A stretch of 64,000 nt of DNA from a virus, in the IMG/VR virus record IMGVR_UViG_3300042562_002450, positions 32,001-96,000 of that record. One strand, written 5' to 3'. Positions 1-64,000 of this stretch are shown piece by piece; within the stretch, counting starts at the first letter, position 1, and each line of letters starts with the position of its first letter. A program made the position numbers and the translations under genes. The notes below the pieces were generated by a model. That model did no database searches. It saw nothing but the letters and a program-made list of their open reading frames with translations, and was not told where the DNA came from.

Positions 1-62
1 ATAGAGCTTTAGAATCTGTTGATCTTATTCATTTTGAAATAGAACGAATTGCAAACAATAGA

Positions 63-491
63 ATGCTTTATGGTAAAACTGCAAATCAATGGATTGAGTG
101 GTTTAATGTAGAAATACATCCACAGCCTGATCCATTACAAATACAAACATATTGCTCTCTCCTTAATCAGCGCTTTAATGAAGCTTATAAGCTAAAGGCC
201 AAGACCTTGAATCATTTCGCGACTTTTAAAGCAAGTTATGAGGAAGAAAAGGCAAAAGAGATAAGTCGTATAGCCATGAGAAAAGACCGAAAGGTTGTTC
301 CTTCAGCTGATACCTTGGAGCTTGTCGCAGATAGTCAATTAGGCAATCGCAAAATAATGTATGACCAGTACCAACTTTATATTGATTTTTGGCAGAACAT
401 CATATATAAATTAAAGGACACGTTAGAACTAATTAGGATTGCTGGTATGAGCAACGGAACTTTATACAAAGCAGAAAGAGGGAGTTATTAA
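63..491 (+). CDS. Hypothetical helical protein, possibly a UvsY-like recombination mediator
   Basis: 142 aa ORF, predicted mostly helical; UvsY-like size; three genes upstream of recA. Confidence 0.35.
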   Translation: MLYGKTANQWIEWFNVEIHPQPDPLQIQTYCSLLNQRFNEAYKLKAKTLNHFATFKASYEEEKAKEISRIAMRKDRKVVPSADTLELVADSQLGNRKIMYDQYQLYIDFWQNIIYKLKDTLELIRIAGMSNGTLYKAERGSY

Positions 492-766
492 TGACGAACG
501 AGACAGAAGTAGAAAAAACAACAAGCGAACCAGTAAGAGAATATGGGTTTACTGTAATGGTTGAGAAAGATGGGAACATCAAACTTACACCACACAATCT
601 TGTTAATGACTTTGAATTTGTAGGCCTAGCAGAGTATGTTAATCAAAAGAAATCAGATGTTGTAAAAACCATCGGTGTTTCAATTGAAACAAGAACTCTA
701 CATTCAATTGGTCTATTAGCAAAAGCATTAGCAGGAGCAGCCCAGAACGATCTTAAGGTCCAATAA
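491..766 (+). CDS. Hypothetical protein
   Basis: 91 aa ORF; GGAG RBS; start overlaps upstream stop. Confidence 0.7.
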   Translation: MTNETEVEKTTSEPVREYGFTVMVEKDGNIKLTPHNLVNDFEFVGLAEYVNQKKSDVVKTIGVSIETRTLHSIGLLAKALAGAAQNDLKVQ

Positions 767-780
767 TGAAGTAGGACGAT

Positions 781-1059
781 GTGAGCCCTGAAGCGAATTT
801 GCTTTTTGCAATTTTTAAACAAACAATTTTGGACTATATAAAATTAGATCCCGATAGTGATTGTATTTCTGCTGACTTTTATGAGTCAGAGGGTGAAGAC
901 TACAAAACTGCTGAAAATATAATTTTTAACAGTGGGAAAATATACTACGGGAATCTAATTTTTACATTTCATGATCTTTGTGAATTATTTCAAGAAGTTA
1001 TTCACTTAAGTCCTCGTCAATTAAAATCAGAGATTATTCAAAAAGCTATTCACTTTTAA
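781..1059 (+). CDS. Hypothetical protein
   Basis: 92 aa ORF, GTG start after AGGA. Confidence 0.65.
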   Translation: MSPEANLLFAIFKQTILDYIKLDPDSDCISADFYESEGEDYKTAENIIFNSGKIYYGNLIFTFHDLCELFQEVIHLSPRQLKSEIIQKAIHF

Positions 1060-1090
1060 AAAAATATTAAGATATCTATATAGAAAATTA

Positions 1091-1108
1091 TATATAGAAT
1101 TCTATATA
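1091..1108. promoter_or_regulatory. Perfect 18-bp palindrome (operator-like) abutting the recA RBS
   Basis: TATATAGAATTCTATATA directly before AAGGAG; second palindrome TCTATATAGA at 1075-1084. Confidence 0.4.
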
Positions 1109-1119
1109 AAGGAGAACTA

Positions 1120-2166
1120 ATGGCTAAAAACGTGGCACCTCAAACTGGTGAAAAGAACAAAGCATTAGACTTAGCCTTAGCCGCAATTGAAAAACAATTT
1201 GGCAAAGGTACTGTTATGCGTATGGATCCAACTCAAATCGTGGCTGTGCCCCTACTGAGTTCTGGAATTCCAAGTGTCGATCTAGCTCTTTCAGGTAAAT
1301 ACCCAGGTGGTATTCCCAAAGGAAGGATTGTCGAAATCTATGGACCTGAGTCGTCAGGTAAAACAACTTTAACCCTTCACTTTGCTGCTGAATGCCAACG
1401 TAATGGTGGAACTGTTGCTTTTATCGATGCAGAACATGCACTAGACCCAGTCTATGCTGGTAAGCTCGGTGTTGATGTTCCTAAAATGCTTATCTCTCAA
1501 CCAGATAACGGGGAACAGGCACTAGAGATTGCTGACATGCTTGTAAGCTCAGGATCTATAGATCTCCTTATTATTGATTCAGTTGCTGCTCTAACTCCTA
1601 AAAAGGAATTAGAAGGAGACATGGGTGACTCACATATGGGCTTGCAAGCTCGCATGATGTCACAAGGTCTTCGTAAGCTTACTGGAAATATCTCAAGGAC
1701 AAATTGTACTGTGATTTTCATTAACCAACTTCGTATGAAAATTGGAGTAATGTTTGGAAATCCTGAGACAACTACTGGTGGAAATGCACTTAAGTTTTAT
1801 GCTTCATGTCGTATGGATATCCGTAGAACTGGCCAAATCAAAGATGGAGAAGAAGTTGTTGGAGCTACTAGTAGAATAAAAGTAGTTAAAAATAAAGTCT
1901 TTCCTCCTTTCAGAGAAGCCGAACCAAGCATCATGTATGCTCAAGCAGGATTTGATGTAGTCTCCGACTTACTTGATATTGCAGCCGATAAGGGTGTAGT
2001 TGAAAAAGCTGGAGCTTGGTATAAGTATAAAGGAACGAATATTGGTCAAGGTAAAGCAAATACTGCTCAATTCTTAAGAGATACTCCTCAAGAATTAGAT
2101 AAGATTAAAGCTGACTTGTCCGTCTTTTTTTCGCCAGCTAGCCCTGGTGAGTTACCTCTAGACTAA
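1120..2166 (+). CDS. recA: Recombinase RecA
   Basis: [16 protein letters not shown] Walker [42 protein letters not shown]; no intein. Confidence 0.98.
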
Positions 2167-2235
2167 AGCACATAGGGTCATGCCCTATCCGACGAGTGGT
2201 AATCGTGACAAGGGGTGAGAGAGCCTCACATTTTA

Positions 2236-2312
2236 GGGCGAGTAGCTCAACTGGATAGAGCACCGTCTTTCTAAGGCGGGGGTTTCAGGTTCGATTCCTG
2301 ACTTGCCCGCCA
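2236..2312 (+). tRNA. tRNA-Arg(UCU)
   Basis: Cloverleaf: acceptor GGGCGAG/CTTGCCC, anticodon arm CCGTC-TTTCTAA-GGCGG, T-loop TTCGATT, encoded CCA. Confidence 0.96.
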
Positions 2313-2599
2313 TTCTTTATAGTATCTATAAAGACAATAATACTTTTAAAACCACCGCTCACTGCCGTTACGTGTCGTGCCTAACTACACTAACGTTCAC
2401 TTAGGTTTTAAAACATGCGACAGCATATTTTTGTTAATTGTATTAAGAGACCCAGTCGACGGTACATACAATAACATAATCAATATAAATGGTTCGCAAA
2501 ACGTTGCACTTGTCCTTAGGACATTTGCTCACCAATCAATGGGGGACAGTGATGTTCCCCAATATGATTTCAAATTAAATAACTAAACAAAAGGTCTAT

Positions 2600-2929
2600 A
2601 TGAAAATTATCGTCACAGGCGGTAGGGATTATTCAGATGCTACCAAAGTCTATTCAACTTTGGATCACTTCAACCCAGATATCATTATTCATGGAGATTG
2701 CAGTGGAGCAGATACTCTTGCTTCAAAATGGGCTAAAAAAAATAACAAACAAGAAATTCCTTATCCATATCCTGGTGAATATGGACGAGCCGGTGGACCT
2801 ATACGTAATAGGCAAATGTGTGAAGAACATCCTGATGCATTACTTCTCGCCTTTCCAGGTGGTAGCGGTACAGCATCTTGTAAAAGAGAAGCAAAATCAT
2901 TAGGCTTAAAAATATATGAGGTACTTTAA
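2600..2929 (+). CDS. SLOG/YspA (DUF2493-like) nucleotide-binding protein
   Basis: IIVTGGRDY, IIHG..GAD.LA..WA, GPIRN.QM, AFPGGSGT motifs. Confidence 0.8.
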   Translation: MKIIVTGGRDYSDATKVYSTLDHFNPDIIIHGDCSGADTLASKWAKKNNKQEIPYPYPGEYGRAGGPIRNRQMCEEHPDALLLAFPGGSGTASCKREAKSLGLKIYEVL

Positions 2930-3187
2930 ATGAGTGGGTGTAGTTATGAAACGAGTTGTCCAAATTGTAATAATGAAGTTAGTGAATATAGCGACCATAA
3001 GCCATTCGGTGTTACTATCATCGGACCCTGCCTCAATTGCGGCTTCTATACAACTGTAGATGTTCATTACTTAAATCTTGAAGAGCTAAATGAAGCACGG
3101 GATCAATACAATATAGATTTTGAATATGAGGGAGAAGATATGCTTCTTCCGTTAGTGGAATTACCAGAACAGGATAAAGAATTATGA
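2930..3187 (+). CDS. Hypothetical zinc-ribbon protein
   Basis: CPNC and CLNC pairs. Confidence 0.6.
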   Translation: MSGCSYETSCPNCNNEVSEYSDHKPFGVTIIGPCLNCGFYTTVDVHYLNLEELNEARDQYNIDFEYEGEDMLLPLVELPEQDKEL

Positions 3188-3555
3188 AAGTAGTGATCAA
3201 TAGATGTCATGGTGGTTTTGGTCTAAGTAATGAAGCATTTGAATGGCTCATTCAAAGTAAAGGCTGGAAGGTAACTAATTATTCAAAAGACGACAAAGTA
3301 TATGAAGACCCTACTGCTCAACTAGTAAATGCTGATAGTTCATTTGGTAATAAGTATTACATGGTTGATAACCATTCCGATAATGAAACAAGAACAAATC
3401 CCGACATCATAGAAGTAGTTGAAACCCTTGGCAAAGCTGCTAATGGAATGTACGCTTCGCTAGGCATCACAGATGTGCCTGATGATGTTGAGTGGGAAAT
3501 AGGAGAATATGATGGAAGCGAATGGGTCCAAGAGCTTCATAGAAAATGGAGCTAA
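3184..3555 (+). CDS. Conserved phage hypothetical protein
   Basis: KVVINRCHGGFGLS ... EYDGSEWV pattern typical of a widespread phage family. Confidence 0.7.
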   Translation: MKVVINRCHGGFGLSNEAFEWLIQSKGWKVTNYSKDDKVYEDPTAQLVNADSSFGNKYYMVDNHSDNETRTNPDIIEVVETLGKAANGMYASLGITDVPDDVEWEIGEYDGSEWVQELHRKWS

Positions 3556-3751
3556 ATGTATTCATGCTAACCTAGAGCCTTCTTATGGGTTTGCAGGATC
3601 TAGTGGTTGGAGAGGAATTGGTGTTGGTTACTGGTGTGCAGATTGTCATGCCGTGCCTAGGTTTTATGATGATACCGAGCTATGCTCAAAAGATGAAATT
3701 GAATATAACAAGAATAAACGAGAAAGCACTTTAGAAATAAAGGCTTCTTAA
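3509..3751 (+). CDS. Hypothetical protein (start uncertain)
   Basis: 80 aa ORF with WCADC; overlaps upstream gene. Confidence 0.4.
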   Translation: MMEANGSKSFIENGAKCIHANLEPSYGFAGSSGWRGIGVGYWCADCHAVPRFYDDTELCSKDEIEYNKNKRESTLEIKAS

Positions 3752-3761
3752 TTAAAAGGAA

Positions 3762-4151
3762 TTGGTTATGATTTTTTTAGAAATAGTTGCAGTATTACTG
3801 GCGGTTGCCGCTGCATTCTCTATTGCTGTTTATGTATTTAGTAAAAAAAGAAAGAGCTATGATCAAGCAGAAGATATTCTTGAAACTGATCTTCCATGGA
3901 CTATTGTTAAAGCAGCAGAAGAGCGTTTAGGAGAAGTTGTTAGTTTTGAATATGATGACATTAAAGGATGGATCCAAAACTACCCACCGATACCTGAGAT
4001 CAAACAAAAAGAAGTTAGTAAAAAAAAAGTTAGTAAAAAAAAAGTTTCTAAGAAAAAAGTTACAAAAAAAATAAGTAAAAAAGTTTCTAAGAAAAAAGTT
4101 ACAAAAAAAATAAGTAAAAAAGCTTCTAAGAAAAAAGTGAGTAAAAAATGA
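3762..4151 (+). CDS. Membrane-anchored protein with Lys-rich histone-H1-like C-terminal tail
   Basis: N-terminal hydrophobic helix; KKKVS/KKVT/KKIS repeats. Confidence 0.7.
   Translation: MVMIFLEIVAVLLAVAAAFSIAVYVFSKKRKSYDQAEDILETDLPWTIVKAAEERLGEVVSFEYDDIKGWIQNYPPIPEIKQKEVSKKKVSKKKVSKKKVTKKISKKVSKKKVTKKISKKASKKKVSKK
4041..4140 (+). repeat. 39-nt tandem repeat (~2.5 copies) encoding KVSKKKVTKKISK
   Basis: aaagtttctaagaaaaaagttacaaaaaaaataagtaaa at 4041-4079 and 4080-4118, then a partial third copy. Confidence 0.85.
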
Positions 4152-4333
4152 ATTTTTTTACATTGCTAGCAGTCCTATTTATAGGATTAAAATTAACTAA
4201 TTTCATTACATGGTCGTGGTGGCTCGTTCTATTACCGCTTTATGGTGGACTTGGAATTGCTTTTGGCATTATGTTTTTTGGCTTTATTGTTACAGTAATT
4301 TTTGGAAAACCTTCATATAAATTTAAAAGGTAA
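4148..4333 (+). CDS. Small membrane protein
   Basis: Two hydrophobic segments, ITWSWWLVLLPL pattern common in phages. Confidence 0.7.
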   Translation: MNFFTLLAVLFIGLKLTNFITWSWWLVLLPLYGGLGIAFGIMFFGFIVTVIFGKPSYKFKR

Positions 4334-4335
4334 AA

Positions 4336-4653
4336 ATGCATTCTTTAGTTGATCTTGTTTTAATGAGAGATAGAACTTTGAAAAGAGATGAAGTTCAAAA
4401 CATCTTAACACTAACGACTGAGGTTGTTCGTGAAAATTTGCAAGAAGGAAGGGATGTTCTTTGGGTTGATCTTTGTACTTTTACTTGGAAAGTTAAAGCT
4501 AAAACAAAGAAAGAGCTTGCTCTTTTTGCAGAAAATCCAGAACTTGCTAGATGTGACAAGATAAGAATTCAGCCCGCTGAAGGCATGGAATCTCTTGATG
4601 CTTTTGGTGGAGTAATCAAAGAATCAAAACGTAAAGTTAAAAAAGTCGAATGA
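4336..4653 (+). CDS. Divergent HU/IHF-like DNA-binding protein
   Basis: LKRDEVQNIL...EVVRENLQEGRDV....CTF.WK pattern follows HU helix1-helix2-beta layout. Confidence 0.5.
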   Translation: MHSLVDLVLMRDRTLKRDEVQNILTLTTEVVRENLQEGRDVLWVDLCTFTWKVKAKTKKELALFAENPELARCDKIRIQPAEGMESLDAFGGVIKESKRKVKKVE

Positions 4654-4689
4654 TCATGACAAGAAGTCATAAAACAAAATGGAGGACAT

Positions 4690-4971
4690 ATGGTTAGACA
4701 ACCGAAACCACGAAAACGCTCAAGAGCTGACTTACTAAGAGATGCTTGCCAAGAAAACTATGATGGATACACTCAGGATTCAACTAAAGAAGAAATTGCA
4801 CGATTAAGCAAAGTTAACTTCTCACTAGTTGAAGACAAGAAAGCTGTAACAAAAAGTATGAATGAAGTAATTAAAGACAATCAAATGAAAGTTGAATATT
4901 TAGTTGAAAAACTAGATGCTTTACGTCATGACGTTGCTGTTGCTTATCATTTAGAACAAGCTGAGTCTTAA
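4690..4971 (+). CDS. Hypothetical protein
   Basis: 93 aa ORF, GGAGG RBS. Confidence 0.75.
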   Translation: MVRQPKPRKRSRADLLRDACQENYDGYTQDSTKEEIARLSKVNFSLVEDKKAVTKSMNEVIKDNQMKVEYLVEKLDALRHDVAVAYHLEQAES

Positions 4972-5166
4972 GTGTCTCAACTCTTATTGTTCCCAGAAAT
5001 GGGAACAAGAGACTTTGTCTCAATAAATAAAGAATATGCCTTAGAGTCTGCAGTTCAATTAATTGAAGATTGCATTATTGGTTTTGATGATTGGAATGAA
5101 TATTACAAAACAGATGAGCTCTATAGAATTATTAATAAACTTAAAGAGTTAAAAAAAGATGACTAA
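4972..5166 (+). CDS. Hypothetical protein
   Basis: 64 aa ORF abutting neighbours. Confidence 0.55.
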   Translation: MSQLLLFPEMGTRDFVSINKEYALESAVQLIEDCIIGFDDWNEYYKTDELYRIINKLKELKKDD

Positions 5167-5482
5167 AAATGATTATCTAGAATACCACAGGTCTATGTGT
5201 AATAAGATGGTGGAAATTGCTAAAGCAAAAAATGCTGATTACACTGGCGCAATCGAAGACCCCTTTGCAAATTTTAGTAGAGTTAATATTCTTGGAATAT
5301 GTTCTACAGAACAAGGGTTTCTTGTAAGAATGAATGATAAGTTCTCGCGGATTATTTCATTTGTTCAAAAAGGTATTTTTGAAGTAAAAGATGAAAGTGT
5401 CGAAGATACTTTATTAGACTTAGCTAACTATGCCATTTTAATGGCTGGTTATATTAAGTCACAAAAGCAAAAAGCTCATTAA
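5159..5482 (+). CDS. DUF1599 / nucleotide-modification-associated all-alpha NTP pyrophosphatase-like protein
   Basis: KNADY...DPFANF...RMNDK.SRI...ESVEDTLLDLANYAIL motif. Confidence 0.7.
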   Translation: MTKNDYLEYHRSMCNKMVEIAKAKNADYTGAIEDPFANFSRVNILGICSTEQGFLVRMNDKFSRIISFVQKGIFEVKDESVEDTLLDLANYAILMAGYIKSQKQKAH

Positions 5483-5499
5483 TGGGCTTCATTGAAGTT

Positions 5500-6023
5500 T
5501 TCTTTAATGACTAATAAAAGATGTATGTTTAACTTCCTGTCCTACGGCAGTTCATTAAACATACATGTAATCTTGTGCTGGGCTCTTCGGTACCTTAGGC
5601 CTCTAAGGATACACGGGTTCCGGGATCCTGATCCAGGAAGAATAACTTGCAACTATTAGAAATTAATAGAAGCGATGTCTATCGATTTTGCCTGGTAGCA
5701 TGCGACTGCAGGTGTATGCAATTGGAGCTGGAGACGGCGTGCGGGCGGAGCTGCGCGAGCGCTTCGTACGAGATTACATTCTGAAACTATCAGGGGGAGA
5801 AATCCCCCAAATAGTTTTTATTAGAATTTAGGAAACAATATGTTAGTAACTAGCATATCAGTAAAATTTTCATTCCTTACAACTTTTTGGAAGTGTCTGT
5901 TATAAAAGAAGTTTTATAACATACTCTTCTTCTAGAGGATGTAGGGGGAATAGCTACTACCTGACAAATTTCGCGATGGAGATAGGAATACGTTTCTATC
6001 TCCTAAGGTAGTATTTTTTTTTT
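5500..6023 (+). ncRNA. Candidate ~520-nt structured non-coding RNA (or origin-like structured DNA)
   Basis: No ORF in the track; at least eight stem-loops including GAAA and TACG tetraloops; ends in hairpin plus T10. Confidence 0.5.
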
Positions 6024-6038
6024 AAAAAAGGTGGTTAT

Positions 6039-7100
6039 ATGAATGTAAATTTTAAAACAATTTTTTATGAAGAATTGATTGATACAAATTCAGAATATAA
6101 AAAAACAGCAGAAGAAACTATATCAAAGTTTCCAAATGCAAAAATAATAAAAGTAAAATCTCATAATAAAATTAAAGAATTATACGAGATAAATCCCCAA
6201 GAGTGGATTAAATCAAAAAAAGATTATTTAGTTCTTGGTATAAAAAAAGATCTAAAACATCAAGCAAATACAAAGTCCTCAGACTTTATAGCAGCATCAC
6301 ATACTACTGGATGCTTGGCATCTTGTCAGTATTGCTATGTTGCAAGAAATTCCGGCGGATCAAATGTCGCCAAATCTTATGTTAATATAAAAGAAATAAC
6401 TAATTCTATAGATAGTCATCAAAAAGAAATAGGTAAAAAAACGATAAGCAATCAGCAAGACTCAGATTTTTGGGTCTATGATATTGGATGCAATAATGAT
6501 AACAGTCTTGATGCATTCTATTCAAACAATTCAGTTAATTTAATAAATGCGTTTGCAGAAATGAAAAATGCAAAAGCATCTTTTGCTACAAAGTTTGTAA
6601 ATGAAGAAGCTTGGCTATCTGTTGACCCCAAAGGGAAAACAAGGATTAGGTATAGTCTAATGCCTCAAGAGGTATCTAAGTACGTAGATATTAGAACTAG
6701 TCCGATCTCTGATCGTATTAAGTCTATGAATAACTTGGTTGATGCAGGATACGAGGTTCATGCAAACTTTAGTCCTGTTATTGTTTATGGTGGAGACCAG
6801 TGGGCAAAAGACTGGAAAAAACTTTGGGAAGAGATGAATGATGTCTTAAATCAAAAAGTTAAAAATCAGCTAAAGTCAGAAGTTATATTCCTTACACATA
6901 GCCAAAAGCTTCATGAGCTTAATATGGAATGGAATCCAAAAGGTGAAGAATTCCTTTTTGGTCAAATTCATCAACATGAAAAATACAATAAGCCGGATGT
7001 GCTTGTTTATGATTATGCAGAAAAAAAGAAACTAGTAGAGCGATTTACTAATGGTATGAATAAATATATTCCTTATTGCAAGATAAGGTACATTTTTTAA
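6039..7100 (+). CDS. Spore photoproduct lyase family radical SAM protein
   Basis: GCLASCQYCYV CxxxCxxC, YDIGCNND, ATKFVN, RIRYSLMP, VHANFSPVI motifs. Confidence 0.85.
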   Translation: MNVNFKTIFYEELIDTNSEYKKTAEETISKFPNAKIIKVKSHNKIKELYEINPQEWIKSKKDYLVLGIKKDLKHQANTKSSDFIAASHTTGCLASCQYCYVARNSGGSNVAKSYVNIKEITNSIDSHQKEIGKKTISNQQDSDFWVYDIGCNNDNSLDAFYSNNSVNLINAFAEMKNAKASFATKFVNEEAWLSVDPKGKTRIRYSLMPQEVSKYVDIRTSPISDRIKSMNNLVDAGYEVHANFSPVIVYGGDQWAKDWKKLWEEMNDVLNQKVKNQLKSEVIFLTHSQKLHELNMEWNPKGEEFLFGQIHQHEKYNKPDVLVYDYAEKKKLVERFTNGMNKYIPYCKIRYIF

Positions 7101-7282
7101 TTATAGGAGCACAAATGAATACAGATGAAGCATTTAATAATATAGCAATTGTCATGAATGATTGCTATGATGCAGCCGAAAGACTATATAATAATGATCT
7201 TGGTTGGGATGCTGATGCTTACAATGCTATGGGCGATTTATTAAAAAGTGTATTAGAAAAATATTTTCACGCAGAGGTATAG
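7076..7282 (+). CDS. Hypothetical protein (likely start ATG 7115)
   Basis: AGGAG RBS before MNTDEAF. Confidence 0.6.
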   Translation: MQDKVHFLIIGAQMNTDEAFNNIAIVMNDCYDAAERLYNNDLGWDADAYNAMGDLLKSVLEKYFHAEV

Positions 7283-7283
7283 C

Positions 7284-9980
7284 ATGGATTTCGTTCATCT
7301 TCACTTGCACACAGATTACTCAATGATGGATGGTTGTCAAAAGCCTGACATGGTTTTTGAGCGTCTTAAAGAGTTAGGAATGAATAAGGTTGCTATTACT
7401 AATCATGGTAATGTAATCAACATGCCTTACATAATTGAGAAAGGCGCAAAAGCCGGAATACAAGTTATTCCTGGATGTGAGTTTTATATCTGCTGGGATC
7501 ACTCAGCATTAATAAAAGATACAGACCATAAAAAGGTATATCACATGGTTGTTCTTGCAATGAACAATGTGGGGTATAAAAATTTACTAAAGTTATCTTC
7601 TTTAGGATATTTAGTAGGCAAGTATCATAAGCCAAGAATAGATAGAGAGATGCTTGAGAAGCACTCAGAAGGTCTTATTATTCTTACAGCATGTCTTAAT
7701 GGTACATTGGCTAATCAGATAGGCAAGCAAGGTAAGTGCCCTACAGATCTAAATGCTGATGTTGAATGGTTGAAGGAAGTATTTGGAGATAGGGCATATC
7801 TTGAAATCCAAAGACATCCAGAATTACCTGAAAATGACGTTGCATGTAATGGGATAATTGAACTAAGTAGAATTCATAATGTACCGTTAGTGGTAACCTG
7901 TGATGCTCATTATAGTAGAAAAGAACATTTTAATGCATGGCAATCAATGATGCTGCTCCAGACAAACTTTCGGTTTGGTCATGATCTTCAGAATGATTAC
8001 TATATTAAAAGTGCCGATCAGATGTATGCGCTTTTTCCTGATTATCCAGAAGCTGTTGAAGAAACAGTTAGAATTGGAAATCGTTGTGAGCCTATCACAT
8101 TTGATAAAAGCATTAAGTATCCTGCTTTTAATACAGGAGGCATGAGTCCTCATGAGTATCTAAAAAATCTTTCATATTCTGGATTGGAATCTAGAATAGC
8201 AAAAGGTCAAATTAAAGAAAAAAGAATAAATGAATACAAAGAGAGATTAGAATATGAATGTAATATTTTGGCTGAAAAGAATTTTAGTACATACATGCTC
8301 ATTGTTGCCGATTTCATTACCTGGGCGAAAGATCAAGGAATACGTGTTGGCCCCGGTCGTGGTTCGGGCGCAGGTAGCTTAGTTGCATATCTCACAAGAA
8401 TCACAGAGGTAGACCCACTTAAAGAAAAGTATGATCTAATCTTTGAGCGTTTTATTAATCCTGAAAGAGATAGCTTTCCAGATATTGATACAGATTTTGA
8501 TGATTTACTTCGTACGAAGGTCATTGATTATATGTATGAAAAATATGGAGCAGAGTATGTTTGCAGAATTTTAACTATTGTTGGTATTGCAGCTAAGGGA
8601 GCAATTCGTGAAATTGCTCGTAGATATGAAGTATCACCTGTTGAAGTTAATGCATTATCGAAAATGATACCAGGTCCAATCAGAGGACGGCCCACCGCGT
8701 TAAAAGATGCTGCGGCTTTAAGTGATGATTTTCGAAAAAAAATAGAGAGCGATTCTAAGTATAAGCTAATTTATGATACAGCTCTGGTAATTGAAAACAT
8801 GGCAAAGAGTACAGGTACTCATGCTGCTGGTGTTATCTTGTCTGATGACAAGCCTTTAACAGAACATGTCGGACAGATGATAGATAAAAATGGCAACAGA
8901 ACTTCTTCTGATGACATGAAAGTTCTTGAAAATCTTGGTTTTATTAAGTTTGATTTCTTAGGATTGAAAACTCTTTCTATTATATCAAATACAATTAAGC
9001 GTATAAAAGAAAATCACAAGATAGATATCGATCTAGACATGATTGACTTAGATGACAAAGCTGTTTATAAAGAAATCTTTTCTGTTGGTAAGCTTGCTGG
9101 TGTTTTTCAATTATCTGGGTCAAGTGGATTTAAGAATGTAACTATTCTTTTTAATCCTCGTGATGTTGCAGAAATTTCTGATATCAATGCTGTTTATCGT
9201 CCAGGTCCATTAGATAATGGTTTTGTTGAAAAGTATGCAGAAAATAAACAGAGACTACTGCGCGGGTCGCCACTTGATTATATGATGAAAGTTGATAATC
9301 CGATTAAACAAAAAGAAATTGAGATAATACTCAAACCAACTTATGGTGTTTGTTTATATCAAGAGCAAATTCAATTTATTGCTCAGCGTGTTGCTGGTTA
9401 TACTTTGGGCGGGGCAGACTTGCTTCGTCGAGCTATTGGTAAAAAAAAACCAGAAGAGATGGAAATTCAAAAGAAAGTTTTTGTTAATGGTTGCTTAGCT
9501 AATGGTATCAGTGAAAAATCAGCAGTAGATTTATTTACACAAATTGAAAAATTTGCTGATTACTGTTTTAACAAGTCTCACTCAATTGCATATAGTATAA
9601 TTACTTATCAAACTGCTTGGTTAAAATACTACTATCCTGCTGAGTTTTATGCTGCAAATCTTACATCTGTATCAAATGAAAGAGATAAAACAATTCAATT
9701 TCTCTCTTCATGTAAAGAAGAAGGCATTGTAATTCTTCCTCCTTCAATACAGAGCTCTGCACTGGATTACACTACAACACCAGAAGGTATTCGTTTTGGT
9801 CTTAATGCTATTAAAGGTATTGGATCTTCAGTTATTAACCCTATCGTTAAAGAAAGAACAGAAAATGGTAAGTTTACAAGTTTCTATAATTTCATGCATA
9901 GGGTTCAAGGCAAAGGCGTAGATAAAGCAAGTATAACCGCATTAATTGAGTCAGGTGCATTTTCTGAGCTTGTAGCATGA
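7284..9980 (+). CDS. dnaE: DNA polymerase III alpha subunit, N-terminal part (PHP, polymerase, HhH)
   Basis: FVHLHLHTDYS, GPGRGSGAGSLVAY, FPDIDTDF, KFDFLGLKTL, FNKSHS; stops after ALIESGAFS. Confidence 0.95.
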   Translation: MDFVHLHLHTDYSMMDGCQKPDMVFERLKELGMNKVAITNHGNVINMPYIIEKGAKAGIQVIPGCEFYICWDHSALIKDTDHKKVYHMVVLAMNNVGYKNLLKLSSLGYLVGKYHKPRIDREMLEKHSEGLIILTACLNGTLANQIGKQGKCPTDLNADVEWLKEVFGDRAYLEIQRHPELPENDVACNGIIELSRIHNVPLVVTCDAHYSRKEHFNAWQSMMLLQTNFRFGHDLQNDYYIKSADQMYALFPDYPEAVEETVRIGNRCEPITFDKSIKYPAFNTGGMSPHEYLKNLSYSGLESRIAKGQIKEKRINEYKERLEYECNILAEKNFSTYMLIVADFITWAKDQGIRVGPGRGSGAGSLVAYLTRITEVDPLKEKYDLIFERFINPERDSFPDIDTDFDDLLRTKVIDYMYEKYGAEYVCRILTIVGIAAKGAIREIARRYEVSPVEVNALSKMIPGPIRGRPTALKDAAALSDDFRKKIESDSKYKLIYDTALVIENMAKSTGTHAAGVILSDDKPLTEHVGQMIDKNGNRTSSDDMKVLENLGFIKFDFLGLKTLSIISNTIKRIKENHKIDIDLDMIDLDDKAVYKEIFSVGKLAGVFQLSGSSGFKNVTILFNPRDVAEISDINAVYRPGPLDNGFVEKYAENKQRLLRGSPLDYMMKVDNPIKQKEIEIILKPTYGVCLYQEQIQFIAQRVAGYTLGGADLLRRAIGKKKPEEMEIQKKVFVNGCLANGISEKSAVDLFTQIEKFADYCFNKSHSIAYSIITYQTAWLKYYYPAEFYAANLTSVSNERDKTIQFLSSCKEEGIVILPPSIQSSALDYTTTPEGIRFGLNAIKGIGSSVINPIVKERTENGKFTSFYNFMHRVQGKGVDKASITALIESGAFSELVA

Positions 9981-10153
9981 AAGATGACTTAGATACAAAA
10001 AAAATATTACAAATAATGGGCATCGTAACTGGTGCCTTTGTAATCATAAAAGGAATTATTGATGGCGAATATCCAATCAAAGAAGTTTCCAGTTTTATAC
10101 AAGAAGACTTCGACTGGCAAAATCCAGACATGGGAGATATGGGTTACAGATAA
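9977..10153 (+). CDS. Possible 58 aa small membrane peptide
   Basis: ATGA-coupled to dnaE-N stop; MKDDLDTKKILQIMGIVTGAFVIIKGII...; overlaps ligase 5' end; below track cut-off. Confidence 0.3.
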   Translation: MKDDLDTKKILQIMGIVTGAFVIIKGIIDGEYPIKEVSSFIQEDFDWQNPDMGDMGYR

Positions 10154-11183
10154 CGTAATGCATTCTGAGTCTGGACAACTAGATGGTAAGAAGATCAAAT
10201 CTGAAGATACAATTAAAGAAGGAAAGAATATTGGCAGAGCCAATCAAACAACTCCCGAAGAACAAGCCATACTAGAAGCAGAAGCTCGTTGGACTGCTAA
10301 GACAAAGAAAGGATATACAATCACTCAAATAGGTGCTGCAGCTGGAAAAGTTGAAGACGTTATTGAGGGTGGGATTAATCCTATGCTTGCTAAGTCTTAT
10401 TCAGATCAAGGAGAAAAGATTCTATTCCCTTGTGCAGTACAGCCTAAGCTAGATGGCATTCGATGTGTTGCTATGGGTTCGAGTCTTTGGACAAGAACTC
10501 GTAAATCGATTAGAAGTGTTCCACACATTGCAAACGCTTTAGATGCACTTGATCTTGGTAAATTAGTTTTAGATGGTGAACTATATAATCATGATTTCAG
10601 AAATGACTTCGAAAAGATAACCACAATTGTTGGTCAAAAAAAAGATGTCGATCCTAATCATAAATTATGCCAGTATCATATCTACGACATGCCGTGTGAT
10701 GGCAACTTTAATCATAGACGTTTTCAGCTTCACAAACTATTCAGTAAGCTTCCAAAGAACTCTCCATTAAAATTGGTAGAGACTATTGAGGTAGCAGATG
10801 AAGTTGAACTAGATGCGGCTTTTGAAAAATTTAAAGCTGAAGGATACGAAGGTGCAATGGTTCGTAACTTAGACTCACCATATGAATATAAGCGATCTAA
10901 TCATCTTCAAAAGATGAAAGAATTTGAAGATGCTGAATTCAAGATCATTGGCGTAGAAGAAGGTCGCGGTAAACTTCAAGGGCACGCTGGTGCTTTTGTC
11001 TGTGTAACAGATAATGGTAATGAATTTAAAGCTAAGATGGCTGGAGAAATCAAACACCTTAAGGATTACTGGACTAATAAACATCAATACATTGGTCAAA
11101 TCCTTACAGTTAAATTTCAAGGCCTTACAAGTGGTAAGGTCCCAAGATTTCCAGTAGGTAAGGCTATAAGAGATTACGAATAG
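10059..11183 (+). CDS. lig: ATP-dependent DNA ligase with N-terminal WGR-like domain
   Basis: QPKLDGIRC (KxDG), LDGELY, EGAMVR, LQKMK, PRFPV motifs. Confidence 0.93.
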   Translation: MMANIQSKKFPVLYKKTSTGKIQTWEIWVTDNVMHSESGQLDGKKIKSEDTIKEGKNIGRANQTTPEEQAILEAEARWTAKTKKGYTITQIGAAAGKVEDVIEGGINPMLAKSYSDQGEKILFPCAVQPKLDGIRCVAMGSSLWTRTRKSIRSVPHIANALDALDLGKLVLDGELYNHDFRNDFEKITTIVGQKKDVDPNHKLCQYHIYDMPCDGNFNHRRFQLHKLFSKLPKNSPLKLVETIEVADEVELDAAFEKFKAEGYEGAMVRNLDSPYEYKRSNHLQKMKEFEDAEFKIIGVEEGRGKLQGHAGAFVCVTDNGNEFKAKMAGEIKHLKDYWTNKHQYIGQILTVKFQGLTSGKVPRFPVGKAIRDYE

Positions 11184-11190
11184 GATTAAT

Positions 11191-11919
11191 ATGTCAAAGA
11201 TAAACAAGAGTGAAGCAATACATGCTCTTAGCAGTATTGTGGAATTGCAAAAGAAGAAAGATGACTTTATTATCTTCATACCTTCTAAAGAAAACCTCTC
11301 CGAAGATGAAATGATGATAAAAGAATTTGAACTTCTAGGTTATTATTTGACTAAGCATCCATTAGATAATTATAAATCCAAACTTGCATCTGTTACCAAG
11401 ATTGGAGATTTGGCAGAATATCCAAGTAGTAAAAGTGTTGTGGTGTGCGGCATTATAGTGGAAAGTAAAGTTATTCAAACAAAAGCAGGAAAGACAATGG
11501 CTTTTTTGCAGCTTGAAGATCTGACAGGCAGAACGGAAATCGTTATCTTTCCATCTACTTATGAAAAGTATAAAACTTACATTTCAAACAATGGGCTGAT
11601 AGAACTAGTAGGCAAAGTTGAAGTTGAGGAGTCCGAATCTGAAAATGAGGATGAGCTACCAGTTAAGACTGCAAAGATACTAGCATCAGGCATTCGACCA
11701 CTGGAAGAAATGTGTAAGATAAGAGAACTTAGATTAAAGTTAAATTGCAAAGAGAATCTAGAACAAATAGCAAGTATTCTTAAATATGAAAGTGGTAATA
11801 TTCCAATTCTTATTGAGTATAGTGATTTTTTACTAGAAACTTCGTTTAGAATATCGCAAAATATAGATATTCTAAATCAATTAAGAGAACTTTGTCTTAT
11901 AAAGGAAATAAAAGAATGA
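11191..11919 (+). CDS. dnaE: DNA polymerase III alpha subunit, C-terminal part (OB fold and tail)
   Basis: EFELLGYYLTKHPL, TKAGKTMAFLQLEDLTGRTEIVIFP motifs of the DnaE C-terminus. Confidence 0.9.
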   Translation: MSKINKSEAIHALSSIVELQKKKDDFIIFIPSKENLSEDEMMIKEFELLGYYLTKHPLDNYKSKLASVTKIGDLAEYPSSKSVVVCGIIVESKVIQTKAGKTMAFLQLEDLTGRTEIVIFPSTYEKYKTYISNNGLIELVGKVEVEESESENEDELPVKTAKILASGIRPLEEMCKIRELRLKLNCKENLEQIASILKYESGNIPILIEYSDFLLETSFRISQNIDILNQLRELCLIKEIKE

Positions 11920-13055
11920 AAATTACTAGTACAACGATTACTGGACGAAAGAACATTAAACGTGAGCAACCGTATCGAGCTGACAAAAAAGCAAAGAAAG
12001 TAGCACACGTAGTAAAAAAAGTTCGACCAAACAATGTTGAAGACACAGACCTTATCGACCTGACAAATGAAGTTGATCTAGTTGCACTTAGTTTTGAGGG
12101 AAAAGTAAAACATTCCCCTAAAGATAAAGAAGCTAGAAGAGATGTAGTAAGGATGATGCTTACTGAAATCCAAGAAGCAGCTAAGAAGTATAAGCCTCTT
12201 AGTCTTGGTAAGAAAGCTCCACAAAAGAAAAATGGTGAAAGCCTATGTATGCTTTTTTCAGATTGGCATGTTGGGAAAGTAATCAAAACAAGAAGTGGCA
12301 AACATATCTTTGATAGCGAAATTGCTATTAATCGAATTATGAATGAGATTCCACAACAGTTTGAAGATTATATTTCAAATAGAGTCAGTTCTAAAAACAT
12401 TGAAGAAATTGTAATCTTCTTTGCTGGAGATGTTGTAGACAATGACATTATCTATCCTGGTCAAAGACTTCATGTAGATAATGGTGTTGCTGTTCAATTC
12501 AGAGATGCTATTAATGCAATTCATACAATGATTAGAAAATTCAGAGTAGCTGCAGACAAGCATATTGGAAAAAATATTCCGATTCGTGTTGAATGCATTA
12601 CTGGTAATCATGGTCGTGCTGGTAAAGATTCTGAGACTCCAATTTGTTCATGGGATACTGCGGCTTATGCTGCCTTAGACTTAACAATGAGAGCTTCAGG
12701 AGTTAAAGATATTGAAATTGGTTATTCACTTGAAGATCAAAGAGTAACAAACGTAAGAGGACTAAGAGCTCTTATGATTCATCATCTTCCACCAACTACA
12801 GAAGGCCCATCAGCTAAGAAAACATTCGGTGGTCTCTATGAGATTTTCGATTATGATTTTTGTGTTTACGGTGACTTGCACCATTGGGGTGTTGGTTGCT
12901 GGCAAGGTAAGCCATGTATGATGAATGGATCATTATGTGGTTATGACGATTATGCAATTTCATTAGCACTAAGAGATGACTGGTCACAATTAATGTGGAT
13001 CGTTAAAGACAACGAACCAGTAGAAGAACTAACCCGTTTTAAAAGGATCACATAA
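11892..13055 (+). CDS. Calcineurin-like metallophosphoesterase
   Basis: SDWHVG, GDVVD, GNHGR, GDLHH motifs; likely start 11916. Confidence 0.85.
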   Translation: MSYKGNKRMKITSTTITGRKNIKREQPYRADKKAKKVAHVVKKVRPNNVEDTDLIDLTNEVDLVALSFEGKVKHSPKDKEARRDVVRMMLTEIQEAAKKYKPLSLGKKAPQKKNGESLCMLFSDWHVGKVIKTRSGKHIFDSEIAINRIMNEIPQQFEDYISNRVSSKNIEEIVIFFAGDVVDNDIIYPGQRLHVDNGVAVQFRDAINAIHTMIRKFRVAADKHIGKNIPIRVECITGNHGRAGKDSETPICSWDTAAYAALDLTMRASGVKDIEIGYSLEDQRVTNVRGLRALMIHHLPPTTEGPSAKKTFGGLYEIFDYDFCVYGDLHHWGVGCWQGKPCMMNGSLCGYDDYAISLALRDDWSQLMWIVKDNEPVEELTRFKRIT

Positions 13056-13241
13056 GTGATAACAATTTATAATACGAAAGTATTAAATGCAAATGATGTA
13101 AGAGAAGACTCAACTGTCATTCATGGACAAGTCTACTCATTACTTTGTAAAGATACTGCTGGAAATGAATTTGAAGTAGAGACAAACAAAGATACCTTTG
13201 TTCAAGTCTCTAATTTCTTATATAAAATTAAAGAAGTCTAA
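13056..13241 (+). CDS. Hypothetical protein
   Basis: 61 aa ORF abutting upstream stop. Confidence 0.55.
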   Translation: MITIYNTKVLNANDVREDSTVIHGQVYSLLCKDTAGNEFEVETNKDTFVQVSNFLYKIKEV

Positions 13242-13659
13242 AGGAGAAATCATGACTACACCAGAAAGCCCATTAGAAAAAAAAGAATCTAGTGATGAGC
13301 GACCACTAACTGCAGATGAACGCATTAGTCGTCTAGAGATTGCTTTAGAGAATGCATATAATGTATTAGCTAGAGAAAATCATCGAATTCAAATGAAAGT
13401 TGAAGAAGACAATGGGATACTGCAAGGTGATCTCACTCGAACTTTAACTCTAATGAATATGAGTACACTTCAAAATATTGTTTCAATAAGAGTACTAGCA
13501 CAAGAACTTGTAGCTAAAGGATTATTGGATCAAAAAGATATTGAAGCAAAAGTTGCAGCTGAACTAAACACAGCTGTTGAAGCACAACAAAAAGTTATGC
13601 AAGAAGCTAGAGATGCTGCTCAGAAAGCTGCGACTGAGCCAACTGCTGTAGCTCAATAA
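13198..13659 (+). CDS. Coiled-coil hypothetical protein (likely start ATG 13252)
   Basis: AAGGAG RBS before MTTPES. Confidence 0.7.
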   Translation: MFKSLISYIKLKKSKGEIMTTPESPLEKKESSDERPLTADERISRLEIALENAYNVLARENHRIQMKVEEDNGILQGDLTRTLTLMNMSTLQNIVSIRVLAQELVAKGLLDQKDIEAKVAAELNTAVEAQQKVMQEARDAAQKAATEPTAVAQ

Positions 13660-14210
13660 TATGATGCTTGGGATATATCAACTGGAAGTAATTCTAGTTG
13701 GTATATCTCTTTTAATTTCTTTATTAAATAATTATATCTCAATCCATATTTTGCTTTTAAATCTTCAAAATCATAACCATAATAAAAATAATCCCTAGCA
13801 AAGCTAATAGAGGCGGGAGTTAATTTGGATTTCAACTCATAGCCATAGATGTATTCTGGAGACACATTAGTCTCAAGATAATTAACATCATCATCAATAT
13901 AGACATGTAGACTTAAGCTAGTGACTAGTTTGAACAGACTGTCTTCATAACTTTTTTTTGATTTATCTTTATTTAATAAATGATTTATTTTAAAATATTG
14001 ATACAAGTCATCATCATGAAAGTAACTTCTAACTTGAAGTAGTTTCACTGCAACCTTTCCATACATCATATTCCAATGACTGGAATATCTAAAAATAAAA
14101 TTAGAACTAAATATTAGATCTAAAAAGTCTTTATCTTTTGCTTTCTCAAATAGATCAGAGTAATGAACAACTGACTGATTAAGTCTTTTTTTCTTTTTCT
14201 TCATAACCAT
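13653..14210 (-). CDS. Hypothetical protein with sigma-70 region 4-like C-terminal HTH
   Basis: LTPASISFARDYFYYGYDFEDLKAKYG resembles LT..E......F..G....EIA...G. Confidence 0.4.
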   Translation of the reverse strand: MVMKKKKKRLNQSVVHYSDLFEKAKDKDFLDLIFSSNFIFRYSSHWNMMYGKVAVKLLQVRSYFHDDDLYQYFKINHLLNKDKSKKSYEDSLFKLVTSLSLHVYIDDDVNYLETNVSPEYIYGYELKSKLTPASISFARDYFYYGYDFEDLKAKYGLRYNYLIKKLKEIYQLELLPVDISQASYY

Positions 14211-14634
14211 AAATTTCTATAAGAATTTTGGGTTCATTCTTTACGTAGTGTTTAAAGCGATGATCTTCAATTATTTGAGAATCATCTTTATATATGATGC
14301 CATTAAAAGCATCGAATTCAAGTTTCCCACAGTTCTGAACATCTTTCTTACGAAGAGTTCCGAAAGTCCAATGACTAACAATTTTAACTGGCCCAGTATA
14401 TGGCTCAGAATCTCCCCCCACAGCTTTGATTGCAAGGTCTATGAGCTTTTGCTTATAGGCTTTGTAGTCGGCTTTCATAAACATACCTTTAAATCCTTTG
14501 CCTGTATTGGCTGATCTAAAGTATGCATTGTTTGGATTCTTAGCTTCTTCATTGTGCTCAATTCGAGCCAATAAGACTTCAGCATATTCAAGTCCATCAT
14601 CGGCAGTAATTACTTTTTCTTTTGCTTTAGCCAT
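14179..14634 (-). CDS. rusA: RusA-family Holliday junction resolvase
   Basis: KKDVQNCGK..FDAFNGIIYKDDSQI motif. Confidence 0.8.
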   Translation of the reverse strand: MAKAKEKVITADDGLEYAEVLLARIEHNEEAKNPNNAYFRSANTGKGFKGMFMKADYKAYKQKLIDLAIKAVGGDSEPYTGPVKIVSHWTFGTLRKKDVQNCGKLEFDAFNGIIYKDDSQIIEDHRFKHYVKNEPKILIEIYGYEEKEKKT

Positions 14635-15383
14635 TGTTTCTGCTTTTCGTATTGTTCTTTACGATATATCTTTTGTTTTTCTTTTAAGGAGTTCTTAAAT
14701 GCTTTGCTACTATCTGATTCTAATTTTATTGTTTTTGGCTTATATAGTACCGTCGATTGCCGTTCCCTGTGTTGCTTTTGCTTCAGCTTATTCTTTGCTT
14801 CTTTTTTTTCCTGAAAAGTTAAAAGCGATTCATCTGCAACTAAGCCACTACCGTAACCAATTGAAGAAATTATTTCGTTCAAAGAAAAAACAGAAATGTT
14901 CAAATTGTCAATGCGGATAAGGTTTATTCCTCTATTTGCTAAAAGGATATCTTTTCTTGAATCTCTATTTTTAGATTCATTAAATCCTCCTTTGCTTCCA
15001 TGGAAGAAAGAAGAATAATTGTTGTGTTGAGAGCCATCATATTCAAATGCTAAATTGAATGGAGAACTAATAACAAAATCAACTCTAAGCTTTTCACCCA
15101 ATGGGAATTCTTTATGAATCTTATCATAAGGAAAGATTTCTTTTAATAAATACTCTAACTTAGTTCCGCCTTTAGAATACTCTTTAACTATATTCTGTTT
15201 GGAATTAGAATAAAATTTATTTATATGGTATCTAATTTGGTTATCAGTATAAATATTATCTAGTAGACTGACAATATCTTGTAAGGTAAAAGTCTTCTTA
15301 GATATTAATGATTCAATTTTTTTTGAATGCTCATCTGTTATTTTCATTACAGTTATAATATAAAATAAAAACAATAAACACAA
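14610..15383 (-). CDS. PD-(D/E)xK endonuclease (DUF559/Vsr-like); likely start 15347
   Basis: RVDF...AFEYDGSQH...D..K...L...GI.L.RI pattern. Confidence 0.7.
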   Translation of the reverse strand: MCLLFLFYIITVMKITDEHSKKIESLISKKTFTLQDIVSLLDNIYTDNQIRYHINKFYSNSKQNIVKEYSKGGTKLEYLLKEIFPYDKIHKEFPLGEKLRVDFVISSPFNLAFEYDGSQHNNYSSFFHGSKGGFNESKNRDSRKDILLANRGINLIRIDNLNISVFSLNEIISSIGYGSGLVADESLLTFQEKKEAKNKLKQKQHRERQSTVLYKPKTIKLESDSSKAFKNSLKEKQKIYRKEQYEKQKQWLKQKKK

Positions 15384-15392
15384 GGAGCTTGT

Positions 15393-16370
15393 ATGACTTT
15401 TTCTTTATTAGCAAAAGTACAAGAAGAACTAAGAAGAAAGCGCACACGATCACTTGTGAGTAAGAATACACTCTGGCCATCGCAGGCTTCAGTCGTTGGA
15501 GTTAATGGAGACATTATAGGTAGATGCTTAAGGGCGTCATATTATACAAAGACGGGTGAATCTGAAACTAATCCAGTAAGTGATTCTGTAGTTGCGATGG
15601 GATACATGGGGACTAAGATTGAAGATGGTTTAATTGAACTACTTAAAAATCAAGGACTTTGGGAAGCTAATAATATCAAATGGCAAGCTTATGGTATTTC
15701 TGGTGAAGTTGATATTCTAATCAGAACACTAGACACTACCGTTAGTCCACCCCAAGAAAAGAAATATGTTGTTGAGTGTAAGTCTTGCTCTGGCTATTAT
15801 GTAAATAAAGAACTTTTTGGTTACGGTCAAGGTACTGGTGCTAATCGTGTTTACATTAAAGGTAAACCTAAAGATAAGCATTTACTGCAATCGGTTCTCT
15901 ATGCTCATGTAGCTAGAGAAACTGGATTTGAAGGAACTATTCTTTTTTATGTATCTCGCGACGAATCAAAAATGACTGAGTTTTTAGTTACAGTAAATGA
16001 TAATGGTGACATTTTCATTAATGGTGAGATCGAAACTCGCTTTAAAGTTCAAGATATATTATTACGTTATGAGGTATTGCAGTCTGCTATTGACGCAAAA
16101 GCACTGCCTGACAGAGACTACAAGCCATCGTATACAGATGCAGAAGTTGCTCATTTTTATGACACTAAGCTAATATCAAAAGCAGCTCATGATAATCACA
16201 ATAGTAGAAAAGCTTTGTATTGCGATACGGAATGTAATTATTGTGAATTTAAGTTACTATGTTTAGATCAAAAAGTTATTCCTCAGAATCAAACTGAGAA
16301 TCTTTTTAAGACTACAGAACTACCTTCGAACTCAGAAGTACCAGACTATATTGCCTTTGGAAGTTTTTAA
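15393..16370 (+). CDS. Cas4-like PD-(D/E)xK exonuclease with Fe-S cysteines
   Basis: N-terminal RCLR Cys, GEVD, VECKS, Q..LY, C-terminal CNYCEFKLLC. Confidence 0.75.
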   Translation: MTFSLLAKVQEELRRKRTRSLVSKNTLWPSQASVVGVNGDIIGRCLRASYYTKTGESETNPVSDSVVAMGYMGTKIEDGLIELLKNQGLWEANNIKWQAYGISGEVDILIRTLDTTVSPPQEKKYVVECKSCSGYYVNKELFGYGQGTGANRVYIKGKPKDKHLLQSVLYAHVARETGFEGTILFYVSRDESKMTEFLVTVNDNGDIFINGEIETRFKVQDILLRYEVLQSAIDAKALPDRDYKPSYTDAEVAHFYDTKLISKAAHDNHNSRKALYCDTECNYCEFKLLCLDQKVIPQNQTENLFKTTELPSNSEVPDYIAFGSF

Positions 16371-16377
16371 TATTTAA

Positions 16378-18801
16378 TTGGGGAAGAGAAAAATGATTAA
16401 AAATTATGAAGAGGTAATCGAGAAGCTTAAAGAAAAGCTAACCGACTACCTTGAAGATAAAGGGATTAACACAAAAAGAAATTTCTTTTGTTTAAATCCT
16501 AAGCATGAAGACCATCATGCGTCTATGGGGCTTGTGCCTCAATCTAACTTTACAAAAGCTCATTGCTTTTCTTGTGGTCATTTTGCTGATATCTTTGATG
16601 CAGCATATGTCCTAGAAGGAAAACCAAAGAATGGCCCTAATCATATAACTGAAACAGTAATGTATTTAGCAAACAAATATGATATTGCAGTTGAAATGAA
16701 AGAGCTAACTGAAGAAGAAAAATACAGAATAGAAATATTCAATGCTTATAAAGAAGCAGCACACTATATTGCATCTAATCCAAGTAGTTCTGTAATCGAA
16801 GCGATTACGGCAAGAGGTTGGAATCTAGACCAATGCAAAGAAAGACTTATTGGTGGTGTTCCGTCATTCATTGAATATAAGACTCATATGAAAACTCTAG
16901 GGTTCCCTATTGCTTTCCTTGAGGGTATTGATCTTCTTAATGAGAAGATGTTTAATGAAAATACTTTAATATTTACAATAGGAGATCAACACGGAAGGCC
17001 TTGTGGCTTTAGTGCTAGGAACCTTAGGTTTGATCCTAATTCAGATTCTGATATTAAATATCTTAATACTTCTGCTCGTTGTCCTATCTATGAGAAATCA
17101 AAAAGACTCTATAACATACATAATGCCAAAATGGATAAAGGAACAATTTATCTAACTGAAGGCTGTGCTGATACTGAGGGTATGATTCAAGCCGGTGTTA
17201 CCAACACTATTGGAATTTGTGGAACTGGTTTTACTGATAATCATGTTGCTGAATTGGCTCGCTCTGGAAAGACTAATATTACATTAGTTATGGATGGGGA
17301 TAAGCCTGGGATTAAAGCAACAGAAAGAATAATAGAAAAACTTTCAGACCATAGAGACTTTTCTATATATGTTATTAATTTTCCTGATGAATTAGATCCA
17401 GATGATTTCATGAGACAGAGAGGAGTTGATGAATTCTTTAAGCTTAGAAAGTGGACTGCTTTTGAATGGAAATTAGAAACATATGATGACTCTATTGAGG
17501 TATCATTAATTCGTAAAGAAATAATTCCAATCATTGCTAGTGAGACATCTCCAATTGAAAGAGAGAAGATGATTGATACTCTATCTGAAAAGATAGATAT
17601 CTCATTCGATGCAATCAAAGAAGAAGTTCAAAACTTACTTAATGCAAATGAACAGAAAAGAAAGAAGGAAAGAGATAATGTTTTAACTGCATTAATTTCT
17701 GATCTTCGAGCTGATCCAAATAGTTGGAAACACACTTTCTCAGAAGCTCAAGCTAACCTTGAAGCTTTATCTGAAAAGCATGGAGAAGATTCGTTCTCTG
17801 CTAATGTATTTCTTAGTGAAGTGCTACACTTTAAAGAGAAAGAAGAAGCAATAGAGAACTCTACTATGACTTGTAATTTTCACAAGTGGAGAGAGTTCCA
17901 GGAAGCCATTGATGGTAACCACGGATCAACGCTTAATGTTGTTGGCGGTGGTGCTAACTGTGGTAAGACTGCAATGATGTCGAACATGGCTGCAATGCTT
18001 GCTGATATTCCTGAGTCTTTTGATGAAGACTACTTTGTCCTCTTTCATAGTATCGATGATACCTTGGAGCAATTTACTAATAGAATTGTAACTAATTTTG
18101 CAGTTGAGAAATATGCTGGAATTACCTTGAATAAAATCAAGCGTCCATCTAAGTTTCAAGATGCTAAAAGAATCAACGAAGCTAGAGAGTTTGCTTATAA
18201 GAAACTAGAAAAACTAATTAGAGAACAAAGAATTTTAATCAGAGGCGGTGAGAGTGGACGCACTGCTGCTACGCTAACCTATGCTGATGAGATGATTCGT
18301 TTTGCTAAAAAGGTACGCCCAAATTCTAAGATTGTATATTTTGGAGATAACTTTCATCGGTATCGTGATTTCTCGGGAGAGAAAGATGAACGTAATAGAT
18401 TTAAGAAACTTTCAAATGCTGCTAAAGATATGGCTAAGAGACATGACATTCCGGTTTGGTGTACTATGGAATACAATAAGACTGTAGGAACTGGTCGCCC
18501 AACAAATAATTCGATCTCTGAATCTATTGCAATGGAGTATGATGCAAATCTTATTATGCATTTGTATAATGACCTACATGTTAAGAATCAACTAGGTGAA
18601 GATCCAGATCTTTACTTTACGAGACAAGACAGCGAAGGTCGTTCTATTAAGTGTCCACGAATTGAAGCTATTATTGGAAAGAATAAACTGAATTCATTTA
18701 AGGGTTCATTGTATTTTGACTTCTATGCTGATCAATCAAGAATGCAACCAGTTAGTGCCTTTCAAGTTCAGCAAGACTTAGAAACAAAGAAGACGAGATG
18801 A
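16378..18801 (+). CDS. Fused DNA primase-helicase (DnaG zinc finger and TOPRIM, DnaB-like C-terminus)
   Basis: CLNPKHEDH..HCFSC zinc finger, YLNTS, TEG..D, MDGDKPG, DPDDF; GGGANCGKT Walker A, IEYDAN-type motif. Confidence 0.9.
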   Translation: MGKRKMIKNYEEVIEKLKEKLTDYLEDKGINTKRNFFCLNPKHEDHHASMGLVPQSNFTKAHCFSCGHFADIFDAAYVLEGKPKNGPNHITETVMYLANKYDIAVEMKELTEEEKYRIEIFNAYKEAAHYIASNPSSSVIEAITARGWNLDQCKERLIGGVPSFIEYKTHMKTLGFPIAFLEGIDLLNEKMFNENTLIFTIGDQHGRPCGFSARNLRFDPNSDSDIKYLNTSARCPIYEKSKRLYNIHNAKMDKGTIYLTEGCADTEGMIQAGVTNTIGICGTGFTDNHVAELARSGKTNITLVMDGDKPGIKATERIIEKLSDHRDFSIYVINFPDELDPDDFMRQRGVDEFFKLRKWTAFEWKLETYDDSIEVSLIRKEIIPIIASETSPIEREKMIDTLSEKIDISFDAIKEEVQNLLNANEQKRKKERDNVLTALISDLRADPNSWKHTFSEAQANLEALSEKHGEDSFSANVFLSEVLHFKEKEEAIENSTMTCNFHKWREFQEAIDGNHGSTLNVVGGGANCGKTAMMSNMAAMLADIPESFDEDYFVLFHSIDDTLEQFTNRIVTNFAVEKYAGITLNKIKRPSKFQDAKRINEAREFAYKKLEKLIREQRILIRGGESGRTAATLTYADEMIRFAKKVRPNSKIVYFGDNFHRYRDFSGEKDERNRFKKLSNAAKDMAKRHDIPVWCTMEYNKTVGTGRPTNNSISESIAMEYDANLIMHLYNDLHVKNQLGEDPDLYFTRQDSEGRSIKCPRIEAIIGKNKLNSFKGSLYFDFYADQSRMQPVSAFQVQQDLETKKTR

Positions 18802-19511
18802 GATTAGATATCGCAGACATTAATCGAATTAATACCTGTGGTATCCTCAAGAAGAATAATTGGGATTACGAACAAGAAAATAGTAGTAATCCCTCTTATT
18901 TGCTTGGTATGAAAGAGATAATTAGATGGCATTATAAAAGGAATAGACCAATTGATACTGTTAACTTTATGGCTTTTATCAGTAAGCTTTACTTAAGAGT
19001 AAAGATAAGTCATGAAGAAAAAATTCAGTTAGAAAAAGCGTTTAGAGAATTTATTAATTCTGCTTTTTATCAAAGAATGAATCAAGTCTTTATTAATTAT
19101 AGTTCTGATATTAAGATTAACAAGCAAGACTATCTTGAATATCAGATACCTGTTTTTATAAATAATAAAGATGAACCTACATTCCTTTATTACAATTTAG
19201 GGAATGAATCTAAAAATTTATTCTTACAGAGATATGAGATAATGCACAATGCTATCTGGTCCTTTTATCATTTAAATAGATTGCCTGTTTTTGTTAATGT
19301 TTGGTTTGATGGAAAGAAAATCAAACATGAGACTATAAAGGTTAATGAAAAGTATATTCAAAAATCCAAAAAAAACCTAATCATTATAGGTAATAATTTA
19401 GATATATTTATCACACCCCCTATTCAAAGATGTATTAGTTGCAGTAAGATAGTAGAGTGTGAACGCTTTAATGAAAAGAAGAGAGGCCGCAATGACCAAA
19501 GATCAAATTAA
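18798..19511 (+). CDS. Hypothetical protein, possibly a degenerate Cas4/PD-(D/E)xK fold
   Basis: N-terminal Cys (NTC) and C-terminal CISC..VEC. Confidence 0.4.
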   Translation: MRLDIADINRINTCGILKKNNWDYEQENSSNPSYLLGMKEIIRWHYKRNRPIDTVNFMAFISKLYLRVKISHEEKIQLEKAFREFINSAFYQRMNQVFINYSSDIKINKQDYLEYQIPVFINNKDEPTFLYYNLGNESKNLFLQRYEIMHNAIWSFYHLNRLPVFVNVWFDGKKIKHETIKVNEKYIQKSKKNLIIIGNNLDIFITPPIQRCISCSKIVECERFNEKKRGRNDQRSN

Positions 19512-19719
19512 AAATAAGACAAAAGAAAATCTTCAGAAGAATGCTTATGCTCGTAAGATTGGCAATCAATATGAGTTTTTAAAAAAATGGGATAGTGGTG
19601 CCATGACTGGAATCGAATGCATTGAAGCTATCGAAATGGAAGGTCAAATCTTTAGGATAGATAATGATTTAATTAATTTAAATAAATTTCCACCAATTAA
19701 CCTTCCAAAGAGTACATGA
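19459..19719 (+). CDS. Hypothetical protein (likely start 19492)
   Basis: GAGG RBS before MTKDQ. Confidence 0.6.
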   Translation: MNALMKRREAAMTKDQIKNKTKENLQKNAYARKIGNQYEFLKKWDSGAMTGIECIEAIEMEGQIFRIDNDLINLNKFPPINLPKST

Positions 19720-19871
19720 TGGATGAAATTATCTTTAAAGATATATTAGGTAAAACTAAGATGAAAATAAAAGGTGAAGACCTAATCATCATAGAAGATT
19801 TGAAAAAAAAGAAAAAAGAAAAAGAAAAAAAAGAAGAGAAAAAAGATGAAAACAAAAGTAGTGAAGGCTAA
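19716..19871 (+). CDS. 51 aa Lys/Glu-rich peptide
   Basis: ATGA-coupled; purine-only tract 19802-19846 encodes KKKKKEKEKKEEKK. Confidence 0.4.
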   Translation: MMDEIIFKDILGKTKMKIKGEDLIIIEDLKKKKKEKEKKEEKKDENKSSEG

Positions 19872-20295
19872 GTATTATGCTGAAACTGGTGACATCATTC
19901 CTCTAGATCCTCAACCCGTTAGGGTGCAAGGGTTATATAGCTATGCCAGATCAGGAACTGATGAGGCTGGTGAATATGTTGTGATTGATTTTATGACAGA
20001 AGAAGATGTTTACTTCGGATACGATGCAGCAAATCAATTAACTAGTCAACCTTTAGAAATAAATATCACAGAGGACGAATGGAACAAACCAGTGGAAAAC
20101 GATACAGAAACTATGGATATGCAAAACCAAGGAAATGCGGGAAATGCGAATCCACCTACTTTACAAAAGTCTCCTATAATCAATTTAAAGATGAGTCCTC
20201 AGACCTCCTTAACGGTGATAGGGAAATCGACCCCGACCATAAAGCAACGCTTCTCAAATGTTTGGGATGCGATAACCTCGAACTTCCTTCGATAA
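19846..20295 (+). CDS. Hypothetical protein
   Basis: 149 aa ORF; 3' half overlaps next ORF. Confidence 0.5.
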   Translation: MKTKVVKAKYYAETGDIIPLDPQPVRVQGLYSYARSGTDEAGEYVVIDFMTEEDVYFGYDAANQLTSQPLEINITEDEWNKPVENDTETMDMQNQGNAGNANPPTLQKSPIINLKMSPQTSLTVIGKSTPTIKQRFSNVWDAITSNFLR

Positions 20296-20378
20296 CTTAT
20301 GGCTACGCTAGTGGACTAGAGTTAGAGATAGCAAATGACGTAAGTAAGATACTTGAAAAACGTAAGGCAAAAGTGTAA
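20079..20378 (+). CDS. Zinc-ribbon protein
   Basis: CGKC and CLGC pairs; GAGG RBS. Confidence 0.65.
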   Translation: MEQTSGKRYRNYGYAKPRKCGKCESTYFTKVSYNQFKDESSDLLNGDREIDPDHKATLLKCLGCDNLELPSITYGYASGLELEIANDVSKILEKRKAKV

Positions 20379-20382
20379 CTAA

Positions 20383-20673
20383 ATGGAACTTATTTATCCA
20401 ACAGCTAAGAACAATACTTTTCAGAACTTAAAAGAACTTCCATCCATAAGGGGTGGAGGTTCTAATTACTTCATGCTCTCAACTGTTAAGTCAGGGCTTG
20501 ATATGTATATCTGTTTCTGTAACGCAGAAAGAGATAAAGTTTATATTGAAAAGACTACTTACCTTAATCCTAACAGATACTTGTGTATGGAAGACCTTAC
20601 CTTCGTGGAAAACGAAGAAGAATTCAAACGAATTCATAATTTTTTAATTGAAAAAGGGATACTAGATGGGTAA
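20383..20673 (+). CDS. Hypothetical protein
   Basis: 96 aa ORF in co-directional run. Confidence 0.65.
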   Translation: MELIYPTAKNNTFQNLKELPSIRGGGSNYFMLSTVKSGLDMYICFCNAERDKVYIEKTTYLNPNRYLCMEDLTFVENEEEFKRIHNFLIEKGILDG

Positions 20674-20893
20674 TATAGAGTTCTTTAAGAAAGAGATAAC
20701 ACAGGAATTTAAGAATCATGTTAAAAAAGAGCTAGGGTCTAAAGCCTTAACTTTTATAAAGGATGAAATTAACATCTTTTTAAATAAAAAAATAGAAGAA
20801 CTAAAGAAACCAAAAAATGATTACACAGTCCAGCCACAATACACTAATAGAAAGGATAAAAATCCTAACCAATCTCAATGGGTTAGAGAATAG
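20666..20893 (+). CDS. Hypothetical protein
   Basis: 75 aa ORF. Confidence 0.55.
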   Translation: MGNIEFFKKEITQEFKNHVKKELGSKALTFIKDEINIFLNKKIEELKKPKNDYTVQPQYTNRKDKNPNQSQWVRE

Positions 20894-21218
20894 ATCTGGT
20901 CTATTGTGTGATGTTACAGAATTTCTGTATAGACTAAAATCATTTGATGACTATCAGAGCATGTCAATGCCTGATAATATTTCAGCAGATAACTTTGATA
21001 ATTCAATTACATTTGAATGGATAAAGAAAGACAAACTTAAAATAGATACGCTACTCGTTACATTTCATGGAAATCAGTCTATACAAATAGAAGCGAGCTA
21101 TCCACGAGTGGATCTCAAGCTTGAGAATAGCTTTCCTCTGAATGAAGACATGGCAAACCTTGTTACAACTCACTTAGATAATTTTAAACAACCATTAAAA
21201 AAGAAACGCTACAAGTAA
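20817..21218 (+). CDS. Hypothetical protein
   Basis: 133 aa ORF. Confidence 0.6.
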   Translation: MITQSSHNTLIERIKILTNLNGLENRSGLLCDVTEFLYRLKSFDDYQSMSMPDNISADNFDNSITFEWIKKDKLKIDTLLVTFHGNQSIQIEASYPRVDLKLENSFPLNEDMANLVTTHLDNFKQPLKKKRYK

Positions 21219-21280
21219 GAATCAAGACGTTCCTTATTATTACTAGATAGTCCTACATTTACTTGTAGTAGATTATTTAA

Positions 21281-22276
21281 TTGCTTTTAAAAATTCAACA
21301 AGGTTTAGATATGGAAAGAATACTAGAGAAAAATGACAAGCGACTCGTCGCGCTACCTATATTGCATCAAGACCTATGGGATATGTATAAGAAATGCATA
21401 GATACTATTTGGTTTGCAGAAGAATTAGATTTAGAGTCCGACAGGACAGATTGGAATAAGCTCAATGATAAAGAGCAATATTTCATTAAAAATATATTAG
21501 CTTTCTTTGCCGCCAGCGATGGAATTGTTAATGAAAATCTTTGTAGTAGATTTGCAAATGAGATTCAACTATATGAAGCCCGATCATTTTATCATCTTCA
21601 GATGACAATGGAAGATATTCATAGTGAAACTTATGCTTTGCTAATTGATACATACATCAAAGACACACAAGAGAAAGAAAGACTTTTCAATGCTATTTCA
21701 ACAATACCATGTGTTAAAGAAAAAGCAGACTGGGCTTTCAAGTGGATAACATCTTCAGAATCCTTTGCTCAGAGATTAATAGCCTTTGCCATAGTGGAAG
21801 GTGTATTCTTCTCAGGCTCATTCTGTGCGATCTACTGGTTAAAAAAACGTGGGTTAATGCCAGGCCTCTGTACATCAAATGAATTTATCTCAAGAGATGA
21901 AGGAATGCATACTGACTTTGCAGCACTTCTTTATAGAAACTATATAGAAAATAAGCTATCAGAGTCTGAAGTTCATTCTATGTTTGCACAAGCAATTGAA
22001 ATTGAAAAAAAATTCATCACAGAATCAATACCAGTATCTCTTATCGGTATGAACTCAGAACTAATGGGTCAGTACTTAGAATTTACTGCAGACTTGCTTC
22101 TTAGGGACTTAGGATACAGATCACTTTTTAATTCTAAAAACCCATTTGAATGGATGGAATTAATTGCACTTGAAGGTAAAACTAATTTCTTTGAAAAAAA
22201 AGTATCAGAATATAAAAAACCAGGCATCGGAGTTGAAGCATCTCAGAATGCTTTTGCCTTAGATGCTGACTTTTAG
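21281..22276 (+). CDS. nrdB: Class Ia ribonucleotide reductase beta subunit (likely start ATG 21311)
   Basis: FFAASDGIVNENL, EDIHSETY (radical Tyr), VEGVFFSGSF, SRDEGMH. Confidence 0.96.
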   Translation: MLLKIQQGLDMERILEKNDKRLVALPILHQDLWDMYKKCIDTIWFAEELDLESDRTDWNKLNDKEQYFIKNILAFFAASDGIVNENLCSRFANEIQLYEARSFYHLQMTMEDIHSETYALLIDTYIKDTQEKERLFNAISTIPCVKEKADWAFKWITSSESFAQRLIAFAIVEGVFFSGSFCAIYWLKKRGLMPGLCTSNEFISRDEGMHTDFAALLYRNYIENKLSESEVHSMFAQAIEIEKKFITESIPVSLIGMNSELMGQYLEFTADLLLRDLGYRSLFNSKNPFEWMELIALEGKTNFFEKKVSEYKKPGIGVEASQNAFALDADF

Positions 22277-22286
22277 GGGAAAATAA

Positions 22287-24635
22287 ATGTCTTACGTTAT
22301 GAAACGAGATGGAAAGAAAGAGTCAATTAAGTTTGATAAGATTACTTCCCGTATAAAGAAGCAATGCTACAATCTTTCTTCACATATTGATCCCTATATA
22401 GTTGCTAAAAAAGTAATTGAAGGTGTATTCGAAGGGATTAGCACATATGAAATAGATACCCTAGCATCTGAGACAGCTGCTTATATGTCTACTAATCATC
22501 CTGACTACTCTTTGTTGGCAGGTCGTATTGCAATCTCTAATCTTCACAAGCAATGGTCTAAAAAGTTTAGTGATTGCATTGAAGATCTATATAACTATAT
22601 TAATCCAAAAAATAATAAGAGTTCACCTTTAATTTCTAATGAAGTTTATGCTATTGTTCAGCAGCACAAAGACCTACTTGATGCTAGCATTATTCATGAT
22701 CGAGATCTTGAGTATGACTTTTTTGGATACAGAACTTTAGAGAAATCTTATTTACTAAGAACTAATGGAACTCCAAGAGAAACCCCTCAATTTATGATAA
22801 TGAGAGTTGCTCTCGGTATCCATGGAAACAATATTCAAAAAGTATTAGAAACTTATGAGTGGATGTCTCAAGGGTTCTTTACCCATGCAACTCCTACTTT
22901 ATTTAATGCAGGCACACCAAAGCCTCAGATGTCTTCATGCTTTCTTCTTGCAATGAAAGAAGACTCAATTACAGGTATCTATGATACTCTTAAGGATTGT
23001 GCTCTTATCTCTCAGAGTGCAGGTGGGATTGGTGTTCACATTCACAACGTAAGAGCCAAAGGGTCATATATTGCTGGAACAAATGGATCATCTAATGGAA
23101 TACTTCCAATGCTTAGAGTCTATAATGCAACTGCTAGATATGTTGATCAAGGGGGCGGTAAACGAAAAGGTTCGTTTGCTATGTATCTTGAGCCATGGCA
23201 TGCAGACATTCTAGACTTCCTAGATGCTAGAAAGAATTCAGGTAAAGATGAAGTAAGAGCAAGGGATTTATCTTATGCTTTATGGATACCTGATCTATTT
23301 ATGAAAAGAGTTGAGACAAGTTCTCATTGGACATTAATGTGTCCAAATGAATGCCCAGGATTATCAGATGCATATGGTCGAGAATTTGAAACACTTTACA
23401 TGAAATATGAAGCTGAAGGTAAAGGCAAAAAAGTTGAAGCTAGAGACCTTTGGTTCTCTGTTTTAGATTGTCAAATTGAAACTGGTTATCCTTATATGCT
23501 TTATAAAGATTCCATTAATCATAAAACTAATCAGAAGAACTTAGGTACAATCAAGTCTTCAAACCTTTGTACAGAAATAATGCAGTATACTTCTCAAAAA
23601 GAAATTGCTGTTTGTAATTTAGCTTCAATCGCCTTACCTCGTTTTGTCGAGACAGTTAAAGGTGTATCTAAATTCAATTATGAAAAGTTCATGAACTGTG
23701 TTGAAGTTGCCACCTATAACCTAAATCAAGTTATAGATCGTAACTTCTATCCTGTAAAAGAAGCTGAGTATTCCAACAAAAGGCATCGCCCGATTGGACT
23801 TGGTGTTCAAGGATTAGCAGATGTATTTGCAATTATTCGTGTGAGCTTTGATAGCGCAGAAGCTAAAGATTTAAATAAGAAAATATTTGAAGCTCTTTAC
23901 TTTGCTGCATTAAAGCAGTCATTAGAGATTGCAAAAAAAGAAGGTAAGTATGAAAGCTTTGATGGCTCTCCTGCCTCTAATGGTGAACTTCAGTTCGACC
24001 TCTGGGGAGTAGAACCAACACTTGGTCTTGAATGGGATAAACTAAAAAAAGATATTATTAAGCATGGGCTTCGTAACTCTCTATTAGTTGCTCCTATGCC
24101 TACTGCGTCTACTGCTCAGATTCTAGGAAACAATGAATGCTTTGAGCCATTTACGTCTATGATGTATTCTCGACGCGTTCTTTCTGGAGAATTTGCAGTT
24201 GTAAATAAATACTTAGTTAAAGATTTGGTTGGATTAGAACTATGGAATGAATCTCTCAAGAATAAAATCATTGCAGAGAAAGGATCCGTACAGAATATTC
24301 CAGAAATACCTGACTCACTAAAAAGTATTTACAAAACTGTTTGGGAAATTTCAATGAAAGATATTCAGCAAATGGCAGCAGATCGTGGTGCGTTTATTGA
24401 TCAGTCTCAATCAATGAATCTTTGGATAAAAGACCCTAACTATGCGAAATTAAGCTCAATGCATTTCAATGGATGGAAGCTTGGACTTAAGACTGGAATG
24501 TATTACTTAAGAACAAAAGCTTCAACTGCTGCACGATCTATTTTTAGAGAAGATGAAGCGGTTAAGACTGAAGCAGTAGATCAAATCTCTTGCTCTTTAG
24601 ATGCTCCAGAAGATTGCATGGCATGTGGCAGTTAG
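22287..24635 (+). CDS. nrdA: Class Ia ribonucleotide reductase alpha subunit with ATP cone
   Basis: MKRDG ATP cone, [33 protein letters not shown]-terminal CMAC. Confidence 0.97.
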
Positions 24636-24637
24636 TA

Positions 24638-24665
24638 TTGACTCATGCTTACTTATTAGTATAAA
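24638..24665 (+). promoter_or_regulatory. Sigma70-like promoter
   Basis: TTGACT-16 nt-TATAAA. Confidence 0.55.
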
Positions 24666-24671
24666 CTATAA

Positions 24672-24757
24672 CTCAGATTTACTTCTTCCCGTAACTTAGT
24701 GAATCTTTCAACACCTCTAGCCTCTGGCGTTTACCTCCTTTTCGTCAGAGGCCTTTT
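24672..24757 (+). ncRNA. Candidate small RNA with anti-SD loop, ending in a terminator-like hairpin
   Basis: Stems GATTTAC/GTGAATC and GCCTCTGGCG/CGTCAGAGGC (loop TTTACCTCCTTTT), then CTTTT. Confidence 0.45.
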
Positions 24758-24774
24758 AAATTCAAGGAAATTTT

Positions 24775-25212
24775 ATGACAGAAAAAAATCAATTTGATTT
24801 AAAGATTAATCTATTGCATCAAAAAATTTCAGAACTTCAGAAAGAAGTTGAAAAAACTGAAATTGAAAGAAGAGATAATTATAAAAATTTTAAATCAAAA
24901 GCAAGAGAACAACAACTAAAGCTGTACTCTGAAACCGTAGATGAACTAATTGGTGAACGCTATGGAGATTCTTATTTCGTAACTGCTCTGGCTAAAGTTC
25001 CAGAAGAATGTAGTAATGAAAATGGAGATCACTATACAACTCTTGCCTCTCTTAATTTAAGTAAAGAACAAACAATTAAACTTGTTTATCGACTTGATAG
25101 TTTATTGGTTGCTCATCAAAATGAAGAGGCTGTAGAATCTCAACCAGTTTCTCTATTTAATTTTATGAAGATGTTTAACTTGCCACCTCAAAAAGGCGTT
25201 AAGGCATCTTGA
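24775..25212 (+). CDS. Hypothetical protein with N-terminal coiled coil
   Basis: 145 aa ORF; AAGGA RBS. Confidence 0.7.
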   Translation: MTEKNQFDLKINLLHQKISELQKEVEKTEIERRDNYKNFKSKAREQQLKLYSETVDELIGERYGDSYFVTALAKVPEECSNENGDHYTTLASLNLSKEQTIKLVYRLDSLLVAHQNEEAVESQPVSLFNFMKMFNLPPQKGVKAS

Positions 25213-26093
25213 TGAAAAGTAATAAAAATGAACTTGAATATCTTAATGCCTTATCCACAATAAGAAATAAAGGTATTCTTGAACCAGACAGAACTGGCAC
25301 TGGGACATTTCGATATCCTGGCATAACAATGAAGTTTGACCTTCAAGACGGCTTCCCTTTACTAACAACAAAGAAGATACTATTTTATCCGATGACAGTC
25401 GAACTACTATGGTTTCTTCAAGGTCGTAATGATCTTAAATGGTTACAAGAAAGGAACTGCAATATCTGGAATTCATGGCATGATGAAAATCATTCTATTG
25501 GAAGAGGATATGGAGTTCAATGGAGAAGATGGGCTAAAGGTGCAATACATTTTGTTGATCAGTTAAAAGAAGTGATCACTACACTTCGGACTAATCCTCA
25601 ATCTCGTCGCATTATAGTCTCAGCTTGGAATGTTGGTGAAATAGAACAAATGGTCTTACCACCTTGTCACTTTGCACATCAATACATTGCCATTAATGGT
25701 ACATTACATATGATAATGCATCAAAGAAGTGGTGATTTTTTTCTTGGTGTTCCTTTTAATATCGCTTCTTATGCTTTACTGTTGCATATTATAGCCAAAG
25801 AAGTTGGAATGAAAGTCGGAACACTAACTCACACTGTTGGTGATGCTCACATATACTCTAATCATATCGATCAAGTAGATGAGCAACTCTCTAGAGAACC
25901 ACTAACACCTCCTGAGTTAATCTTGAGTGATGGTATGTTCTCTCAATCTTGGACAGATAGTAAAGATGAAGCAGGTCTCCTGTGGTGGCTTTTAAATAAA
26001 GCTAGTGAGATCAGTCTTGAAGAAATAAAAGACATGATAAAGTTAGATAACTATCAATGTCATTCTTTCATTAAAGCTCCAGTAGCTGTGTAA
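25209..26093 (+). CDS. thyA: Thymidylate synthase
   Basis: DRTGTGT, FPLLTTKK, SRRIIVSAWN, LPPCH, QRSGDFFLGVPFNIASY, DAHIYSNH. Confidence 0.97.
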   Translation: MMKSNKNELEYLNALSTIRNKGILEPDRTGTGTFRYPGITMKFDLQDGFPLLTTKKILFYPMTVELLWFLQGRNDLKWLQERNCNIWNSWHDENHSIGRGYGVQWRRWAKGAIHFVDQLKEVITTLRTNPQSRRIIVSAWNVGEIEQMVLPPCHFAHQYIAINGTLHMIMHQRSGDFFLGVPFNIASYALLLHIIAKEVGMKVGTLTHTVGDAHIYSNHIDQVDEQLSREPLTPPELILSDGMFSQSWTDSKDEAGLLWWLLNKASEISLEEIKDMIKLDNYQCHSFIKAPVAV

Positions 26094-26122
26094 GAAAAAG
26101 TTAGCCTCTAAAACTTTTACGG

Positions 26123-26182
26123 CCTCCCCGATCTATGTGATTATTATTATAAGTAGTCATATGAATCTGGGGAGGTTTTTTT
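26123..26182 (+). terminator. Hairpin plus T7 whose 3' arm is the SD of the next gene
   Basis: CCTCCCC 26123-26129 pairs with GGGGAGG 26169-26175; T run; ATG 26183. Confidence 0.65.
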
Positions 26183-26395
26183 ATGGCAAAGTCCAGAAAG
26201 TGCAGATGCAATACAATTGCACGAGACGAGGATCGTGACTTCTTACTAACAAACCATCACCCGCAATGTCCAGTGTTCAATCCAGCATCAGAACTTTTTG
26301 ATCTTGAAATGCAATGCCGAAAATTCATGGGCATTATCATAGAGCTTAAAGGTAAGATTAGCGAGATGCAGAATATTGCTGATCGGGTTGATTAA
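26183..26395 (+). CDS. Small Cys/His-containing hypothetical protein
   Basis: 70 aa, CRC..HHPQC, strong SD. Confidence 0.65.
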   Translation: MAKSRKCRCNTIARDEDRDFLLTNHHPQCPVFNPASELFDLEMQCRKFMGIIIELKGKISEMQNIADRVD

Positions 26396-26655
26396 TGAAA
26401 AAAATATTACTCTATGTGTTTTTGATAGTTATATCTGATCCATATAGAGGAATTAACTATAATCAAATTAATGTCTATGATGTGAATTACTGTAGTAATT
26501 ATTGCTATAACCAAAACGATAAAGACTATGCATATTTTGACAATGAAGATGTTGAAGAAATAGAAGATGACTATAGAGATGGAGAGGACTCAGAAGATTC
26601 AGAAGACAATATGCCTTTAATCTTTAATCTTGACGATTGGTTGAAAAAAAAATAA
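26395..26655 (+). CDS. Small acidic hypothetical protein with hydrophobic N-terminus
   Basis: 86 aa, MKKILLYVFLIV. Confidence 0.55.
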   Translation: MKKILLYVFLIVISDPYRGINYNQINVYDVNYCSNYCYNQNDKDYAYFDNEDVEEIEDDYRDGEDSEDSEDNMPLIFNLDDWLKKK

Positions 26656-26829
26656 AATTCAGATGTATGGTTCAGACCGTCCACTAGATTTTATTCATAT
26701 TAGTCACATGAAAATACTTCTATGATTCTGGATTAGGTATCAGTTACTCTTAGGAATGACTAATCCTTTGGCTCGATAGCAGATATTAGATACCCACGCG
26801 AGCGTCTGTAATAGAGCACTTTCAATTTT

Positions 26830-26906
26830 GGTCCCAGGGTCTGCTTGGTGAAGACGCCGGCCTGTCACGCTGGAGATGCCCGGTTCGAATCCGGGTGGGA
26901 CCGCCA
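26830..26906 (+). tRNA. tRNA-Asp(GUC), non-canonical core
   Basis: Acceptor GGTCCCA/TGGGACC, anticodon arm CCGGC-CTGTCAC-GCTGG, TTCGAAT, CCA; G8, G14, C15-G48. Confidence 0.9.
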
Positions 26907-26922
26907 TTTTTTAAAGGTATTA

Positions 26923-27132
26923 ATGAAACACATAGATGGTAAAGTTAGAATCCTTCACACTGAAGGAGCAGATGTAATTCTTAAAACTGATTCAGGTTTT
27001 AAATTTCCAGTTCCACTTAATGTTATCATTGGTCTTTTAGATAAAGGCTATGAAGCAATTACTTACAAGAGCTATATAAGAAAAGAATTAATTAAATTAA
27101 ATGTTTTTACCCCACCAGCAGATTTAGTATAA
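26923..27132 (+). CDS. Hypothetical protein (start corrected from track)
   Basis: AAGG RBS and ATG 26923; the track start lies inside tRNA-Asp. Confidence 0.65.
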   Translation: MKHIDGKVRILHTEGADVILKTDSGFKFPVPLNVIIGLLDKGYEAITYKSYIRKELIKLNVFTPPADLV

Positions 27133-27162
27133 TCTAAATCAAATAAAAAAAAAGGACTAGAA

Positions 27163-28032
27163 ATGAAAAAGACTTTATGTCTATTGCTATTGCTATGTAG
27201 TATGTTTGCTTTCGGAACTACAAAGCAAGTAGATGTCATCTACGGAAAAGATAACAGAAAAGATCTCTATGAAGTTACATCAGAGTTATATCTTGAGCTA
27301 GCAAGAAGCACAGCAGGAATGATCTCTCATAGTGCAATTCAACCATTAGCTAATGAGACTTACAAGATTTCAGGAGATCCACTTACTTCTCGTGGTATCT
27401 GTGCTAAAGAAAAATTCTCAAATCAAATCTCAGCTGCTAACTGCTCTGGTTTTTTAGTTGGAGAAGACCTCCTTGCTACTGCTGGTCATTGTATTAGAAA
27501 TGCTACAGACTGTGCATCTTATTCTTGGGTCTTTGATTATGCTTTAACTAGTTCCTCTCAAAAAGAAATTACAGTTCCAAAGAGTAGTATCTACAAATGC
27601 AAAGAAGTCATTAGAACAATTGTGAATCCAACAGATATGATGGATTATGCATTAATTAGACTAGATCGAAAAGCTACAAATCGAAAGCCACTTGAATTTA
27701 GAAAAGCAGGTAGCCCAAAAGTTGGAGACAATCTAGTTGTTATTGGATGCCCTACTGGTATACCCCTTAAAGTTGCAGATGCTGCAAAAGTAAGATCTTT
27801 AAAAGGAACCCACTTTGTTACAAACCTAGATACTTATGGTGGCAATTCTGGTTCTCCTGTCTTCAATGCTGATACTGGTTTAGTAGAAGGCATTTTGGTT
27901 CGTGGTGAAACAGACTACGTTAGAGACCCTTCTGGTTGTGCAGTCTCAAATGTTTGTGCAGATACAGGATGTCGCGGTGAAGATGTAAGCTATTCAAATG
28001 ATCTTAAGAATTTAATTAAGAATACAAAGTAA
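27163..28032 (+). CDS. Secreted trypsin-like serine protease (S1)
   Basis: Signal peptide; TAGHC, DYALI, GNSGSPV catalytic triad; VIYGKDNR N-terminus. Confidence 0.92.
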   Translation: MKKTLCLLLLLCSMFAFGTTKQVDVIYGKDNRKDLYEVTSELYLELARSTAGMISHSAIQPLANETYKISGDPLTSRGICAKEKFSNQISAANCSGFLVGEDLLATAGHCIRNATDCASYSWVFDYALTSSSQKEITVPKSSIYKCKEVIRTIVNPTDMMDYALIRLDRKATNRKPLEFRKAGSPKVGDNLVVIGCPTGIPLKVADAAKVRSLKGTHFVTNLDTYGGNSGSPVFNADTGLVEGILVRGETDYVRDPSGCAVSNVCADTGCRGEDVSYSNDLKNLIKNTK

Positions 28033-28041
28033 AGAGGCTAT

Positions 28042-28740
28042 ATGTTAAATGAAAATGACTTAGAAATAGAAATCAATAATGCTTTTAATAGTAAAGAAAA
28101 CCTCAGACCTAAAGTCGAGTCTATGTTTGCTATGCAAGATGCATTAAATACTCTAATTGATCCTGATTGGACTTCTCATCAACATTGGGACTTTCAACGT
28201 GCGACTATGGTTGAACTTGTAGAGCTAATGGATCATTATGGTTATAAGTGGTGGAAGAAACAAGAACCTAACTTAGAGCAATGTAAGTTAGAAATTATCG
28301 ATATTGCTCACTTTCATATTTCTTATCTTATTCAGAAATCAATAAGAGAAGGAAATCAATATGACTTTTGTGTTGATGACTTTTTAAGTAAACTTACACC
28401 TATTCAGTATGAAATTAATCCTGAAGTTGTTCGTAGTGTTATTGATGAAGCGGTTTACTTTGCTTCGGTTAAAGAGTTTAGTACAGAAGTCTTAGCTCTT
28501 CTTATGAATGTCTTTGAAATTACGCCTGAAGTATTATGTAATCATTACATTGTAAAGAATACATTAAATATTTTTAGAGCCAAAAATGGATATAAATCAG
28601 GAAGCTATATTAAGACATGGAATGGTAAAGAAGATAATGAAGTATTGCTAGAAGTTTATTCAACAACGAATCAATCTTCTTCAACTCTTGCTGATGATCT
28701 TTATTCTAAACTTGAGGAAGCTTACAAAGAAGTAGCATAA
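28042..28740 (+). CDS. dut: Dimeric all-alpha dUTPase
   Basis: ELVELMD..YKWWKKQ, EIIDIAHF, KNTLNIFR..NGYK.GSYIKTWNG.EDNE. Confidence 0.9.
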   Translation: MLNENDLEIEINNAFNSKENLRPKVESMFAMQDALNTLIDPDWTSHQHWDFQRATMVELVELMDHYGYKWWKKQEPNLEQCKLEIIDIAHFHISYLIQKSIREGNQYDFCVDDFLSKLTPIQYEINPEVVRSVIDEAVYFASVKEFSTEVLALLMNVFEITPEVLCNHYIVKNTLNIFRAKNGYKSGSYIKTWNGKEDNEVLLEVYSTTNQSSSTLADDLYSKLEEAYKEVA

Positions 28741-28742
28741 GT

Positions 28743-29318
28743 ATGTTCTATCTTTTAGATAATCTTTTCAATAAAGAAGAAGCAAGTGTAATAATAAAAG
28801 AACATTGTGGAGAAGGGAACATTGGGAATAATGAAATCCTAACTTCACAAATTATTTTAAATACTCCACTTGATATTTTGTTAAAGAAACTTAATATTCA
28901 TTTTAAGGATTTAAAATCTGATATTAAAAGAGAGATGTACTACGATAAAGTAATAGCAATAAAGAATCCAAATACAGAAGGGCAAACTCACCCTATGCAT
29001 TTTGATCAATCTGTTAGTCTATATCCTAATGAAGTAGCACTCTCTGCTTTTGTATCTTTAGTCTACTTATCGGGTAGCGAAGACTTTAAGGGTGGACAAC
29101 TCTATTTTCCTTTTCAAAAAAAGATTATAGAACCAGAGGTAGGAAGGATGATTACTTTCCCATCTGGACCACTTTACCCTCATAAGATTTTACCTTTTCA
29201 AGGAAATCCAAGATATCTATTAAGGATCTTTCACATCTTTAATTCTGAACTAGAAATTGATGATAGAGAAGATCTAACAACTGCACTACAAATTAAACAA
29301 GAGAAAAAAGAATTATGA
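28743..29318 (+). CDS. 2OG-Fe(II) oxygenase (prolyl-hydroxylase-like)
   Basis: HFD, LVYL..DF.GG.LYF, PE.GRMITFP, distal H, RY. Confidence 0.85.
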   Translation: MFYLLDNLFNKEEASVIIKEHCGEGNIGNNEILTSQIILNTPLDILLKKLNIHFKDLKSDIKREMYYDKVIAIKNPNTEGQTHPMHFDQSVSLYPNEVALSAFVSLVYLSGSEDFKGGQLYFPFQKKIIEPEVGRMITFPSGPLYPHKILPFQGNPRYLLRIFHIFNSELEIDDREDLTTALQIKQEKKEL

Positions 29319-29581
29319 AAAATCTAATTATTGCCTTTATTGCCTTTGTTGCTTTTAGTACTTACGCAAGCACAGCAGCAATTCCAGTTCAGTGTCGAAT
29401 GAATCTAAGATACGGTGGTATCTTTTATGTTCAATGTCCACGAACAATGGTAGCTCAGGGAACTGACATCTGGATTAGTCCAGGTCCATATCCTAATGCT
29501 CAAGTAAGAGTGCAATGTGCAATACCTGAAATTGTTTGTAATGATTTAACTAAAAAAGATTTGCAAAACAAAAGAAACTAG
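29315..29581 (+). CDS. Small secreted Cys-containing protein
   Basis: Signal peptide MKNLIIAFIAFVAFSTYA; four Cys. Confidence 0.7.
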   Translation: MKNLIIAFIAFVAFSTYASTAAIPVQCRMNLRYGGIFYVQCPRTMVAQGTDIWISPGPYPNAQVRVQCAIPEIVCNDLTKKDLQNKRN

Positions 29582-29704
29582 TTTAATATATTCTTTATGA
29601 ACAAATCACATACACAATCGCAGATCTATTCGGATAATACTGATTATCAATCTGGGGTAAAGTTGTTTGTTTAGAACTAGAATATAAAACAAAAAACTAA
29701 CAAG

Positions 29705-29733
29705 AACCCAGAATAAAATCTGGGTTTTTTTTT
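29705..29733 (+). terminator. Rho-independent terminator
   Basis: AACCCAGA-ATAAAA-TCTGGGTT then T run. Confidence 0.8.
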
Positions 29734-29742
29734 GCTTAAAGC

Positions 29743-29832
29743 GGAAGATTGGCCGAGTGGTTTAAGGCAGCAGTTTTGAAAACTGCCATCGGTGAAAGCC
29801 GGTCCTGGGTTCAAATCCTAGATCTTCCGCCA
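29743..29832 (+). tRNA. tRNA-Ser(UGA)
   Basis: Acceptor GGAAGAT/ATCTTCC, anticodon arm GCAGT-TTTGAAA-ACTGC, long variable arm, G73, CCA. Confidence 0.95.
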
Positions 29833-29870
29833 TTGTTTAACTTGTCACATATGATTAATTAAGGCTGTTT

Positions 29871-30086
29871 TTGGCTTTAACTTGTCATATATGCTTAATT
29901 AATAAAGGTATTATGATTAGATTTCAAAAGATTAAAGACAAGGATAATGAGTTTGATAATACCGATGTTTTAATAGAAACAATATCTATAACTGTAACTG
30001 ACCTTTTAGAAGACTTTAAGCATTTTTTAAATGCTTGTGGTTATATTATTAATGGGACTTTAGTAGTTGAACCAGATGAAGAATAA
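29871..30086 (+). CDS. Hypothetical protein (likely start ATG 29914)
   Basis: AAGG RBS before MIRFQK. Confidence 0.55.
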   Translation: MALTCHICLINKGIMIRFQKIKDKDNEFDNTDVLIETISITVTDLLEDFKHFLNACGYIINGTLVVEPDEE

Positions 30087-30173
30087 ATAAAAACAAGGAA
30101 TAAATTATGTTTATAAATTGTAAAAGTTGGAGAACAGGTGTTGATTAAGTAACTTATTACTTAGGAGACAGAC

Positions 30174-30725
30174 ATGTGGATCAACACAGAAGATTACTGC
30201 AGTGATAAGCAGTATAAAAAAATTCAAGAAACTTGGATCAAACATTACCAAGCTGAATTAGAGAAGAGATCCTATTACGAATCTTCTCATGTTCGCTTTG
30301 TAAGAATTCAAGAGTTATATTTTGATGGCAGAATGCGTAAGCGTCTTGAGCTAATGGATTTTAAACAATTCCAAAAGCGGCTGACAAGAAATGAATACAA
30401 CTATTATTACTATAAACGTTGGAATCATAATTGCTTACGTAACCACATTAAATATAATGTACATGGTAGAAAACATCCGGTTGATTATTCTGAAAAGAAA
30501 ATTTTAACGGAAGATCAAATTGCAAAACGTGAGTGGCGCAATAAAGTTAAAGATCCTAGAGATCAGAAGTTTCCGAAGAACTATCGTGGAGCTGTTTCAG
30601 CTTTTAAGCATGACACAAGAAGACTACATAGAGCTTTTGAAAAGCACTGTTTGGTAAATAACCAAGTTGACAAGCTTCATCAACGCACTTGGAAACAAAT
30701 GGCTGATTGGTGGAGTTATGATTAA
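30174..30725 (+). CDS. Basic hypothetical protein
   Basis: 183 aa, AGGAG RBS. Confidence 0.7.
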   Translation: MWINTEDYCSDKQYKKIQETWIKHYQAELEKRSYYESSHVRFVRIQELYFDGRMRKRLELMDFKQFQKRLTRNEYNYYYYKRWNHNCLRNHIKYNVHGRKHPVDYSEKKILTEDQIAKREWRNKVKDPRDQKFPKNYRGAVSAFKHDTRRLHRAFEKHCLVNNQVDKLHQRTWKQMADWWSYD

Positions 30726-30812
30726 TAAAAAGATAGTGTCACCTACGACGAGCCTCATCTTAGTGGCCGTGCCTAGTGGTGAGTGAGGGGACGCTGCAGC
30801 GAACATATAAAT

Positions 30813-30890
30813 AGGGGTATCGGCAAGTTGGCTTAAGCCAGTGGATTTTGATTCCACGATTCGGTGGTTCAAATCCATCTACCCCTACCA
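30813..30890 (+). tRNA. tRNA-Gln(UUG)
   Basis: Acceptor AGGGGTA/TACCCCT, anticodon arm GTGGA-TTTTGAT-TCCAC, TTCAAAT, CCA. Confidence 0.93.
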
Positions 30891-30892
30891 AT

Positions 30893-30978
30893 GGTGTGGT
30901 ATGCAAGTGGTTAAAGCGCGCAGACTGTAAATCTGTTCTCTTCGGGGTTCGTAGGTTCAAATCCTACCCGCACCACCA
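30893..30978 (+). tRNA. tRNA-Tyr(GUA)
   Basis: Acceptor GGTGTGG/CCGCACC, anticodon arm GCAGA-CTGTAAA-TCTGT, long variable arm, CCA. Confidence 0.95.
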
Positions 30979-30998
30979 TTCTCTAAAGGAGATAAGTT

Positions 30999-31343
30999 AT
31001 GTTGAAACAAGAATATATTTACAATGCTTTAATTACAAATGTTGTAGACGGTGATACAGTGGATCTAATGGTCGACTTGGGCTTCGGGACATATCGACAA
31101 GACAGATTTAGATTAGCAAGAATCAATACTGCTGAATTAAACTCTAAAATTGAAGATGAAAAAAAGCTTGCACAAGATGCTAAGAATTGGATGATGGCTT
31201 TTCTTAATCAGAAAGTTATATTTAAAAGTATGAGAAAAGATAAGTATGGAAGATACTTAGCTGAATTATATTTACCAGATCAAACAGTATCTCTTAATCA
31301 AAGACTTATTGATAGTGGACTAGCTCAATTATATATAGGCTAA
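30999..31343 (+). CDS. Thermonuclease (SNase-like)
   Basis: VVDGDT, RLARINTAE, DKYGRYLA motifs. Confidence 0.88.
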   Translation: MLKQEYIYNALITNVVDGDTVDLMVDLGFGTYRQDRFRLARINTAELNSKIEDEKKLAQDAKNWMMAFLNQKVIFKSMRKDKYGRYLAELYLPDQTVSLNQRLIDSGLAQLYIG

Positions 31344-31394
31344 CAGGGCGCAGGCTCAAAACCTGTATATCCGAACATTTTATAAAAGGAAAGT

Positions 31395-32042
31395 ATGAGC
31401 GAAAAATTAGTTATCAAAGTTAATAAACAGGATGGATTCAGTGATGAGCAATTTAAAAAATACTTAAATGCTATTGAGCTAACTCAGAAAGTTATTAATG
31501 CAAAACGCTTTGAAGAAAAGCTAATGAAATTAAAACTTACTAATACTAATGGATTAACAAATGAAGAAATTTTTAGTAAAATGAGATCAGGTGCTGAAAA
31601 TCTTGATCCTGTAGTGGATAATGAGGTTGATGTTTTTATAACTATGTATTATAAAAATAACAGTACTGTTGGATATACATTTCCTTCAGTTAAGGATACG
31701 TGGGTTAATAGCAAGTTCTTTAACTCATATGAGCCTGCTGATATAGGTTGTAACTTGATTCATGAATGGTTACATAAGCTTGGGTTCGATCATGCTTCTG
31801 CCAAGGAACATACAAGTGTTCCTTACGCAGTAGGGTATTTGGTTGAAGAGTGCATTAGAGAAATGGAGAAAAGTCCTCATCTTTATGATGATGAAATTTC
31901 GCCTCCAGTTTCTAGTCCAGAGACTAAGCCATTACCTACTCCTCTTCCTGAACCTGTGCCAGAACCTGAACAAGTTAAGAAGAAAGTATGTAAAAGATTA
32001 TGGTATACATTTTGGTTAAAAGAAGTTTGTTGGTTTGAATAG
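31395..32042 (+). CDS. Zincin-type metalloprotease-like protein with Pro/Glu-rich linker
   Basis: HEWLHKLGFDH (HExxH...H). Confidence 0.7.
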   Translation: MSEKLVIKVNKQDGFSDEQFKKYLNAIELTQKVINAKRFEEKLMKLKLTNTNGLTNEEIFSKMRSGAENLDPVVDNEVDVFITMYYKNNSTVGYTFPSVKDTWVNSKFFNSYEPADIGCNLIHEWLHKLGFDHASAKEHTSVPYAVGYLVEECIREMEKSPHLYDDEISPPVSSPETKPLPTPLPEPVPEPEQVKKKVCKRLWYTFWLKEVCWFE

Positions 32043-32139
32043 ACAATACGTGTGCATGTAGTCGCTGAAACGAGAAAACGGAAACACTACATTGACAGCC
32101 TGGAAAGACAGGCATTACTTAATATTTAATTGAGAAAAT

Positions 32140-32688
32140 ATGACAAATCAAAATCTTCCTCCTTTACAAATATATGTTCACAATAGTTTTTTATTTGAAA
32201 ACGGAACTGGTACATCAGAAGGTACTTTAATAGGTGTTCGATCTTTAATGAATCAAGCATTTCAATTTACAGTACTAATGTCAGATGGAGCTCTATATAC
32301 TGGATTACCGATTAATGCATTAACTAGAAAAAAAGAAAACAACACTATACTTCCTATACAAGAAGCACAAGCCTATGATTGTATTGGCTCAAGTATTGAA
32401 GTAATTACTTTTGATGTTTTAAGATACATGAAATGTAAGTTGAAAACTTTTTTTAATATTTTGCATAATTGTTATTACTTATTTACGATTGATTTTATTG
32501 ATGAGAATGGCTTAGCAAGGCATCCCGTTCAATGGAAACAATTTCATGTATTAGAGAATACAGATGGTAATCTTATGTGTTATCCTCAGTACAGAATACA
32601 ATTTAAAGATGGTGCCTTTTGTTTTGACTCGGACAAAGACTTGCCTCGTTATAAATATAATGAAACTATTCATTTAGCTGAAACTTAA
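32140..32688 (+). CDS. Conserved phage hypothetical protein
   Basis: 182 aa; DGALYTGLPINAL pattern. Confidence 0.7.
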   Translation: MTNQNLPPLQIYVHNSFLFENGTGTSEGTLIGVRSLMNQAFQFTVLMSDGALYTGLPINALTRKKENNTILPIQEAQAYDCIGSSIEVITFDVLRYMKCKLKTFFNILHNCYYLFTIDFIDENGLARHPVQWKQFHVLENTDGNLMCYPQYRIQFKDGAFCFDSDKDLPRYKYNETIHLAET

Positions 32689-32710
32689 TTAAAAAAATAT
32701 ACAATTAGCT

Positions 32711-32989
32711 TTGATATTTTCTTTAAGGAGAAACATGAGTCTTTGGACTAGAATGTATTGTGATAACTGCCAGTTTGTTTTAATGCACTGTCAGTGCGAA
32801 AAGGAAGAGCAAGTGAAACTCTCAGATCGATTTAACTCATACAGTATTGGTAATTATAATCTTGGTCTACAATTAGCTCTACGTAACCTTTTTGAAAAAA
32901 AAGATTTTACAATAAGATACATTCAACTAATTTTTAAATTACTAGGAACACAATTTAAATTTGAATTTAAATTTGCTAATTCGATTTAG
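32711..32989 (+). CDS. Hypothetical protein (likely start ATG 32736)
   Basis: AAGGAG RBS; CDNC..HCQC. Confidence 0.6.
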   Translation: MIFSLRRNMSLWTRMYCDNCQFVLMHCQCEKEEQVKLSDRFNSYSIGNYNLGLQLALRNLFEKKDFTIRYIQLIFKLLGTQFKFEFKFANSI

Positions 32990-33449
32990 GTATTCTTGAA
33001 AATAGTTCTTTAAGATAATAATCCCTATGCTGCTCATATTGAGGAAAGGTGTAGGGGTGCATTATACTTTTAGGCCTAACGAAAATGAAATCTCCTATCA
33101 TAGTATCATCATGCTCTAGGTCAAACATGCAATGGCCAAGCTCATGAATGATTGTCGATTCTCTCTGATAAGGGGTAGCATTATCCCAATAGGTTTTATC
33201 TATAAGAATAAACCTAAGAAACCTAGGCCCTTTAAAAAAATAACACACCCCTAACGTCCTATAACCCTCTTCTTTTTGAGGGATATCAACAATATCTATT
33301 GGTATATCTACTTTCTGATTAAAAGTTTCTTCAAAAACTTTAATGGAATTATTTAAAGGTGAACCATATTCCTTGCAAGTACCGCAACTAAACAGTAAAA
33401 AGATTAATAAGAATATGATTATATTATTACTCATAACTAATTTTATCAT
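32976..33449 (-). CDS. Lipoprotein zinc metalloprotease-like
   Basis: Lipobox-like LFSC; HELGHCMFDLEH. Confidence 0.75.
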   Translation of the reverse strand: MIKLVMSNNIIIFLLIFLLFSCGTCKEYGSPLNNSIKVFEETFNQKVDIPIDIVDIPQKEEGYRTLGVCYFFKGPRFLRFILIDKTYWDNATPYQRESTIIHELGHCMFDLEHDDTMIGDFIFVRPKSIMHPYTFPQYEQHRDYYLKELFSRIPKSN

Positions 33450-33619
33450 GATTTTTAAAAATACATGGTTTTTGAAACTAATATTTACTAACAGCTAAAG
33501 TCAAGATCTAAAAGTATAACTTCTATTGAAATATTTGCTATACAAAGATAATTAAAGATATTAATATTACCAGATATAAATCAATATTTTATAATAATAA
33601 TACGGAGTTAGAAAATAAA

Positions 33620-34021
33620 ATGAGCAAAGAACTTTTTCACCAGCATTTACTTATCAGAGCATTTGTTAATAATCCACCAGTAGAAGAGACTATTCTTAAT
33701 CAGTGGATGACAGAGCTAGTTGCTGACATTGGAATGAAAGTGGTAGTTCCTGCCAAATCTAAGTACGTAGACGCAGTAGGCAATGAAGGACTTACTGGTT
33801 CTATTAATATTGAAACATCCCATATGGCTATTCATATCTGGTCTAAACAAGAGCCTGCGCGAATTGAAATGGATGTCTACTCTTGCGCTTGTTTTGAAGA
33901 AAAAACTATTCTTAAAAAACTTGATGAGTGGGGATTGATTAAATTTCATTCAATGATGATTGATAGGAATGGAGAAGAGTTTAAAGTTATATCTCAATCA
34001 GATGGATACCAAACGCCTTAA
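33620..34021 (+). CDS. speD: S-adenosylmethionine decarboxylase proenzyme
   Basis: GLTG...ETSHMAIHIW, DVYSC motifs. Confidence 0.8.
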   Translation: MSKELFHQHLLIRAFVNNPPVEETILNQWMTELVADIGMKVVVPAKSKYVDAVGNEGLTGSINIETSHMAIHIWSKQEPARIEMDVYSCACFEEKTILKKLDEWGLIKFHSMMIDRNGEEFKVISQSDGYQTP

Positions 34022-34026
34022 GTTAA

Positions 34027-34767
34027 ATGAAAGATCCATATCTTAATATAATCCCAAATATTTATTTAGTTAGAGAAACTAAAGAAATTAAAAAAATAAG
34101 AAATGAGTACATTTTAACTAAAAGAAATTCCTTTACTAAGAAAGAAATATTAGAAAAAATAGTAAATACTACATATAATAGAAAATGGCCAAATGGCAAA
34201 ATTCATAGCTTATCTAAAAATGGTGAATACGTATCTCACTCAGTTACTCCATACGCTAAAGATTTCCTAGATAACATTGAAGATGGAATTAAGCCATTAG
34301 TTATAGCACTTAAAGATAAAGGATACTTATCCATAAGCAGTTGTGAAGGCCACAACCTTTGGGATCGTCGTTTTGTTGTATTGATTTTTCCAAGTAAAAA
34401 AGAAGCTATAAGCTTTCAGAACAAAATGCCTTTTAATGTTACATCTGAAATCAAGCATCATACAGAATTTCTGAATACTAGACTAAGTGTTGATGGATAT
34501 GGTCAGATACTGAATGCCGAAAAGAAAGAATTTAAAAAAGATCCAAATGAAAGTCTAGACTATATTAATACTTTTACTAAAAGAAATTATGCTGACGCAT
34601 GGTTTCTTGAGTTAATCATTATTGATAAGATAGAATATACAGATGGATTTTGGAAGTATATCAAAAACATTAAATATATATTATTTAGAAAGTTTTTTTT
34701 AAAGTTTTATACTAAATGCATTACTGACTATGTGCTATCAGACTCTATGCCAAGTAATATTTATTAA
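34027..34767 (+). CDS. Hypothetical protein with SSCEGH motif
   Basis: IKPLVIALKDKGY..ISSCEGH. Confidence 0.65.
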   Translation: MKDPYLNIIPNIYLVRETKEIKKIRNEYILTKRNSFTKKEILEKIVNTTYNRKWPNGKIHSLSKNGEYVSHSVTPYAKDFLDNIEDGIKPLVIALKDKGYLSISSCEGHNLWDRRFVVLIFPSKKEAISFQNKMPFNVTSEIKHHTEFLNTRLSVDGYGQILNAEKKEFKKDPNESLDYINTFTKRNYADAWFLELIIIDKIEYTDGFWKYIKNIKYILFRKFFLKFYTKCITDYVLSDSMPSNIY

Positions 34768-34898
34768 CAAGCAGAGATAGAAATTGAACCAATGCGAAAA
34801 AGACCTACGTGATTTATTAAAAAAATTAAATCAAATATTATCACTAGAAAGTATCGACGACAAAACATCTGATGCAATAACTGAAACTATGCTAAAAT

Positions 34899-35624
34899 GT
34901 GAGGACATTTTATGGGCAGCAAGAAAGCTATCCAAACCAGCATAGAGGTTTTGTGTCTACCAAATTTTACTATAAGTTCTTATTTTGGCTAGTAAGTACA
35001 AGATTGTATCTTTGGGCAATGAAAAAGGTAATCCCCTTTATTCGTTTTACAACATACTATGCAATTCCAGAAAATAAAAAGTTTGCTCAATGGGGACCAT
35101 TAGAGCGTAAGGGCTATGCACGTCTTCAGCCTGGTGATCTTGTCTTTACTATTGATAAGATGAAGTTTTCATCAATGGTAATTGGCAGAGCAACAGCAAA
35201 ACTAGGACATAAGAAACCTCTTTTTACACCTAGTCACATAGCCTTGTGTGTCGCTAAGGGATCTGAATTTGAGATTGCAGAGATGACACATAATGACTTT
35301 ACTAGATCTACATGGGAAGATGTAACTAGAGGTTCTACTAGAGTTGTTATCGGAAGAATAGATAATTGGGACAAGGAATATATCACAGATGTAGTCATTC
35401 CAACAACACTTTCCTTTAGTGGTAAGAAGTACGATGATCGTTTTTTAATGGGAGAAGATTCTCTTGCCTGTTCTGAGCTTCCTTATTTTGCAGATAAAGA
35501 AAGAAGAGCAAAAGTTAACTTAGAACCAATTATTGGAACCGAACCATACATAACTCCAGTTGGCTGGATTCTTGCAGACAATATAGAATTTATTTGGGAT
35601 TCAAATGCTGAGCTTAATAACTAA
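34899..35624 (+). CDS. Permuted papain-like (YiiX/NlpC-P60) enzyme
   Basis: LQPGDLVF, SHIAL, KYD..F, LACSEL (His before Cys). Confidence 0.75.
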   Translation: MRTFYGQQESYPNQHRGFVSTKFYYKFLFWLVSTRLYLWAMKKVIPFIRFTTYYAIPENKKFAQWGPLERKGYARLQPGDLVFTIDKMKFSSMVIGRATAKLGHKKPLFTPSHIALCVAKGSEFEIAEMTHNDFTRSTWEDVTRGSTRVVIGRIDNWDKEYITDVVIPTTLSFSGKKYDDRFLMGEDSLACSELPYFADKERRAKVNLEPIIGTEPYITPVGWILADNIEFIWDSNAELNN

Positions 35625-35781
35625 ATCATTAAATGATATAAGACAACTTCTAGTAGGGATTCGGAATTCAGCATATGGATTGTTCCTTGGTATTGGATTA
35701 CAAACTATTAGTTTGATCTTTCATATATTAAAGAATACATTTGAACTTGGATTTAAACTTTATAAAGTAATAATGAAATAG
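35605..35781 (+). CDS. 58 aa hydrophobic peptide, holin candidate
   Basis: Hand-translated; hydrophobic AYGLFLGIGLQTISLIFHIL; directly upstream of lysozyme-like gene. Confidence 0.35.
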   Translation: MLSLITKSLNDIRQLLVGIRNSAYGLFLGIGLQTISLIFHILKNTFELGFKLYKVIMK

Positions 35782-35790
35782 GATATTGAT

Positions 35791-36339
35791 ATGACTACTA
35801 AAATATTTGATCCACAGTACGAGAAAAATTATAATGAAGCTGCTATAGATAAAAATAGACTTGCTGAAGTTACTCTTGTCTCTAAAAAGATACTTGAAAA
35901 CAAAGCACGATATTTGACTGTTAGCGAAAAGACAAGTATCCCTTGGGATATAATTGCTTGTCTTCATCTTAGGGAATCTTCTTTGCGTTTTGATTGTGTT
36001 CTTCATAATGGAGAAAGAATAATTGGAACAAGTAAGAAAACCAAGTTAGTTCCTGCTGGTCATGGTCCATTCTCAACATGGGAAGAGGCAGCGATAGATG
36101 CGCTTATGCTTAAGAAATATCTATTCCCAAAGACATGGTCTATTGCACTTCAGTTAAAATTCATTGAAGGCTTTAATGGTTTTGGTTACAGGAAACGTGG
36201 AGAACTTAGTCCATATGTTTGGGCTGGAACTACTAAACATAGTGAGAAAGGGAAGTATGTCGCTGATGGGCACTATGATCCAAATGCACCAGAGAAGCAA
36301 TTAGGTGCAGTCGCTATCTTGAAATATCTAAGAAAATAA
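35791..36339 (+). CDS. Lysozyme-like protein, endolysin candidate
   Basis: HLRESS, LHNGE, GPFSTWEEAAIDAL, EGFNGFGY, SPYVWAGT, GKYVADG. Confidence 0.75.
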   Translation: MTTKIFDPQYEKNYNEAAIDKNRLAEVTLVSKKILENKARYLTVSEKTSIPWDIIACLHLRESSLRFDCVLHNGERIIGTSKKTKLVPAGHGPFSTWEEAAIDALMLKKYLFPKTWSIALQLKFIEGFNGFGYRKRGELSPYVWAGTTKHSEKGKYVADGHYDPNAPEKQLGAVAILKYLRK

Positions 36340-36507
36340 TTAAGGAAAAACATGCACATTCCACATAACTGCTACTCAGGTAGCTCTCCTATTTATTTTG
36401 CTAAAATAGGAATTAAGTTTCAAAATTAAAAAAATAAATTAGAAAAATTAAAGATGCTTTTGTTAGAAAACTAATTTAGAATAAGTAGTCTTTAATAAGG
36501 AGATTTA

Positions 36508-37977
36508 ATGACTTCAAGTAAAATAAAACACTACGTCCTAGACACCTGCGTTCTGCTTCATGATCCAGACTCTTTGCTTTCATTCCAAGAACATAATGTA
36601 TATCTACCATTAATAGTGATAGAAGAATTAGATAAGTTTAAGAAAGAAGAGAATGAGAAAGGTCGTAATTGCCGCTCTGCTACAAGAACAATTGACGAGC
36701 TAAGGATTCAAGGATCACTAACTGAGGGCGTTAAGCTTCCTGGTGGTGGAACTTTTAAAGTCCTTCCTGTCTACTCGGGTATGGGATCTCTTCCATTATC
36801 TTTTGATATTAATGACGATAAGATCCTTTCTACTACCGCTGTCTTGCAAACCCTACATAAGAATGATGAAGTTATTCTTGTCACTAATGACATTAATATG
36901 CGCGTTAGAGCAAATATATTTAAAATCCCAGTTGAGGTCTTTGGCAAGAAACTAAACAAGGACTTACTACATACAGGAATTAAAACTGTATATCTTGATC
37001 ATCCTGAGTATGCATCATTTAAACAACATGGACATGTAGCTCCATCAAGCTTAATTCATGTTCCTGGTAAAACTGTTTCTACAATACATAATAATGAAGA
37101 AACACTAATTCAACCTAACGATTATATTAAACTTGTAAATAAACAAGATGAGAATAAGTTTGCCTATGGAGCTTATGTCGCTTCTGTTAAATCTATTCAA
37201 AAGATTAGAGGTAAAAATGACCAAGTATTTGGTATCATTCCAAAAAATGATGAACAAGCTTGTGCGCTCGATGCACTTATGGATCCAGATATCAGCCTTG
37301 TTACTCTCATTGGCAAGGCAGGATCGGGGAAAACACTTATTGCTATCGCCGCAGCCCTTGAAGCTACATTAGAACATAAGATATATGATAAGATTTTAAT
37401 TGCTAGACCTGTTCAACCAATGGGTAAAGATATCGGGTACTTACCTGGAACCTTAGAAGAAAAGCTAGCTCCATGGATGCAACCAATTTTTGATAATCTT
37501 GAATTCCTTTTTTCTATTAAGAAAAAACATGTTGGTTCTTATGAACAAACAAAAAAACAAAAGATTAGACATACAAGAACTTCAAATTCAAGAAGAGGAG
37601 AGAAACCAGAAAAACCAGTTGAACAAGAATCTGCACCAAAGAAAAACTATGAATTCTTACTTGAAAGTAAAATGATTCAAGTTGAAGCTTTAACTTATAT
37701 TAGAGGACGATCAATTCCAAGACAGTTTATCATTATTGATGAGGCGCAAAACTTAACTCCTCATGAGATTAAAACAATTATAACTCGTGCTGGTGAAGGT
37801 ACCAAAATTGTTTTGACAGGTGATACTGAGCAGATTGATAATCCTTATTTAGACGAAGTAAGCAATGGACTAACTTATGCCGTGGAGCGTCTTAAGCATC
37901 TTGGTATGACTTCTCATATTACTTTATTTGAATGTGAAAGATCTGCCTTAGCTGAAGCTGGGACTAAGTTTTTATGA
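36508..37977 (+). CDS. phoH: PIN-PhoH (PhoH2-type) ATPase
   Basis: YVLDTCVLLHD PIN domain; GKAGSGKT; RGRSI..FIIIDEAQN; GD..QID. Confidence 0.93.
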   Translation: MTSSKIKHYVLDTCVLLHDPDSLLSFQEHNVYLPLIVIEELDKFKKEENEKGRNCRSATRTIDELRIQGSLTEGVKLPGGGTFKVLPVYSGMGSLPLSFDINDDKILSTTAVLQTLHKNDEVILVTNDINMRVRANIFKIPVEVFGKKLNKDLLHTGIKTVYLDHPEYASFKQHGHVAPSSLIHVPGKTVSTIHNNEETLIQPNDYIKLVNKQDENKFAYGAYVASVKSIQKIRGKNDQVFGIIPKNDEQACALDALMDPDISLVTLIGKAGSGKTLIAIAAALEATLEHKIYDKILIARPVQPMGKDIGYLPGTLEEKLAPWMQPIFDNLEFLFSIKKKHVGSYEQTKKQKIRHTRTSNSRRGEKPEKPVEQESAPKKNYEFLLESKMIQVEALTYIRGRSIPRQFIIIDEAQNLTPHEIKTIITRAGEGTKIVLTGDTEQIDNPYLDEVSNGLTYAVERLKHLGMTSHITLFECERSALAEAGTKFL

Positions 37978-38063
37978 TAAAATCTATTAACTTTAGTTCG
38001 TCAAAAAAAACTATACTCCATATTTTCTTTAATATATAATCAGGCTATCTATATGGAGGCACA

Positions 38064-40913
38064 GTGACGGCTCAGACTACGTTTAAATCGGTATATAGGC
38101 CGGTTAGTAAAAAAATTAATACGGTTTTAGCAAATGCTGCACTAGATTTTTCTGGAAGAGCAACAAATATTGATTTCATAGCTAACCAACTAGCCCCCTT
38201 TGATTCTATCATTGGCAATGCTCATTTTATTGATGGGCAAACTGTCATTATTTCAAATAAAACTGGATTCGATATCATTCTAAATCCTTCTCTTATGGAG
38301 AATGGTTTATCTTATGATATTGAACCAGGGACCACTGCTGTCTTTCTTTATCTAGCTGATTTAAATAAGTTTTTTGATGCTGGTGGATCTGCTACATCTA
38401 TAGATATTCAAGAAAATTTAGATGCAGCTATCATTTCTATTAACTCAGAAATCCAATCAATAGAAACATTAATAGAAAGCAATTATGAAGAACTTGATCA
38501 AAGAGTAACTGAAGAAGAAGTAACAAGAGCTTTAGCAGATACAAATTTACAAAATCAAATTAACAATGTTTTATCAAACATAGACCCTTCAGCTATAGAT
38601 TCTTTTGTAGAAATTGTTGCCGCTTTTGAAGCTGCAGATTTAAACCTAAATGGTGCAATAACAAACTTATCAACAGCTCTTTCTCAACAAATATCAAGTC
38701 TTGACTTAGAGCTTGATCAAGAAAAGATTGATAGAGCATCTGGAGATGCAGCACTAGACACAAGGATAATCGCACTTGAAGATCAGGTTGGAGATGACTT
38801 ACAGACAGCAATAATAAGCCTTCAAGCATCAATAGCAGCAGAAGAATTAACAAGAATAGCTGCAGATGCTGCAACATTGCAATCAGCTAAAGACTACACC
38901 AATGCTGAGATTGAGGCAATTCCTTCTATTGATCTCTCATTATATGAGACTACTATAAACGTAGACTCTAAAGACGCTTCTACTTTAGCTGCAGCCAATC
39001 TTTATACAGACAATGCCATTGCAGAAATACCGCCTGTTGATCTAACAAGTTATGCTCCCATAGATTATGTTGATACAGAAATTGATCAAGCCGTAACAGG
39101 CCTTCAATCTCAAATCTCTTACATTACTCAGAATACTGACCCAGCAGCTATCGACTCTCTAGTCGAAGTTGTAACTGCATTTCAAGAAGCTGATCAAAAT
39201 TTAAATGGCGCAATAACAAACTTATCCACAACTCTTTCTCAACAAATATCAAGTCTTGATTCAGAGCTTGATCAAGAAAAACTTGATAGAGCATCTGGTG
39301 ATGCATCACTAGACACAAGGATAACTGTCCTTGAAGATCAGGTGGGAGATGACTTACAAACAGCAATAACAAGTTTGCAAGCATCAATAGCATCTGAAGA
39401 GTCTGCAAGAGTTGCTGCAGATTTAGATATAACAACAAGGATAGCCACACTAGAAGAAGAGATTGGAGACAATCTTCAACAAGCAATTTCTAGTCTACAA
39501 GCAGCAAATGCTACTTTAGATACTAGAATTACAGATCTTGAAGATCAAGTTGGAGATAACCTACAAACAGCAATATCTCAAATCCAATTAGATATTTCTG
39601 CAGAAGCAACAACGAGAGCCTCTGCCGATATTGCATTGCAAGCAAACATAACAAATGTTCAATCAAATCTTTCTCAAGAAATAATTGACAGAATTGCGGC
39701 AGACCAAACCCTCCAGTCAAACATTGGATTGGAAGCTACTAGAGCAACAGCTGTTGAGCAACAGATAGTAAGTAACCTTCTTACTGAAAAAACACGCATT
39801 GATGCAATTCTTCTCAGTACAGATAATTTGGATTCTCGCCTCGATATAATTGAACCTAAAGTATCAATTTTAGAAAGCGAAATGAATTTAGTCGAATCTA
39901 ATATTGCCTCTGAGATACAAAGAGCTATACTTGCTGAAGGCGAGTTAGATGGCAGACTTGATTCTCTTGAGCCAAAGGTATCTACACTTGAAACTGAAAT
40001 GGATGCTGTTGAGTCAAATCTTGCATCTGAAATACTAAGAGCTACGTTAGCCGAAAATGCGTTAGATAACAGACTTGATATTTTGGAACCAAAAGTTTCA
40101 ACTTTAGAAACAAAAATGGATTCAGTTCAGTCGGGTCTTTCTCAAGAAGTTCTTGATAGACAATCTATAGACTTAGCGCTTCAAGGACAAATTAATACAG
40201 AAAAGTTTCGCACTGATGCAATCCTTTTAGCTTCAGATGCTGACAAGGATACCTTTGCAGAAATAGTTCAGCTTATTAATTCAATAGACACAAGTAATGA
40301 TTCAGCATTTGCCTCATATGTCATATCTAACAATGCCGCAATTGGAAGTCTTGACTCAAGACTTGATTTCATTGAACCAAAAGTGACTACAGTTCAAGTT
40401 GATCTTGCTCAAGAAGTTGTAAGCAGAGAAAATGCCGACATTGTTTTGCAGCAGCAAGTTAATTTATCAAATTTAAATATTGATTCATTAGAAAGCTTAG
40501 CTTCTACTCAAGAGCAAGAAATTATAAATTTAAAGAAAAGAGTTCTTGAGCTAGAAATAGATCAAGATGATTTTTTATTTAAGAGAGAAAAAATAGCAAT
40601 TCAGTTACAGCAAGATCTTACTTATGTAGATCTTGAATACAAGGTAATACCTAATTCAATAGTCGCAAGCATTGATAGGTTAATGATTTATTTAAATGAT
40701 GATTTTGAAGTTTCAGAAGTAAACAACGTAACAAGAATAACATGGATTGGACCGTTAAACTTTACCACAGGGGATGAGAAAATAGGATTAGGTGATATTT
40801 TAAAAGTAAACTATAAAATATCAAATAGTGTTTTTGATTCTGCTCCAACTCCTTTAATCCTTGATGATGGTTCTTCTTTTACACTAGACAATGGTGATGA
40901 ATTAATTTTTTAA
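38064..40913 (+). CDS. Long coiled-coil tail-fibre-like protein
   Basis: 949 aa heptad-rich; repeated DP.AIDS..E.V.AF motif; C-terminal domain shared with 44708 ORF. Confidence 0.7.
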   Translation: MTAQTTFKSVYRPVSKKINTVLANAALDFSGRATNIDFIANQLAPFDSIIGNAHFIDGQTVIISNKTGFDIILNPSLMENGLSYDIEPGTTAVFLYLADLNKFFDAGGSATSIDIQENLDAAIISINSEIQSIETLIESNYEELDQRVTEEEVTRALADTNLQNQINNVLSNIDPSAIDSFVEIVAAFEAADLNLNGAITNLSTALSQQISSLDLELDQEKIDRASGDAALDTRIIALEDQVGDDLQTAIISLQASIAAEELTRIAADAATLQSAKDYTNAEIEAIPSIDLSLYETTINVDSKDASTLAAANLYTDNAIAEIPPVDLTSYAPIDYVDTEIDQAVTGLQSQISYITQNTDPAAIDSLVEVVTAFQEADQNLNGAITNLSTTLSQQISSLDSELDQEKLDRASGDASLDTRITVLEDQVGDDLQTAITSLQASIASEESARVAADLDITTRIATLEEEIGDNLQQAISSLQAANATLDTRITDLEDQVGDNLQTAISQIQLDISAEATTRASADIALQANITNVQSNLSQEIIDRIAADQTLQSNIGLEATRATAVEQQIVSNLLTEKTRIDAILLSTDNLDSRLDIIEPKVSILESEMNLVESNIASEIQRAILAEGELDGRLDSLEPKVSTLETEMDAVESNLASEILRATLAENALDNRLDILEPKVSTLETKMDSVQSGLSQEVLDRQSIDLALQGQINTEKFRTDAILLASDADKDTFAEIVQLINSIDTSNDSAFASYVISNNAAIGSLDSRLDFIEPKVTTVQVDLAQEVVSRENADIVLQQQVNLSNLNIDSLESLASTQEQEIINLKKRVLELEIDQDDFLFKREKIAIQLQQDLTYVDLEYKVIPNSIVASIDRLMIYLNDDFEVSEVNNVTRITWIGPLNFTTGDEKIGLGDILKVNYKISNSVFDSAPTPLILDDGSSFTLDNGDELIF
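38649..39400 (+). repeat. ~197-nt in-frame direct duplication (38649-38845 and 39204-39400)
   Basis: Both copies encode NGAITNLST.LSQQISSLD.ELDQEK.DRASGDA.LDTRI..LEDQVGDDLQTAI. Confidence 0.85.
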
Positions 40914-40927
40914 TATAAGAGGAATAT

Positions 40928-43900
40928 ATGGCTAAAAAAATAGCAGATCTAATCAGAAAGACAACCCCACTAGAATCAGAAGATCTCTTTTTGGTTTCGA
41001 CCTCTGTTGGATCTAGATCAATAAAAGCTCTAGATATGACGGGCACACTTCAAGGTCCAGTTGGCTCACAAGGTCCAGCTGGTGAAGTTGGCTCACAAGG
41101 CATTCAAGGTATCCAGGGAGTCCAAGGAGATAAAGGTGATCAGGGTGAACAAGGCATCCAGGGTATTCAGGGTGAAACTGGAGTTCAAGGACCAGAAGGT
41201 CAAGTTGGTCCTCAGGGCATAGAAGGTCTTCAAGGTCCTGCAGGCGCTGATGGTGCCGATGGTTCTCAAGGTGAACAAGGAGTTCAGGGGATTCAGGGAG
41301 AAGCTGGACCACAAGGTGTTCAAGGTGTTGCTGGAGCTGATGGAACAACTGGCGCTCAAGGTGATCAAGGATTACAAGGTCAAGTCGGCTTAAAAGGTGA
41401 TCAGGGAGAAATCGGATCTCAAGGTACTCAAGGTATCCAAGGCGAAGTTGGCTCTCAAGGAATTCAGGGTATTCAAGGAGTTCAGGGAGATAAAGGCGAT
41501 AAGGGAGATCAAGGAATACAAGGTATTCAAGGACCACAAGGTATCCAAGGTATTCATGGTGAAACTGGTGCTCAAGGACCAGAGGGTCAAGTTGGACCTC
41601 AGGGTATCCAAGGAGAAGTTGGGCCACAAGGCGAACAAGGTTCTCAAGGGATTCAAGGAATCCAAGGAATCCAGGGAGAGATCGGATCTCAAGGTTTGAA
41701 AGGTGACCAAGGAGAAACTGGTTCACAAGGACTTCAAGGCGAGCAAGGCATCCAAGGTATTCAAGGAATACAAGGCGAACAAGGGATTGAAGGAATTCAA
41801 GGAATACAAGGCGAGCAAGGCTTAGTTGGTCTTCAAGGAATCCAAGGCGAAAAAGGAGACAAAGGCGATCAGGGAATTCAAGGGTTCACTGGTCAAGATG
41901 GTACATCTTTTTCAATTGCTAAAATTTACTCCTCTTTAGCTCAGCTTCAATCTGATTCTTTACCTGGAATACAGAGTGGAGAATTCGCAATAATTAGTAC
42001 ATTAGATGAAAATGATACAGACAATTCAAAACTATTTGTCTGGAATGGATCTCAATATAATTTTGTTACAGATTTAAGTGGAGCCGTTGGTATTCAAGGA
42101 CCTCAGGGAACTCAAGGAATTCAAGGCGAAAAAGGTAACAAAGGTGATCAAGGTGAGCAAGGACTAATCGGCTTGCAAGGAATACAAGGTACTCAAGGAA
42201 ACCAAGGTGAAATTGGTCCTCAAGGCTTAGAAGGTATTCAGGGAATACAAGGAATTCAAGGAGCAGAAGGTTCTCAAGGCTCTCAGGGCTTACAAGGATT
42301 ACAGGGAATTCAAGGAGAAGTTGGCTCACAAGGAGCTCAAGGTATCCAGGGTGAACAAGGTATCCAAGGCTCTCAAGGCGAAAAAGGTGATAAAGGCGAC
42401 CAAGGCGAAATTGGTCTTCAAGGACTTCAAGGAGTTCAAGGCGAAGTTGGAACTGAAGGATCCCAAGGGATTCAAGGTATTCAAGGAGAGCAAGGTCTTC
42501 AAGGAATAGAAGGTCCACAAGGTTTACAGGGAGAACAAGGTCTTCCAGGTGAAACTGGTCCTGAAGGTCTTATGGGTGAAGGTGGTCCTATGGGTGAAGC
42601 TGGACCTCAAGGAGCTCAAGGCATTCAAGGCAATACTGGTGATACAGGTATTGCAGGTGCTGGAGTAACCACATCTAATCTAGTTCAAGGAGAAACATTA
42701 AGCATAGGAAATCTTGCATATGTGTCATCCGGTACAGGTAACGATTCCACAAGAATCGCTGGTGCATTATATAAACTAGATTTATCAAACTCGGCTAGAA
42801 ATAAATTTGCTGGAATTGTTCTTAACTATGACAACACAAGTCCTCACTTTAGTGAGGATTTTTCTAGTGGAAACTTTACAAATAATGGCTGGACAGAAGT
42901 AAACGGGACTCAAGCAAACAAATGGCATGTAGGTTCTGCAACATTTAATTCATCTAGCTATTCCGCATACATATCTAGCAATGGTGGAGTTTCCAACACA
43001 TACAACACAGGTATTGCATCAGCTGTATATTTTTATAAAGATATATTCGTACTCAATTCTGCAAATCCTGTTCAGTTAAGATATTCCATAAGAGCAACGG
43101 GAGAGTATACCTCATTACCATATGACTACGGTATGATTCTAATAGACCCAAATTTAACAACCGTTCCAGTAGCAGGTACACCAATATTGTTAGCACCATC
43201 TGGGGGAACTAGAACCTTGCTTTCTCCCTCAACATCTTGGTCACAAAGAACAATTAGCGTAAACGCATATAAAAATACGACTATTCGTTTAATCTTTGGA
43301 TGGGTCAATGATCCTAGTCTCGGGGCAAATCCCCCAATTGCTATAGATGATATTAGAATAGAAGATATACCTACCGCAACCATACAAAGCTCTGGATTGT
43401 TCAGTCAAGCAACTGGTTTAGTAACTGGTAGTTATTACTATCCATCAGCTACTGCTGGGGCTTATTTAAACTCAGTACCTACATCTATTGCCTCCCCTAT
43501 TGGATTAGCTATATCTGCCACGGAGATGATAATAAATCCACCAGCAAATAATTCGCCATCCTTAGTACCTTCAGGCACAGTAATGGCTTATGCGCCGTCA
43601 TCCACGCCTACTGGATACTTACTTTGTACTGGTCAAGCCGTAAGTAGAGCAACTTACTATAGTCTATATTCAGCAATTGGTATTCAATATGGTCAGGGTG
43701 ATGGCAGTACAACTTTTAACGTACCAGACTACCAAGGTATGTTTTTAAGAGGACGAGTAACAACAGCAGCATCTGTTACTGGAACTGGAACACCCGCAAC
43801 TAACAATGCAACCTTTACTTCTCATGGTATCAACAGGAATGGATTTAAAGTTAGATTCACAAGTGTTGGGACCTTAACTGGCGTGGTTATTAATACTGAT

Positions 43901-44293
43901 TATTACGCTATAGTTGTTGATTCAAGCACATTAGCATTTGCAGCAACTTTAGCAAATGCTGTTGCGGCAACTCCAACTAAAATTATCTTAGGTGGGACAA
44001 ACAATGCTGTGATTGCTCAGTGGGAAGATCCAGATGCATCATTAAGATCAGTTTTTGCAACTGGCGCAAATGGCGGAATGTCAGCAGGATCTTTTCAAGC
44101 TGATGATTTTGCACTACATACTCATACTGCTGAAATTCCCGCAACTTCATACACCGCTGCTCTGGCTGGAGTATCTAATAGTGTTGGTGGAGCTAACCTA
44201 ACTGGAACTCAAGTATCGAACGTATTAGGAAGCACTGGTGGATATGAAACTCGCCCTAGAAACATATCTATAAACTATATTATTAAAACCTAG
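40928..44293 (+). CDS. Collagen-like tail fibre with C-terminal phage tail collar domain
   Basis: Long Gly-X-Y run with one interruption; GTVMAYA..STPTGYLLCTGQAVSR..Y..L...GDGSTTFNVPD.QGMFLRG; ETRPRNI..NYIIK. Confidence 0.88.
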   Translation: MAKKIADLIRKTTPLESEDLFLVSTSVGSRSIKALDMTGTLQGPVGSQGPAGEVGSQGIQGIQGVQGDKGDQGEQGIQGIQGETGVQGPEGQVGPQGIEGLQGPAGADGADGSQGEQGVQGIQGEAGPQGVQGVAGADGTTGAQGDQGLQGQVGLKGDQGEIGSQGTQGIQGEVGSQGIQGIQGVQGDKGDKGDQGIQGIQGPQGIQGIHGETGAQGPEGQVGPQGIQGEVGPQGEQGSQGIQGIQGIQGEIGSQGLKGDQGETGSQGLQGEQGIQGIQGIQGEQGIEGIQGIQGEQGLVGLQGIQGEKGDKGDQGIQGFTGQDGTSFSIAKIYSSLAQLQSDSLPGIQSGEFAIISTLDENDTDNSKLFVWNGSQYNFVTDLSGAVGIQGPQGTQGIQGEKGNKGDQGEQGLIGLQGIQGTQGNQGEIGPQGLEGIQGIQGIQGAEGSQGSQGLQGLQGIQGEVGSQGAQGIQGEQGIQGSQGEKGDKGDQGEIGLQGLQGVQGEVGTEGSQGIQGIQGEQGLQGIEGPQGLQGEQGLPGETGPEGLMGEGGPMGEAGPQGAQGIQGNTGDTGIAGAGVTTSNLVQGETLSIGNLAYVSSGTGNDSTRIAGALYKLDLSNSARNKFAGIVLNYDNTSPHFSEDFSSGNFTNNGWTEVNGTQANKWHVGSATFNSSSYSAYISSNGGVSNTYNTGIASAVYFYKDIFVLNSANPVQLRYSIRATGEYTSLPYDYGMILIDPNLTTVPVAGTPILLAPSGGTRTLLSPSTSWSQRTISVNAYKNTTIRLIFGWVNDPSLGANPPIAIDDIRIEDIPTATIQSSGLFSQATGLVTGSYYYPSATAGAYLNSVPTSIASPIGLAISATEMIINPPANNSPSLVPSGTVMAYAPSSTPTGYLLCTGQAVSRATYYSLYSAIGIQYGQGDGSTTFNVPDYQGMFLRGRVTTAASVTGTGTPATNNATFTSHGINRNGFKVRFTSVGTLTGVVINTDYYAIVVDSSTLAFAATLANAVAATPTKIILGGTNNAVIAQWEDPDASLRSVFATGANGGMSAGSFQADDFALHTHTAEIPATSYTAALAGVSNSVGGANLTGTQVSNVLGSTGGYETRPRNISINYIIKT

Positions 44294-44300
44294 GACAAAT

Positions 44301-44459
44301 ATGACATTTCATAAATACGACATCGACACTAAACTATATATAGAATCAGTTGAAACAGAAGAACAGCCAGAAAACTCTGTGTCAGGTATTCTTCCAGAGA
44401 TGACAGACTTGTATGCTTTGGCTTTTATAGAAAATGAATGGGTTTCTGTTTTAAAATAA
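44301..44459 (+). CDS. 52 aa peptide, possible tail-fibre assembly protein
   Basis: Hand-translated MTFHKYDIDTKLYIES...; AGGA RBS; follows tail collar gene. Confidence 0.45.
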   Translation: MTFHKYDIDTKLYIESVETEEQPENSVSGILPEMTDLYALAFIENEWVSVLK

Positions 44460-44464
44460 TAAAT

Positions 44465-44491
44465 AAAAGGGGTGTTTAATGCACCCCTTTT
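44465..44491. terminator. Bidirectional-type terminator hairpin
   Basis: AAAAGGGGTG / CACCCCTTTT. Confidence 0.8.
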
Positions 44492-44707
44492 GTTTAATCC
44501 TCAAACAAATATAATATAAAAATATTTTTTTTTTAAAAATTGCATAAACTTTTTTTTTAAAGTTTTAAACTTATTTTTATTTTAATTTATTGTATAGTAT
44601 ATTGCTTACATCTTTTGTTAAAACTATTTTATTATTTTGGATACAAAAAAATAAATATGTTAGAATTCTCTCTGGTGATATGTAGAAAAACACAATAGGA
44701 GAGAATA

Positions 44708-47700
44708 ATGTCATTACAAATTAAAAAGAAAAATCTTGGCAGCAATGAAGTAGATGGTTCAAAAATCTTACTTGCTCAAGGCCAAGCCATTAGAGGTTTC
44801 GACCAAAATGGAATTGAAAAAGACTTAATCGAATTCGGTGAGTCTGGTGAAATTTTAGTAAATGGTTCAGAGGTTACTTACAAGTCAGTAACGGATGTTA
44901 TTGAATCAGATCTTTCTAACGAAGTTGCTCGTGCAATCTCTGAGGAAGAAGCGCTCCTAGAAGAAATTAATTTAGGAATGAGAGTATCGAATGATCGTTG
45001 GGCTGCAACTCAAGCTGCAGATACCGCTATTCGTTCAGAATTTGCTGCTGCTGATAGTGTTGAACAATCAGCTCGTATTGCAGGAGATGAAACAGCTCAA
45101 GCGAATCTAGTTTCTGCTGAGGCAGGTCTCATACAACTAGTTGAAAGTGAAGAGCTTAGAGCATCAGATGCTGAAATTCTTATCGCAGGTAGAATAGATC
45201 AAGAAATCTTTGATCGCGTTGCAGGTGATGTTTCTACTTTAGCTGAGTCAAAGTCTTACACTGATGGGAAAGTTAGTCTTGTTTTAAGTAACCTAGATTC
45301 AACTGCTCTAGATTCATTAGTCGAAGTTGTTGGTGCTTTCCAACAAGCTGACCAAGATCTAAATAATGCAATCTCAGGTCTTGCAACTCAACTTGATGTG
45401 AGAATTGATCAAGTTGATATAGATGTTGATTCATTGGAAATGAGAATGCTTTCTGCTGAAGGCAATATCTCCAATGAAGTATCAAGAGCAACTTCTGAAG
45501 AGCTTCTTCTTAAATCAAGAGTTACTACTGCAGAACAAGATGTTGATTCTTTAGAGATGAGAATGCTTTCTGCGGAAGGTAACATTTCTAACGAAGTATC
45601 AAGAGCGACCTCTGAAGAGTTGCTACTTAAGTCTCGCGCTACTACCTCAGAGCAAGACATTGATTCTTTAGAAATGCGTATGCTTTCTTCTGAAGGAAAT
45701 ATTTCTAACGAAATTTCTCGTGCAACTTCTGAAGAATTACTTATTCGTTCTGATTTTGCTACTGCTGATGCTGCTAAGTTAGTTGAAGCAAAAGCATACA
45801 CAGACGCTCAGATTGCTACTATACCGGAAGTTGATCTTTCTGGCTTAGAGACTAGAGTATCAAATGCTGAAAGCGATATTGTTGCTCTGGAAGTTTATTC
45901 TAAAAATATTGTGCATGTTGATGCTGTTAACGGTATAGATGAAATCGGTCGCGGTTCATTACTTCGTCCATTTAAAACTATCAACTTTGCTTATTCACAA
46001 GTTCCGTCACTCGGAAACCCTTCAAACACTTCGTACAACGCTAACGTTGGAAAATTTGTTACTGAAAAACTAATTATTAACCTTGCTCCGGGTCGATATA
46101 CTGAGAACGTAGTTCTCGGATTTAAAAGAGCAAGAGTTCAATTAAAAGGTGACGGTGCAACTATTATTGGTGATGTTAAAACATCAGTAAAACTTGCCGA
46201 CTTTCCATGTGCTGCTTTAGAAAATATGAAAGCTAGTTTTCCTGCACCATTCACTGGTGTTTCAGCTTTCATGAATATCGAAATTTCGGGAAATGCTGGC
46301 GGAGGTCTTGAGTCAGACCCTACATCTAGTGTCTTTACCATTACCGGTCAAGCTTCTTTAGCTTTCGAAGAATCAACAGTAGCTGGTTTCGGTACAGGTC
46401 TTAACTGGGATAGTTCTCATGGTCAGTTCTATGCTAACCTTGATAGTGCTTCAGTTGGTAACTGGGTAGTTACCTCAAGCTATACAGCAAACATGGCAAG
46501 AGCTTTACCTAGTGGTGTAATTGAAGTTGATTCTTGTAACATTGCTTCTTCAACTACTTACAGAATGTTCTTCGGTGCTGTTCCTTATTCTTACTTAACA
46601 GATTTCGCTACATGGAACGTTGCTAGTAAGGGTACAGTAAACAAGGCTCCGAATTCAGGTCTTACACTTAAGGCGCACAATTCGACATTTGGTAACGTTA
46701 TCGGCCCTGCTTTAACTCTTGGTGAAATAGACGGTTGTAGAATTTACGATATTGATAGAACGATGAGAGGCACAGTTGATAACGGTTCAATCATCGGATC
46801 TACATCAACTTCTTATCTTGGTTTTGTTAATAACCAATTTAGAATTTTCTCTGGTTCAGGTGATCTTGCGTCTTTTTACAAACTTGGTCAAGCGGTAGGT
46901 GCTACTCGCTATAAGATGGATTCTGTCTCTCATACAACAATGTCTTTCAACAGAAGTTCATCAGGTGTATTAACTGCTAGAGCTTTAGATCTAGGAGCAG
47001 GAGTAAGCTTTGACTTCTTGGATGATGCACGCAGTATTTCTGTTGCTGATCCTGCTACCAACTACACAAGAACTGCAAGCACTGTAGACGCTTCTCTTGA
47101 AGGTATTGATACTGCTCTAGGTCTCAAAGCTAGTTCAGCATCTGTAATTGCCGGAAATGCTTCTAGTTTAGTTGAAGCTAAAGCTTATACAGATACTCAA
47201 ATTGCTGCTATTCCAAGTGTAGACCTTTCTTCTTATGAAACAATTGCAAATGTTGATTCAAAAGATGCTGCTAAACTTGTTGAAGCAAAAGCTTATGCAG
47301 ATCAGGTTTCATCTTTAGCTCAAGATAACGCTGAAGACTATACCGATTCTCAAATTGCTGCAATTCCAGCTGTTGATTTGTCTAACTACTATATTACATC
47401 AGAAGTAGATGAATTAATCGCAGGACAAGAAGCTTATTCTGATGAAGTTGCTGATAATACTCTAACAGCTTCTATCGAAGCTTCTAAAGCTTATGCCGAT
47501 GCGACTTTTGCACTAATAACAGATGTTGTATCTATTGATCAATCTCTAATGGCTGCGCAAGAAGAGACTGCTTTACTTCGTTCCGAGGCATTTGAAGCTA
47601 TTGGTACGGAGAATCTTAGAGCCTTTGCAGCTGAAGCTTCTCTTCAAAGCCAAATAACAAATGTTCTTTCAAATGTTGATGGAGCTGCTCTTGACTCATT

Positions 47701-48448
47701 GACTGAAATCGTATCAGCTTTTCAAGCTGCCGATTCAACTCTGAACGGAGCTATCACAAGCTTAGCTTCTTCTGCTTCTTCTGCTATAAGCACTGAACAG
47801 GCTGCTCGTATTGCTGCTGACTCTGCACTTCAAGGTGAAATTGATGCTGAAGAAGTTGCTCGTGCTGCGGCTGATACAACTCTTCAAAACAACATTAGCT
47901 CTGAAGCTTCTATTAGAGCAAGTGCAATTTCTTCTGTTCAATCAGCTGTTGATGCTGAAGAAACTAGAGCTATGGGTGTTGAAGCTCAGCTTCAATCTGA
48001 CCATGATGATCTTGATGGATATGCTCAAGATATTCGCTCTGATGTTGACGACTTGGATGGATACGCTCAGGATATTCGTTCTGATCTAGATAGCGAGATT
48101 TCTCGTGCTCAAGCAGCCGAGTCTTCAATCTCTTCAGCCTTGTCAGCCTTATCTGCAAGCCATGACTCAAGACTTGATGTACTTGAAGCACAAACAGATG
48201 GTCCATCTTTCCATAAAATGAAAATTGAAATTAGCACAAATCTTGTTTATGTTGAGCTTGCTCATCAAGCAATTGCTAACTCAATCGTAGTTTCTGTTGG
48301 TCGATTGATGGCTCACAAAGATGAAGACTTTACTGTTTCTGTTGTCGGTGGTGTAACACACCTCACTTGGATTGGCTCTATGGTCAGCCCAGATGGTGTT
48401 GAAGCAATCGAAAGCGGCGATAAAGTTTTTGTAACTTACGCTTACTAA
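44708..48448 (+). CDS. Long tail-fibre-like protein with internal beta-helix-like insert
   Basis: 1246 aa; coiled-coil repeats; VHVDAVNG.D..GRGS..RPFKTI motif; C-terminal domain shared with 38064 ORF. Confidence 0.7.
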   Translation: MSLQIKKKNLGSNEVDGSKILLAQGQAIRGFDQNGIEKDLIEFGESGEILVNGSEVTYKSVTDVIESDLSNEVARAISEEEALLEEINLGMRVSNDRWAATQAADTAIRSEFAAADSVEQSARIAGDETAQANLVSAEAGLIQLVESEELRASDAEILIAGRIDQEIFDRVAGDVSTLAESKSYTDGKVSLVLSNLDSTALDSLVEVVGAFQQADQDLNNAISGLATQLDVRIDQVDIDVDSLEMRMLSAEGNISNEVSRATSEELLLKSRVTTAEQDVDSLEMRMLSAEGNISNEVSRATSEELLLKSRATTSEQDIDSLEMRMLSSEGNISNEISRATSEELLIRSDFATADAAKLVEAKAYTDAQIATIPEVDLSGLETRVSNAESDIVALEVYSKNIVHVDAVNGIDEIGRGSLLRPFKTINFAYSQVPSLGNPSNTSYNANVGKFVTEKLIINLAPGRYTENVVLGFKRARVQLKGDGATIIGDVKTSVKLADFPCAALENMKASFPAPFTGVSAFMNIEISGNAGGGLESDPTSSVFTITGQASLAFEESTVAGFGTGLNWDSSHGQFYANLDSASVGNWVVTSSYTANMARALPSGVIEVDSCNIASSTTYRMFFGAVPYSYLTDFATWNVASKGTVNKAPNSGLTLKAHNSTFGNVIGPALTLGEIDGCRIYDIDRTMRGTVDNGSIIGSTSTSYLGFVNNQFRIFSGSGDLASFYKLGQAVGATRYKMDSVSHTTMSFNRSSSGVLTARALDLGAGVSFDFLDDARSISVADPATNYTRTASTVDASLEGIDTALGLKASSASVIAGNASSLVEAKAYTDTQIAAIPSVDLSSYETIANVDSKDAAKLVEAKAYADQVSSLAQDNAEDYTDSQIAAIPAVDLSNYYITSEVDELIAGQEAYSDEVADNTLTASIEASKAYADATFALITDVVSIDQSLMAAQEETALLRSEAFEAIGTENLRAFAAEASLQSQITNVLSNVDGAALDSLTEIVSAFQAADSTLNGAITSLASSASSAISTEQAARIAADSALQGEIDAEEVARAAADTTLQNNISSEASIRASAISSVQSAVDAEETRAMGVEAQLQSDHDDLDGYAQDIRSDVDDLDGYAQDIRSDLDSEISRAQAAESSISSALSALSASHDSRLDVLEAQTDGPSFHKMKIEISTNLVYVELAHQAIANSIVVSVGRLMAHKDEDFTVSVVGGVTHLTWIGSMVSPDGVEAIESGDKVFVTYAY
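45422..45745 (+). repeat. 117-nt tandem repeat, ~2.8 copies
   Basis: Units start 45422, 45539, 45656; encode DVDSLEMRMLSAEGNISNEVSRATSEELLLKSR.TT.EQ. Confidence 0.9.
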
Positions 48449-48456
48449 TTAATAAC

Positions 48457-48487
48457 AGTAGCACCGAGTAAAATCGGTGCTACTTTT
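48457..48487 (+). terminator. Rho-independent terminator
   Basis: AGTAGCACCGA / TCGGTGCTACT then TTT. Confidence 0.8.
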
Positions 48488-48545
48488 GTTAAGTGTTTTA
48501 AATTAATTATTAAAAATATTTAAGAAGGAAATTAATCCTTCTTTT

Positions 48546-50231
48546 ATGGGAGAGAAAATGGCTATATTTAATGTGCGGAAAAACGGGTCAGGTACGCATA
48601 CTGACATTAAAAGTGCTTACATGGCAGCTTCTTCTGGCGATACAATTGATATCGGAGAAGGAACTTTTACTGAATCAATCGAAGTTCTTAAACAAAACCT
48701 AAGCTTTACAGGAGCGGGGAAAGATCAAACAATCATCCAAGGTAACTATGTGGCGGGCGCTGTATCTCAAGCTGCTGGGTGTTCTTGGACTTCCGGTGAT
48801 AACTTCTTTACCTATACAACTCCGAGTACCGGCGGGGTTTTTGTTCCTTTTGCTGTTGGTATGTCTATTGGTGATACTTCAGCATCTTTAGCTACTCCGG
48901 GCGGGTTCCCTGCTGCTTCTCAGGTTACATCAATAGATGTCGCAAATAAAAAGGTTTATATCAATAAAACTTTTACTGCTACTCAAACAGCTAAAACAGT
49001 AAGACACTACGGTGTTCAGGCAACCTTTGAAGTGAGAGCTTCTGGCTTTTCTATGTCTAACCTAAAGGTTATTGATATGTCAGGAAGTGTTGTTTCTGGT
49101 TCTATTGAATACTCTGCTATATTCCTTGGTTCAAGGACAGTTACTCCCGCATTGAGTAAATACTCTGGTTCACATGCTTCAGGATTTAACATCAATAATT
49201 GCGAGATTGTTGCTGATGGCGACTCTGCTATTCTATCTGAGGGAAATGTCGGTGTTGGTAATGGTACTGTTGATTCTTGTATTATCTCAGGTAAAACATT
49301 TACAGGTCAATACTCACCAGGTACAGGTAACGCAGTAAAAAGTCCCGTTTTCTTTCAATCGGCTAACCTCCCTATTACATTTACAAATAATAAACTAGAT
49401 GTAATCTGTGGTGGTATGACGAATGCAGCTACTCCTATATATGGTGGAAACCAAATTGCGACAATTGATGCTTATGGATCTGTTGTAACTGGTAACCAAT
49501 TTAAAGGTAAAGCTGTTGATCCTTCTGGTTCATTTTTTAATTTGGCTAGTCTTTCTTTAAGAATGAGAGGAGGAGCAGCAACTGTTTCTAGTAACGTAAT
49601 CAAAGGATTTAATGGTTTAGTTACTGGCGGTTATTTGATCCTTCCAACTTATGCAAACCTTGCTGGTAAAACAATACCAGTAGGCGAGGTTGTTACTGTT
49701 TCTAATAGGTACTTTAAATGTACTGTAGAACACCTTTACGCTACAGACAAACATCCAGTCACAGGTACTTCTCCGGTAGCCCACTGGAGTGAGTTAACAG
49801 GAGACATTGCTGCGCTATTAATTGCAAACGGAAAAGCAAACTATCAAGCAAACTCAGGAACAAACATTACCGTAACTGCAGGTCTTGTCTCTGCATCTCA
49901 GCCTTCTGTTGGGCAACCAGTTGCTACAAACCTAGACAAAGCTCAATTAAAACTTGTGCCTAAGGTATCTGGCTCTGTTGCTTTTGCTGATGATACAAGC
50001 TGGGAACTAGTTTCTTGTATTTTCAAAAAAGCTGGTAGTTCTCAGAGAATCGTTATGTCTTTCAGAGATTTTTCTGCTCAAAAACTTGCCAAGCTAAAAG
50101 CTGGTATGGCTGGTGGTGATAATTTTCAATTACACAAAATCATCATCTCTAAGTCAGACAGAAGTTTGCTAGTTCTTAATCGTTCAGATATCGCTGAAGT
50201 TAGTGATAATGATTTTGCTTTAAAGTCTTAA
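48546..50231 (+). CDS. Pectin-lyase-like beta-helix protein (tail spike/depolymerase candidate)
   Basis: GSGTHTDIKSAYMAASSGDTIDIGEGTFTESI..K.NLSF.G.G.DQTII motif. Confidence 0.7.
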   Translation: MGEKMAIFNVRKNGSGTHTDIKSAYMAASSGDTIDIGEGTFTESIEVLKQNLSFTGAGKDQTIIQGNYVAGAVSQAAGCSWTSGDNFFTYTTPSTGGVFVPFAVGMSIGDTSASLATPGGFPAASQVTSIDVANKKVYINKTFTATQTAKTVRHYGVQATFEVRASGFSMSNLKVIDMSGSVVSGSIEYSAIFLGSRTVTPALSKYSGSHASGFNINNCEIVADGDSAILSEGNVGVGNGTVDSCIISGKTFTGQYSPGTGNAVKSPVFFQSANLPITFTNNKLDVICGGMTNAATPIYGGNQIATIDAYGSVVTGNQFKGKAVDPSGSFFNLASLSLRMRGGAATVSSNVIKGFNGLVTGGYLILPTYANLAGKTIPVGEVVTVSNRYFKCTVEHLYATDKHPVTGTSPVAHWSELTGDIAALLIANGKANYQANSGTNITVTAGLVSASQPSVGQPVATNLDKAQLKLVPKVSGSVAFADDTSWELVSCIFKKAGSSQRIVMSFRDFSAQKLAKLKAGMAGGDNFQLHKIIISKSDRSLLVLNRSDIAEVSDNDFALKS

Positions 50232-50242
50232 TTTCTTTTGCT

Positions 50243-50266
50243 GCGTAGAGGCGAAAGTCTCTACGC
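50243..50266 (+). terminator. GAAA-loop hairpin, probable terminator
   Basis: GCGTAGAGGC-GAAA-GTCTCTACGC. Confidence 0.65.
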
Positions 50267-50438
50267 TTCTAATATGCAGTATAGAAGCATTTTTTAATCC
50301 ATAATCTAAAAATATTTAATATCATTAATTGCTTTTGCAATAGCAATATTCAGTAAATTAAACTATTATATAAATCATACACCATAAAGTGTTTAGATAT
50401 TTAATCCTTAACTTTACATAATATATAGGAAAATAGAA

Positions 50439-51485
50439 ATGATAAAACCAGTTGGCCTAGATGTTGGTACTCATATGTTAATTGCTTCTGAAGCTGATGC
50501 TTCTGGAGAAGTAACCTATAAAGAACAAGTTGATGCATTTTTTGTAATGGAATCAACAGATGAAGCAAAAAACATGCTAGACACACTCTCTGTCCCTTAC
50601 TCTGAAAAGAATGGAAAGACATATGTACTAGGTGAAGAAGCTAGAAAATTTGCAAATATGTTTAAGCAAGAGACTCGCCGCCCAATGCAAACGGGATGTC
50701 TTAATAAAAAAGACATTGAAGCACTTGGAATGCTTAACGCACTACTTTCTAATCTGCTAGAAAATGGCAATGGTTCCCCTATCGTCTATTCAGTCACATC
50801 TCAGCCATTAGGTAGTGAGATGAGCTTTGACTATCACAGGGCTCAAGTAGAGTCTCTATTAAAAGGAATGGGATATGAACCTAAGCCTATTCAAGAGGCT
50901 AGGGCAATTGCTCTCGCTGAGTTGGCCGCTGATCGCTTTACTGGTCTTGCTATCTCTTGTGGATCTGGCACTACCACTGTTTGGCTTGGTTTGTTGGGAA
51001 TGGATAATCCAAATTTTCAGTTTTCCATTGATCGTGGTGGTGATTGGATTGACACTAATGCTGCTGAGAATTTTGCCGGATTGACAAGAACTAAAGTTCA
51101 GACAGTAAAAGAGCGTGGCATTAAAATTAAAGAATATGAAAATGTTGAGACAGACCATCTTTCTGGCCATGAGCTTACTGAAGCTAGAGCTAAGCAAGCA
51201 CTATCTATTTACTATAGAGAGTATATCCGAGCTGTAGTTAAAGGTATTAAATATAAACTCGATAAAGAACAGCTACCTGAGTTTGATGGACCAATTCCAA
51301 TTGTTATTGCAGGTGGAACTAGTTCTCCTTCTGACTTTGTAGAAGTCTTCAAAGAAGAATGGGACAAAGCAAAGACTGGGCTAGATATCTCTGAAATCAG
51401 AAGAGCTAATGATCAATTCCGAGCTGTGTCTAAAGGTTGTTTAATTGCTGCTCAGCTTGAAGCAAAAAAGATGCTTAAGAAATAA
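50439..51485 (+). CDS. Actin/Hsp70-fold ATPase (ParM/MreB/FtsA superfamily)
   Basis: GLDVGT phosphate 1, QEARA connect 1, SCGSGTT phosphate 2, IAGGTS adenosine, AVSKG connect 2. Confidence 0.85.
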   Translation: MIKPVGLDVGTHMLIASEADASGEVTYKEQVDAFFVMESTDEAKNMLDTLSVPYSEKNGKTYVLGEEARKFANMFKQETRRPMQTGCLNKKDIEALGMLNALLSNLLENGNGSPIVYSVTSQPLGSEMSFDYHRAQVESLLKGMGYEPKPIQEARAIALAELAADRFTGLAISCGSGTTTVWLGLLGMDNPNFQFSIDRGGDWIDTNAAENFAGLTRTKVQTVKERGIKIKEYENVETDHLSGHELTEARAKQALSIYYREYIRAVVKGIKYKLDKEQLPEFDGPIPIVIAGGTSSPSDFVEVFKEEWDKAKTGLDISEIRRANDQFRAVSKGCLIAAQLEAKKMLKK

Positions 51486-51487
51486 AC

Positions 51488-51516
51488 TTGGCATGAAGTC
51501 ATTTTTTAAATATAAT
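51488..51516 (+). promoter_or_regulatory. Sigma70-like promoter
   Basis: TTGGCA-17 nt-TATAAT. Confidence 0.65.
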
Positions 51517-51559
51517 AAAAGACTAATGGTATTAAATCCAGTCTAGGAGTTTTGATACA

Positions 51560-52009
51560 ATGTATGCTAAACATGAAAAGTATATTGATACTGCCGTCGA
51601 TGGTATGATTTTCGACATTGAACATAATCTTAAAACTATGATGCCATTAGCATCCCTGTATGAGCCAATCGGCTTAACAGATTTCCGCTCCGTTTCTCTT
51701 TATGATTCAAGGGTTGGTTTTATTGAATCTAAAGGTCTTAATGTAAGTAGAGTAAGTTTTAGTGCACCGTTTCAAGGTTACATCTCATTCTTAGATATTA
51801 AGAATGCAAAACCCAGTCTTGAAGATCGATTAAACAAAATTGAGTCTACAATCTCTTCTGCGATTCAGCAGCAAAAAAGTTTTACTACCATTTCTCAATG
51901 GAAGGAAATGAATAATTTTGAAGAAAAAGAACTTCAGGTGTTAAGAAGTGCAATTAACGTTCTGAGTAATCAATTGAGTTCATTAGAAGAGGAAGTAAAA
52001 AACCTCTAA
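51560..52009 (+). CDS. Hypothetical protein with C-terminal coiled coil
   Basis: 149 aa; AGGAG RBS. Confidence 0.7.
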   Translation: MYAKHEKYIDTAVDGMIFDIEHNLKTMMPLASLYEPIGLTDFRSVSLYDSRVGFIESKGLNVSRVSFSAPFQGYISFLDIKNAKPSLEDRLNKIESTISSAIQQQKSFTTISQWKEMNNFEEKELQVLRSAINVLSNQLSSLEEEVKNL

Positions 52010-52018
52010 GACAGATGT

Positions 52019-52100
52019 GGTTTATTGGGAACTATAGTTGTATATATTTTTAGCCTGACCAAAAGCTTCTATTGTCCCAATAAACCCTACTGTTTCTTTT
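52019..52100. terminator. Long inverted repeat between convergent genes
   Basis: GGTTTATTGGGA 52019-52030 / TCCCAATAAACC 52075-52086, followed by T-rich tract. Confidence 0.6.
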
Positions 52101-52125
52101 TTTTTGTTTTATTATTTTAACATTA

Positions 52126-52548
52126 TTATATTTCTAAGTCTTGTAGAATATCCATACTTTCTTTTATCGAATCTTTACTTTTCGAAGTTTTCCCAATCTT
52201 TCCTTTTATTTCAATCTTTTCAGTTTTAATTATAACTGGACCATCATCATAATTAAAGGTCTGCTTATTGATGTCATCTGGTTGTCGTCTGGTGAATTCA
52301 GGATATGCATGCGACTGCAGCTTGTCTCCTATTCTTTCGATAATCCTATTTGCAATATCATCGACATCTAATGAAACTTCTACCTTATTTTCTCTCATAA
52401 AAGCAACCATCATGCGCTCTGCGATATCTGAAGCTTTTTTTAAAAGATCATGCTCAAGATCTAATGTGTTAAAGTAATACTGCTTGTCTCTTACAATGTT
52501 GACTGGTGGAACTCTTAGATTTTTTGTTTGTGTTGTTCTTTGTGACAT
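52126..52548 (-). CDS. Hypothetical protein
   Basis: 140 aa ORF. Confidence 0.65.
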   Translation of the reverse strand: MSQRTTQTKNLRVPPVNIVRDKQYYFNTLDLEHDLLKKASDIAERMMVAFMRENKVEVSLDVDDIANRIIERIGDKLQSHAYPEFTRRQPDDINKQTFNYDDGPVIIKTEKIEIKGKIGKTSKSKDSIKESMDILQDLEI

Positions 52549-52633
52549 ATCTTATTGTAACTAAAAAATATTTTAATGACTAGCAAAGACTCATCTCCTT
52601 TACTTTTCTCTTCTCTACAATTAATATAAGCTA

Positions 52634-53692
52634 ATGATTATCTCAGATAGCATCAATATATACTTAAAGACCACAGAGACATGTAACTTGAATTGTGATC
52701 ATTGTTTTACCTCTGGAAGCAAAGGTAGGAAGATTTTTTTTAATCCAGAGAAAACATTTCTTTTTCTAGATAAGCTTTTTAGTCATCAGAAATACAAGCA
52801 TAAAAAAGTTATTCTTCATGGTGGAGAGCCGATGCTTGCACCTGCCTCTGATATTAGAAAGATACATAAGTTAATAAAAGATAAGTATCCTGAAACAGAA
52901 TTTAGTCTACAGACAAATCTAGTATATAAGTTAAACGAAGAGCGGCAATCCTTAATTGATGATCTTTTTCTTGAAAAAGGAATGGGAACATCTTGGGATT
53001 ACAAGATGAGATTTGCTTCTTATCAACAGCAGCTTCAGTGGGAAGATAATGTTCGAGCTCTACTAGCCAAAGGTCATTACCTTTCTGTTATGGTATCTTT
53101 AAACAAAGACTTACTTGATAACTTTGAGCCTGTAGATATCATTCAGTACTTTATTGATCTTGGGATTCAGCATGTTCTTTTTGAACGCATAACCTCTAAT
53201 GGTAACGCTCTACTTAATCCTAACATTCAGCCTCAGAATAAAGATCTAGATGCTTGGCTTCTAAAGATGTATGAACAGACAATAGAATATAAGCTCTATG
53301 ATAAAATCCATAATATGTTTCTTGATGAAATAGCTACGACTTATGTTAATAGGATCCATGCTGGAAACAGATGTAGAAACTGTGAACAAAGCCTAGTTAC
53401 CATTAATGCTGATGGTAGTCTTTCTGGATGTCCTAATAGTGCTGCTAGCGAATACTGGGGAAATATTGAATGGTCGATCCAAGAAAATCTTTCCTCTAAA
53501 AAAAGATTGAAGACAATGGCTTGTGAGCTTAAGCGAAATGATAACTGCCTAACTTGTCCTGTGAATAGTATCTGCAATGGTGATTGTCATAGACTCCCCT
53601 GGCAAGGTGATATCTGCGCGGCTCCCAAAAGCCTAATGAAGATGATGAAAGAACAAAATAAGATTGAAGATTACAGAAAGTTAATGTTATGA
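52634..53692 (+). CDS. Radical SAM/SPASM protein 1
   Basis: CNLNCDHC, HGGEP, QTNL; SPASM CEQ..INADG.LSGC, CLTCPVNSICNGDC..C. Confidence 0.93.
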   Translation: MIISDSINIYLKTTETCNLNCDHCFTSGSKGRKIFFNPEKTFLFLDKLFSHQKYKHKKVILHGGEPMLAPASDIRKIHKLIKDKYPETEFSLQTNLVYKLNEERQSLIDDLFLEKGMGTSWDYKMRFASYQQQLQWEDNVRALLAKGHYLSVMVSLNKDLLDNFEPVDIIQYFIDLGIQHVLFERITSNGNALLNPNIQPQNKDLDAWLLKMYEQTIEYKLYDKIHNMFLDEIATTYVNRIHAGNRCRNCEQSLVTINADGSLSGCPNSAASEYWGNIEWSIQENLSSKKRLKTMACELKRNDNCLTCPVNSICNGDCHRLPWQGDICAAPKSLMKMMKEQNKIEDYRKLML

Positions 53693-54144
53693 ATTGGAAA
53701 ATGAGATCTAAGATATATCACATGATGACTCCTGAGCCAGGAGACAATCTTGAGAAAGAAACCATTGTTGAAGAGTGGGACAAAAAAAGTATTATAAAAA
53801 GAGCAATCGAATATCCAACTTTTCAAACTAAAGAGTTATATTATCCAGCGAAGTCATATGCAATTGCTACATTGTATGCTATTCTTTTGACTGAAAATTT
53901 TGGTGGCGAACCTCTTGATTATTTAAAAGATCCAGAATTACTTGCAGGAAATGATCCATATTTCAAACCTTACGATAGCTCTAATAAAGATATTTATTCA
54001 ATAATTTGGAGCCATATTTTTCTAGCATTGGAAGATGGTTCAGAAAAAACTTCTGAAAATTTTAATAAATCTGTACAATATTTCTACGAGGAATTTTTAC
54101 TTGCTGAAAATACAAAAGTCTACTTGCCTCCTGACGAAAGATGA
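53689..54144 (+). CDS. Hypothetical protein in radical SAM cluster
   Basis: 151 aa, ATGA-coupled to rSAM 1. Confidence 0.75.
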   Translation: MNWKMRSKIYHMMTPEPGDNLEKETIVEEWDKKSIIKRAIEYPTFQTKELYYPAKSYAIATLYAILLTENFGGEPLDYLKDPELLAGNDPYFKPYDSSNKDIYSIIWSHIFLALEDGSEKTSENFNKSVQYFYEEFLLAENTKVYLPPDER

Positions 54145-54634
54145 AATCAATAGTCTTATCTATGACTATGATCTATATCTATCTAAGAGCTTTTACATAA
54201 TCAATAAAGAACGGAAAGAATACAATGAAGATAATCATTCTCCAGATTTTATGTCTCATATACAAAAACTTGAAAAAGCATCCGGTGAAGGCTGCACTAT
54301 CATTGTTAAGAATATGGAAAGATATAACAGCCAAATACAAGAAACGGCAGAAGAGCTAGCACCAGGAACAGACGTTCATCTTTACTTAGTATTCGCTGAA
54401 GAAAGTGGAGATAGTTTTAATTGGCATAGAGATGATAAACCAGTTTGGATAAAAATGATCTATGGTGAGAAATTTTTTTCAATTAGATCAAGAGCAAAAG
54501 AAACTGTTTTCATAGATTCCTATAAAGTAAAAGAAAATGGATACTTATATATTGGATTAAGAGAGCATAGAGCTGAACCAATGGGACCATCTGCTATGTT
54601 AAGCTTTGGCTTGCCCAATCAAGAAGATCTCTAA
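54035..54634 (+). CDS. JmjC/cupin-like Fe(II) oxygenase (start uncertain)
   Basis: FNWHRDD..VWIKMIYGEK, LYIG..EHRA..SAMLSFG. Confidence 0.7.
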   Translation: MVQKKLLKILINLYNISTRNFYLLKIQKSTCLLTKDEINSLIYDYDLYLSKSFYIINKERKEYNEDNHSPDFMSHIQKLEKASGEGCTIIVKNMERYNSQIQETAEELAPGTDVHLYLVFAEESGDSFNWHRDDKPVWIKMIYGEKFFSIRSRAKETVFIDSYKVKENGYLYIGLREHRAEPMGPSAMLSFGLPNQEDL

Positions 54635-55532
54635 AACCACTACATGATTTTTCAATTGATTTAACATCGCGATAATGTTCTGTTAAGCATCGTCCCAAGT
54701 AAGGACATGCTGAACATATCGGATTTGATTTAACCTTAGTCTTTTCTAATCTAGCCCATAACAAGTATTCGTTAAAGCTATCCATCTCAAAAAAGTACTC
54801 ATTTTGTTCCAGATCAAACTCGAGAACGCCAAACTTTCCATTGGGAGTAATATAAACATGGCTATCACTATAAGCAGAATATAAACCACTGAGACTATCC
54901 TTGATCCTGTTTTTATTTATAAATGTAAAGTTTTTACGAATAGGAGAGATTAACCATTGCTTAACAAATTCTTCATACTCCTTATCAGTTACAGGTAAGG
55001 TATTTGCTTGGTTAGATGAGTATGGCTTTATCTCAACTGAAACTACATTTTGATATGTATTAAGTATACCGATCATCCTGTTAATGTCTAATTTCAACAA
55101 GTTAGGTGATGCCAACATTAGTATGGCAATTGGTTTCGATATCTTAGCCATGTTACTAAGTACCAACTCATGCTTCTCTCTGGCTTCAAAATCTAAGCTA
55201 ACAGAAAGATCTACATAGTCATGTAAGAAATATGAATTTATTTTAGAAAGATTTGTGATAACACTTATGCTTGGTTTCGAATAAACATTTAAAATTTCAT
55301 CTAATTTTTCCAAATAAGTAGGAGAAAGCAATCCTACTTCTCCACCATACAGATCTACGTGCTCTATGTAATAGCCATGGCTTCTTATCTCTTCAACCAT
55401 TGCAACAAGCCTTGATGGATCTAGTTTCTTTTGATCAGCTAATTGTTCTGGTCTAAGATAACAAAACTCACATCTAAAGTTACAAAGATATGTTGGATTT
55501 AAAGATATTGTTAATGGCTTAGCAGAGTCCAT
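54594..55532 (-). CDS. Radical SAM/SPASM-type protein 2
   Basis: CNFRCEFC, YGGE, ITNL; C-terminal CSACPYLGRC..C. Confidence 0.92.
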   Translation of the reverse strand: MDSAKPLTISLNPTYLCNFRCEFCYLRPEQLADQKKLDPSRLVAMVEEIRSHGYYIEHVDLYGGEVGLLSPTYLEKLDEILNVYSKPSISVITNLSKINSYFLHDYVDLSVSLDFEAREKHELVLSNMAKISKPIAILMLASPNLLKLDINRMIGILNTYQNVVSVEIKPYSSNQANTLPVTDKEYEEFVKQWLISPIRKNFTFINKNRIKDSLSGLYSAYSDSHVYITPNGKFGVLEFDLEQNEYFFEMDSFNEYLLWARLEKTKVKSNPICSACPYLGRCLTEHYRDVKSIEKSCSGFRDLLDWASQSLT

Positions 55533-56538
55533 GTTCTATTGCTCTCTTTCTAAACTCTTTCATTTTGACACAGCTTTCTTCGACAAGATTGTGCCTCTTT
55601 AGATCTTGAACTGTTTTATAGCATCCATTACATATAATAAAGTTTGGACAAGAAAGACATTCTTCTTTTTGATACTGAATGTTATGATCTGACTGTAGTG
55701 GCTTAAAGAATTCTCCAGCCATCTCTTTTTCAAAATCAATAGGATATTCCTGATCATCTCCCAATGATCCACATGATCCATACTCATATCCACTTTCGGA
55801 AACAGGCTGCAGATTTCTTATTCCCTCATCGCATTTTCTATTCTGAGGACATGTTGTAAATTCAGAGCCTTTGAGTCTCATAAGCATTTGTTTGGTAGAG
55901 TATTCCCATTCAGATAATCCAGCCTCGTATACGTTCATGTATATCTCATACATGTAACCAATAGGGAAAGGTCTCCCTTCTCTACCTGATGCCATTGCAT
56001 AATTCATCTTGCATTCAGCGCCGATATGTTTCGCAAGCCTTACATTGTTTAGTGCAAGATGCTTGTTATCTTCCGTAATTACAGAAATGAAATGTGGAAC
56101 ATATCCAAAGTCACCTTTGAATTTGTCTATAACTTTTAAAAATATTTCCTCAGTAAAGACTTGTCCTGGTCGTATTTGTCGGCTATCGCCATAATGAAAT
56201 GAAGTACATATTTGAACCTGAGATTGACTAAAAAGTTCTCTCCATTTGTCTGGATGAAGCCAATAGTCCCATAAGTTAGTAGTAAAACTGATGACACAAT
56301 CTGTCATCTTTCTTTCTTCTAGCATCTTAATTATTTGCCAGTAATACTCAGGAGATACCATAAGAGGATCTCCTCCATTTACTATTATTGTTTTAGTTTC
56401 TGGGAATCTATCAAGAAATTGACGGACCTTGTCTATATCAAGATCATCGATCGGTTTATTAGATTTTGCAATCTCTGTTGAGCTACAGAACGTACATGAG
56501 AAATTACACCTTTGCGTTGGCTTAATGATGAGATCCAT
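55519..56538 (-). CDS. Radical SAM/SPASM protein 3
   Basis: CNFSCTFC, NGGDP, TTNL; CPQNRKC..GSC, CLSCPNFIICNGC..C. Confidence 0.93.
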   Translation of the reverse strand: MDLIIKPTQRCNFSCTFCSSTEIAKSNKPIDDLDIDKVRQFLDRFPETKTIIVNGGDPLMVSPEYYWQIIKMLEERKMTDCVISFTTNLWDYWLHPDKWRELFSQSQVQICTSFHYGDSRQIRPGQVFTEEIFLKVIDKFKGDFGYVPHFISVITEDNKHLALNNVRLAKHIGAECKMNYAMASGREGRPFPIGYMYEIYMNVYEAGLSEWEYSTKQMLMRLKGSEFTTCPQNRKCDEGIRNLQPVSESGYEYGSCGSLGDDQEYPIDFEKEMAGEFFKPLQSDHNIQYQKEECLSCPNFIICNGCYKTVQDLKRHNLVEESCVKMKEFRKRAIEHGLC

Positions 56539-56630
56539 GCTTTCCTATTGTATTAAATTTTTAATTAATATATAATAACTTATCATAGTATAGTTTACAC
56601 TAACTTTAAAGTGATTTTAAAGGCAACCAG

Positions 56631-57365
56631 ATGGCAATAGTAAAAGATGAAGGTATCACAAGAGAAGATATCATCAATAAATTTAACTTGAGAGTAAGAG
56701 ACTGGGTAGCTTCAAATGTTACTCTACTTGGAAATAGAACTTATACAGCAAGTCATTCTGTATGGAATGGAACTCCAGGTTGGAAAAATGGTGGTGACAC
56801 TTCAGGTCCTGCGTACAGAGTGACTAGAACATTAAACTCGACAGCAGCAGCACTTGCTCTTAATTCAACAAATGCTGGTGGTGCAACAGACTCAATATTG
56901 AATACAGACCGTATACTTTCTGAAGTAATGCTTACTAGTGATTTTACTCCTGACGTAGGTGCAGCAAATAGCACTGGGCATGTAATTAAAATATTAAGAG
57001 ACATGATGGCTTCATACTCAAGAGTTCACCAGATTCGTATTCAGAATATAGGAAATCTTACATTCTCAATTTCTGGAGTAGCAGGAACTATGCTGTCTGA
57101 TACTGGAGTTGCAATTGGAACGACAACCAGACCAACAGCTATTGCTTTGATGAATACAGATATGGATTTATATATAAATACTAATAATTTAAAAGCTGGT
57201 GGCACTCTTGATGCAGATAAGTTCAACAACTTTCTTGAAACATGTAGATCTATATGGCTTAATCGCTGTGTAAACTCAGGAGTGCTAGAAACATTTAACT
57301 TTAGCTATTGCCACTCATCATGTCATTCAAATGTTACTTGTTATAACTCAAGAGGCCGAAGGTAA
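56631..57365 (+). CDS. Putative radical SAM substrate protein A (C-terminal CHSSCHS motif)
   Basis: 244 aa, Thr/Ala/Gly/Asn-rich; ends FSYCHSSCHSNVTCYNSRGRR. Confidence 0.75.
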   Translation: MAIVKDEGITREDIINKFNLRVRDWVASNVTLLGNRTYTASHSVWNGTPGWKNGGDTSGPAYRVTRTLNSTAAALALNSTNAGGATDSILNTDRILSEVMLTSDFTPDVGAANSTGHVIKILRDMMASYSRVHQIRIQNIGNLTFSISGVAGTMLSDTGVAIGTTTRPTAIALMNTDMDLYINTNNLKAGGTLDADKFNNFLETCRSIWLNRCVNSGVLETFNFSYCHSSCHSNVTCYNSRGRR

Positions 57366-57369
57366 AGTT

Positions 57370-57987
57370 ATGTCTATTATTTTAAATAATACAATTACTA
57401 GAGAAAATATTATTGCAAAATTTAATGAAAGAGTTAGAGACTGGGTAGTCTCTAATACTAACTTCTTAAATGCGACTCCAGTATGGAATCAAACTGTTGG
57501 TTACATAACAGCAAACAGCTCAGCTTTTGGTGGAGGTATTAACCGGATAACAGAAGTTTCGGCTACTCCAGTTTCTATTCAGGTCACAGATTTAATATCT
57601 AACATCGGTGCTGATAATTCAGCTGCAGGAAAAATCGTAAAAGTATTAAAAGATTTCTTAATCTTATATGCAAATAATCATAGAATAACATTAAACAATA
57701 CTGGGAATCTTGCTCCAGCAAATTATGTTGGAGTCGCAAGACTTAATGGAACGCCACTTGCAACACAAACTGCAATAGGAACTGATGTTGACGCTGCAGC
57801 AATTGCAAGTAATGTTTCTAATGGTCAACTTATAACTGCATTAAATCTTAATAGTTTTATTGAGTCATGTAGAACAATTTGGACTAATAGAGCATTCACT
57901 CCAAGCTTAGAAACATTTAATTATAGTTATTGTCATTCATCGTGCCACTCAAATGTTACTTGTTACAATTCAAGAGGTCGAAGGTAA
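57370..57987 (+). CDS. Putative radical SAM substrate protein B, paralog of A (start corrected to 57370)
   Basis: 205 aa; ITRENIIAKFNERVRDWV matches ITREDIINKFNLRVRDWV; ends YSYCHSSCHSNVTCYNSRGRR. Confidence 0.75.
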   Translation: MSIILNNTITRENIIAKFNERVRDWVVSNTNFLNATPVWNQTVGYITANSSAFGGGINRITEVSATPVSIQVTDLISNIGADNSAAGKIVKVLKDFLILYANNHRITLNNTGNLAPANYVGVARLNGTPLATQTAIGTDVDAAAIASNVSNGQLITALNLNSFIESCRTIWTNRAFTPSLETFNYSYCHSSCHSNVTCYNSRGRR

Positions 57988-57995
57988 GGTTATCT

Positions 57996-59132
57996 ATGGA
58001 GAAAACCTTAATAAACAAAGATGGCCCAAAGAGTATTAATGATTTCTTGAAGATCAAAGAGTCATATAAAACAAAAGACTCAATGCTTCTCTCTATATTT
58101 AAAGAGAAGACTCCACCTTATACTGAGATTGAAATTTCTTTCTTTGAACTATGCAATCTACATTGTCGTTTTTGCTGGCAAGATAATTATAATCCCACTG
58201 GAATTAATTCAATTAAAGAAAAAGCAGAAATTGTAATCGACTATCTAGATAAGCAAAAGGAAAGGCTACAGCCAAATATTCAAGTACACATGCTTGGTGG
58301 TGAGCTCTTTGAAGATAGCAATGATTACTATGATCAGTATTATTCTTTTATTAGTTCTATTTCTGAATATGTAAAAGCTAAAATGCCTGAAAAACATTTA
58401 CGCTTTGTCTTTTTAACTAATATGAATTTTCAAAAAGATGAGACCAAAATGAAGCTGGAGCATTTCCTCTTAAAGCTTCAACTTAAAGAAATTAAGTTTA
58501 TTCTAACTACATCTTGGGATCCAACAGGTCGCCCACTCAAAGGTGATATTGAGACTCAGTTCCATAAGAACATTACTTACTTTAAGGAGTATCTAAGTGA
58601 GGTAACTTTCGTATTAACGAAATCAACAATAAACCGACTTTTACAAGATAAAAATGATTACCTTGATCTATTAGTAAATCAAGGCTTTAACATCGATTAT
58701 GATTACTATATGCCCACAACCTGGGTTGATCAAATGATGCCTAGTGATAGAGATCTGCTTAATGCCTTTAGGTATCTAATTTATAAATATCCAAATATCC
58801 GTAAGTTAAAAGCATGGACAAGCAAGGAACCTGGAGAAGGAACTATCAGTTGTGCTAGCCTTAATAAGATAACAATACTACCAGATGGTACTATTACTAA
58901 CTGTAGACATCTTAAATATGATCAAAAAGATTTTGAAAGCAAGGTGCAAAATGAATCAAATAGTGATATGATTCTAACCTATCTATCAAAGCGCGAGTGT
59001 TTAAACTGCCCTTACTTTAAGGAGTGTCCTCTAAGTTGTTTCCTTATGGCTGATCATAAGAAATTTAATGGAAACTTAGAGCTTTCTGAGTGTCTTTATA
59101 GTATCCTTTTTAAGGAAAAATATAAGAGGTAA
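57996..59132 (+). CDS. Radical SAM/SPASM protein 4 (start corrected to 57996)
   Basis: CNLHCRFC, LGGE, LTNM; CASL..ILPDG..TNC, CLNCPYFKECPLSC..C. Confidence 0.92.
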   Translation: MEKTLINKDGPKSINDFLKIKESYKTKDSMLLSIFKEKTPPYTEIEISFFELCNLHCRFCWQDNYNPTGINSIKEKAEIVIDYLDKQKERLQPNIQVHMLGGELFEDSNDYYDQYYSFISSISEYVKAKMPEKHLRFVFLTNMNFQKDETKMKLEHFLLKLQLKEIKFILTTSWDPTGRPLKGDIETQFHKNITYFKEYLSEVTFVLTKSTINRLLQDKNDYLDLLVNQGFNIDYDYYMPTTWVDQMMPSDRDLLNAFRYLIYKYPNIRKLKAWTSKEPGEGTISCASLNKITILPDGTITNCRHLKYDQKDFESKVQNESNSDMILTYLSKRECLNCPYFKECPLSCFLMADHKKFNGNLELSECLYSILFKEKYKR

Positions 59133-59134
59133 AT

Positions 59135-59866
59135 ATGAATACTAAAACTTTAATTAAAACATTGCCTTTATCAACTGATGATTTGATTTCTCTTTTTGAT
59201 AATCCAGGCCAGATCTTAGATATTGATTATTCTAAATCATCTTTAAAGGATGATGCATTTTTTGCATATGTTTCTAATGTTAAGATTCAATGTCGTCTTC
59301 ATGGTTATGAGGATCTCTCCTATAATGAAAAAGAAAGATTATTAAATTCATTTATTAATTCAAAATATACAATGGAAATTGAAAATCTAAAAGAAACTAT
59401 TGTTGGTATTCTACTTAATGCAGATCCTAAAAGTATTTCTTTTTTCAAAGAAGATGAAATTGAAAAATACAAAGTAGAAAATAGAGATAGATTAAATCAG
59501 CTAGTTCAATTTTTTAATTCAATGCTAATAATGATTCCATCTATATCTAGTGATTTTAAGAAACTCTTTATAGACACAGGGATAGAGGATGGCTCAATAG
59601 CAGAGATTGATGGAACTGATTTTATAACTCCAAATATTTATAACTTAACTTTTTATCCAGGTTTTATTGATCTCTTTATTGGCAATCAAGAAGAAGAACA
59701 TTCTTTAGTCTTTTACAAAGGTGTTATCGATAGCTACCAATATAAAAATAAAAGCTTTTTCTCTCTTCTTACTGATAATGAAACAGCACCAAATCTAATT
59801 ACAATTTTTAATTATTTCTTTATTGAAAATGAAGAAAGTGAAAAAGAACTAAAAGAAGCCATCTAA
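59135..59866 (+). CDS. Hypothetical protein in radical SAM cluster
   Basis: 243 aa, GAGG RBS. Confidence 0.75.
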   Translation: MNTKTLIKTLPLSTDDLISLFDNPGQILDIDYSKSSLKDDAFFAYVSNVKIQCRLHGYEDLSYNEKERLLNSFINSKYTMEIENLKETIVGILLNADPKSISFFKEDEIEKYKVENRDRLNQLVQFFNSMLIMIPSISSDFKKLFIDTGIEDGSIAEIDGTDFITPNIYNLTFYPGFIDLFIGNQEEEHSLVFYKGVIDSYQYKNKSFFSLLTDNETAPNLITIFNYFFIENEESEKELKEAI

Positions 59867-59880
59867 CAAAGGTAAAAAAT

Positions 59881-61011
59881 ATGATCCACTTCCTAGGTAA
59901 AGTATTCCTTGAATATACTGAAACCAAACCACAACTTGACCATATGACTGTAAAGCCATCTCAATATATAAGAATTGTAGATAGAGGGCTTGCTAACATT
60001 ATGGATAGTTACTCAATCAATAAGCACATTGCAAACTTTAAAGATGTAGAAGAATGTCTTGAGAAATTCGTAACATTTGATAATTTTATTTCTTTCCTTA
60101 ATGAGAAAGAAAAAGAAGAAAGAGTTATTATTTACTGTGATGAAGTCTCTATGCCAAAACTTCTTTGTAGTCTTTGGAAGAGTATCTTCCCTGGCATAAC
60201 TAAAGAAATTGCATATAGTTTTTATGTCTCATATAAAGACAATGAATACTTCAGAAGAGATGACAGAAATGAGTATATTGAGATAGATATTAATAGTGCT
60301 AAAATAGAAAAGACAGCATTCCTTACTCGTTACTGGGACTTAGATAGAGAACTTTTTTATTCTTATTTTGATAATGCAGAATCTTTTAGTCTTGAGAATA
60401 AAGAAACAGCAATTGGCCTTGAGTTTGCCTTCACCAAGTTATTGCTAGACAATGAAAGATTTAAGCCTGTTTTTTCTGAGAAGTTAGAATATCTATATAA
60501 AAAGAATATCTCTAAAGAAATCATTTTCATGATCTCAACTATAAGAGAACATTGTCTTATTCTTCTAAGAAAAAAAGGAATAATGAATGAGATCATGCTT
60601 AATGACACATCGGTAATCGACTATCTTAAAGGACAGGAAAGATATAATATTCTTTTTGATGGGAACGTTAAGCATGCACCAGAGACCTATGATTATCTTA
60701 GATCTAAAGGAAACATTTTAAAACTTATTTCAGATCTTACATTTGACTGTTCAGTTATCCACAAAGAGATAAATCCAAGTTTTGTTTCTTTTGAAGAATT
60801 TAAACAAGAAAATCCAATTTGTTCATATATTCTTGAACAAAAGAAAGAACCTATTCTTGAAGACTTAATGGATGCTAATATTCTTAAGTTCTCTAATTAT
60901 CATTTCATTAGAAGTTATGTACAAACTGGTATTTTTAATTACTTTCTTCTTCAGTCTATTTGCATTACAAATGAAGCCAACCCTTCAGCACTAGATGCTC
61001 TTAAAGTCTAA
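59881..61011 (+). CDS. Hypothetical protein in radical SAM cluster
   Basis: 376 aa, AAGG RBS. Confidence 0.75.
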   Translation: MIHFLGKVFLEYTETKPQLDHMTVKPSQYIRIVDRGLANIMDSYSINKHIANFKDVEECLEKFVTFDNFISFLNEKEKEERVIIYCDEVSMPKLLCSLWKSIFPGITKEIAYSFYVSYKDNEYFRRDDRNEYIEIDINSAKIEKTAFLTRYWDLDRELFYSYFDNAESFSLENKETAIGLEFAFTKLLLDNERFKPVFSEKLEYLYKKNISKEIIFMISTIREHCLILLRKKGIMNEIMLNDTSVIDYLKGQERYNILFDGNVKHAPETYDYLRSKGNILKLISDLTFDCSVIHKEINPSFVSFEEFKQENPICSYILEQKKEPILEDLMDANILKFSNYHFIRSYVQTGIFNYFLLQSICITNEANPSALDALKV

Positions 61012-61468
61012 TCAGCTACTTAATAGAATCAATAAGGAAGGATTTGTATTTGCAGAATACGATCCTTCTTTAATACAATATCTTCAATCTCATGAAGATA
61101 GAATTCTTATTCTAAAAGAATGGATTAAAGAGATAATAGATATAGAAGGTGAAACTCTGTATGCAGACTGGGAAGCTCTAGATAAAGACCAATCCATCAA
61201 GCTCCATTATCATGTTATCCCTGGATCTTTTCAAGCAGTAACATGGGTTCCTGAAAATAACTTTGAAGGTAGAGAATTCCTATACGGCATAAAGGATGAA
61301 ATCTTAAAGGTAAAGCCCAGACTGGGTCTTATTTGTTTCTTTAAACCAAATGATGAAAACTATATACATGGAGTGGCTCCACTACTTAGCGACACTAAGG
61401 TCTATAGCTATGGCTTTACTAGTTCAGTTTTGGATATTTCTCAAACAGAAAATGATATTTACGTATGA
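60995..61468 (+). CDS. 2OG-Fe(II) oxygenase-like protein
   Basis: LHYH..., FEGREF, KVKP..GLICFF, distal IHGV. Confidence 0.6.
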   Translation: MLLKSNQLLNRINKEGFVFAEYDPSLIQYLQSHEDRILILKEWIKEIIDIEGETLYADWEALDKDQSIKLHYHVIPGSFQAVTWVPENNFEGREFLYGIKDEILKVKPRLGLICFFKPNDENYIHGVAPLLSDTKVYSYGFTSSVLDISQTENDIYV

Positions 61469-62298
61469 ACATAACTGCTAAGCAGGATAACTTCTTGATC
61501 GGCTTTTAGCTTCTCGACTTTATGAACAAATCTTGGATTATAAGTATTTAAGAATAAGACCATTCCATCTTTAATTTCAATTTTAGTTTCTTTAATTATA
61601 TTTCCACTTCTGCAAATACCTTTCTGGTCTAACTCTATTGTTAAGAGATCTCTTTCTCCAATAACTAGTTCTCTTCCTTCTATCTTTTTAGAGTTAGAGA
61701 AGTAATTGAATATCATATAATAGACCCCAGGTGTGTAATCCATATGGAAACTATACGGTCCTCTTGTGTCTAATTCATTTTCTTTATATCTGTACTTCAG
61801 AGCATCTGTAGATATTATTCTCCTATCTAATCTTAATGGTCCAGAATACTTAGGGACATTAAGAACTATATAGTTTAACTCTTCAGCATTTGAATTCAAT
61901 ATACTTAATGGTAGGTTGTCATCTTTAAAAAAGACAATGCTGTTTATCTTTTCTCTTACCTTTTCATGCACATCATAGTGAGCTACAAAGTAGCCATCAT
62001 GTTGCATGTCGCGCCAAAAGTAATCAAAACTATTTTTCTTATTACCAATGAAAGAGATTGGGATAAAGCTTCCAGCTTTATACTCTGATGAGCTATCTTT
62101 ACTATAGATTTCGTCTATATAGTATCCATCCTCTGTGACCTTAATGAATTCAAATTCAAGATTAGGTAGGAATACCATCTCTCCATAAAGATCCGTAAAA
62201 TAGGAATAAAGCCATGACTTTTTAAATTCATCAGGAGTTCCAAACCAGCCCTTACCTTTAGTAAAGAAATTAATAGTTTCTGGTGTCATTAGTCCCAC
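61459..62298 (-). CDS. 2OG-Fe(II) oxygenase-like protein
   Basis: FHMD, IEGREL, NTYNPRFVHKV. Confidence 0.65.
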   Translation of the reverse strand: MGLMTPETINFFTKGKGWFGTPDEFKKSWLYSYFTDLYGEMVFLPNLEFEFIKVTEDGYYIDEIYSKDSSSEYKAGSFIPISFIGNKKNSFDYFWRDMQHDGYFVAHYDVHEKVREKINSIVFFKDDNLPLSILNSNAEELNYIVLNVPKYSGPLRLDRRIISTDALKYRYKENELDTRGPYSFHMDYTPGVYYMIFNYFSNSKKIEGRELVIGERDLLTIELDQKGICRSGNIIKETKIEIKDGMVLFLNTYNPRFVHKVEKLKADQEVILLSSYVHT

Positions 62299-62827
62299 TT
62301 TTTATAAAAAAGTTAACTCTGTATGTATATCTATCTACTGGTGTTGGTAGTACTGCATGTGGATGTGTATAGAAGGTTGGCATAATAATCATTCTTCCGG
62401 CTCTTGGCTTTATAACTAAAGATTGTTTTGGAAAGACAATTTCTCCTCCTTCAATATCTTGGAGGTAAAGCAAGACTATAAAATTTCTCCTTAGTCCACC
62501 TTCAGAGATCTCATTATCGTAATGCATAGTCAAACCAGTGCCAGTCTTTAGTTTTAATAGCATACTATTTTCCAAATAATACTCAGCTTGAACCGTACCT
62601 ATTGATTGGAGATATTTGTCTACTTCCTTCTGGGCTAGTTCTCTAACATTAGAGTCAAAAGCTTTTAAGCTTTGAATCTTATCTAGGTTCATGAACTCAT
62701 GCTGCTCTCCATCGAAATTGATCTCTTTTGTTTTTCTTTGAAGATTTTCTTTCTCTAATGAAAAAATAAACTCTTCACAGGATTCTTTAGATATTAAATT
62801 ATCAATTTGGCGTATGAAGGTTTCCAT
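62270..62827 (-). CDS. 2OG-Fe(II) oxygenase (prolyl-hydroxylase-like)
   Basis: MHYD, LLYL..EGGEIVF, P.AGRMII.P, HAVLP, RY. Confidence 0.85.
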   Translation of the reverse strand: METFIRQIDNLISKESCEEFIFSLEKENLQRKTKEINFDGEQHEFMNLDKIQSLKAFDSNVRELAQKEVDKYLQSIGTVQAEYYLENSMLLKLKTGTGLTMHYDNEISEGGLRRNFIVLLYLQDIEGGEIVFPKQSLVIKPRAGRMIIMPTFYTHPHAVLPTPVDRYTYRVNFFIKSGTNDTRNY

Positions 62828-63750
62828 TATCTTTTTAACTTTATTTGATCAACAATAGAATGCATACTTAAGTGAGAAGGAATACTGTACATCTTTCCAG
62901 GCCCATGGAACTCTGAAACCTCATGATAAAAACGCGGATTAAAAACATTAACAAGAACACTGATGTTGGTATCTGCCCATATCTTATTCTCTTCTTTTCT
63001 ATCTGCAACTATATTATTTGTAGCTTCCCAGTCTTCGGTTATTATTGAATGAAACATATAATCATACCAGTCATAACTTCCAGTACATAAATAACGAGAA
63101 CCAGAGTTTTCTGTATTATAACTAACCATATTTACAAACATACGAAAATCAACATCATTATGAGGTAATATACTTCGTCCCTTGTTCCACTCTAAAGCGA
63201 TACAATCAAAGGCATCCATTGAAGACAATATTGGAGAAAAGCTAACTACTCGCTTCAGTTCTTTTTCTACATTCTTGTAAACATCTCGACATGTACTATT
63301 TTGGAAGTTTGGTTTTCCCCAAGCATTAGAATTGAATTTTAAAGTTTTAGATGGCTCTGTAGCTCTTTCACAACCAAGATCACTAAATGGTAGTCTTGGA
63401 AGTTTGTATAGTGTATTTTCAATATATGCTCTTGTATTGTTAGCTATAGCATATCCATGAGTAGATAATGCTGAGCCTATATTGCTAAATTCAATATCTC
63501 CCTTATTAAAGTTAATACCTTCAAAAGTAATATACTGATCTGAAGGATCTCCATACTCTTTGAATACATTCTCAAGTAAACGTACAAAACCTTGCTTTTT
63601 TACAATCTTAATAAAACCAGAGCTAGAGACTACAAGTTTTTTCTTATAAAGCATTTCAAAATATTTACAAAGATCAGACTCGAAGAATTCTTCAATGTTT
63701 CTAATATCAACAATATTGTAATCAAAGAAGTCTTTGGCAATCTTAAGCAT
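62827..63750 (-). CDS. 2OG-Fe(II) oxygenase-like protein
   Basis: PHND, NVFNPRFYHEV. Confidence 0.65.
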   Translation of the reverse strand: MLKIAKDFFDYNIVDIRNIEEFFESDLCKYFEMLYKKKLVVSSSGFIKIVKKQGFVRLLENVFKEYGDPSDQYITFEGINFNKGDIEFSNIGSALSTHGYAIANNTRAYIENTLYKLPRLPFSDLGCERATEPSKTLKFNSNAWGKPNFQNSTCRDVYKNVEKELKRVVSFSPILSSMDAFDCIALEWNKGRSILPHNDVDFRMFVNMVSYNTENSGSRYLCTGSYDWYDYMFHSIITEDWEATNNIVADRKEENKIWADTNISVLVNVFNPRFYHEVSEFHGPGKMYSIPSHLSMHSIVDQIKLKR

Positions 63751-64000
63751 GTAGCTTCTTTTCTTTTAGATTAATGCTATCTCTCCATTCCCTTGAGTTG
63801 ATGCCAATGCCACCTATGATTACATATAACTCTGAGTCAGAAGTTAGTTCTGTTACTCCATGGTATGTATTCTCAGCAAAAGCATTAATAAAACAGAGGA
63901 GACCAGGTATGGGCCGAACCTTTAAATTGTAATCAGGACTGACAATATGAAGGTCTCGCCCAACAAAGGTATTGTCTTTAGGTATGTAAAGAAGAACCTC
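63743..64000 (-). CDS. Partial 2OG-Fe(II) oxygenase-like protein (5' end outside window)
   Basis: Hand translation EVLLYIPKDNTFVGRDLHIV...KVRPIPGLLCFINAF..TYHGVTEL...KLHA*; resembles the 60995 ORF. Confidence 0.6.
   Translation of the reverse strand, partial: EVLLYIPKDNTFVGRDLHIVSPDYNLKVRPIPGLLCFINAFAENTYHGVTELTSDSELYVIIGGIGINSREWRDSINLKEKKLHA

Follow-up and report, generated by a model that had tools for sequence, protein, structure and literature searches.

A radical SAM and oxygenase kit of large phages and predatory bacteria with a putative substrate protein ending in Cys-His repeats

Gene content of the locus

We examined a 64-kb window of a lake phage (positions 32,001 to 96,000 of the IMG/VR virus record IMGVR_UViG_3300042562_002450), the end of which, from position 52634 onward, holds a dense set of enzyme genes. 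All open reading frames listed there by a first-pass annotation were found where it had placed them, and its description of tight packing with overlapping ends agrees with the gaps of −110 to +92 nt between neighbouring genes. Because near-identical locus DNA recurs in four further lake metagenome studies, the locus is not an assembly artefact. It encodes what we call the kit: four distinct radical SAM/SPASM enzymes, a JmjC-type oxygenase, three orphan proteins and a tail protein of about 200 aa, whose gene is duplicated in this phage.

The radical SAM enzymes are rS1 (52634..53692, plus strand), rS2 (54594..55532, minus), rS3 (55519..56538, minus) and rS4 (57996..59132, plus). All contain the CxxxCxxC motif, as first annotated, and match phrog_1802 (E 1e-31 to 3e-59); rS1, rS2 and rS3 also exceed the cut-off of Pfam Radical_SAM, and rS4 matches below it. 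C-terminal SPASM-type Cys clusters, ascribed to all four at first, were confirmed in three, as 60-sequence alignments revealed eight conserved auxiliary Cys in rS1 and in rS3 and seven in rS4, but only four in rS2. These four form the second cluster of rS2; its first auxiliary site has invariant His and acidic residues instead, with H225 and H286 at the expected ligand positions. The seven Cys of rS4 leave one site open, and CteB and PapB likewise have seven Cys and a first auxiliary site that is left open.

Profile scores place these enzymes only distantly. rS1 passes the TIGR04085 cut-off, and its nearest relatives, all weak, are YhhB (the top NCBIfam match), PapB, anSME, ChlB and CteB. Its 61 bits against YhhB (cut-off 445) is the best 3-CyFE score, and the YhhB, XyeB, GrrM, FxsB and AmcB models all stayed below cut-off. 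Kit enzymes scored 25-58 bits against the PapB, CteB and QhpD families (cut-offs 340-453), PapB being the most frequent weak match of rS4. The best matches of rS1, rS3 and rS4 are peptide maturases, as the earlier reading would have it, but that of rS2 is viperin (40 bits, cut-off 180). Since all enzyme-family matches are far below their cut-offs, the reaction types assigned here, with rS1 as a candidate His/Tyr cyclophane synthase and rS4 as a candidate thioether former, are extrapolated. We name no donor for the kit because our rS1 tree is a quick, unrooted one.

The three orphans, initially listed as unknown ORFs, all proved to be core members of the kit. They are u151 (53689..54144, plus; phrog_20737), u243 (59135..59866, plus; phrog_20767), a candidate recognition or scaffold protein, and the fast-evolving u376 (59881..61011, plus; phrog_36207). 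None of them matched a relevant NCBIfam or Pfam model or gave a match in PDB profile searches, the ESM Atlas gave no usable match for u243 or u376, and a relationship among the three families was undetectable. The structure model of u243 is confident, and comparing it with known folds gave neither a clear match nor an RRE, barrel fragments scoring best (Z 4.8); this is a blank and not evidence of a new fold. No ORF of the locus had a Pfam match to a PqqD-like RRE.

The six Fe(II)-oxygenase-like ORFs reported earlier all carry a metal-ligand triad, of the His-x-Asp...His type except at 60995. The gene at 54035..54634 (plus) encodes, judging from its orthologues, a JmjC-type (NO66/YcfD-like) enzyme: orthologues exceed the PF08007 cut-off (E 1e-13 and 2e-7), and the window protein itself lies below detection. 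Its residues H131, D133, K146 and H178, which include the H131-D133...H178 triad, are invariant in a 60-sequence alignment. As close orthologues are 176-177 aa long, the gene probably starts at a TTG at 54101 rather than at 54035. Among the window oxygenases, only the protein at 62270..62827 (minus) passes a Pfam 2OG cut-off (PF13640). The other four calls are based on motif and mutual profile similarity: 60995..61468 (plus; His-x-His...His), 61459..62298 (minus; H185-D187...H259), 62827..63750 (minus; H197-D199...H276) and 63743..64000 (minus), the 3' part of a 194-aa protein whose full gene spans record coordinates 95743-96327. A seventh oxygenase gene just beyond the window (record coordinates 96410-96949) marks the far end of the kit.

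The tail protein and the company it keeps

Tail proteins A (244 aa; 56631..57365, plus) and B (205 aa; 57370..57987, plus) are the putative substrates. As the first-pass annotation had seen, they are paralogues with a Cys/His/Ser-rich C-terminus, and their final 20 residues are identical. Their last 19 codons differ at eight nucleotides and at no amino acid, and these silent differences led us to reject gene conversion as the source of the identity. In protein B a folded body (1-185) precedes a disordered tail, YCHSSCHSNVTCYNSRGRR. The end consists of (C-H-x-S/N)x3-RGRR, which makes up the last 16-18 residues. Conservation is 0.83 in the tail versus 0.56 in the body, and Cys and His are enriched 16-fold and 12-fold in the tail.

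We then tabulated 278 distinct tails, which are related sequences and not independent trials. The residue following Cys is His in 94.8%, Tyr in 3.1%, Ser in 1.3% and Phe in 0.3%, and never Asp, Glu or Cys. His is exchanged mainly for Tyr, units without Cys are tolerated, and each tail has two to four His-x-Ser-type repeats. In the aromatic-X2-X3 units, X3 is Ser in 73.5%, Asn in 21.2%, Ala in 2.6% and Gly in 0.1%, and X2 is Gly in 21.7%. HaaB, YhhB, ScaB and MscB link His, Tyr or Phe at position i to the beta-carbon of residue i+2 (PMC11002830). Because Gly is common at X2 and nearly absent at X3, the tail pattern fits a need for a beta-carbon at X3, and the substitutions obey the triceptide rule. 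Covariations between tail and enzymes were also seen and are confounded by lineage.

The body ranges from 70 to 426 aa among homologues, some substrates being only 70-127 aa. Its model is confident (pLDDT 87) and the fold is common to distant homologues; no solved fold was found for it (best Z 4.7), again a blank rather than evidence of a new fold. None of 175 tail proteins had a hydrophobic N-terminal stretch, and no signal peptide was seen. Pfam domains, including peptidoglycan-binding ones, were likewise absent from the tail protein, and a weak test found no fused longer form.

In 60 distinct loci, for which rS3 was one of two search anchors, we found rS3 and rS4 60 times, rS1, rS2 and u243 59 times, u151 and the tail protein 55 times, the JmjC gene 50 times and u376 at least 42 times. 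The motif proteins therefore co-occur with the enzymes in 55 of 60 loci, the outcome that the earlier pathway reading called for. Each of the window's non-JmjC oxygenase families occurs in 7-12 loci. We accordingly rejected a core comprising all oxygenases: the claim that oxygenases belong to the pathway holds for the widely kept JmjC gene, but the six others are lineage-specific add-ons. Halogenases occur in the kits of some relatives. Gene orders are shuffled among the loci, and certain neighbours recur: the JmjC gene lies immediately before rS1 (45/60), rS1 immediately before the tail protein (40/60), u243 immediately after it (41/60), and u151 next to rS2, usually immediately after it (36/60). 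Among the gene clusters that recur, we recognised no protease or exporter family and none belonging to a nucleotide pathway. Cumulatively, these observations support the reading of a pathway that would modify the C-terminal peptide, and the tail is very probably the substrate of the kit enzymes.

The kit is present in hundreds of large phages; one kit enzyme gave 284 IMG/VR matches. These came from alignment-based scans; scanning IMG/VR with a single sequence, whether of the tail protein or of rS1, returned nothing. Cultured jumbo phages that carry it include Atu_ph07 and RSL2; these two, S13 and Phosso are available on laboratory hosts. When cultured phages were searched by tblastn with the tail protein, a weak match in Atu_ph07 was all that emerged. 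The system had been described as a phage one, but 18 of 401 Bdellovibrionota genomes carry it too, with chromosomal copies in predators. No plasmid copy was found, and no RNA holders are listed.

In 28 of 60 loci the kit is accompanied by a fibre-like gene of the gp176 family, and in six of 15 bacterial regions and in loci L014-L018 by a prepilin-S74 fibre gene; five of these latter genomes, those with the S74 gene at the kit, have only two to four S74 genes each. The kit thus often adjoins a chaperone-bearing fibre gene. The tail-fibre genes just upstream that had been suggested as partner (40928-48448) are at least 4 kb away. The conserved partner is instead a different fibre family, found in this phage roughly 5 kb beyond the point where the kit ends.

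Particle association and the proposed maturation pathway

A modified virion protein had been guessed as the product, and the particle proteome of Atu_ph07 bears on this. Its gp170 is a homologue of the tail protein (HHalign 97%, Foldseek E 7e-5) and was detected in particle preparations with eight peptides and 35% coverage (PMC6102473 Table S5). By contrast, gp164-169, gp171 and gp172 are absent, and no kit enzyme is listed (PMC6102473). The 32-kDa gp170 peaks in band 1, the top gel slice, far above its own mass, and is unique in this among 79 proteins of at most 60 kDa with at least three peptides. It has only three Cys, all in the tail. The phage of our window is uncultured, and this evidence comes from one other phage, whose particles were PEG-purified; RecA, RNR and topoisomerase were also detected, and the location of gp170 within the particle is not given (PMC6102473). 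The loading buffer as listed has no reductant, so the gel was possibly non-reducing, and disulfides between tails or aggregation could explain the top band. Nor is gp170 bound for the most part to the fibre gp176, because gp176 migrates close to the position expected from its mass (band 4). The S13 paper lists genes only, without a proteome, and we found no RSL2/RSF1 proteome in the literature searched. We consider it likely that the tail protein resides in the virion in phages.

We assign a probability of about 0.65 to the whole reading, that of a dedicated protein-maturation kit whose product is incorporated into the virion. During infection, the enzymes would act in the cytoplasm on a tail still joined to its body, presented by u243, u151 and u376 in place of an RRE. 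rS1, rS3 or both would join the His (or Tyr) ring to the beta-carbon of the Ser or Asn two residues on, giving three-residue cyclophanes, and rS4, through its open iron site, would join the Cys thiols in thioether bonds, either inside the tail or with an adjacent chain. We put such combined cyclophane and thioether chemistry at roughly even odds. The JmjC enzyme may hydroxylate His or Arg, rS2 would perform one further step, and the variable 2OG oxygenases, with the halogenases of some relatives, would add lineage-specific decoration. The matured protein would enter the virion as a detergent-resistant complex, its partner most likely being the family of chaperone-bearing fibres whose genes adjoin the kit, and its rigid cationic tail would serve attachment or stability; a fibre or attachment role is perhaps a little short of an even chance. 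Further points count against this maturation reading: for the copies in bacteria there is no virion that the product could join, and some substrates measure only 70-127 aa. A bolder version, which we hold to be doubtful, is covalent stapling: a polycyclic His-Ser/Cys scaffold linking tails between subunits or to the partner would form an enzyme-made virion polymer or adhesive tip, a device that jumbo phages and predatory bacteria would have passed to one another for attacking Gram-negative cells.

The likeliest alternative, improbable in our view, is that the tail is modified in an HxsA-like protein that is internal or ejected and binds DNA. Its site of action would be the envelope or cytoplasm, for superinfection exclusion, genome escort or counter-defence, rather than the surface or a fibre, and the top band would be due to disulfides or aggregation. 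HxsA has basic His-x-Ser repeats, two radical SAM maturases, a +8 Da change on SHRSS and DNA binding (PMC13128918). The H-x-S units and RGRR of the kit tail are in keeping with such a role, as are the bacterial copies lacking a virion and a proteome that does not place gp170 within the particle. However, fibre genes accompany the kit in phages and bacteria alike, its tail protein has neither signal peptide nor peptidoglycan-binding domain, and its enzymes have no more than the common fold to relate them to HxsB/HxsC. We give less credence to a true RiPP, in which the variable body (70-426 aa) is a long leader and a host protease releases the core-like tail as an antibacterial, metal-binding or signalling peptide; many tailoring enzymes and chromosomal copies in predators would suit it, but the recurring families of the 60 loci include no recognised protease or transporter, the confidently modelled body fold is conserved in distant homologues, and gp170 was recovered at high mass with 35% coverage. 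Similarly unlikely is a third alternative, in which the tail binds metal or Fe-S (CHxxCH) without being modified, and the enzymes serve to produce a small molecule or act on DNA or some other target. In its favour are the Cys/His richness of the tail, the viperin match of rS2 and an earlier proposal of tandem phage dioxygenase arrays as metabolite makers (PMC2938197). Against it, His gives way mainly to Tyr and never to Asp, Glu or Cys, Cys-less units are tolerated, metal binding needs neither a strict Ser/Asn at X3 nor a terminal RxRR, peptides are the substrates suggested by the SPASM-type clusters and by JmjC, and the recurring clusters include no recognised nucleotide-pathway family.

Relation to known systems

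Radical SAM and oxygenase genes appear in several jumbo-phage papers but are given no role there, and we found no description of the kit in the literature. Our reading ties a widespread set of such genes to one substrate and predicts the bonds formed. If it is true, a structural protein of a virus would join the targets of RiPP-type chemistry. Four radical SAM families that have yet to be characterised would also be gained, among them one whose auxiliary site is unusual in its His substitutions, and phages and predatory bacteria would prove to have a molecular device in common. We found no paper in which peptide-antibiotic chemistry is put to use on a virion protein, as would be the case here.

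The HXS anti-phage system (HxsA/B/C/D; Li et al. 2026, PMC13128918) resembles the kit in its folded His-x-Ser-repeat protein with several radical SAM maturases, perhaps in a small partner, since one of the orphans may be a functional analogue of HxsD, and in a product that is a protein and not a free peptide. Unlike HXS, the kit has four (up to ten) SPASM-type enzymes that are not HxsB/HxsC orthologues, a JmjC and 2OG oxygenases, and a tail with Cys before nearly every His and a terminal RGRR. Its substrate lacks a signal peptide and a peptidoglycan-binding domain, it is encoded by phages and predators, and a substrate homologue occurs in particle preparations. We rejected HXS membership, as the HxsB and HxsC models (TIGR03978, TIGR03977) gave at best 21-27 bits against cut-offs of 370 and 268 and there is no exported peptidoglycan-binding effector.

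With triceptides (YhhB, HaaB, ScaB, MscB; PMC11002830) the kit tail shares aromatic-X-(Ser/Asn/Ala) units and His/Tyr exchange. Membership was rejected on the YhhB score given above; the kit also differs in its folded 200-aa substrate, three further radical SAM enzymes, no protease or transporter, and cross-links that are putative. rS4 resembles CteB and PapB in its seven Cys and open first auxiliary site. Like these two ranthipeptide maturases, and like the protein thioether maturases QhpD and CrpC (PMC13692751), the kit would use SPASM enzymes to cross-link Cys in an adjacently encoded protein; unlike them, it has no Cys-x3-Asp/Glu motif and no recognised fused RRE, and combines several enzymes with a putative viral structural substrate. 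Finally, cyanophage tandem dioxygenase arrays with a MINA/NO66 homologue (Iyer et al. 2010, PMC2938197) likewise combine, within one phage, a JmjC enzyme with 2OG oxygenases of several unrelated kinds, and collagen-like and tail-collar proteins were proposed there as substrates of related bacterial clusters. Compared with these arrays as described in that paper, the kit adds four radical SAM enzymes and the Cys-His tail protein.

Composition and spread of the gene block

An ORF check of the window recovered all the genes listed by the first-pass annotation, which had described a candidate modification locus of radical SAM (rSAM) enzymes and Fe(II)-oxygenase-like ORFs around two paralogous proteins. 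The far end of this block, here called the kit, lies about 1 kb beyond the window at a seventh oxygenase. Its parent virus record (198,626 bp, 34% G+C) encodes a DNA polymerase, a primase-helicase, ribonucleotide reductase, PhoH and collagen-like fibre genes, and this region of it is near-identical in lake metagenomes from four further studies.

By tblastn, the rSAM proteins rS1 (52634) and rS2 (54594) occur together in the same 15 cultured-phage records, carriers being Atu_ph07, Phosso, the RSL2/RSF1/FLC group, S13 and pPa_SNUABM_DT01. IMG/VR searches gave 284 and 226 confirmed matches. We assembled 60 distinct loci of at least 19 kb, anchored on rS3 (55519) or rS1. These contained rS1 (59), rS2 (59), rS3 (60), rS4 (57996; 60), the orphans u243 (59), u151 (55) and u376 (42), the putative substrate or tail protein (55) and a JmjC oxygenase (50). 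The prevalent order is fibre, JmjC, rS1, tail protein, u243, u376, rS4 ... rS3, rS2, u151, and is rearranged in the window phage. In 41 of the 60 loci u243 directly follows the substrate; its predicted model showed no resemblance to an RRE. Further rSAM families are present in some loci and missing from others, as is a flavin halogenase. The recurring gene clusters of the 60 loci included no recognisable protease or transporter. The kit is real and widespread.

Several genes outside the kit were also noted. An actin-like protein (50439-51485, + strand; Pfam Volactin, E 1e-67) precedes the kit, and a gene of this type is conserved a short way upstream in four close relatives. A fifth CxxxCxxC protein (6039-7100, +) had neither a PHROG hit nor a match to kit families. 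Detached from the kit are homologues of two kit-associated families (34027-34767 and 28743-29318, both +): one belongs to a family that 15 other loci carry at their kit (E 3e-32); the other is one more 2OG oxygenase.

The enzymes and the tail of the putative substrate

All four rSAM proteins fall in phrog_1802. They are mutually distant (phmmer E 3e-7 to 0.06), and cultured jumbo phages hold an orthologue of each at 31-50% identity; they are four families of long standing and did not arise by recent duplication. Across 60 aligned orthologues per enzyme, the invariant auxiliary Cys number 8 in rS1, 8 in rS3 and 7 in rS4; rS2 retains four and also keeps H225, H286 and several acidic residues invariant. 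The models closest to rS1 are YhhB, PapB and anSME, and the closest structures ChlB, anSME and CteB. ChlB is a cyclophane synthase, and CteB and PapB bind Cys through an open auxiliary site. The top match of rS2 is viperin (40 versus 180 bits), to which we give little weight in either direction.

Metal triads are kept in the oxygenase-like ORFs of the window. Only 62270 exceeds its Pfam cut-off, and 54035 was assigned to JmjC via its orthologues. NO66, MINA and YcfD hydroxylate His or Arg on proteins. Some 2OG-type oxygenase is present in 54 of the 60 loci, each accessory family of the window in only 7-12. Upstream of the kit, 40928-48448 encodes a 1121-aa collagen-like tail fibre and a fibre-like protein of 1246 aa that is rich in repeats; the collagen repeats could be alternative clients of the accessory oxygenases.

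The two paralogues of the window are the only ORFs in the genome with an ending of the type described below. Their tails are identical in protein sequence, yet the coding DNA differs by 8 nucleotides over 19 codons, indicating selection on the peptide. In the AlphaFold2 model, residues 1-185 form a confidently predicted body, helical apart from a small sheet, and the tail is disordered. A profile search clustered at the 50% level found 360 relatives, and in four of four cultured phages inspected a protein with terminal C-H-x-S units and R-x-R-R directly follows rS1.

The usual tail consists of three C-H-x-(S/N) units followed by RGRR. Because the 278 distinct tails are related, their substitutions form a pattern and not a statistic: the residue following Cys is His (94.8%), Tyr (3.1%), Ser (1.3%) or Phe (0.3%), and never acidic or Cys; of the positions after His, X2 allows Gly (21.7%), and at X3 Ser, Asn and Ala together make up 97% and Gly 0.1%. 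The third unit in the window phage is C-Y-N-S. Known three-residue cyclophanes include the His-Ala link made by HaaB/ScaB, in which Tyr can replace His, the His/Tyr-Arg link of YhhB and the Phe-Ser link of MscB (PMC11002830). The tail substitutions match the needs of such a cyclophane, with an aromatic ring at position i and a beta-carbon at position i+2, and do not match those of a metal site. The analysis shows the make-up of the kit, the co-occurrence of its genes, the conservation of the tail, and the presence of a homologue in particles with an anomalous mobility (next section); all of the chemistry and the division of labour among the enzymes are inferred.

Three variations were noted. 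In four loci (L040, L070, L094, L099) the substrates are short, 70-127 aa, and end in the same tail; the kits there have up to five extra rSAMs. Cys-less His units accompany a second rS3 paralogue (L007, L008, L105/L204), and Tyr at X2 accompanies the flavin halogenase (5/7 versus 2/47; L025, L029, L032, L033, L169), both being confounded by lineage.

A tail-protein homologue in Atu_ph07 particles

With Foldseek the body matched phage proteins only, among them gp170 of Atu_ph07 (E 7e-5), a homology confirmed by HHalign (97%). In the proteome of a PEG-purified Atu_ph07 stock, Attai et al. (2018) listed gp170 at 31.89 kDa with 8 peptides and 35% coverage (PMC6102473, Table S5), a mass agreeing with our own translation; the kit enzymes and orphan proteins are absent from that table. 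The maximum of gp170 lies in band 1, the top gel slice, a position on which the authors did not comment. Among 79 proteins with 3 or more peptides and a mass of up to 60 kDa, it alone peaks there; the other 33 proteins between 25 and 40 kDa have their maximum in bands 4-13. The protein is thus present in the particle preparation in a high-mass form that resists SDS and heat. The PEG purification of the stock is a caveat, and since the listed buffer contains no reductant (PMC6102473), disulfides would give the same top band; the only three Cys of gp170 all lie within its tail.

Bacterial copies and relation to known systems

A fibre-like family has a member beside the kit genes in 28 of the 60 loci, and directly before JmjC in 22. 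The family includes the Atu_ph07 virion protein gp176 and gave weak tail-fibre and IMC-chaperone hits; the member in the window phage is at 101933-103198 of the whole record. Of 401 genomes from the phylum to which Bacteriovoracaceae belong, 18 have an rS1 orthologue, contigs of 2.4 and 2.8 Mb among them, and the tail protein is present in 14 of 15 bacterial regions fetched. A short prepilin-headed S74-chaperone fibre gene stands at the kit in 6 of these 15 and in L014-L018, in varying gene orders; five such genomes have just 2-4 S74 genes each. In Bdellovibrio, S74 fibres are adhesins that bind prey (PMC10769870). With close relatives excluded, all 16 kit proteins of the window phage have a bacterial copy as best match, and in a quick rS1 tree a 100% branch unites the window group and 10 bacterial copies. 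Exchange of the kit between phages and these predators is likely, and the predators are perhaps the host of the window phage.

Bacterial kits (L014-L019, L203-L217) often hold 1-6 additional rSAMs from another family, with members in RSL2 and pPa_SNUABM_DT01 too. A twin-arginine-like ORF of about 120 aa and a protein of about 190 aa recur beside the pilin-S74 fibre (L014:2234-2602, L105:11642-12004, L016:15209-15535, L014:467-1045); they may provide a way to export a substrate that lacks a signal peptide. The contig title of L016 (CAXPDR010000038.1) reads Flavobacteriaceae, probably wrongly; its genome belongs to the phylum sample that also contains Bacteriovoracaceae.

The literature searched only lists kit genes, without interpretation, and the kit is undescribed in the searchable literature. 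Its proposed mechanism is concrete and cheap to test. Enzyme family and substrate architecture rule out membership in HXS, triceptide or CrpC/QhpD systems. Triceptide synthases and CrpC/QhpD resemble the kit in its presumed chemistry. Closest in working is HXS, in which a protein with His-x-Ser repeats is matured by several rSAMs (PMC13128918), as we propose for the kit.

Follow-up and report, generated by a model that had tools for sequence, protein, structure and literature searches.

Two neighboring plus-strand genes in a lake-water phage, here called genes A and B, encode paralogous proteins that end in the same short Cys/His-rich tail and lie in a cassette with four radical SAM genes (rSAM1 to rSAM4). 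We analyzed the 64,000-nucleotide stretch of phage DNA that holds them (the window) together with related loci, and found the same association in very different phages. The four enzymes probably modify the tail, and the modified protein would then join the phage particle. It is the gene neighborhood alone that points to the tail as what the enzymes act on.

The paralogous pair and the selection on its tail

The pair and its tails are laid out as follows.

56631-57365, plus strand: gene A, 244 aa, the long paralog of a family of Cys/His-tailed phage proteins (from the open reading frame list)
57309-57362, plus strand: tail of gene A, residues 227-244, CHSS-CHSN-VTCYNS-RGRR
57370-57987, plus strand: gene B, 205 aa, the short paralog, with an ATG start 4 nt past the gene A stop
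57931-57984, plus strand: tail of gene B, residues 188-205, with the same protein sequence as the gene A tail

Homologs place the start of gene B at the ATG at 57370, where the open reading frame list had begun it at 57331. The two proteins are 39% identical (BLASTP E value, 1e-48), and the N-terminal motif I-T-R-E-x-I-I-x-K-F-N-x-R-V-R-D-W-V, described as conserved in an earlier note on this DNA, is present in both. Segments 57288-57365 and 57910-57987 both encode ETFN(F/Y)SYCHSSCHSNVTCYNSRGRR. The values that the earlier note had given for the pair, namely, 24 identities among the last 25 residues, 10 synonymous differences and 1 non-synonymous difference in the DNA, and a length gap of 39 aa, were reproduced exactly, the last with the corrected start of gene B. 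Across the 18 codons of the tail there are 8 synonymous and no non-synonymous differences.

The same note had ascribed the identity of the tails to purifying selection and not to a recent duplication, and our analysis bears this out. By the Nei-Gojobori method, the last 25 codons have a pS of 0.65 and a pN of 0.017 (dN/dS of ~0.01), whereas pN is 0.26 at the N terminus and 0.46 in the middle of the proteins, where pS is 0.70. Since synonymous sites are saturated over the full length of the gene pair, neither recent duplication nor gene conversion accounts for the matching tails. Judged from their sequences, the two genes arose by an old tandem duplication and are paralogs within a phage-specific family. 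Homologs of gene A (P0002 to P0006) are 36 to 45% identical to it, and the long forms (n = 12) fall into a single clade with a support of 99. Contigs from four lake runs showed a single synonymous difference (57873 A>G, Arg168), which is too little variation and thus ruled out a population test of selection. A promoter and terminator scan was uninformative, with fewer promoter-like sites than in shuffled sequences.

Conservation of the tail across the family

A search of 1.84 billion representatives recovered 49 relatives (counted as representatives at 50% identity), all from phage-type contigs. The tail is present in every full-length relative recovered (66 sequences, with 55 distinct tails), and the sole tail-less relative is a 69-aa fragment; because every full-length relative has the same kind of tail, its conservation goes far beyond chance. 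Among 52 aligned sequences, the only invariant columns are Met1, the Cys-His that opens the tail, and the terminal R-x-R-R. The 52-sequence alignment is without a conserved block; the queries used in the search for related loci were the smaller alignments A1 and A3. Residues invariant in A1 (gene A numbering) are C227, H228, S230, C231, H232, T236, C237, Y238, S240, R241, G242, R243, and R244.

Throughout the family the tail is 12 to 19 residues long, begins with Cys-His, and almost always ends with Ser-Arg-Gly-Arg-Arg; between these ends lie His/Ser(/Cys) units with a period of 4 (CHxS) or 3 (HSN, HGS). Its composition is 17% His and 13% Cys. Many members have one Cys only, as in C-HSN-HSN-HSS-HGS-RGRR, and in some His is replaced by Phe or Tyr. 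Written in units, the window tail reads C-HSS-C-HSN-VTC-YNS-RGRR, with a single strict H-x-S (HSS), and relatives have the period-3 units HSN, HSS, HGS, and FSQ. The third Cys-His unit has been replaced by Thr-Cys-Tyr in the clade of this phage, a derived variant that both paralogs have kept.

Searches of GenBank phages by tblastn, with gene A and with a (CHxS)3 member, gave no match. Nonetheless, GenBank phages do include homologs, ORF068 of RSL2 and gp170 of Atu_ph07, which were reached only via rSAM3 and then confirmed by profile, so that the tblastn blanks reflect a limit of sensitivity and not absence. The C terminus of gp170 is FCHSSCHASCHNSRSRR, and hhalign matched the protein to the family profile (98%; E value, 1.4e-13). 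We define the family by a homologous body, a Cys-His tail start, a terminal R-x-R-R, and nearby orthologs of rSAM1 to rSAM4, all of which were found for genes A and B. An Atlas search produced leads only, all scoring below 0.9, and a second one was without a usable match.

The radical SAM cassette

The following genes surround the pair in the window.

52634-53692, plus strand: rSAM1, radical SAM/SPASM, with CNLNCDHC and C-x2-C-x5-C-x3-C; phrog_1802, 3.5e-59
53689-54144, plus strand: g151, a small conserved cassette protein
54035-54634, plus strand: cupin/JmjC-like oxygenase, whose ortholog in loci L006/L007 has PF08007 (JmjC_2)
54594-55532, minus strand: rSAM2, radical SAM, with CNFRCEFC; PF04055, 34.9 bits; phrog_1802, 4.5e-39
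55519-56538, minus strand: rSAM3, radical SAM, the best conserved of the four, with CNFSCTFC; PF04055, 39.1 bits
57996-59132, plus strand: rSAM4, a divergent radical SAM/SPASM that starts 8 nt past gene B, with CNLHCRFC and C-x2-C-x5-C-x3-C
59135-59866, plus strand: g243, a conserved cassette protein; phrog_20767, 1.9e-17
60995-64000: a block of oxygenase-like genes, which contains the next entry
62270-62827, minus strand: 2OG-Fe(II) oxygenase; phrog_81, 3e-06; phrog_2297, 9e-15; syntenic orthologs carry PF13640

All four rSAM proteins contain CxxxCxxC. Their PF04055 scores exceed the gathering score of 29.5 in rSAM1 (33.5 bits) through rSAM3, but not in rSAM4 (21.8 bits, below the cutoff); rSAM4 matches phrog_1802 at 1.2e-31. 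The pattern C-x2-C-x5-C-x3-C is visible in rSAM1 and rSAM4, and the SPASM model TIGR04085 (cutoff, 27) scores 33.2 bits in rSAM1 and 21.4 in rSAM4. Orthologs were found at E values of 1e-81 to 1e-109 for rSAM1 (in loci L012 to L021, RSL2, and Atu_ph07), 1e-72 to 1e-107 for rSAM2 (in all distant loci), 1e-79 to 1e-111 for rSAM3, and 1e-29 to 1e-57 for rSAM4. The rSAM3 protein is 47 to 50% identical to proteins from 15 cultured-phage records.

The smaller cassette genes also recur. The g151 gene, whose product has no Pfam or NCBIfam match, co-occurs in L014, L016, RSL2, and L019 to L021. Likewise, g243 follows the target gene (the homolog of gene A or B) in L012, L016 (E value, 1e-4), RSL2, Atu_ph07, and L019 to L021. 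A model of the g243 protein (pLDDT, 85) found no clear fold match, with a best Z of 4.5 and partial beta/alpha barrels, including rSAM cores, among the hits, and the protein has no profile similarity to rSAM1. The cupin/JmjC-like protein of the window itself has no Pfam match above threshold; phmmer matches to it lie in L012, L020, and Atu_ph07 (gp172).

Linkage of target gene and enzymes

The 13 related loci and the window yielded 10 independent gene arrangements whose flanks were long enough for a check. The target lies within ~10 kb of radical SAM/SPASM genes in all 10 of them; orthologs of all four rSAM genes lie within that distance in 9, and the tenth has six rSAM-like genes. The earlier note had named in advance the observation that would count against it, a motif occurring mostly without neighboring radical SAM genes, and such neighbors were present in every arrangement. 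Unrelated genera are represented, among them those of Ralstonia phage RSL2 (Chiangmaivirus) and Agrobacterium phage Atu_ph07 (Polybotosvirus). The usual gene order is rSAM1-target-g243-rSAM4-rSAM3-rSAM2-g151, which is rearranged in the window, and rSAM1 is the enzyme gene adjoining the target in most other phages. The enzymes have no constant Cys-rich partner other than the target, which is usually coupled in translation to rSAM1. Giant fiber-like genes often lie next to the cassette. In RP12/RP31, an rSAM cluster (proteins of 537, 360, and 419 aa) looks like a different system.

It is conceivable that the tail, while unmodified, chelates Zn, Fe, Ni, or Cu or forms disulfides, and that the rSAM enzymes act on other virion proteins, nucleic acid, or a small molecule. 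The His and Cys content of the tail and its C-H-x-x-C-H spacing are like those of metal sites, and the neighboring giant fiber-like genes could encode the real rSAM substrates. We nevertheless consider this improbable: single-Cys members and the replacement of His by Phe or Tyr are harder to reconcile with a fixed metal site than with aromatic-x-x enzyme motifs, such a site does not account for the terminal S-R-G-R-R, which equals the Cys-His in conservation, and the constant pairing of target and enzymes, usually with coupling to rSAM1, speaks for the tail as their substrate.

Comparison with known radical SAM systems

The closest NCBIfam relatives of rSAM1 are YhhB, PapB, anSME, and DynA, and its closest relatives of solved structure are ChlB, anSME, and CteB; as far as these similarities tell, the nearest relatives of rSAM1 are peptide- or protein-modifying enzymes. 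In rSAM1 to rSAM3, CxxxCxxC begins at residue ~10 to 25, and because it starts so early, an N-terminal leader-recognition (RRE) domain would not fit in front of it.

The earlier note had invoked His-Xaa-Ser (HXS) systems, in which HxsA, a protein with His-x-Ser repeats, is matured by rSAM enzymes (Li et al., Nat Commun 2026, PMC13128918). HXS and the window system have in common that a whole protein, as opposed to a small peptide, bears short His/Ser repeat units rich in basic residues and is served by more than one dedicated rSAM and a small helper (PMC13128918). However, HXS is bacterial (99.7% Pseudomonadota), with two rSAMs, a periplasmic effector, a peptidoglycan-binding domain, and internal repeats, whereas the window system is viral, with four rSAMs plus oxygenases and a C-terminal repeat that starts with Cys and ends in RGRR. 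HxsA is characterized by His-Xaa-Ser repeats, five in tandem, and a peptidoglycan-binding domain; genes A and B have no Pfam domain, and neither they nor the RSL2, Atu_ph07, and L012 homologs gave any NCBIfam match, to HxsA (TIGR03979) or otherwise, even at an E value of 10. For HxsB (TIGR03978) and HxsC (TIGR03977), rSAM3 scored 24.7 bits against a cutoff of 370 and 27.3 against one of 267.9, respectively, and rSAM2 scored lower. The products of 51560-52009, 52126-52548, 53689-54144, 59135-59866, and 59881-61011 had no NCBIfam match at all, HxsD (TIGR03976) included. Membership in the HXS systems is thus not supported.

In bacterial HXS, mature HxsA binds DNA through its basic His-x-Ser repeats (PMC13128918), and R-x-R-R is invariant at the extreme end of the phage tails. 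Both would suit a reading in which the basic, His-rich RGRR end is an assembly signal, a packaging signal, or a DNA-binding element and modification is secondary. This would leave the invariant Cys-His and the obligatory rSAM set unexplained, and the body matched no DNA-binding family; we think it distinctly unlikely.

Triceptide rSAM/SPASM enzymes act on repeated aromatic-x-x units, in which they join the aromatic residue, His (at C2) among others, to the beta-carbon two positions on (PMC11499958). The phage tails resemble substrates of the triceptide systems (YhhB, HaaB, HtkB, and ChlB) in their H-S-N, H-S-S, H-G-S, F-S-Q, and Y-N-S units, which present the aromatic-X-X motif as a sequence pattern only, and YhhB and ChlB are, respectively, the best NCBIfam match and the best solved relative of rSAM1. 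The triceptide synthase families compared were YhhB (NF041707), XyeB (TIGR04496), GrrM (TIGR04261), and FxsB (TIGR04269), and rSAM1 scored far below the cutoffs, with 60.7 bits against 445 for YhhB, 41.9 against 370 for FxsB, and 29.1 against 310 for GrrM; membership in these families is not supported. Triceptide precursors are short peptides that have leaders, and the enzymes acting on them have a leader-binding region; the window instead has a folded carrier, an invariant Cys, and four enzymes.

Ranthipeptide and sactipeptide maturases (PapB, CteB, and the SCIFF maturase) are likewise SPASM rSAMs, and their targets are Cys-rich cores at the C terminus; PapB ranks second among the rSAM1 matches, over nearly the full length, and CteB is among its solved relatives. 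The suggestion in the earlier note of membership in this class did not hold, with scores far below the cutoffs (58.5 bits against 340 for PapB, NF047865, and 25.4 against 425 for SCIFF, TIGR03974) and no RRE domain. Moreover, a thioether cannot be the only conserved reaction, since many family members have a single Cys. Another likeness is to anSME (PDB 4K36 to 4K39), a minimal rSAM/SPASM enzyme that is without a leader-recognition domain and has a full-size protein as its substrate, on which it modifies Cys/Ser. Its alignment with the rSAM1 profile runs end to end (positions 15 to 320); the score was 57.4 bits against a cutoff of 349.45 (TIGR03942), the C/S-x-P/A-x-R sulfatase motif is absent from the tail, and membership in this family is not supported either. 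For the CXXX-repeat system, rSAM1 scored 31.5 bits against a cutoff of 350 (TIGR04115 maturase), and PF27846, the Pfam family of the targets, appeared only as a label, on 25% of a single Atlas cluster of weak similarity (score, 0.79).

Predicted structure and a particle-associated homolog

The AlphaFold model of gene B has a pLDDT of 91 and a pTM of 0.85, with the body above 90 and residues 190 to 205 falling to ~50. In the model, the tail is an exposed, flexible extension of a folded body of ~185 residues. A fold search of the body against the PDB gave no clear match (Foldseek best E value, 0.2; VIA-align best Z, 4.8), and its BFVD matches are uncharacterized phage proteins only.

The gp170 protein was found in purified Atu_ph07 with 8 unique peptides and 35% coverage, in gel bands 1 to 9 (PMC6102473, Table S5). 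It was most abundant in band 1, the top band of the gel, whereas other proteins of 30 to 32 kDa peak in bands 7 and 8; rSAM proteins are absent from the particle list (PMC6102473). The mass that we computed for gp170, 31.89 kDa, confirms the gene numbering against that report. The stock was PEG purified and the list includes nonstructural proteins such as ribonucleotide reductase and a RecA-like protein (PMC6102473), and contamination is possible for these reasons. The particle association is that of one distant homolog, gp170, and not of the window proteins themselves. RSL2 ORF068 is annotated as hypothetical only, with genes nearby labeled "virion structural protein." The confidently folded body and the particle-associated homolog agree with the second part of the inference in the earlier note that the middle of the protein is a receptor-binding or structural domain.

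The C-terminal position of the tail, its richness in Cys, His, and Ser, and the flanking rSAM/SPASM enzymes are typical of RiPP precursors, and the earlier note had called the tail a putative core peptide. The 185-residue body would then be a long leader, and the tail would be cleaved after modification and freed as a bioactive peptide; long leaders exist in other RiPP classes. However, no peptidase or transporter family was found among the cassette genes scanned, the rSAM proteins leave no space for an RRE domain, the supposed leader is a conserved domain with a confidently predicted fold, and particles yielded the Atu_ph07 homolog as a protein. Cleavage is therefore very unlikely.

A proposed pathway

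In the pathway that we favor, the tail would be the substrate of rSAM1 to rSAM4, the cupin and 2OG oxygenases, g243, and g151 would probably assist them, and the modified A or B protein would then be built into the phage particle. This would amount to RiPP-like chemistry on a structural protein, with no free peptide made. As a guess at the chemistry, the His/Cys/Tyr-x-x units could receive carbon-carbon or thioether cross-links of the kind made in triceptides and ranthipeptides, and a JmjC-type oxygenase could hydroxylate His or Arg. The enzymes may have further substrates, since four of them and several oxygenases are a lot for one 18-residue tail.

As to what the modified tail does, two ideas can be offered, both of them unlikely. 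It could become a reactive or cross-linked end that is covalently joined to another particle protein, an enzyme-made rivet, which would explain why the 32-kDa gp170 is mainly in the top SDS-PAGE band; that signal could come from aggregation or disulfides instead of an enzymatic cross-link. A possible partner would be the giant fiber-like protein encoded beside the cassette in several phages. Alternatively, a modified basic His/Ser tail could, like mature HxsA, contact DNA at the entry/exit channel.

Implications

Small secreted peptides, a few enzymes, and, since 2026, one bacterial defense protein are known to undergo radical SAM maturation; to our knowledge, there is no description of it for a virus particle. 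In the literature on phage rSAM enzymes, RiPPs, and virion modification, we found only annotation lists, which name these genes accessory or unknown. A 10- to 12-kb enzyme cassette is kept with one small tailed protein in a lake-water phage, in phiKZ-related Ralstonia phages, and in the 490-kb Atu_ph07, and conservation in such different phages argues for an important step in virion maturation or infection. Since cultured phages carry the cassette, the idea is directly testable, and the naturally occurring forms of the tail (period 4, period 3, and Thr-Cys-Tyr) are a ready substrate series for new radical SAM chemistry. The two paralogs in the window phage suggest that two carriers can share a single set of enzymes even after divergence of their bodies to 39% identity.

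Selection on the C terminus of a tandem gene pair

Two adjacent genes encode phage proteins in which a folded body ends in a Cys/His/Ser/Arg tail, the proteins referred to here as targets:

Gene A: 56631-57365, plus strand, 244 aa
Gene B: 57370-57987, plus strand, 205 aa

The ORF finder placed the start of gene B at 57331, but in every homologue the start corresponds to the ATG at 57370. The two proteins are 39% identical overall (E = 1e-48), yet 24 of their last 25 residues are the same, the DNA of this stretch carrying 10 synonymous differences and 1 non-synonymous difference, just as the earlier note had described for adjacent paralogues with a near-invariant C terminus and a divergent middle. 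By the Nei-Gojobori method, pS was 0.65 and pN 0.017 for the last 25 codons, compared with 0.70 and 0.46, respectively, for the middle of the proteins. Since synonymous sites are saturated along the whole pair, the duplication is old and was not followed by recent gene conversion, and the tail has been kept by protein-level selection; the earlier proposal of purifying selection on the C terminus, rather than recent duplication, thus holds up quantitatively.

The codons for the Arg-Gly-Arg-Arg end (AGA GGx CGA AGG; within 57348-57372 and 57970-57998) are purine rich and Shine-Dalgarno-like. Only 4 nt separate the gene A stop from the gene B start, and 8 nt the gene B stop from the start of the following radical SAM gene, rSAM4. 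Judged from these sequences, the codons of each tail may thus also serve the downstream gene as its ribosome-binding site.

A family of tailed phage proteins

A word-indexed search retrieved only 11 relatives; searching 1.84 billion representatives in full with HMMER retrieved 49, each of 180 to 260 aa. All members share one kind of C-terminal tail except P0046, a 69-aa fragment. The tail opens with Cys-His, usually just preceded by Tyr, and continues in period-4 (CHSS CHSN CHGS) or period-3 (HSN HSN HSS HGS) units, the latter sometimes with Phe or Tyr instead of His; Ser-Arg-Gly-Arg-Arg forms the extreme C terminus in 46 of 55 distinct tails. The only invariant columns in the 52-member alignment are Met1, the tail Cys-His, and R-x-R-R. 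Two simple roles, each a rival to the enzymatic modification proposed below, could be imagined for such a tail: a plain metal-binding function, which we consider unlikely, and a basic signal or DNA contact, to which we give somewhat less weight still.

AlphaFold, supplied with the 52-member alignment, modeled gene B as a body rich in helices with a pair of beta hairpins (pLDDT 91, pTM 0.85), and confidence fell to about 50 across the last 16 residues, so that in the model the tail resembles a flexible extension of a folded body. That the tail region is instead released as a RiPP is the least probable of the alternatives, and we regard it as very unlikely. No convincing solved relative of the body was found with Foldseek (best E = 0.2) or VIA-align (best Z = 4.8), and its matches in BFVD were exclusively uncharacterized phage proteins, including one encoded by Agrobacterium phage Atu_ph07.

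A radical SAM cassette accompanies the target

Genes A and B lie within a cassette of four radical SAM genes, with further genes in and around it:

52634-53692, plus strand: rSAM1, CxxxCxxC, phrog_1802, meeting the SPASM-domain cutoff
54035-54634: cupin/JmjC-like gene, whose orthologues carry PF08007
54594-55532, minus strand: rSAM2, CxxxCxxC, phrog_1802
55519-56538, minus strand: rSAM3, CxxxCxxC, phrog_1802
57996-59132, plus strand: rSAM4, CxxxCxxC, phrog_1802
59135-59866: g243, phrog_20767, cassette protein without assigned function
62270-62827: 2OG-Fe(II) oxygenase; additional oxygenase-like ORFs are also present

Two further proteins encoded here, g151 and g376, likewise have no assigned function. 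The closest named relatives of rSAM1 are the peptide- or protein-modifying enzymes YhhB, PapB, anSME, and DynA, all far under the family cutoffs, and a profile of rSAM1 orthologues matched ChlB, anSME, and CteB among solved structures. The g243 protein, whose gene comes after that of the target in almost all lineages, was modeled confidently (pLDDT 85); it has no CxxxCxxC motif, no profile similarity to rSAM1, and no clear fold match, its weak hits (Z up to 4.5) being partial beta/alpha barrels that include the radical SAM cores of ChlB, anSME, and SuiB.

Four syntenic contigs share the layout exactly, including the long-plus-short target pair, but since they belong to the same phage clade, they say little on their own about linkage beyond shared ancestry. 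The distant comparison set comprised three other viral contig types, with target proteins only 22 to 32% identical; five phage-like contigs binned in bacterial metagenome-assembled genomes; and two cultured jumbo phages, found via rSAM3. Every distant locus with enough flank, except L022, had one target and orthologues of all four radical SAM genes (E = 1e-29 to 1e-111), usually with g243 and g151; extra radical SAM genes bring the total at some loci to as many as seven CxxxCxxC proteins. At L022, a 208-kb contig labeled Gemella, the target (9971-10561) ends in CHSSCHSNCHHR, without RGRR, and is surrounded by six CxxxCxxC radical SAM-like proteins; only relatives of rSAM1 and rSAM3 could be recognized among them. 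The L023 contig stops 2 kb past its target pair, too short a flank for this comparison. The prospect, raised by the earlier note against its own reading, that the motif would occur mostly away from radical SAM genes clearly did not materialize: such genes stood beside the target at all loci with enough flank.

The C-terminal ends of Ralstonia phage RSL2 ORF068 (VCHSSCHTSCHGSRGRR) and Atu_ph07 gp170 (FCHSSCHASCHNSRSRR) belong to proteins that fit the family profile beyond the tail region (hhalign 98%, E about 1e-13). The commonest cassette order is rSAM1-target-g243-rSAM4-rSAM3-rSAM2-g151 on a single strand; the clade of the window's phage differs by an inversion of part of the cassette and by a second copy of the target.

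Several other features were seen around these loci. A giant ORF directly precedes the cassette or target in several lineages: in one, the target start overlaps the stop of a 3,214-aa ORF (L014:210-9854), and in Atu_ph07 the 13-kb gene is gp180 (L018:1-4013), a "virion structural protein." In three unrelated lineages (L006:67-1131, L017:12822-13358, and L012:7965-8624), the cassette contains or adjoins a gene for dihydrofolate reductase or thymidylate synthase, which may be coincidence. The phiKZ-related Ralstonia phages RP12 and RP31 have a different radical SAM cluster, encoding proteins of 537, 360, and 419 aa plus an MgoB-like gene, after a 295-aa ORF (PMC5468394); it gave no match to rSAM3 at 1e-10.

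Particle association and possible modification of the tail

Atu_ph07 gp170 (31.89 kDa) was detected by mass spectrometry among particle proteins from 8 unique peptides covering 35% of its sequence, in phage that had been PEG purified only and in a list that includes clear non-structural proteins (PMC6102473, Table S5). Computed masses of gp170, gp176, and gp177 equal the tabulated values, confirming that the gene numbering matches. The protein occurred in gel bands 1 to 9 with peak abundance in band 1; in the same table, 117- to 137-kDa proteins peak in bands 1 and 2 and other 30- to 32-kDa proteins in bands 7 and 8, and none of the cassette's radical SAM proteins is listed (PMC6102473, Table S5). 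From this one homologue, the family seems to be particle associated and partly present in SDS-resistant large species, although aggregation is a possible source of the top-band signal. The RSL2 ORF068 record carries no structural-protein flag.

We infer that the exposed tail would most probably be modified by the four radical SAM/SPASM enzymes before or during the protein's joining of the particle, and that the oxygenases perhaps hydroxylate it. JmjC_2-type enzymes hydroxylate Arg or His of ribosomal proteins. Tail Cys residues could become thioethers, as in ranthipeptides. The His-x-x, Phe-x-x, and Tyr-x-x units would suit the aromatic-to-beta-carbon cross-links of triceptides (PMC11499958).

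Among described systems, the one nearest in its logic is HXS, a bacterial defense in which the His-x-Ser repeat protein HxsA is matured by two radical SAM enzymes and HxsD (PMC13128918). However, the phage cassette failed every HXS membership test, and its scores were far under the cutoffs for the triceptide, ranthipeptide, and anSME families, so that neither the His-Xaa-Ser assignment nor the ranthipeptide part of the ranthipeptide/sactipeptide assignment made initially could be upheld. PF27846 (tSAM_targ_Cxxx_rpt, Pfam 38.1) was a weak Atlas lead. In papers on phages with the cassette, its genes are given only as accessory or function unknown, and radical SAM is absent from a large jumbo-phage review.

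Evolution of the duplicated target in a freshwater phage

The source virus record (198,626 bp, estimated 89% complete; the window is bases 32001-96000) encodes, within the window, DNA polymerase, primase-helicase, ribonucleotide reductase, PhoH, collagen-like tail fibers, and tRNA genes:

2236-2312: tRNA Arg-TCT
26830-26906: tRNA Asp-GTC
29743-29832: tRNA Ser-TGA
30813-30890: tRNA Gln-TTG
30893-30978: tRNA Tyr-GTA

In this phage clade only, the tail-fiber genes are separated from the cassette by an actin-superfamily gene (50439-51485, plus strand, 348 aa); PF25216 (Volactin) is present in its orthologues on the syntenic contigs, and neither PHROG nor NCBIfam gave a match for the window protein itself. 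Lake-water metagenome contigs from at least four studies match 56631-57987 at 99% identity or more, with one synonymous difference (57873 A>G), indicating a widespread phage genotype that is almost clonal in this region.

A quick maximum-likelihood analysis placed the 12 long forms in one clade (support 99) nested among short forms and gathered all tails with Thr-Cys-Tyr replacing the third Cys-His in one group of 19. This indicates a single duplication at the base of the freshwater phage clade, after the tail change, and both paralogues have retained the Thr-Cys-Tyr tail since. A tandem pair also arose independently on L023, a contig from a Rhodobacteraceae bin, where two short targets at 9195-10030, of 137 aa (tail CHTSCHSSCHTSRGRR) and 140 aa (tail CHASCHSSCHTSRGRR), come immediately after a 2,859-aa ORF. 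What this locus adds to the family is the derived Thr-Cys-Tyr tail, a long/short pair of paralogues that is conserved and for which selection has been quantified, and a rearranged gene order.
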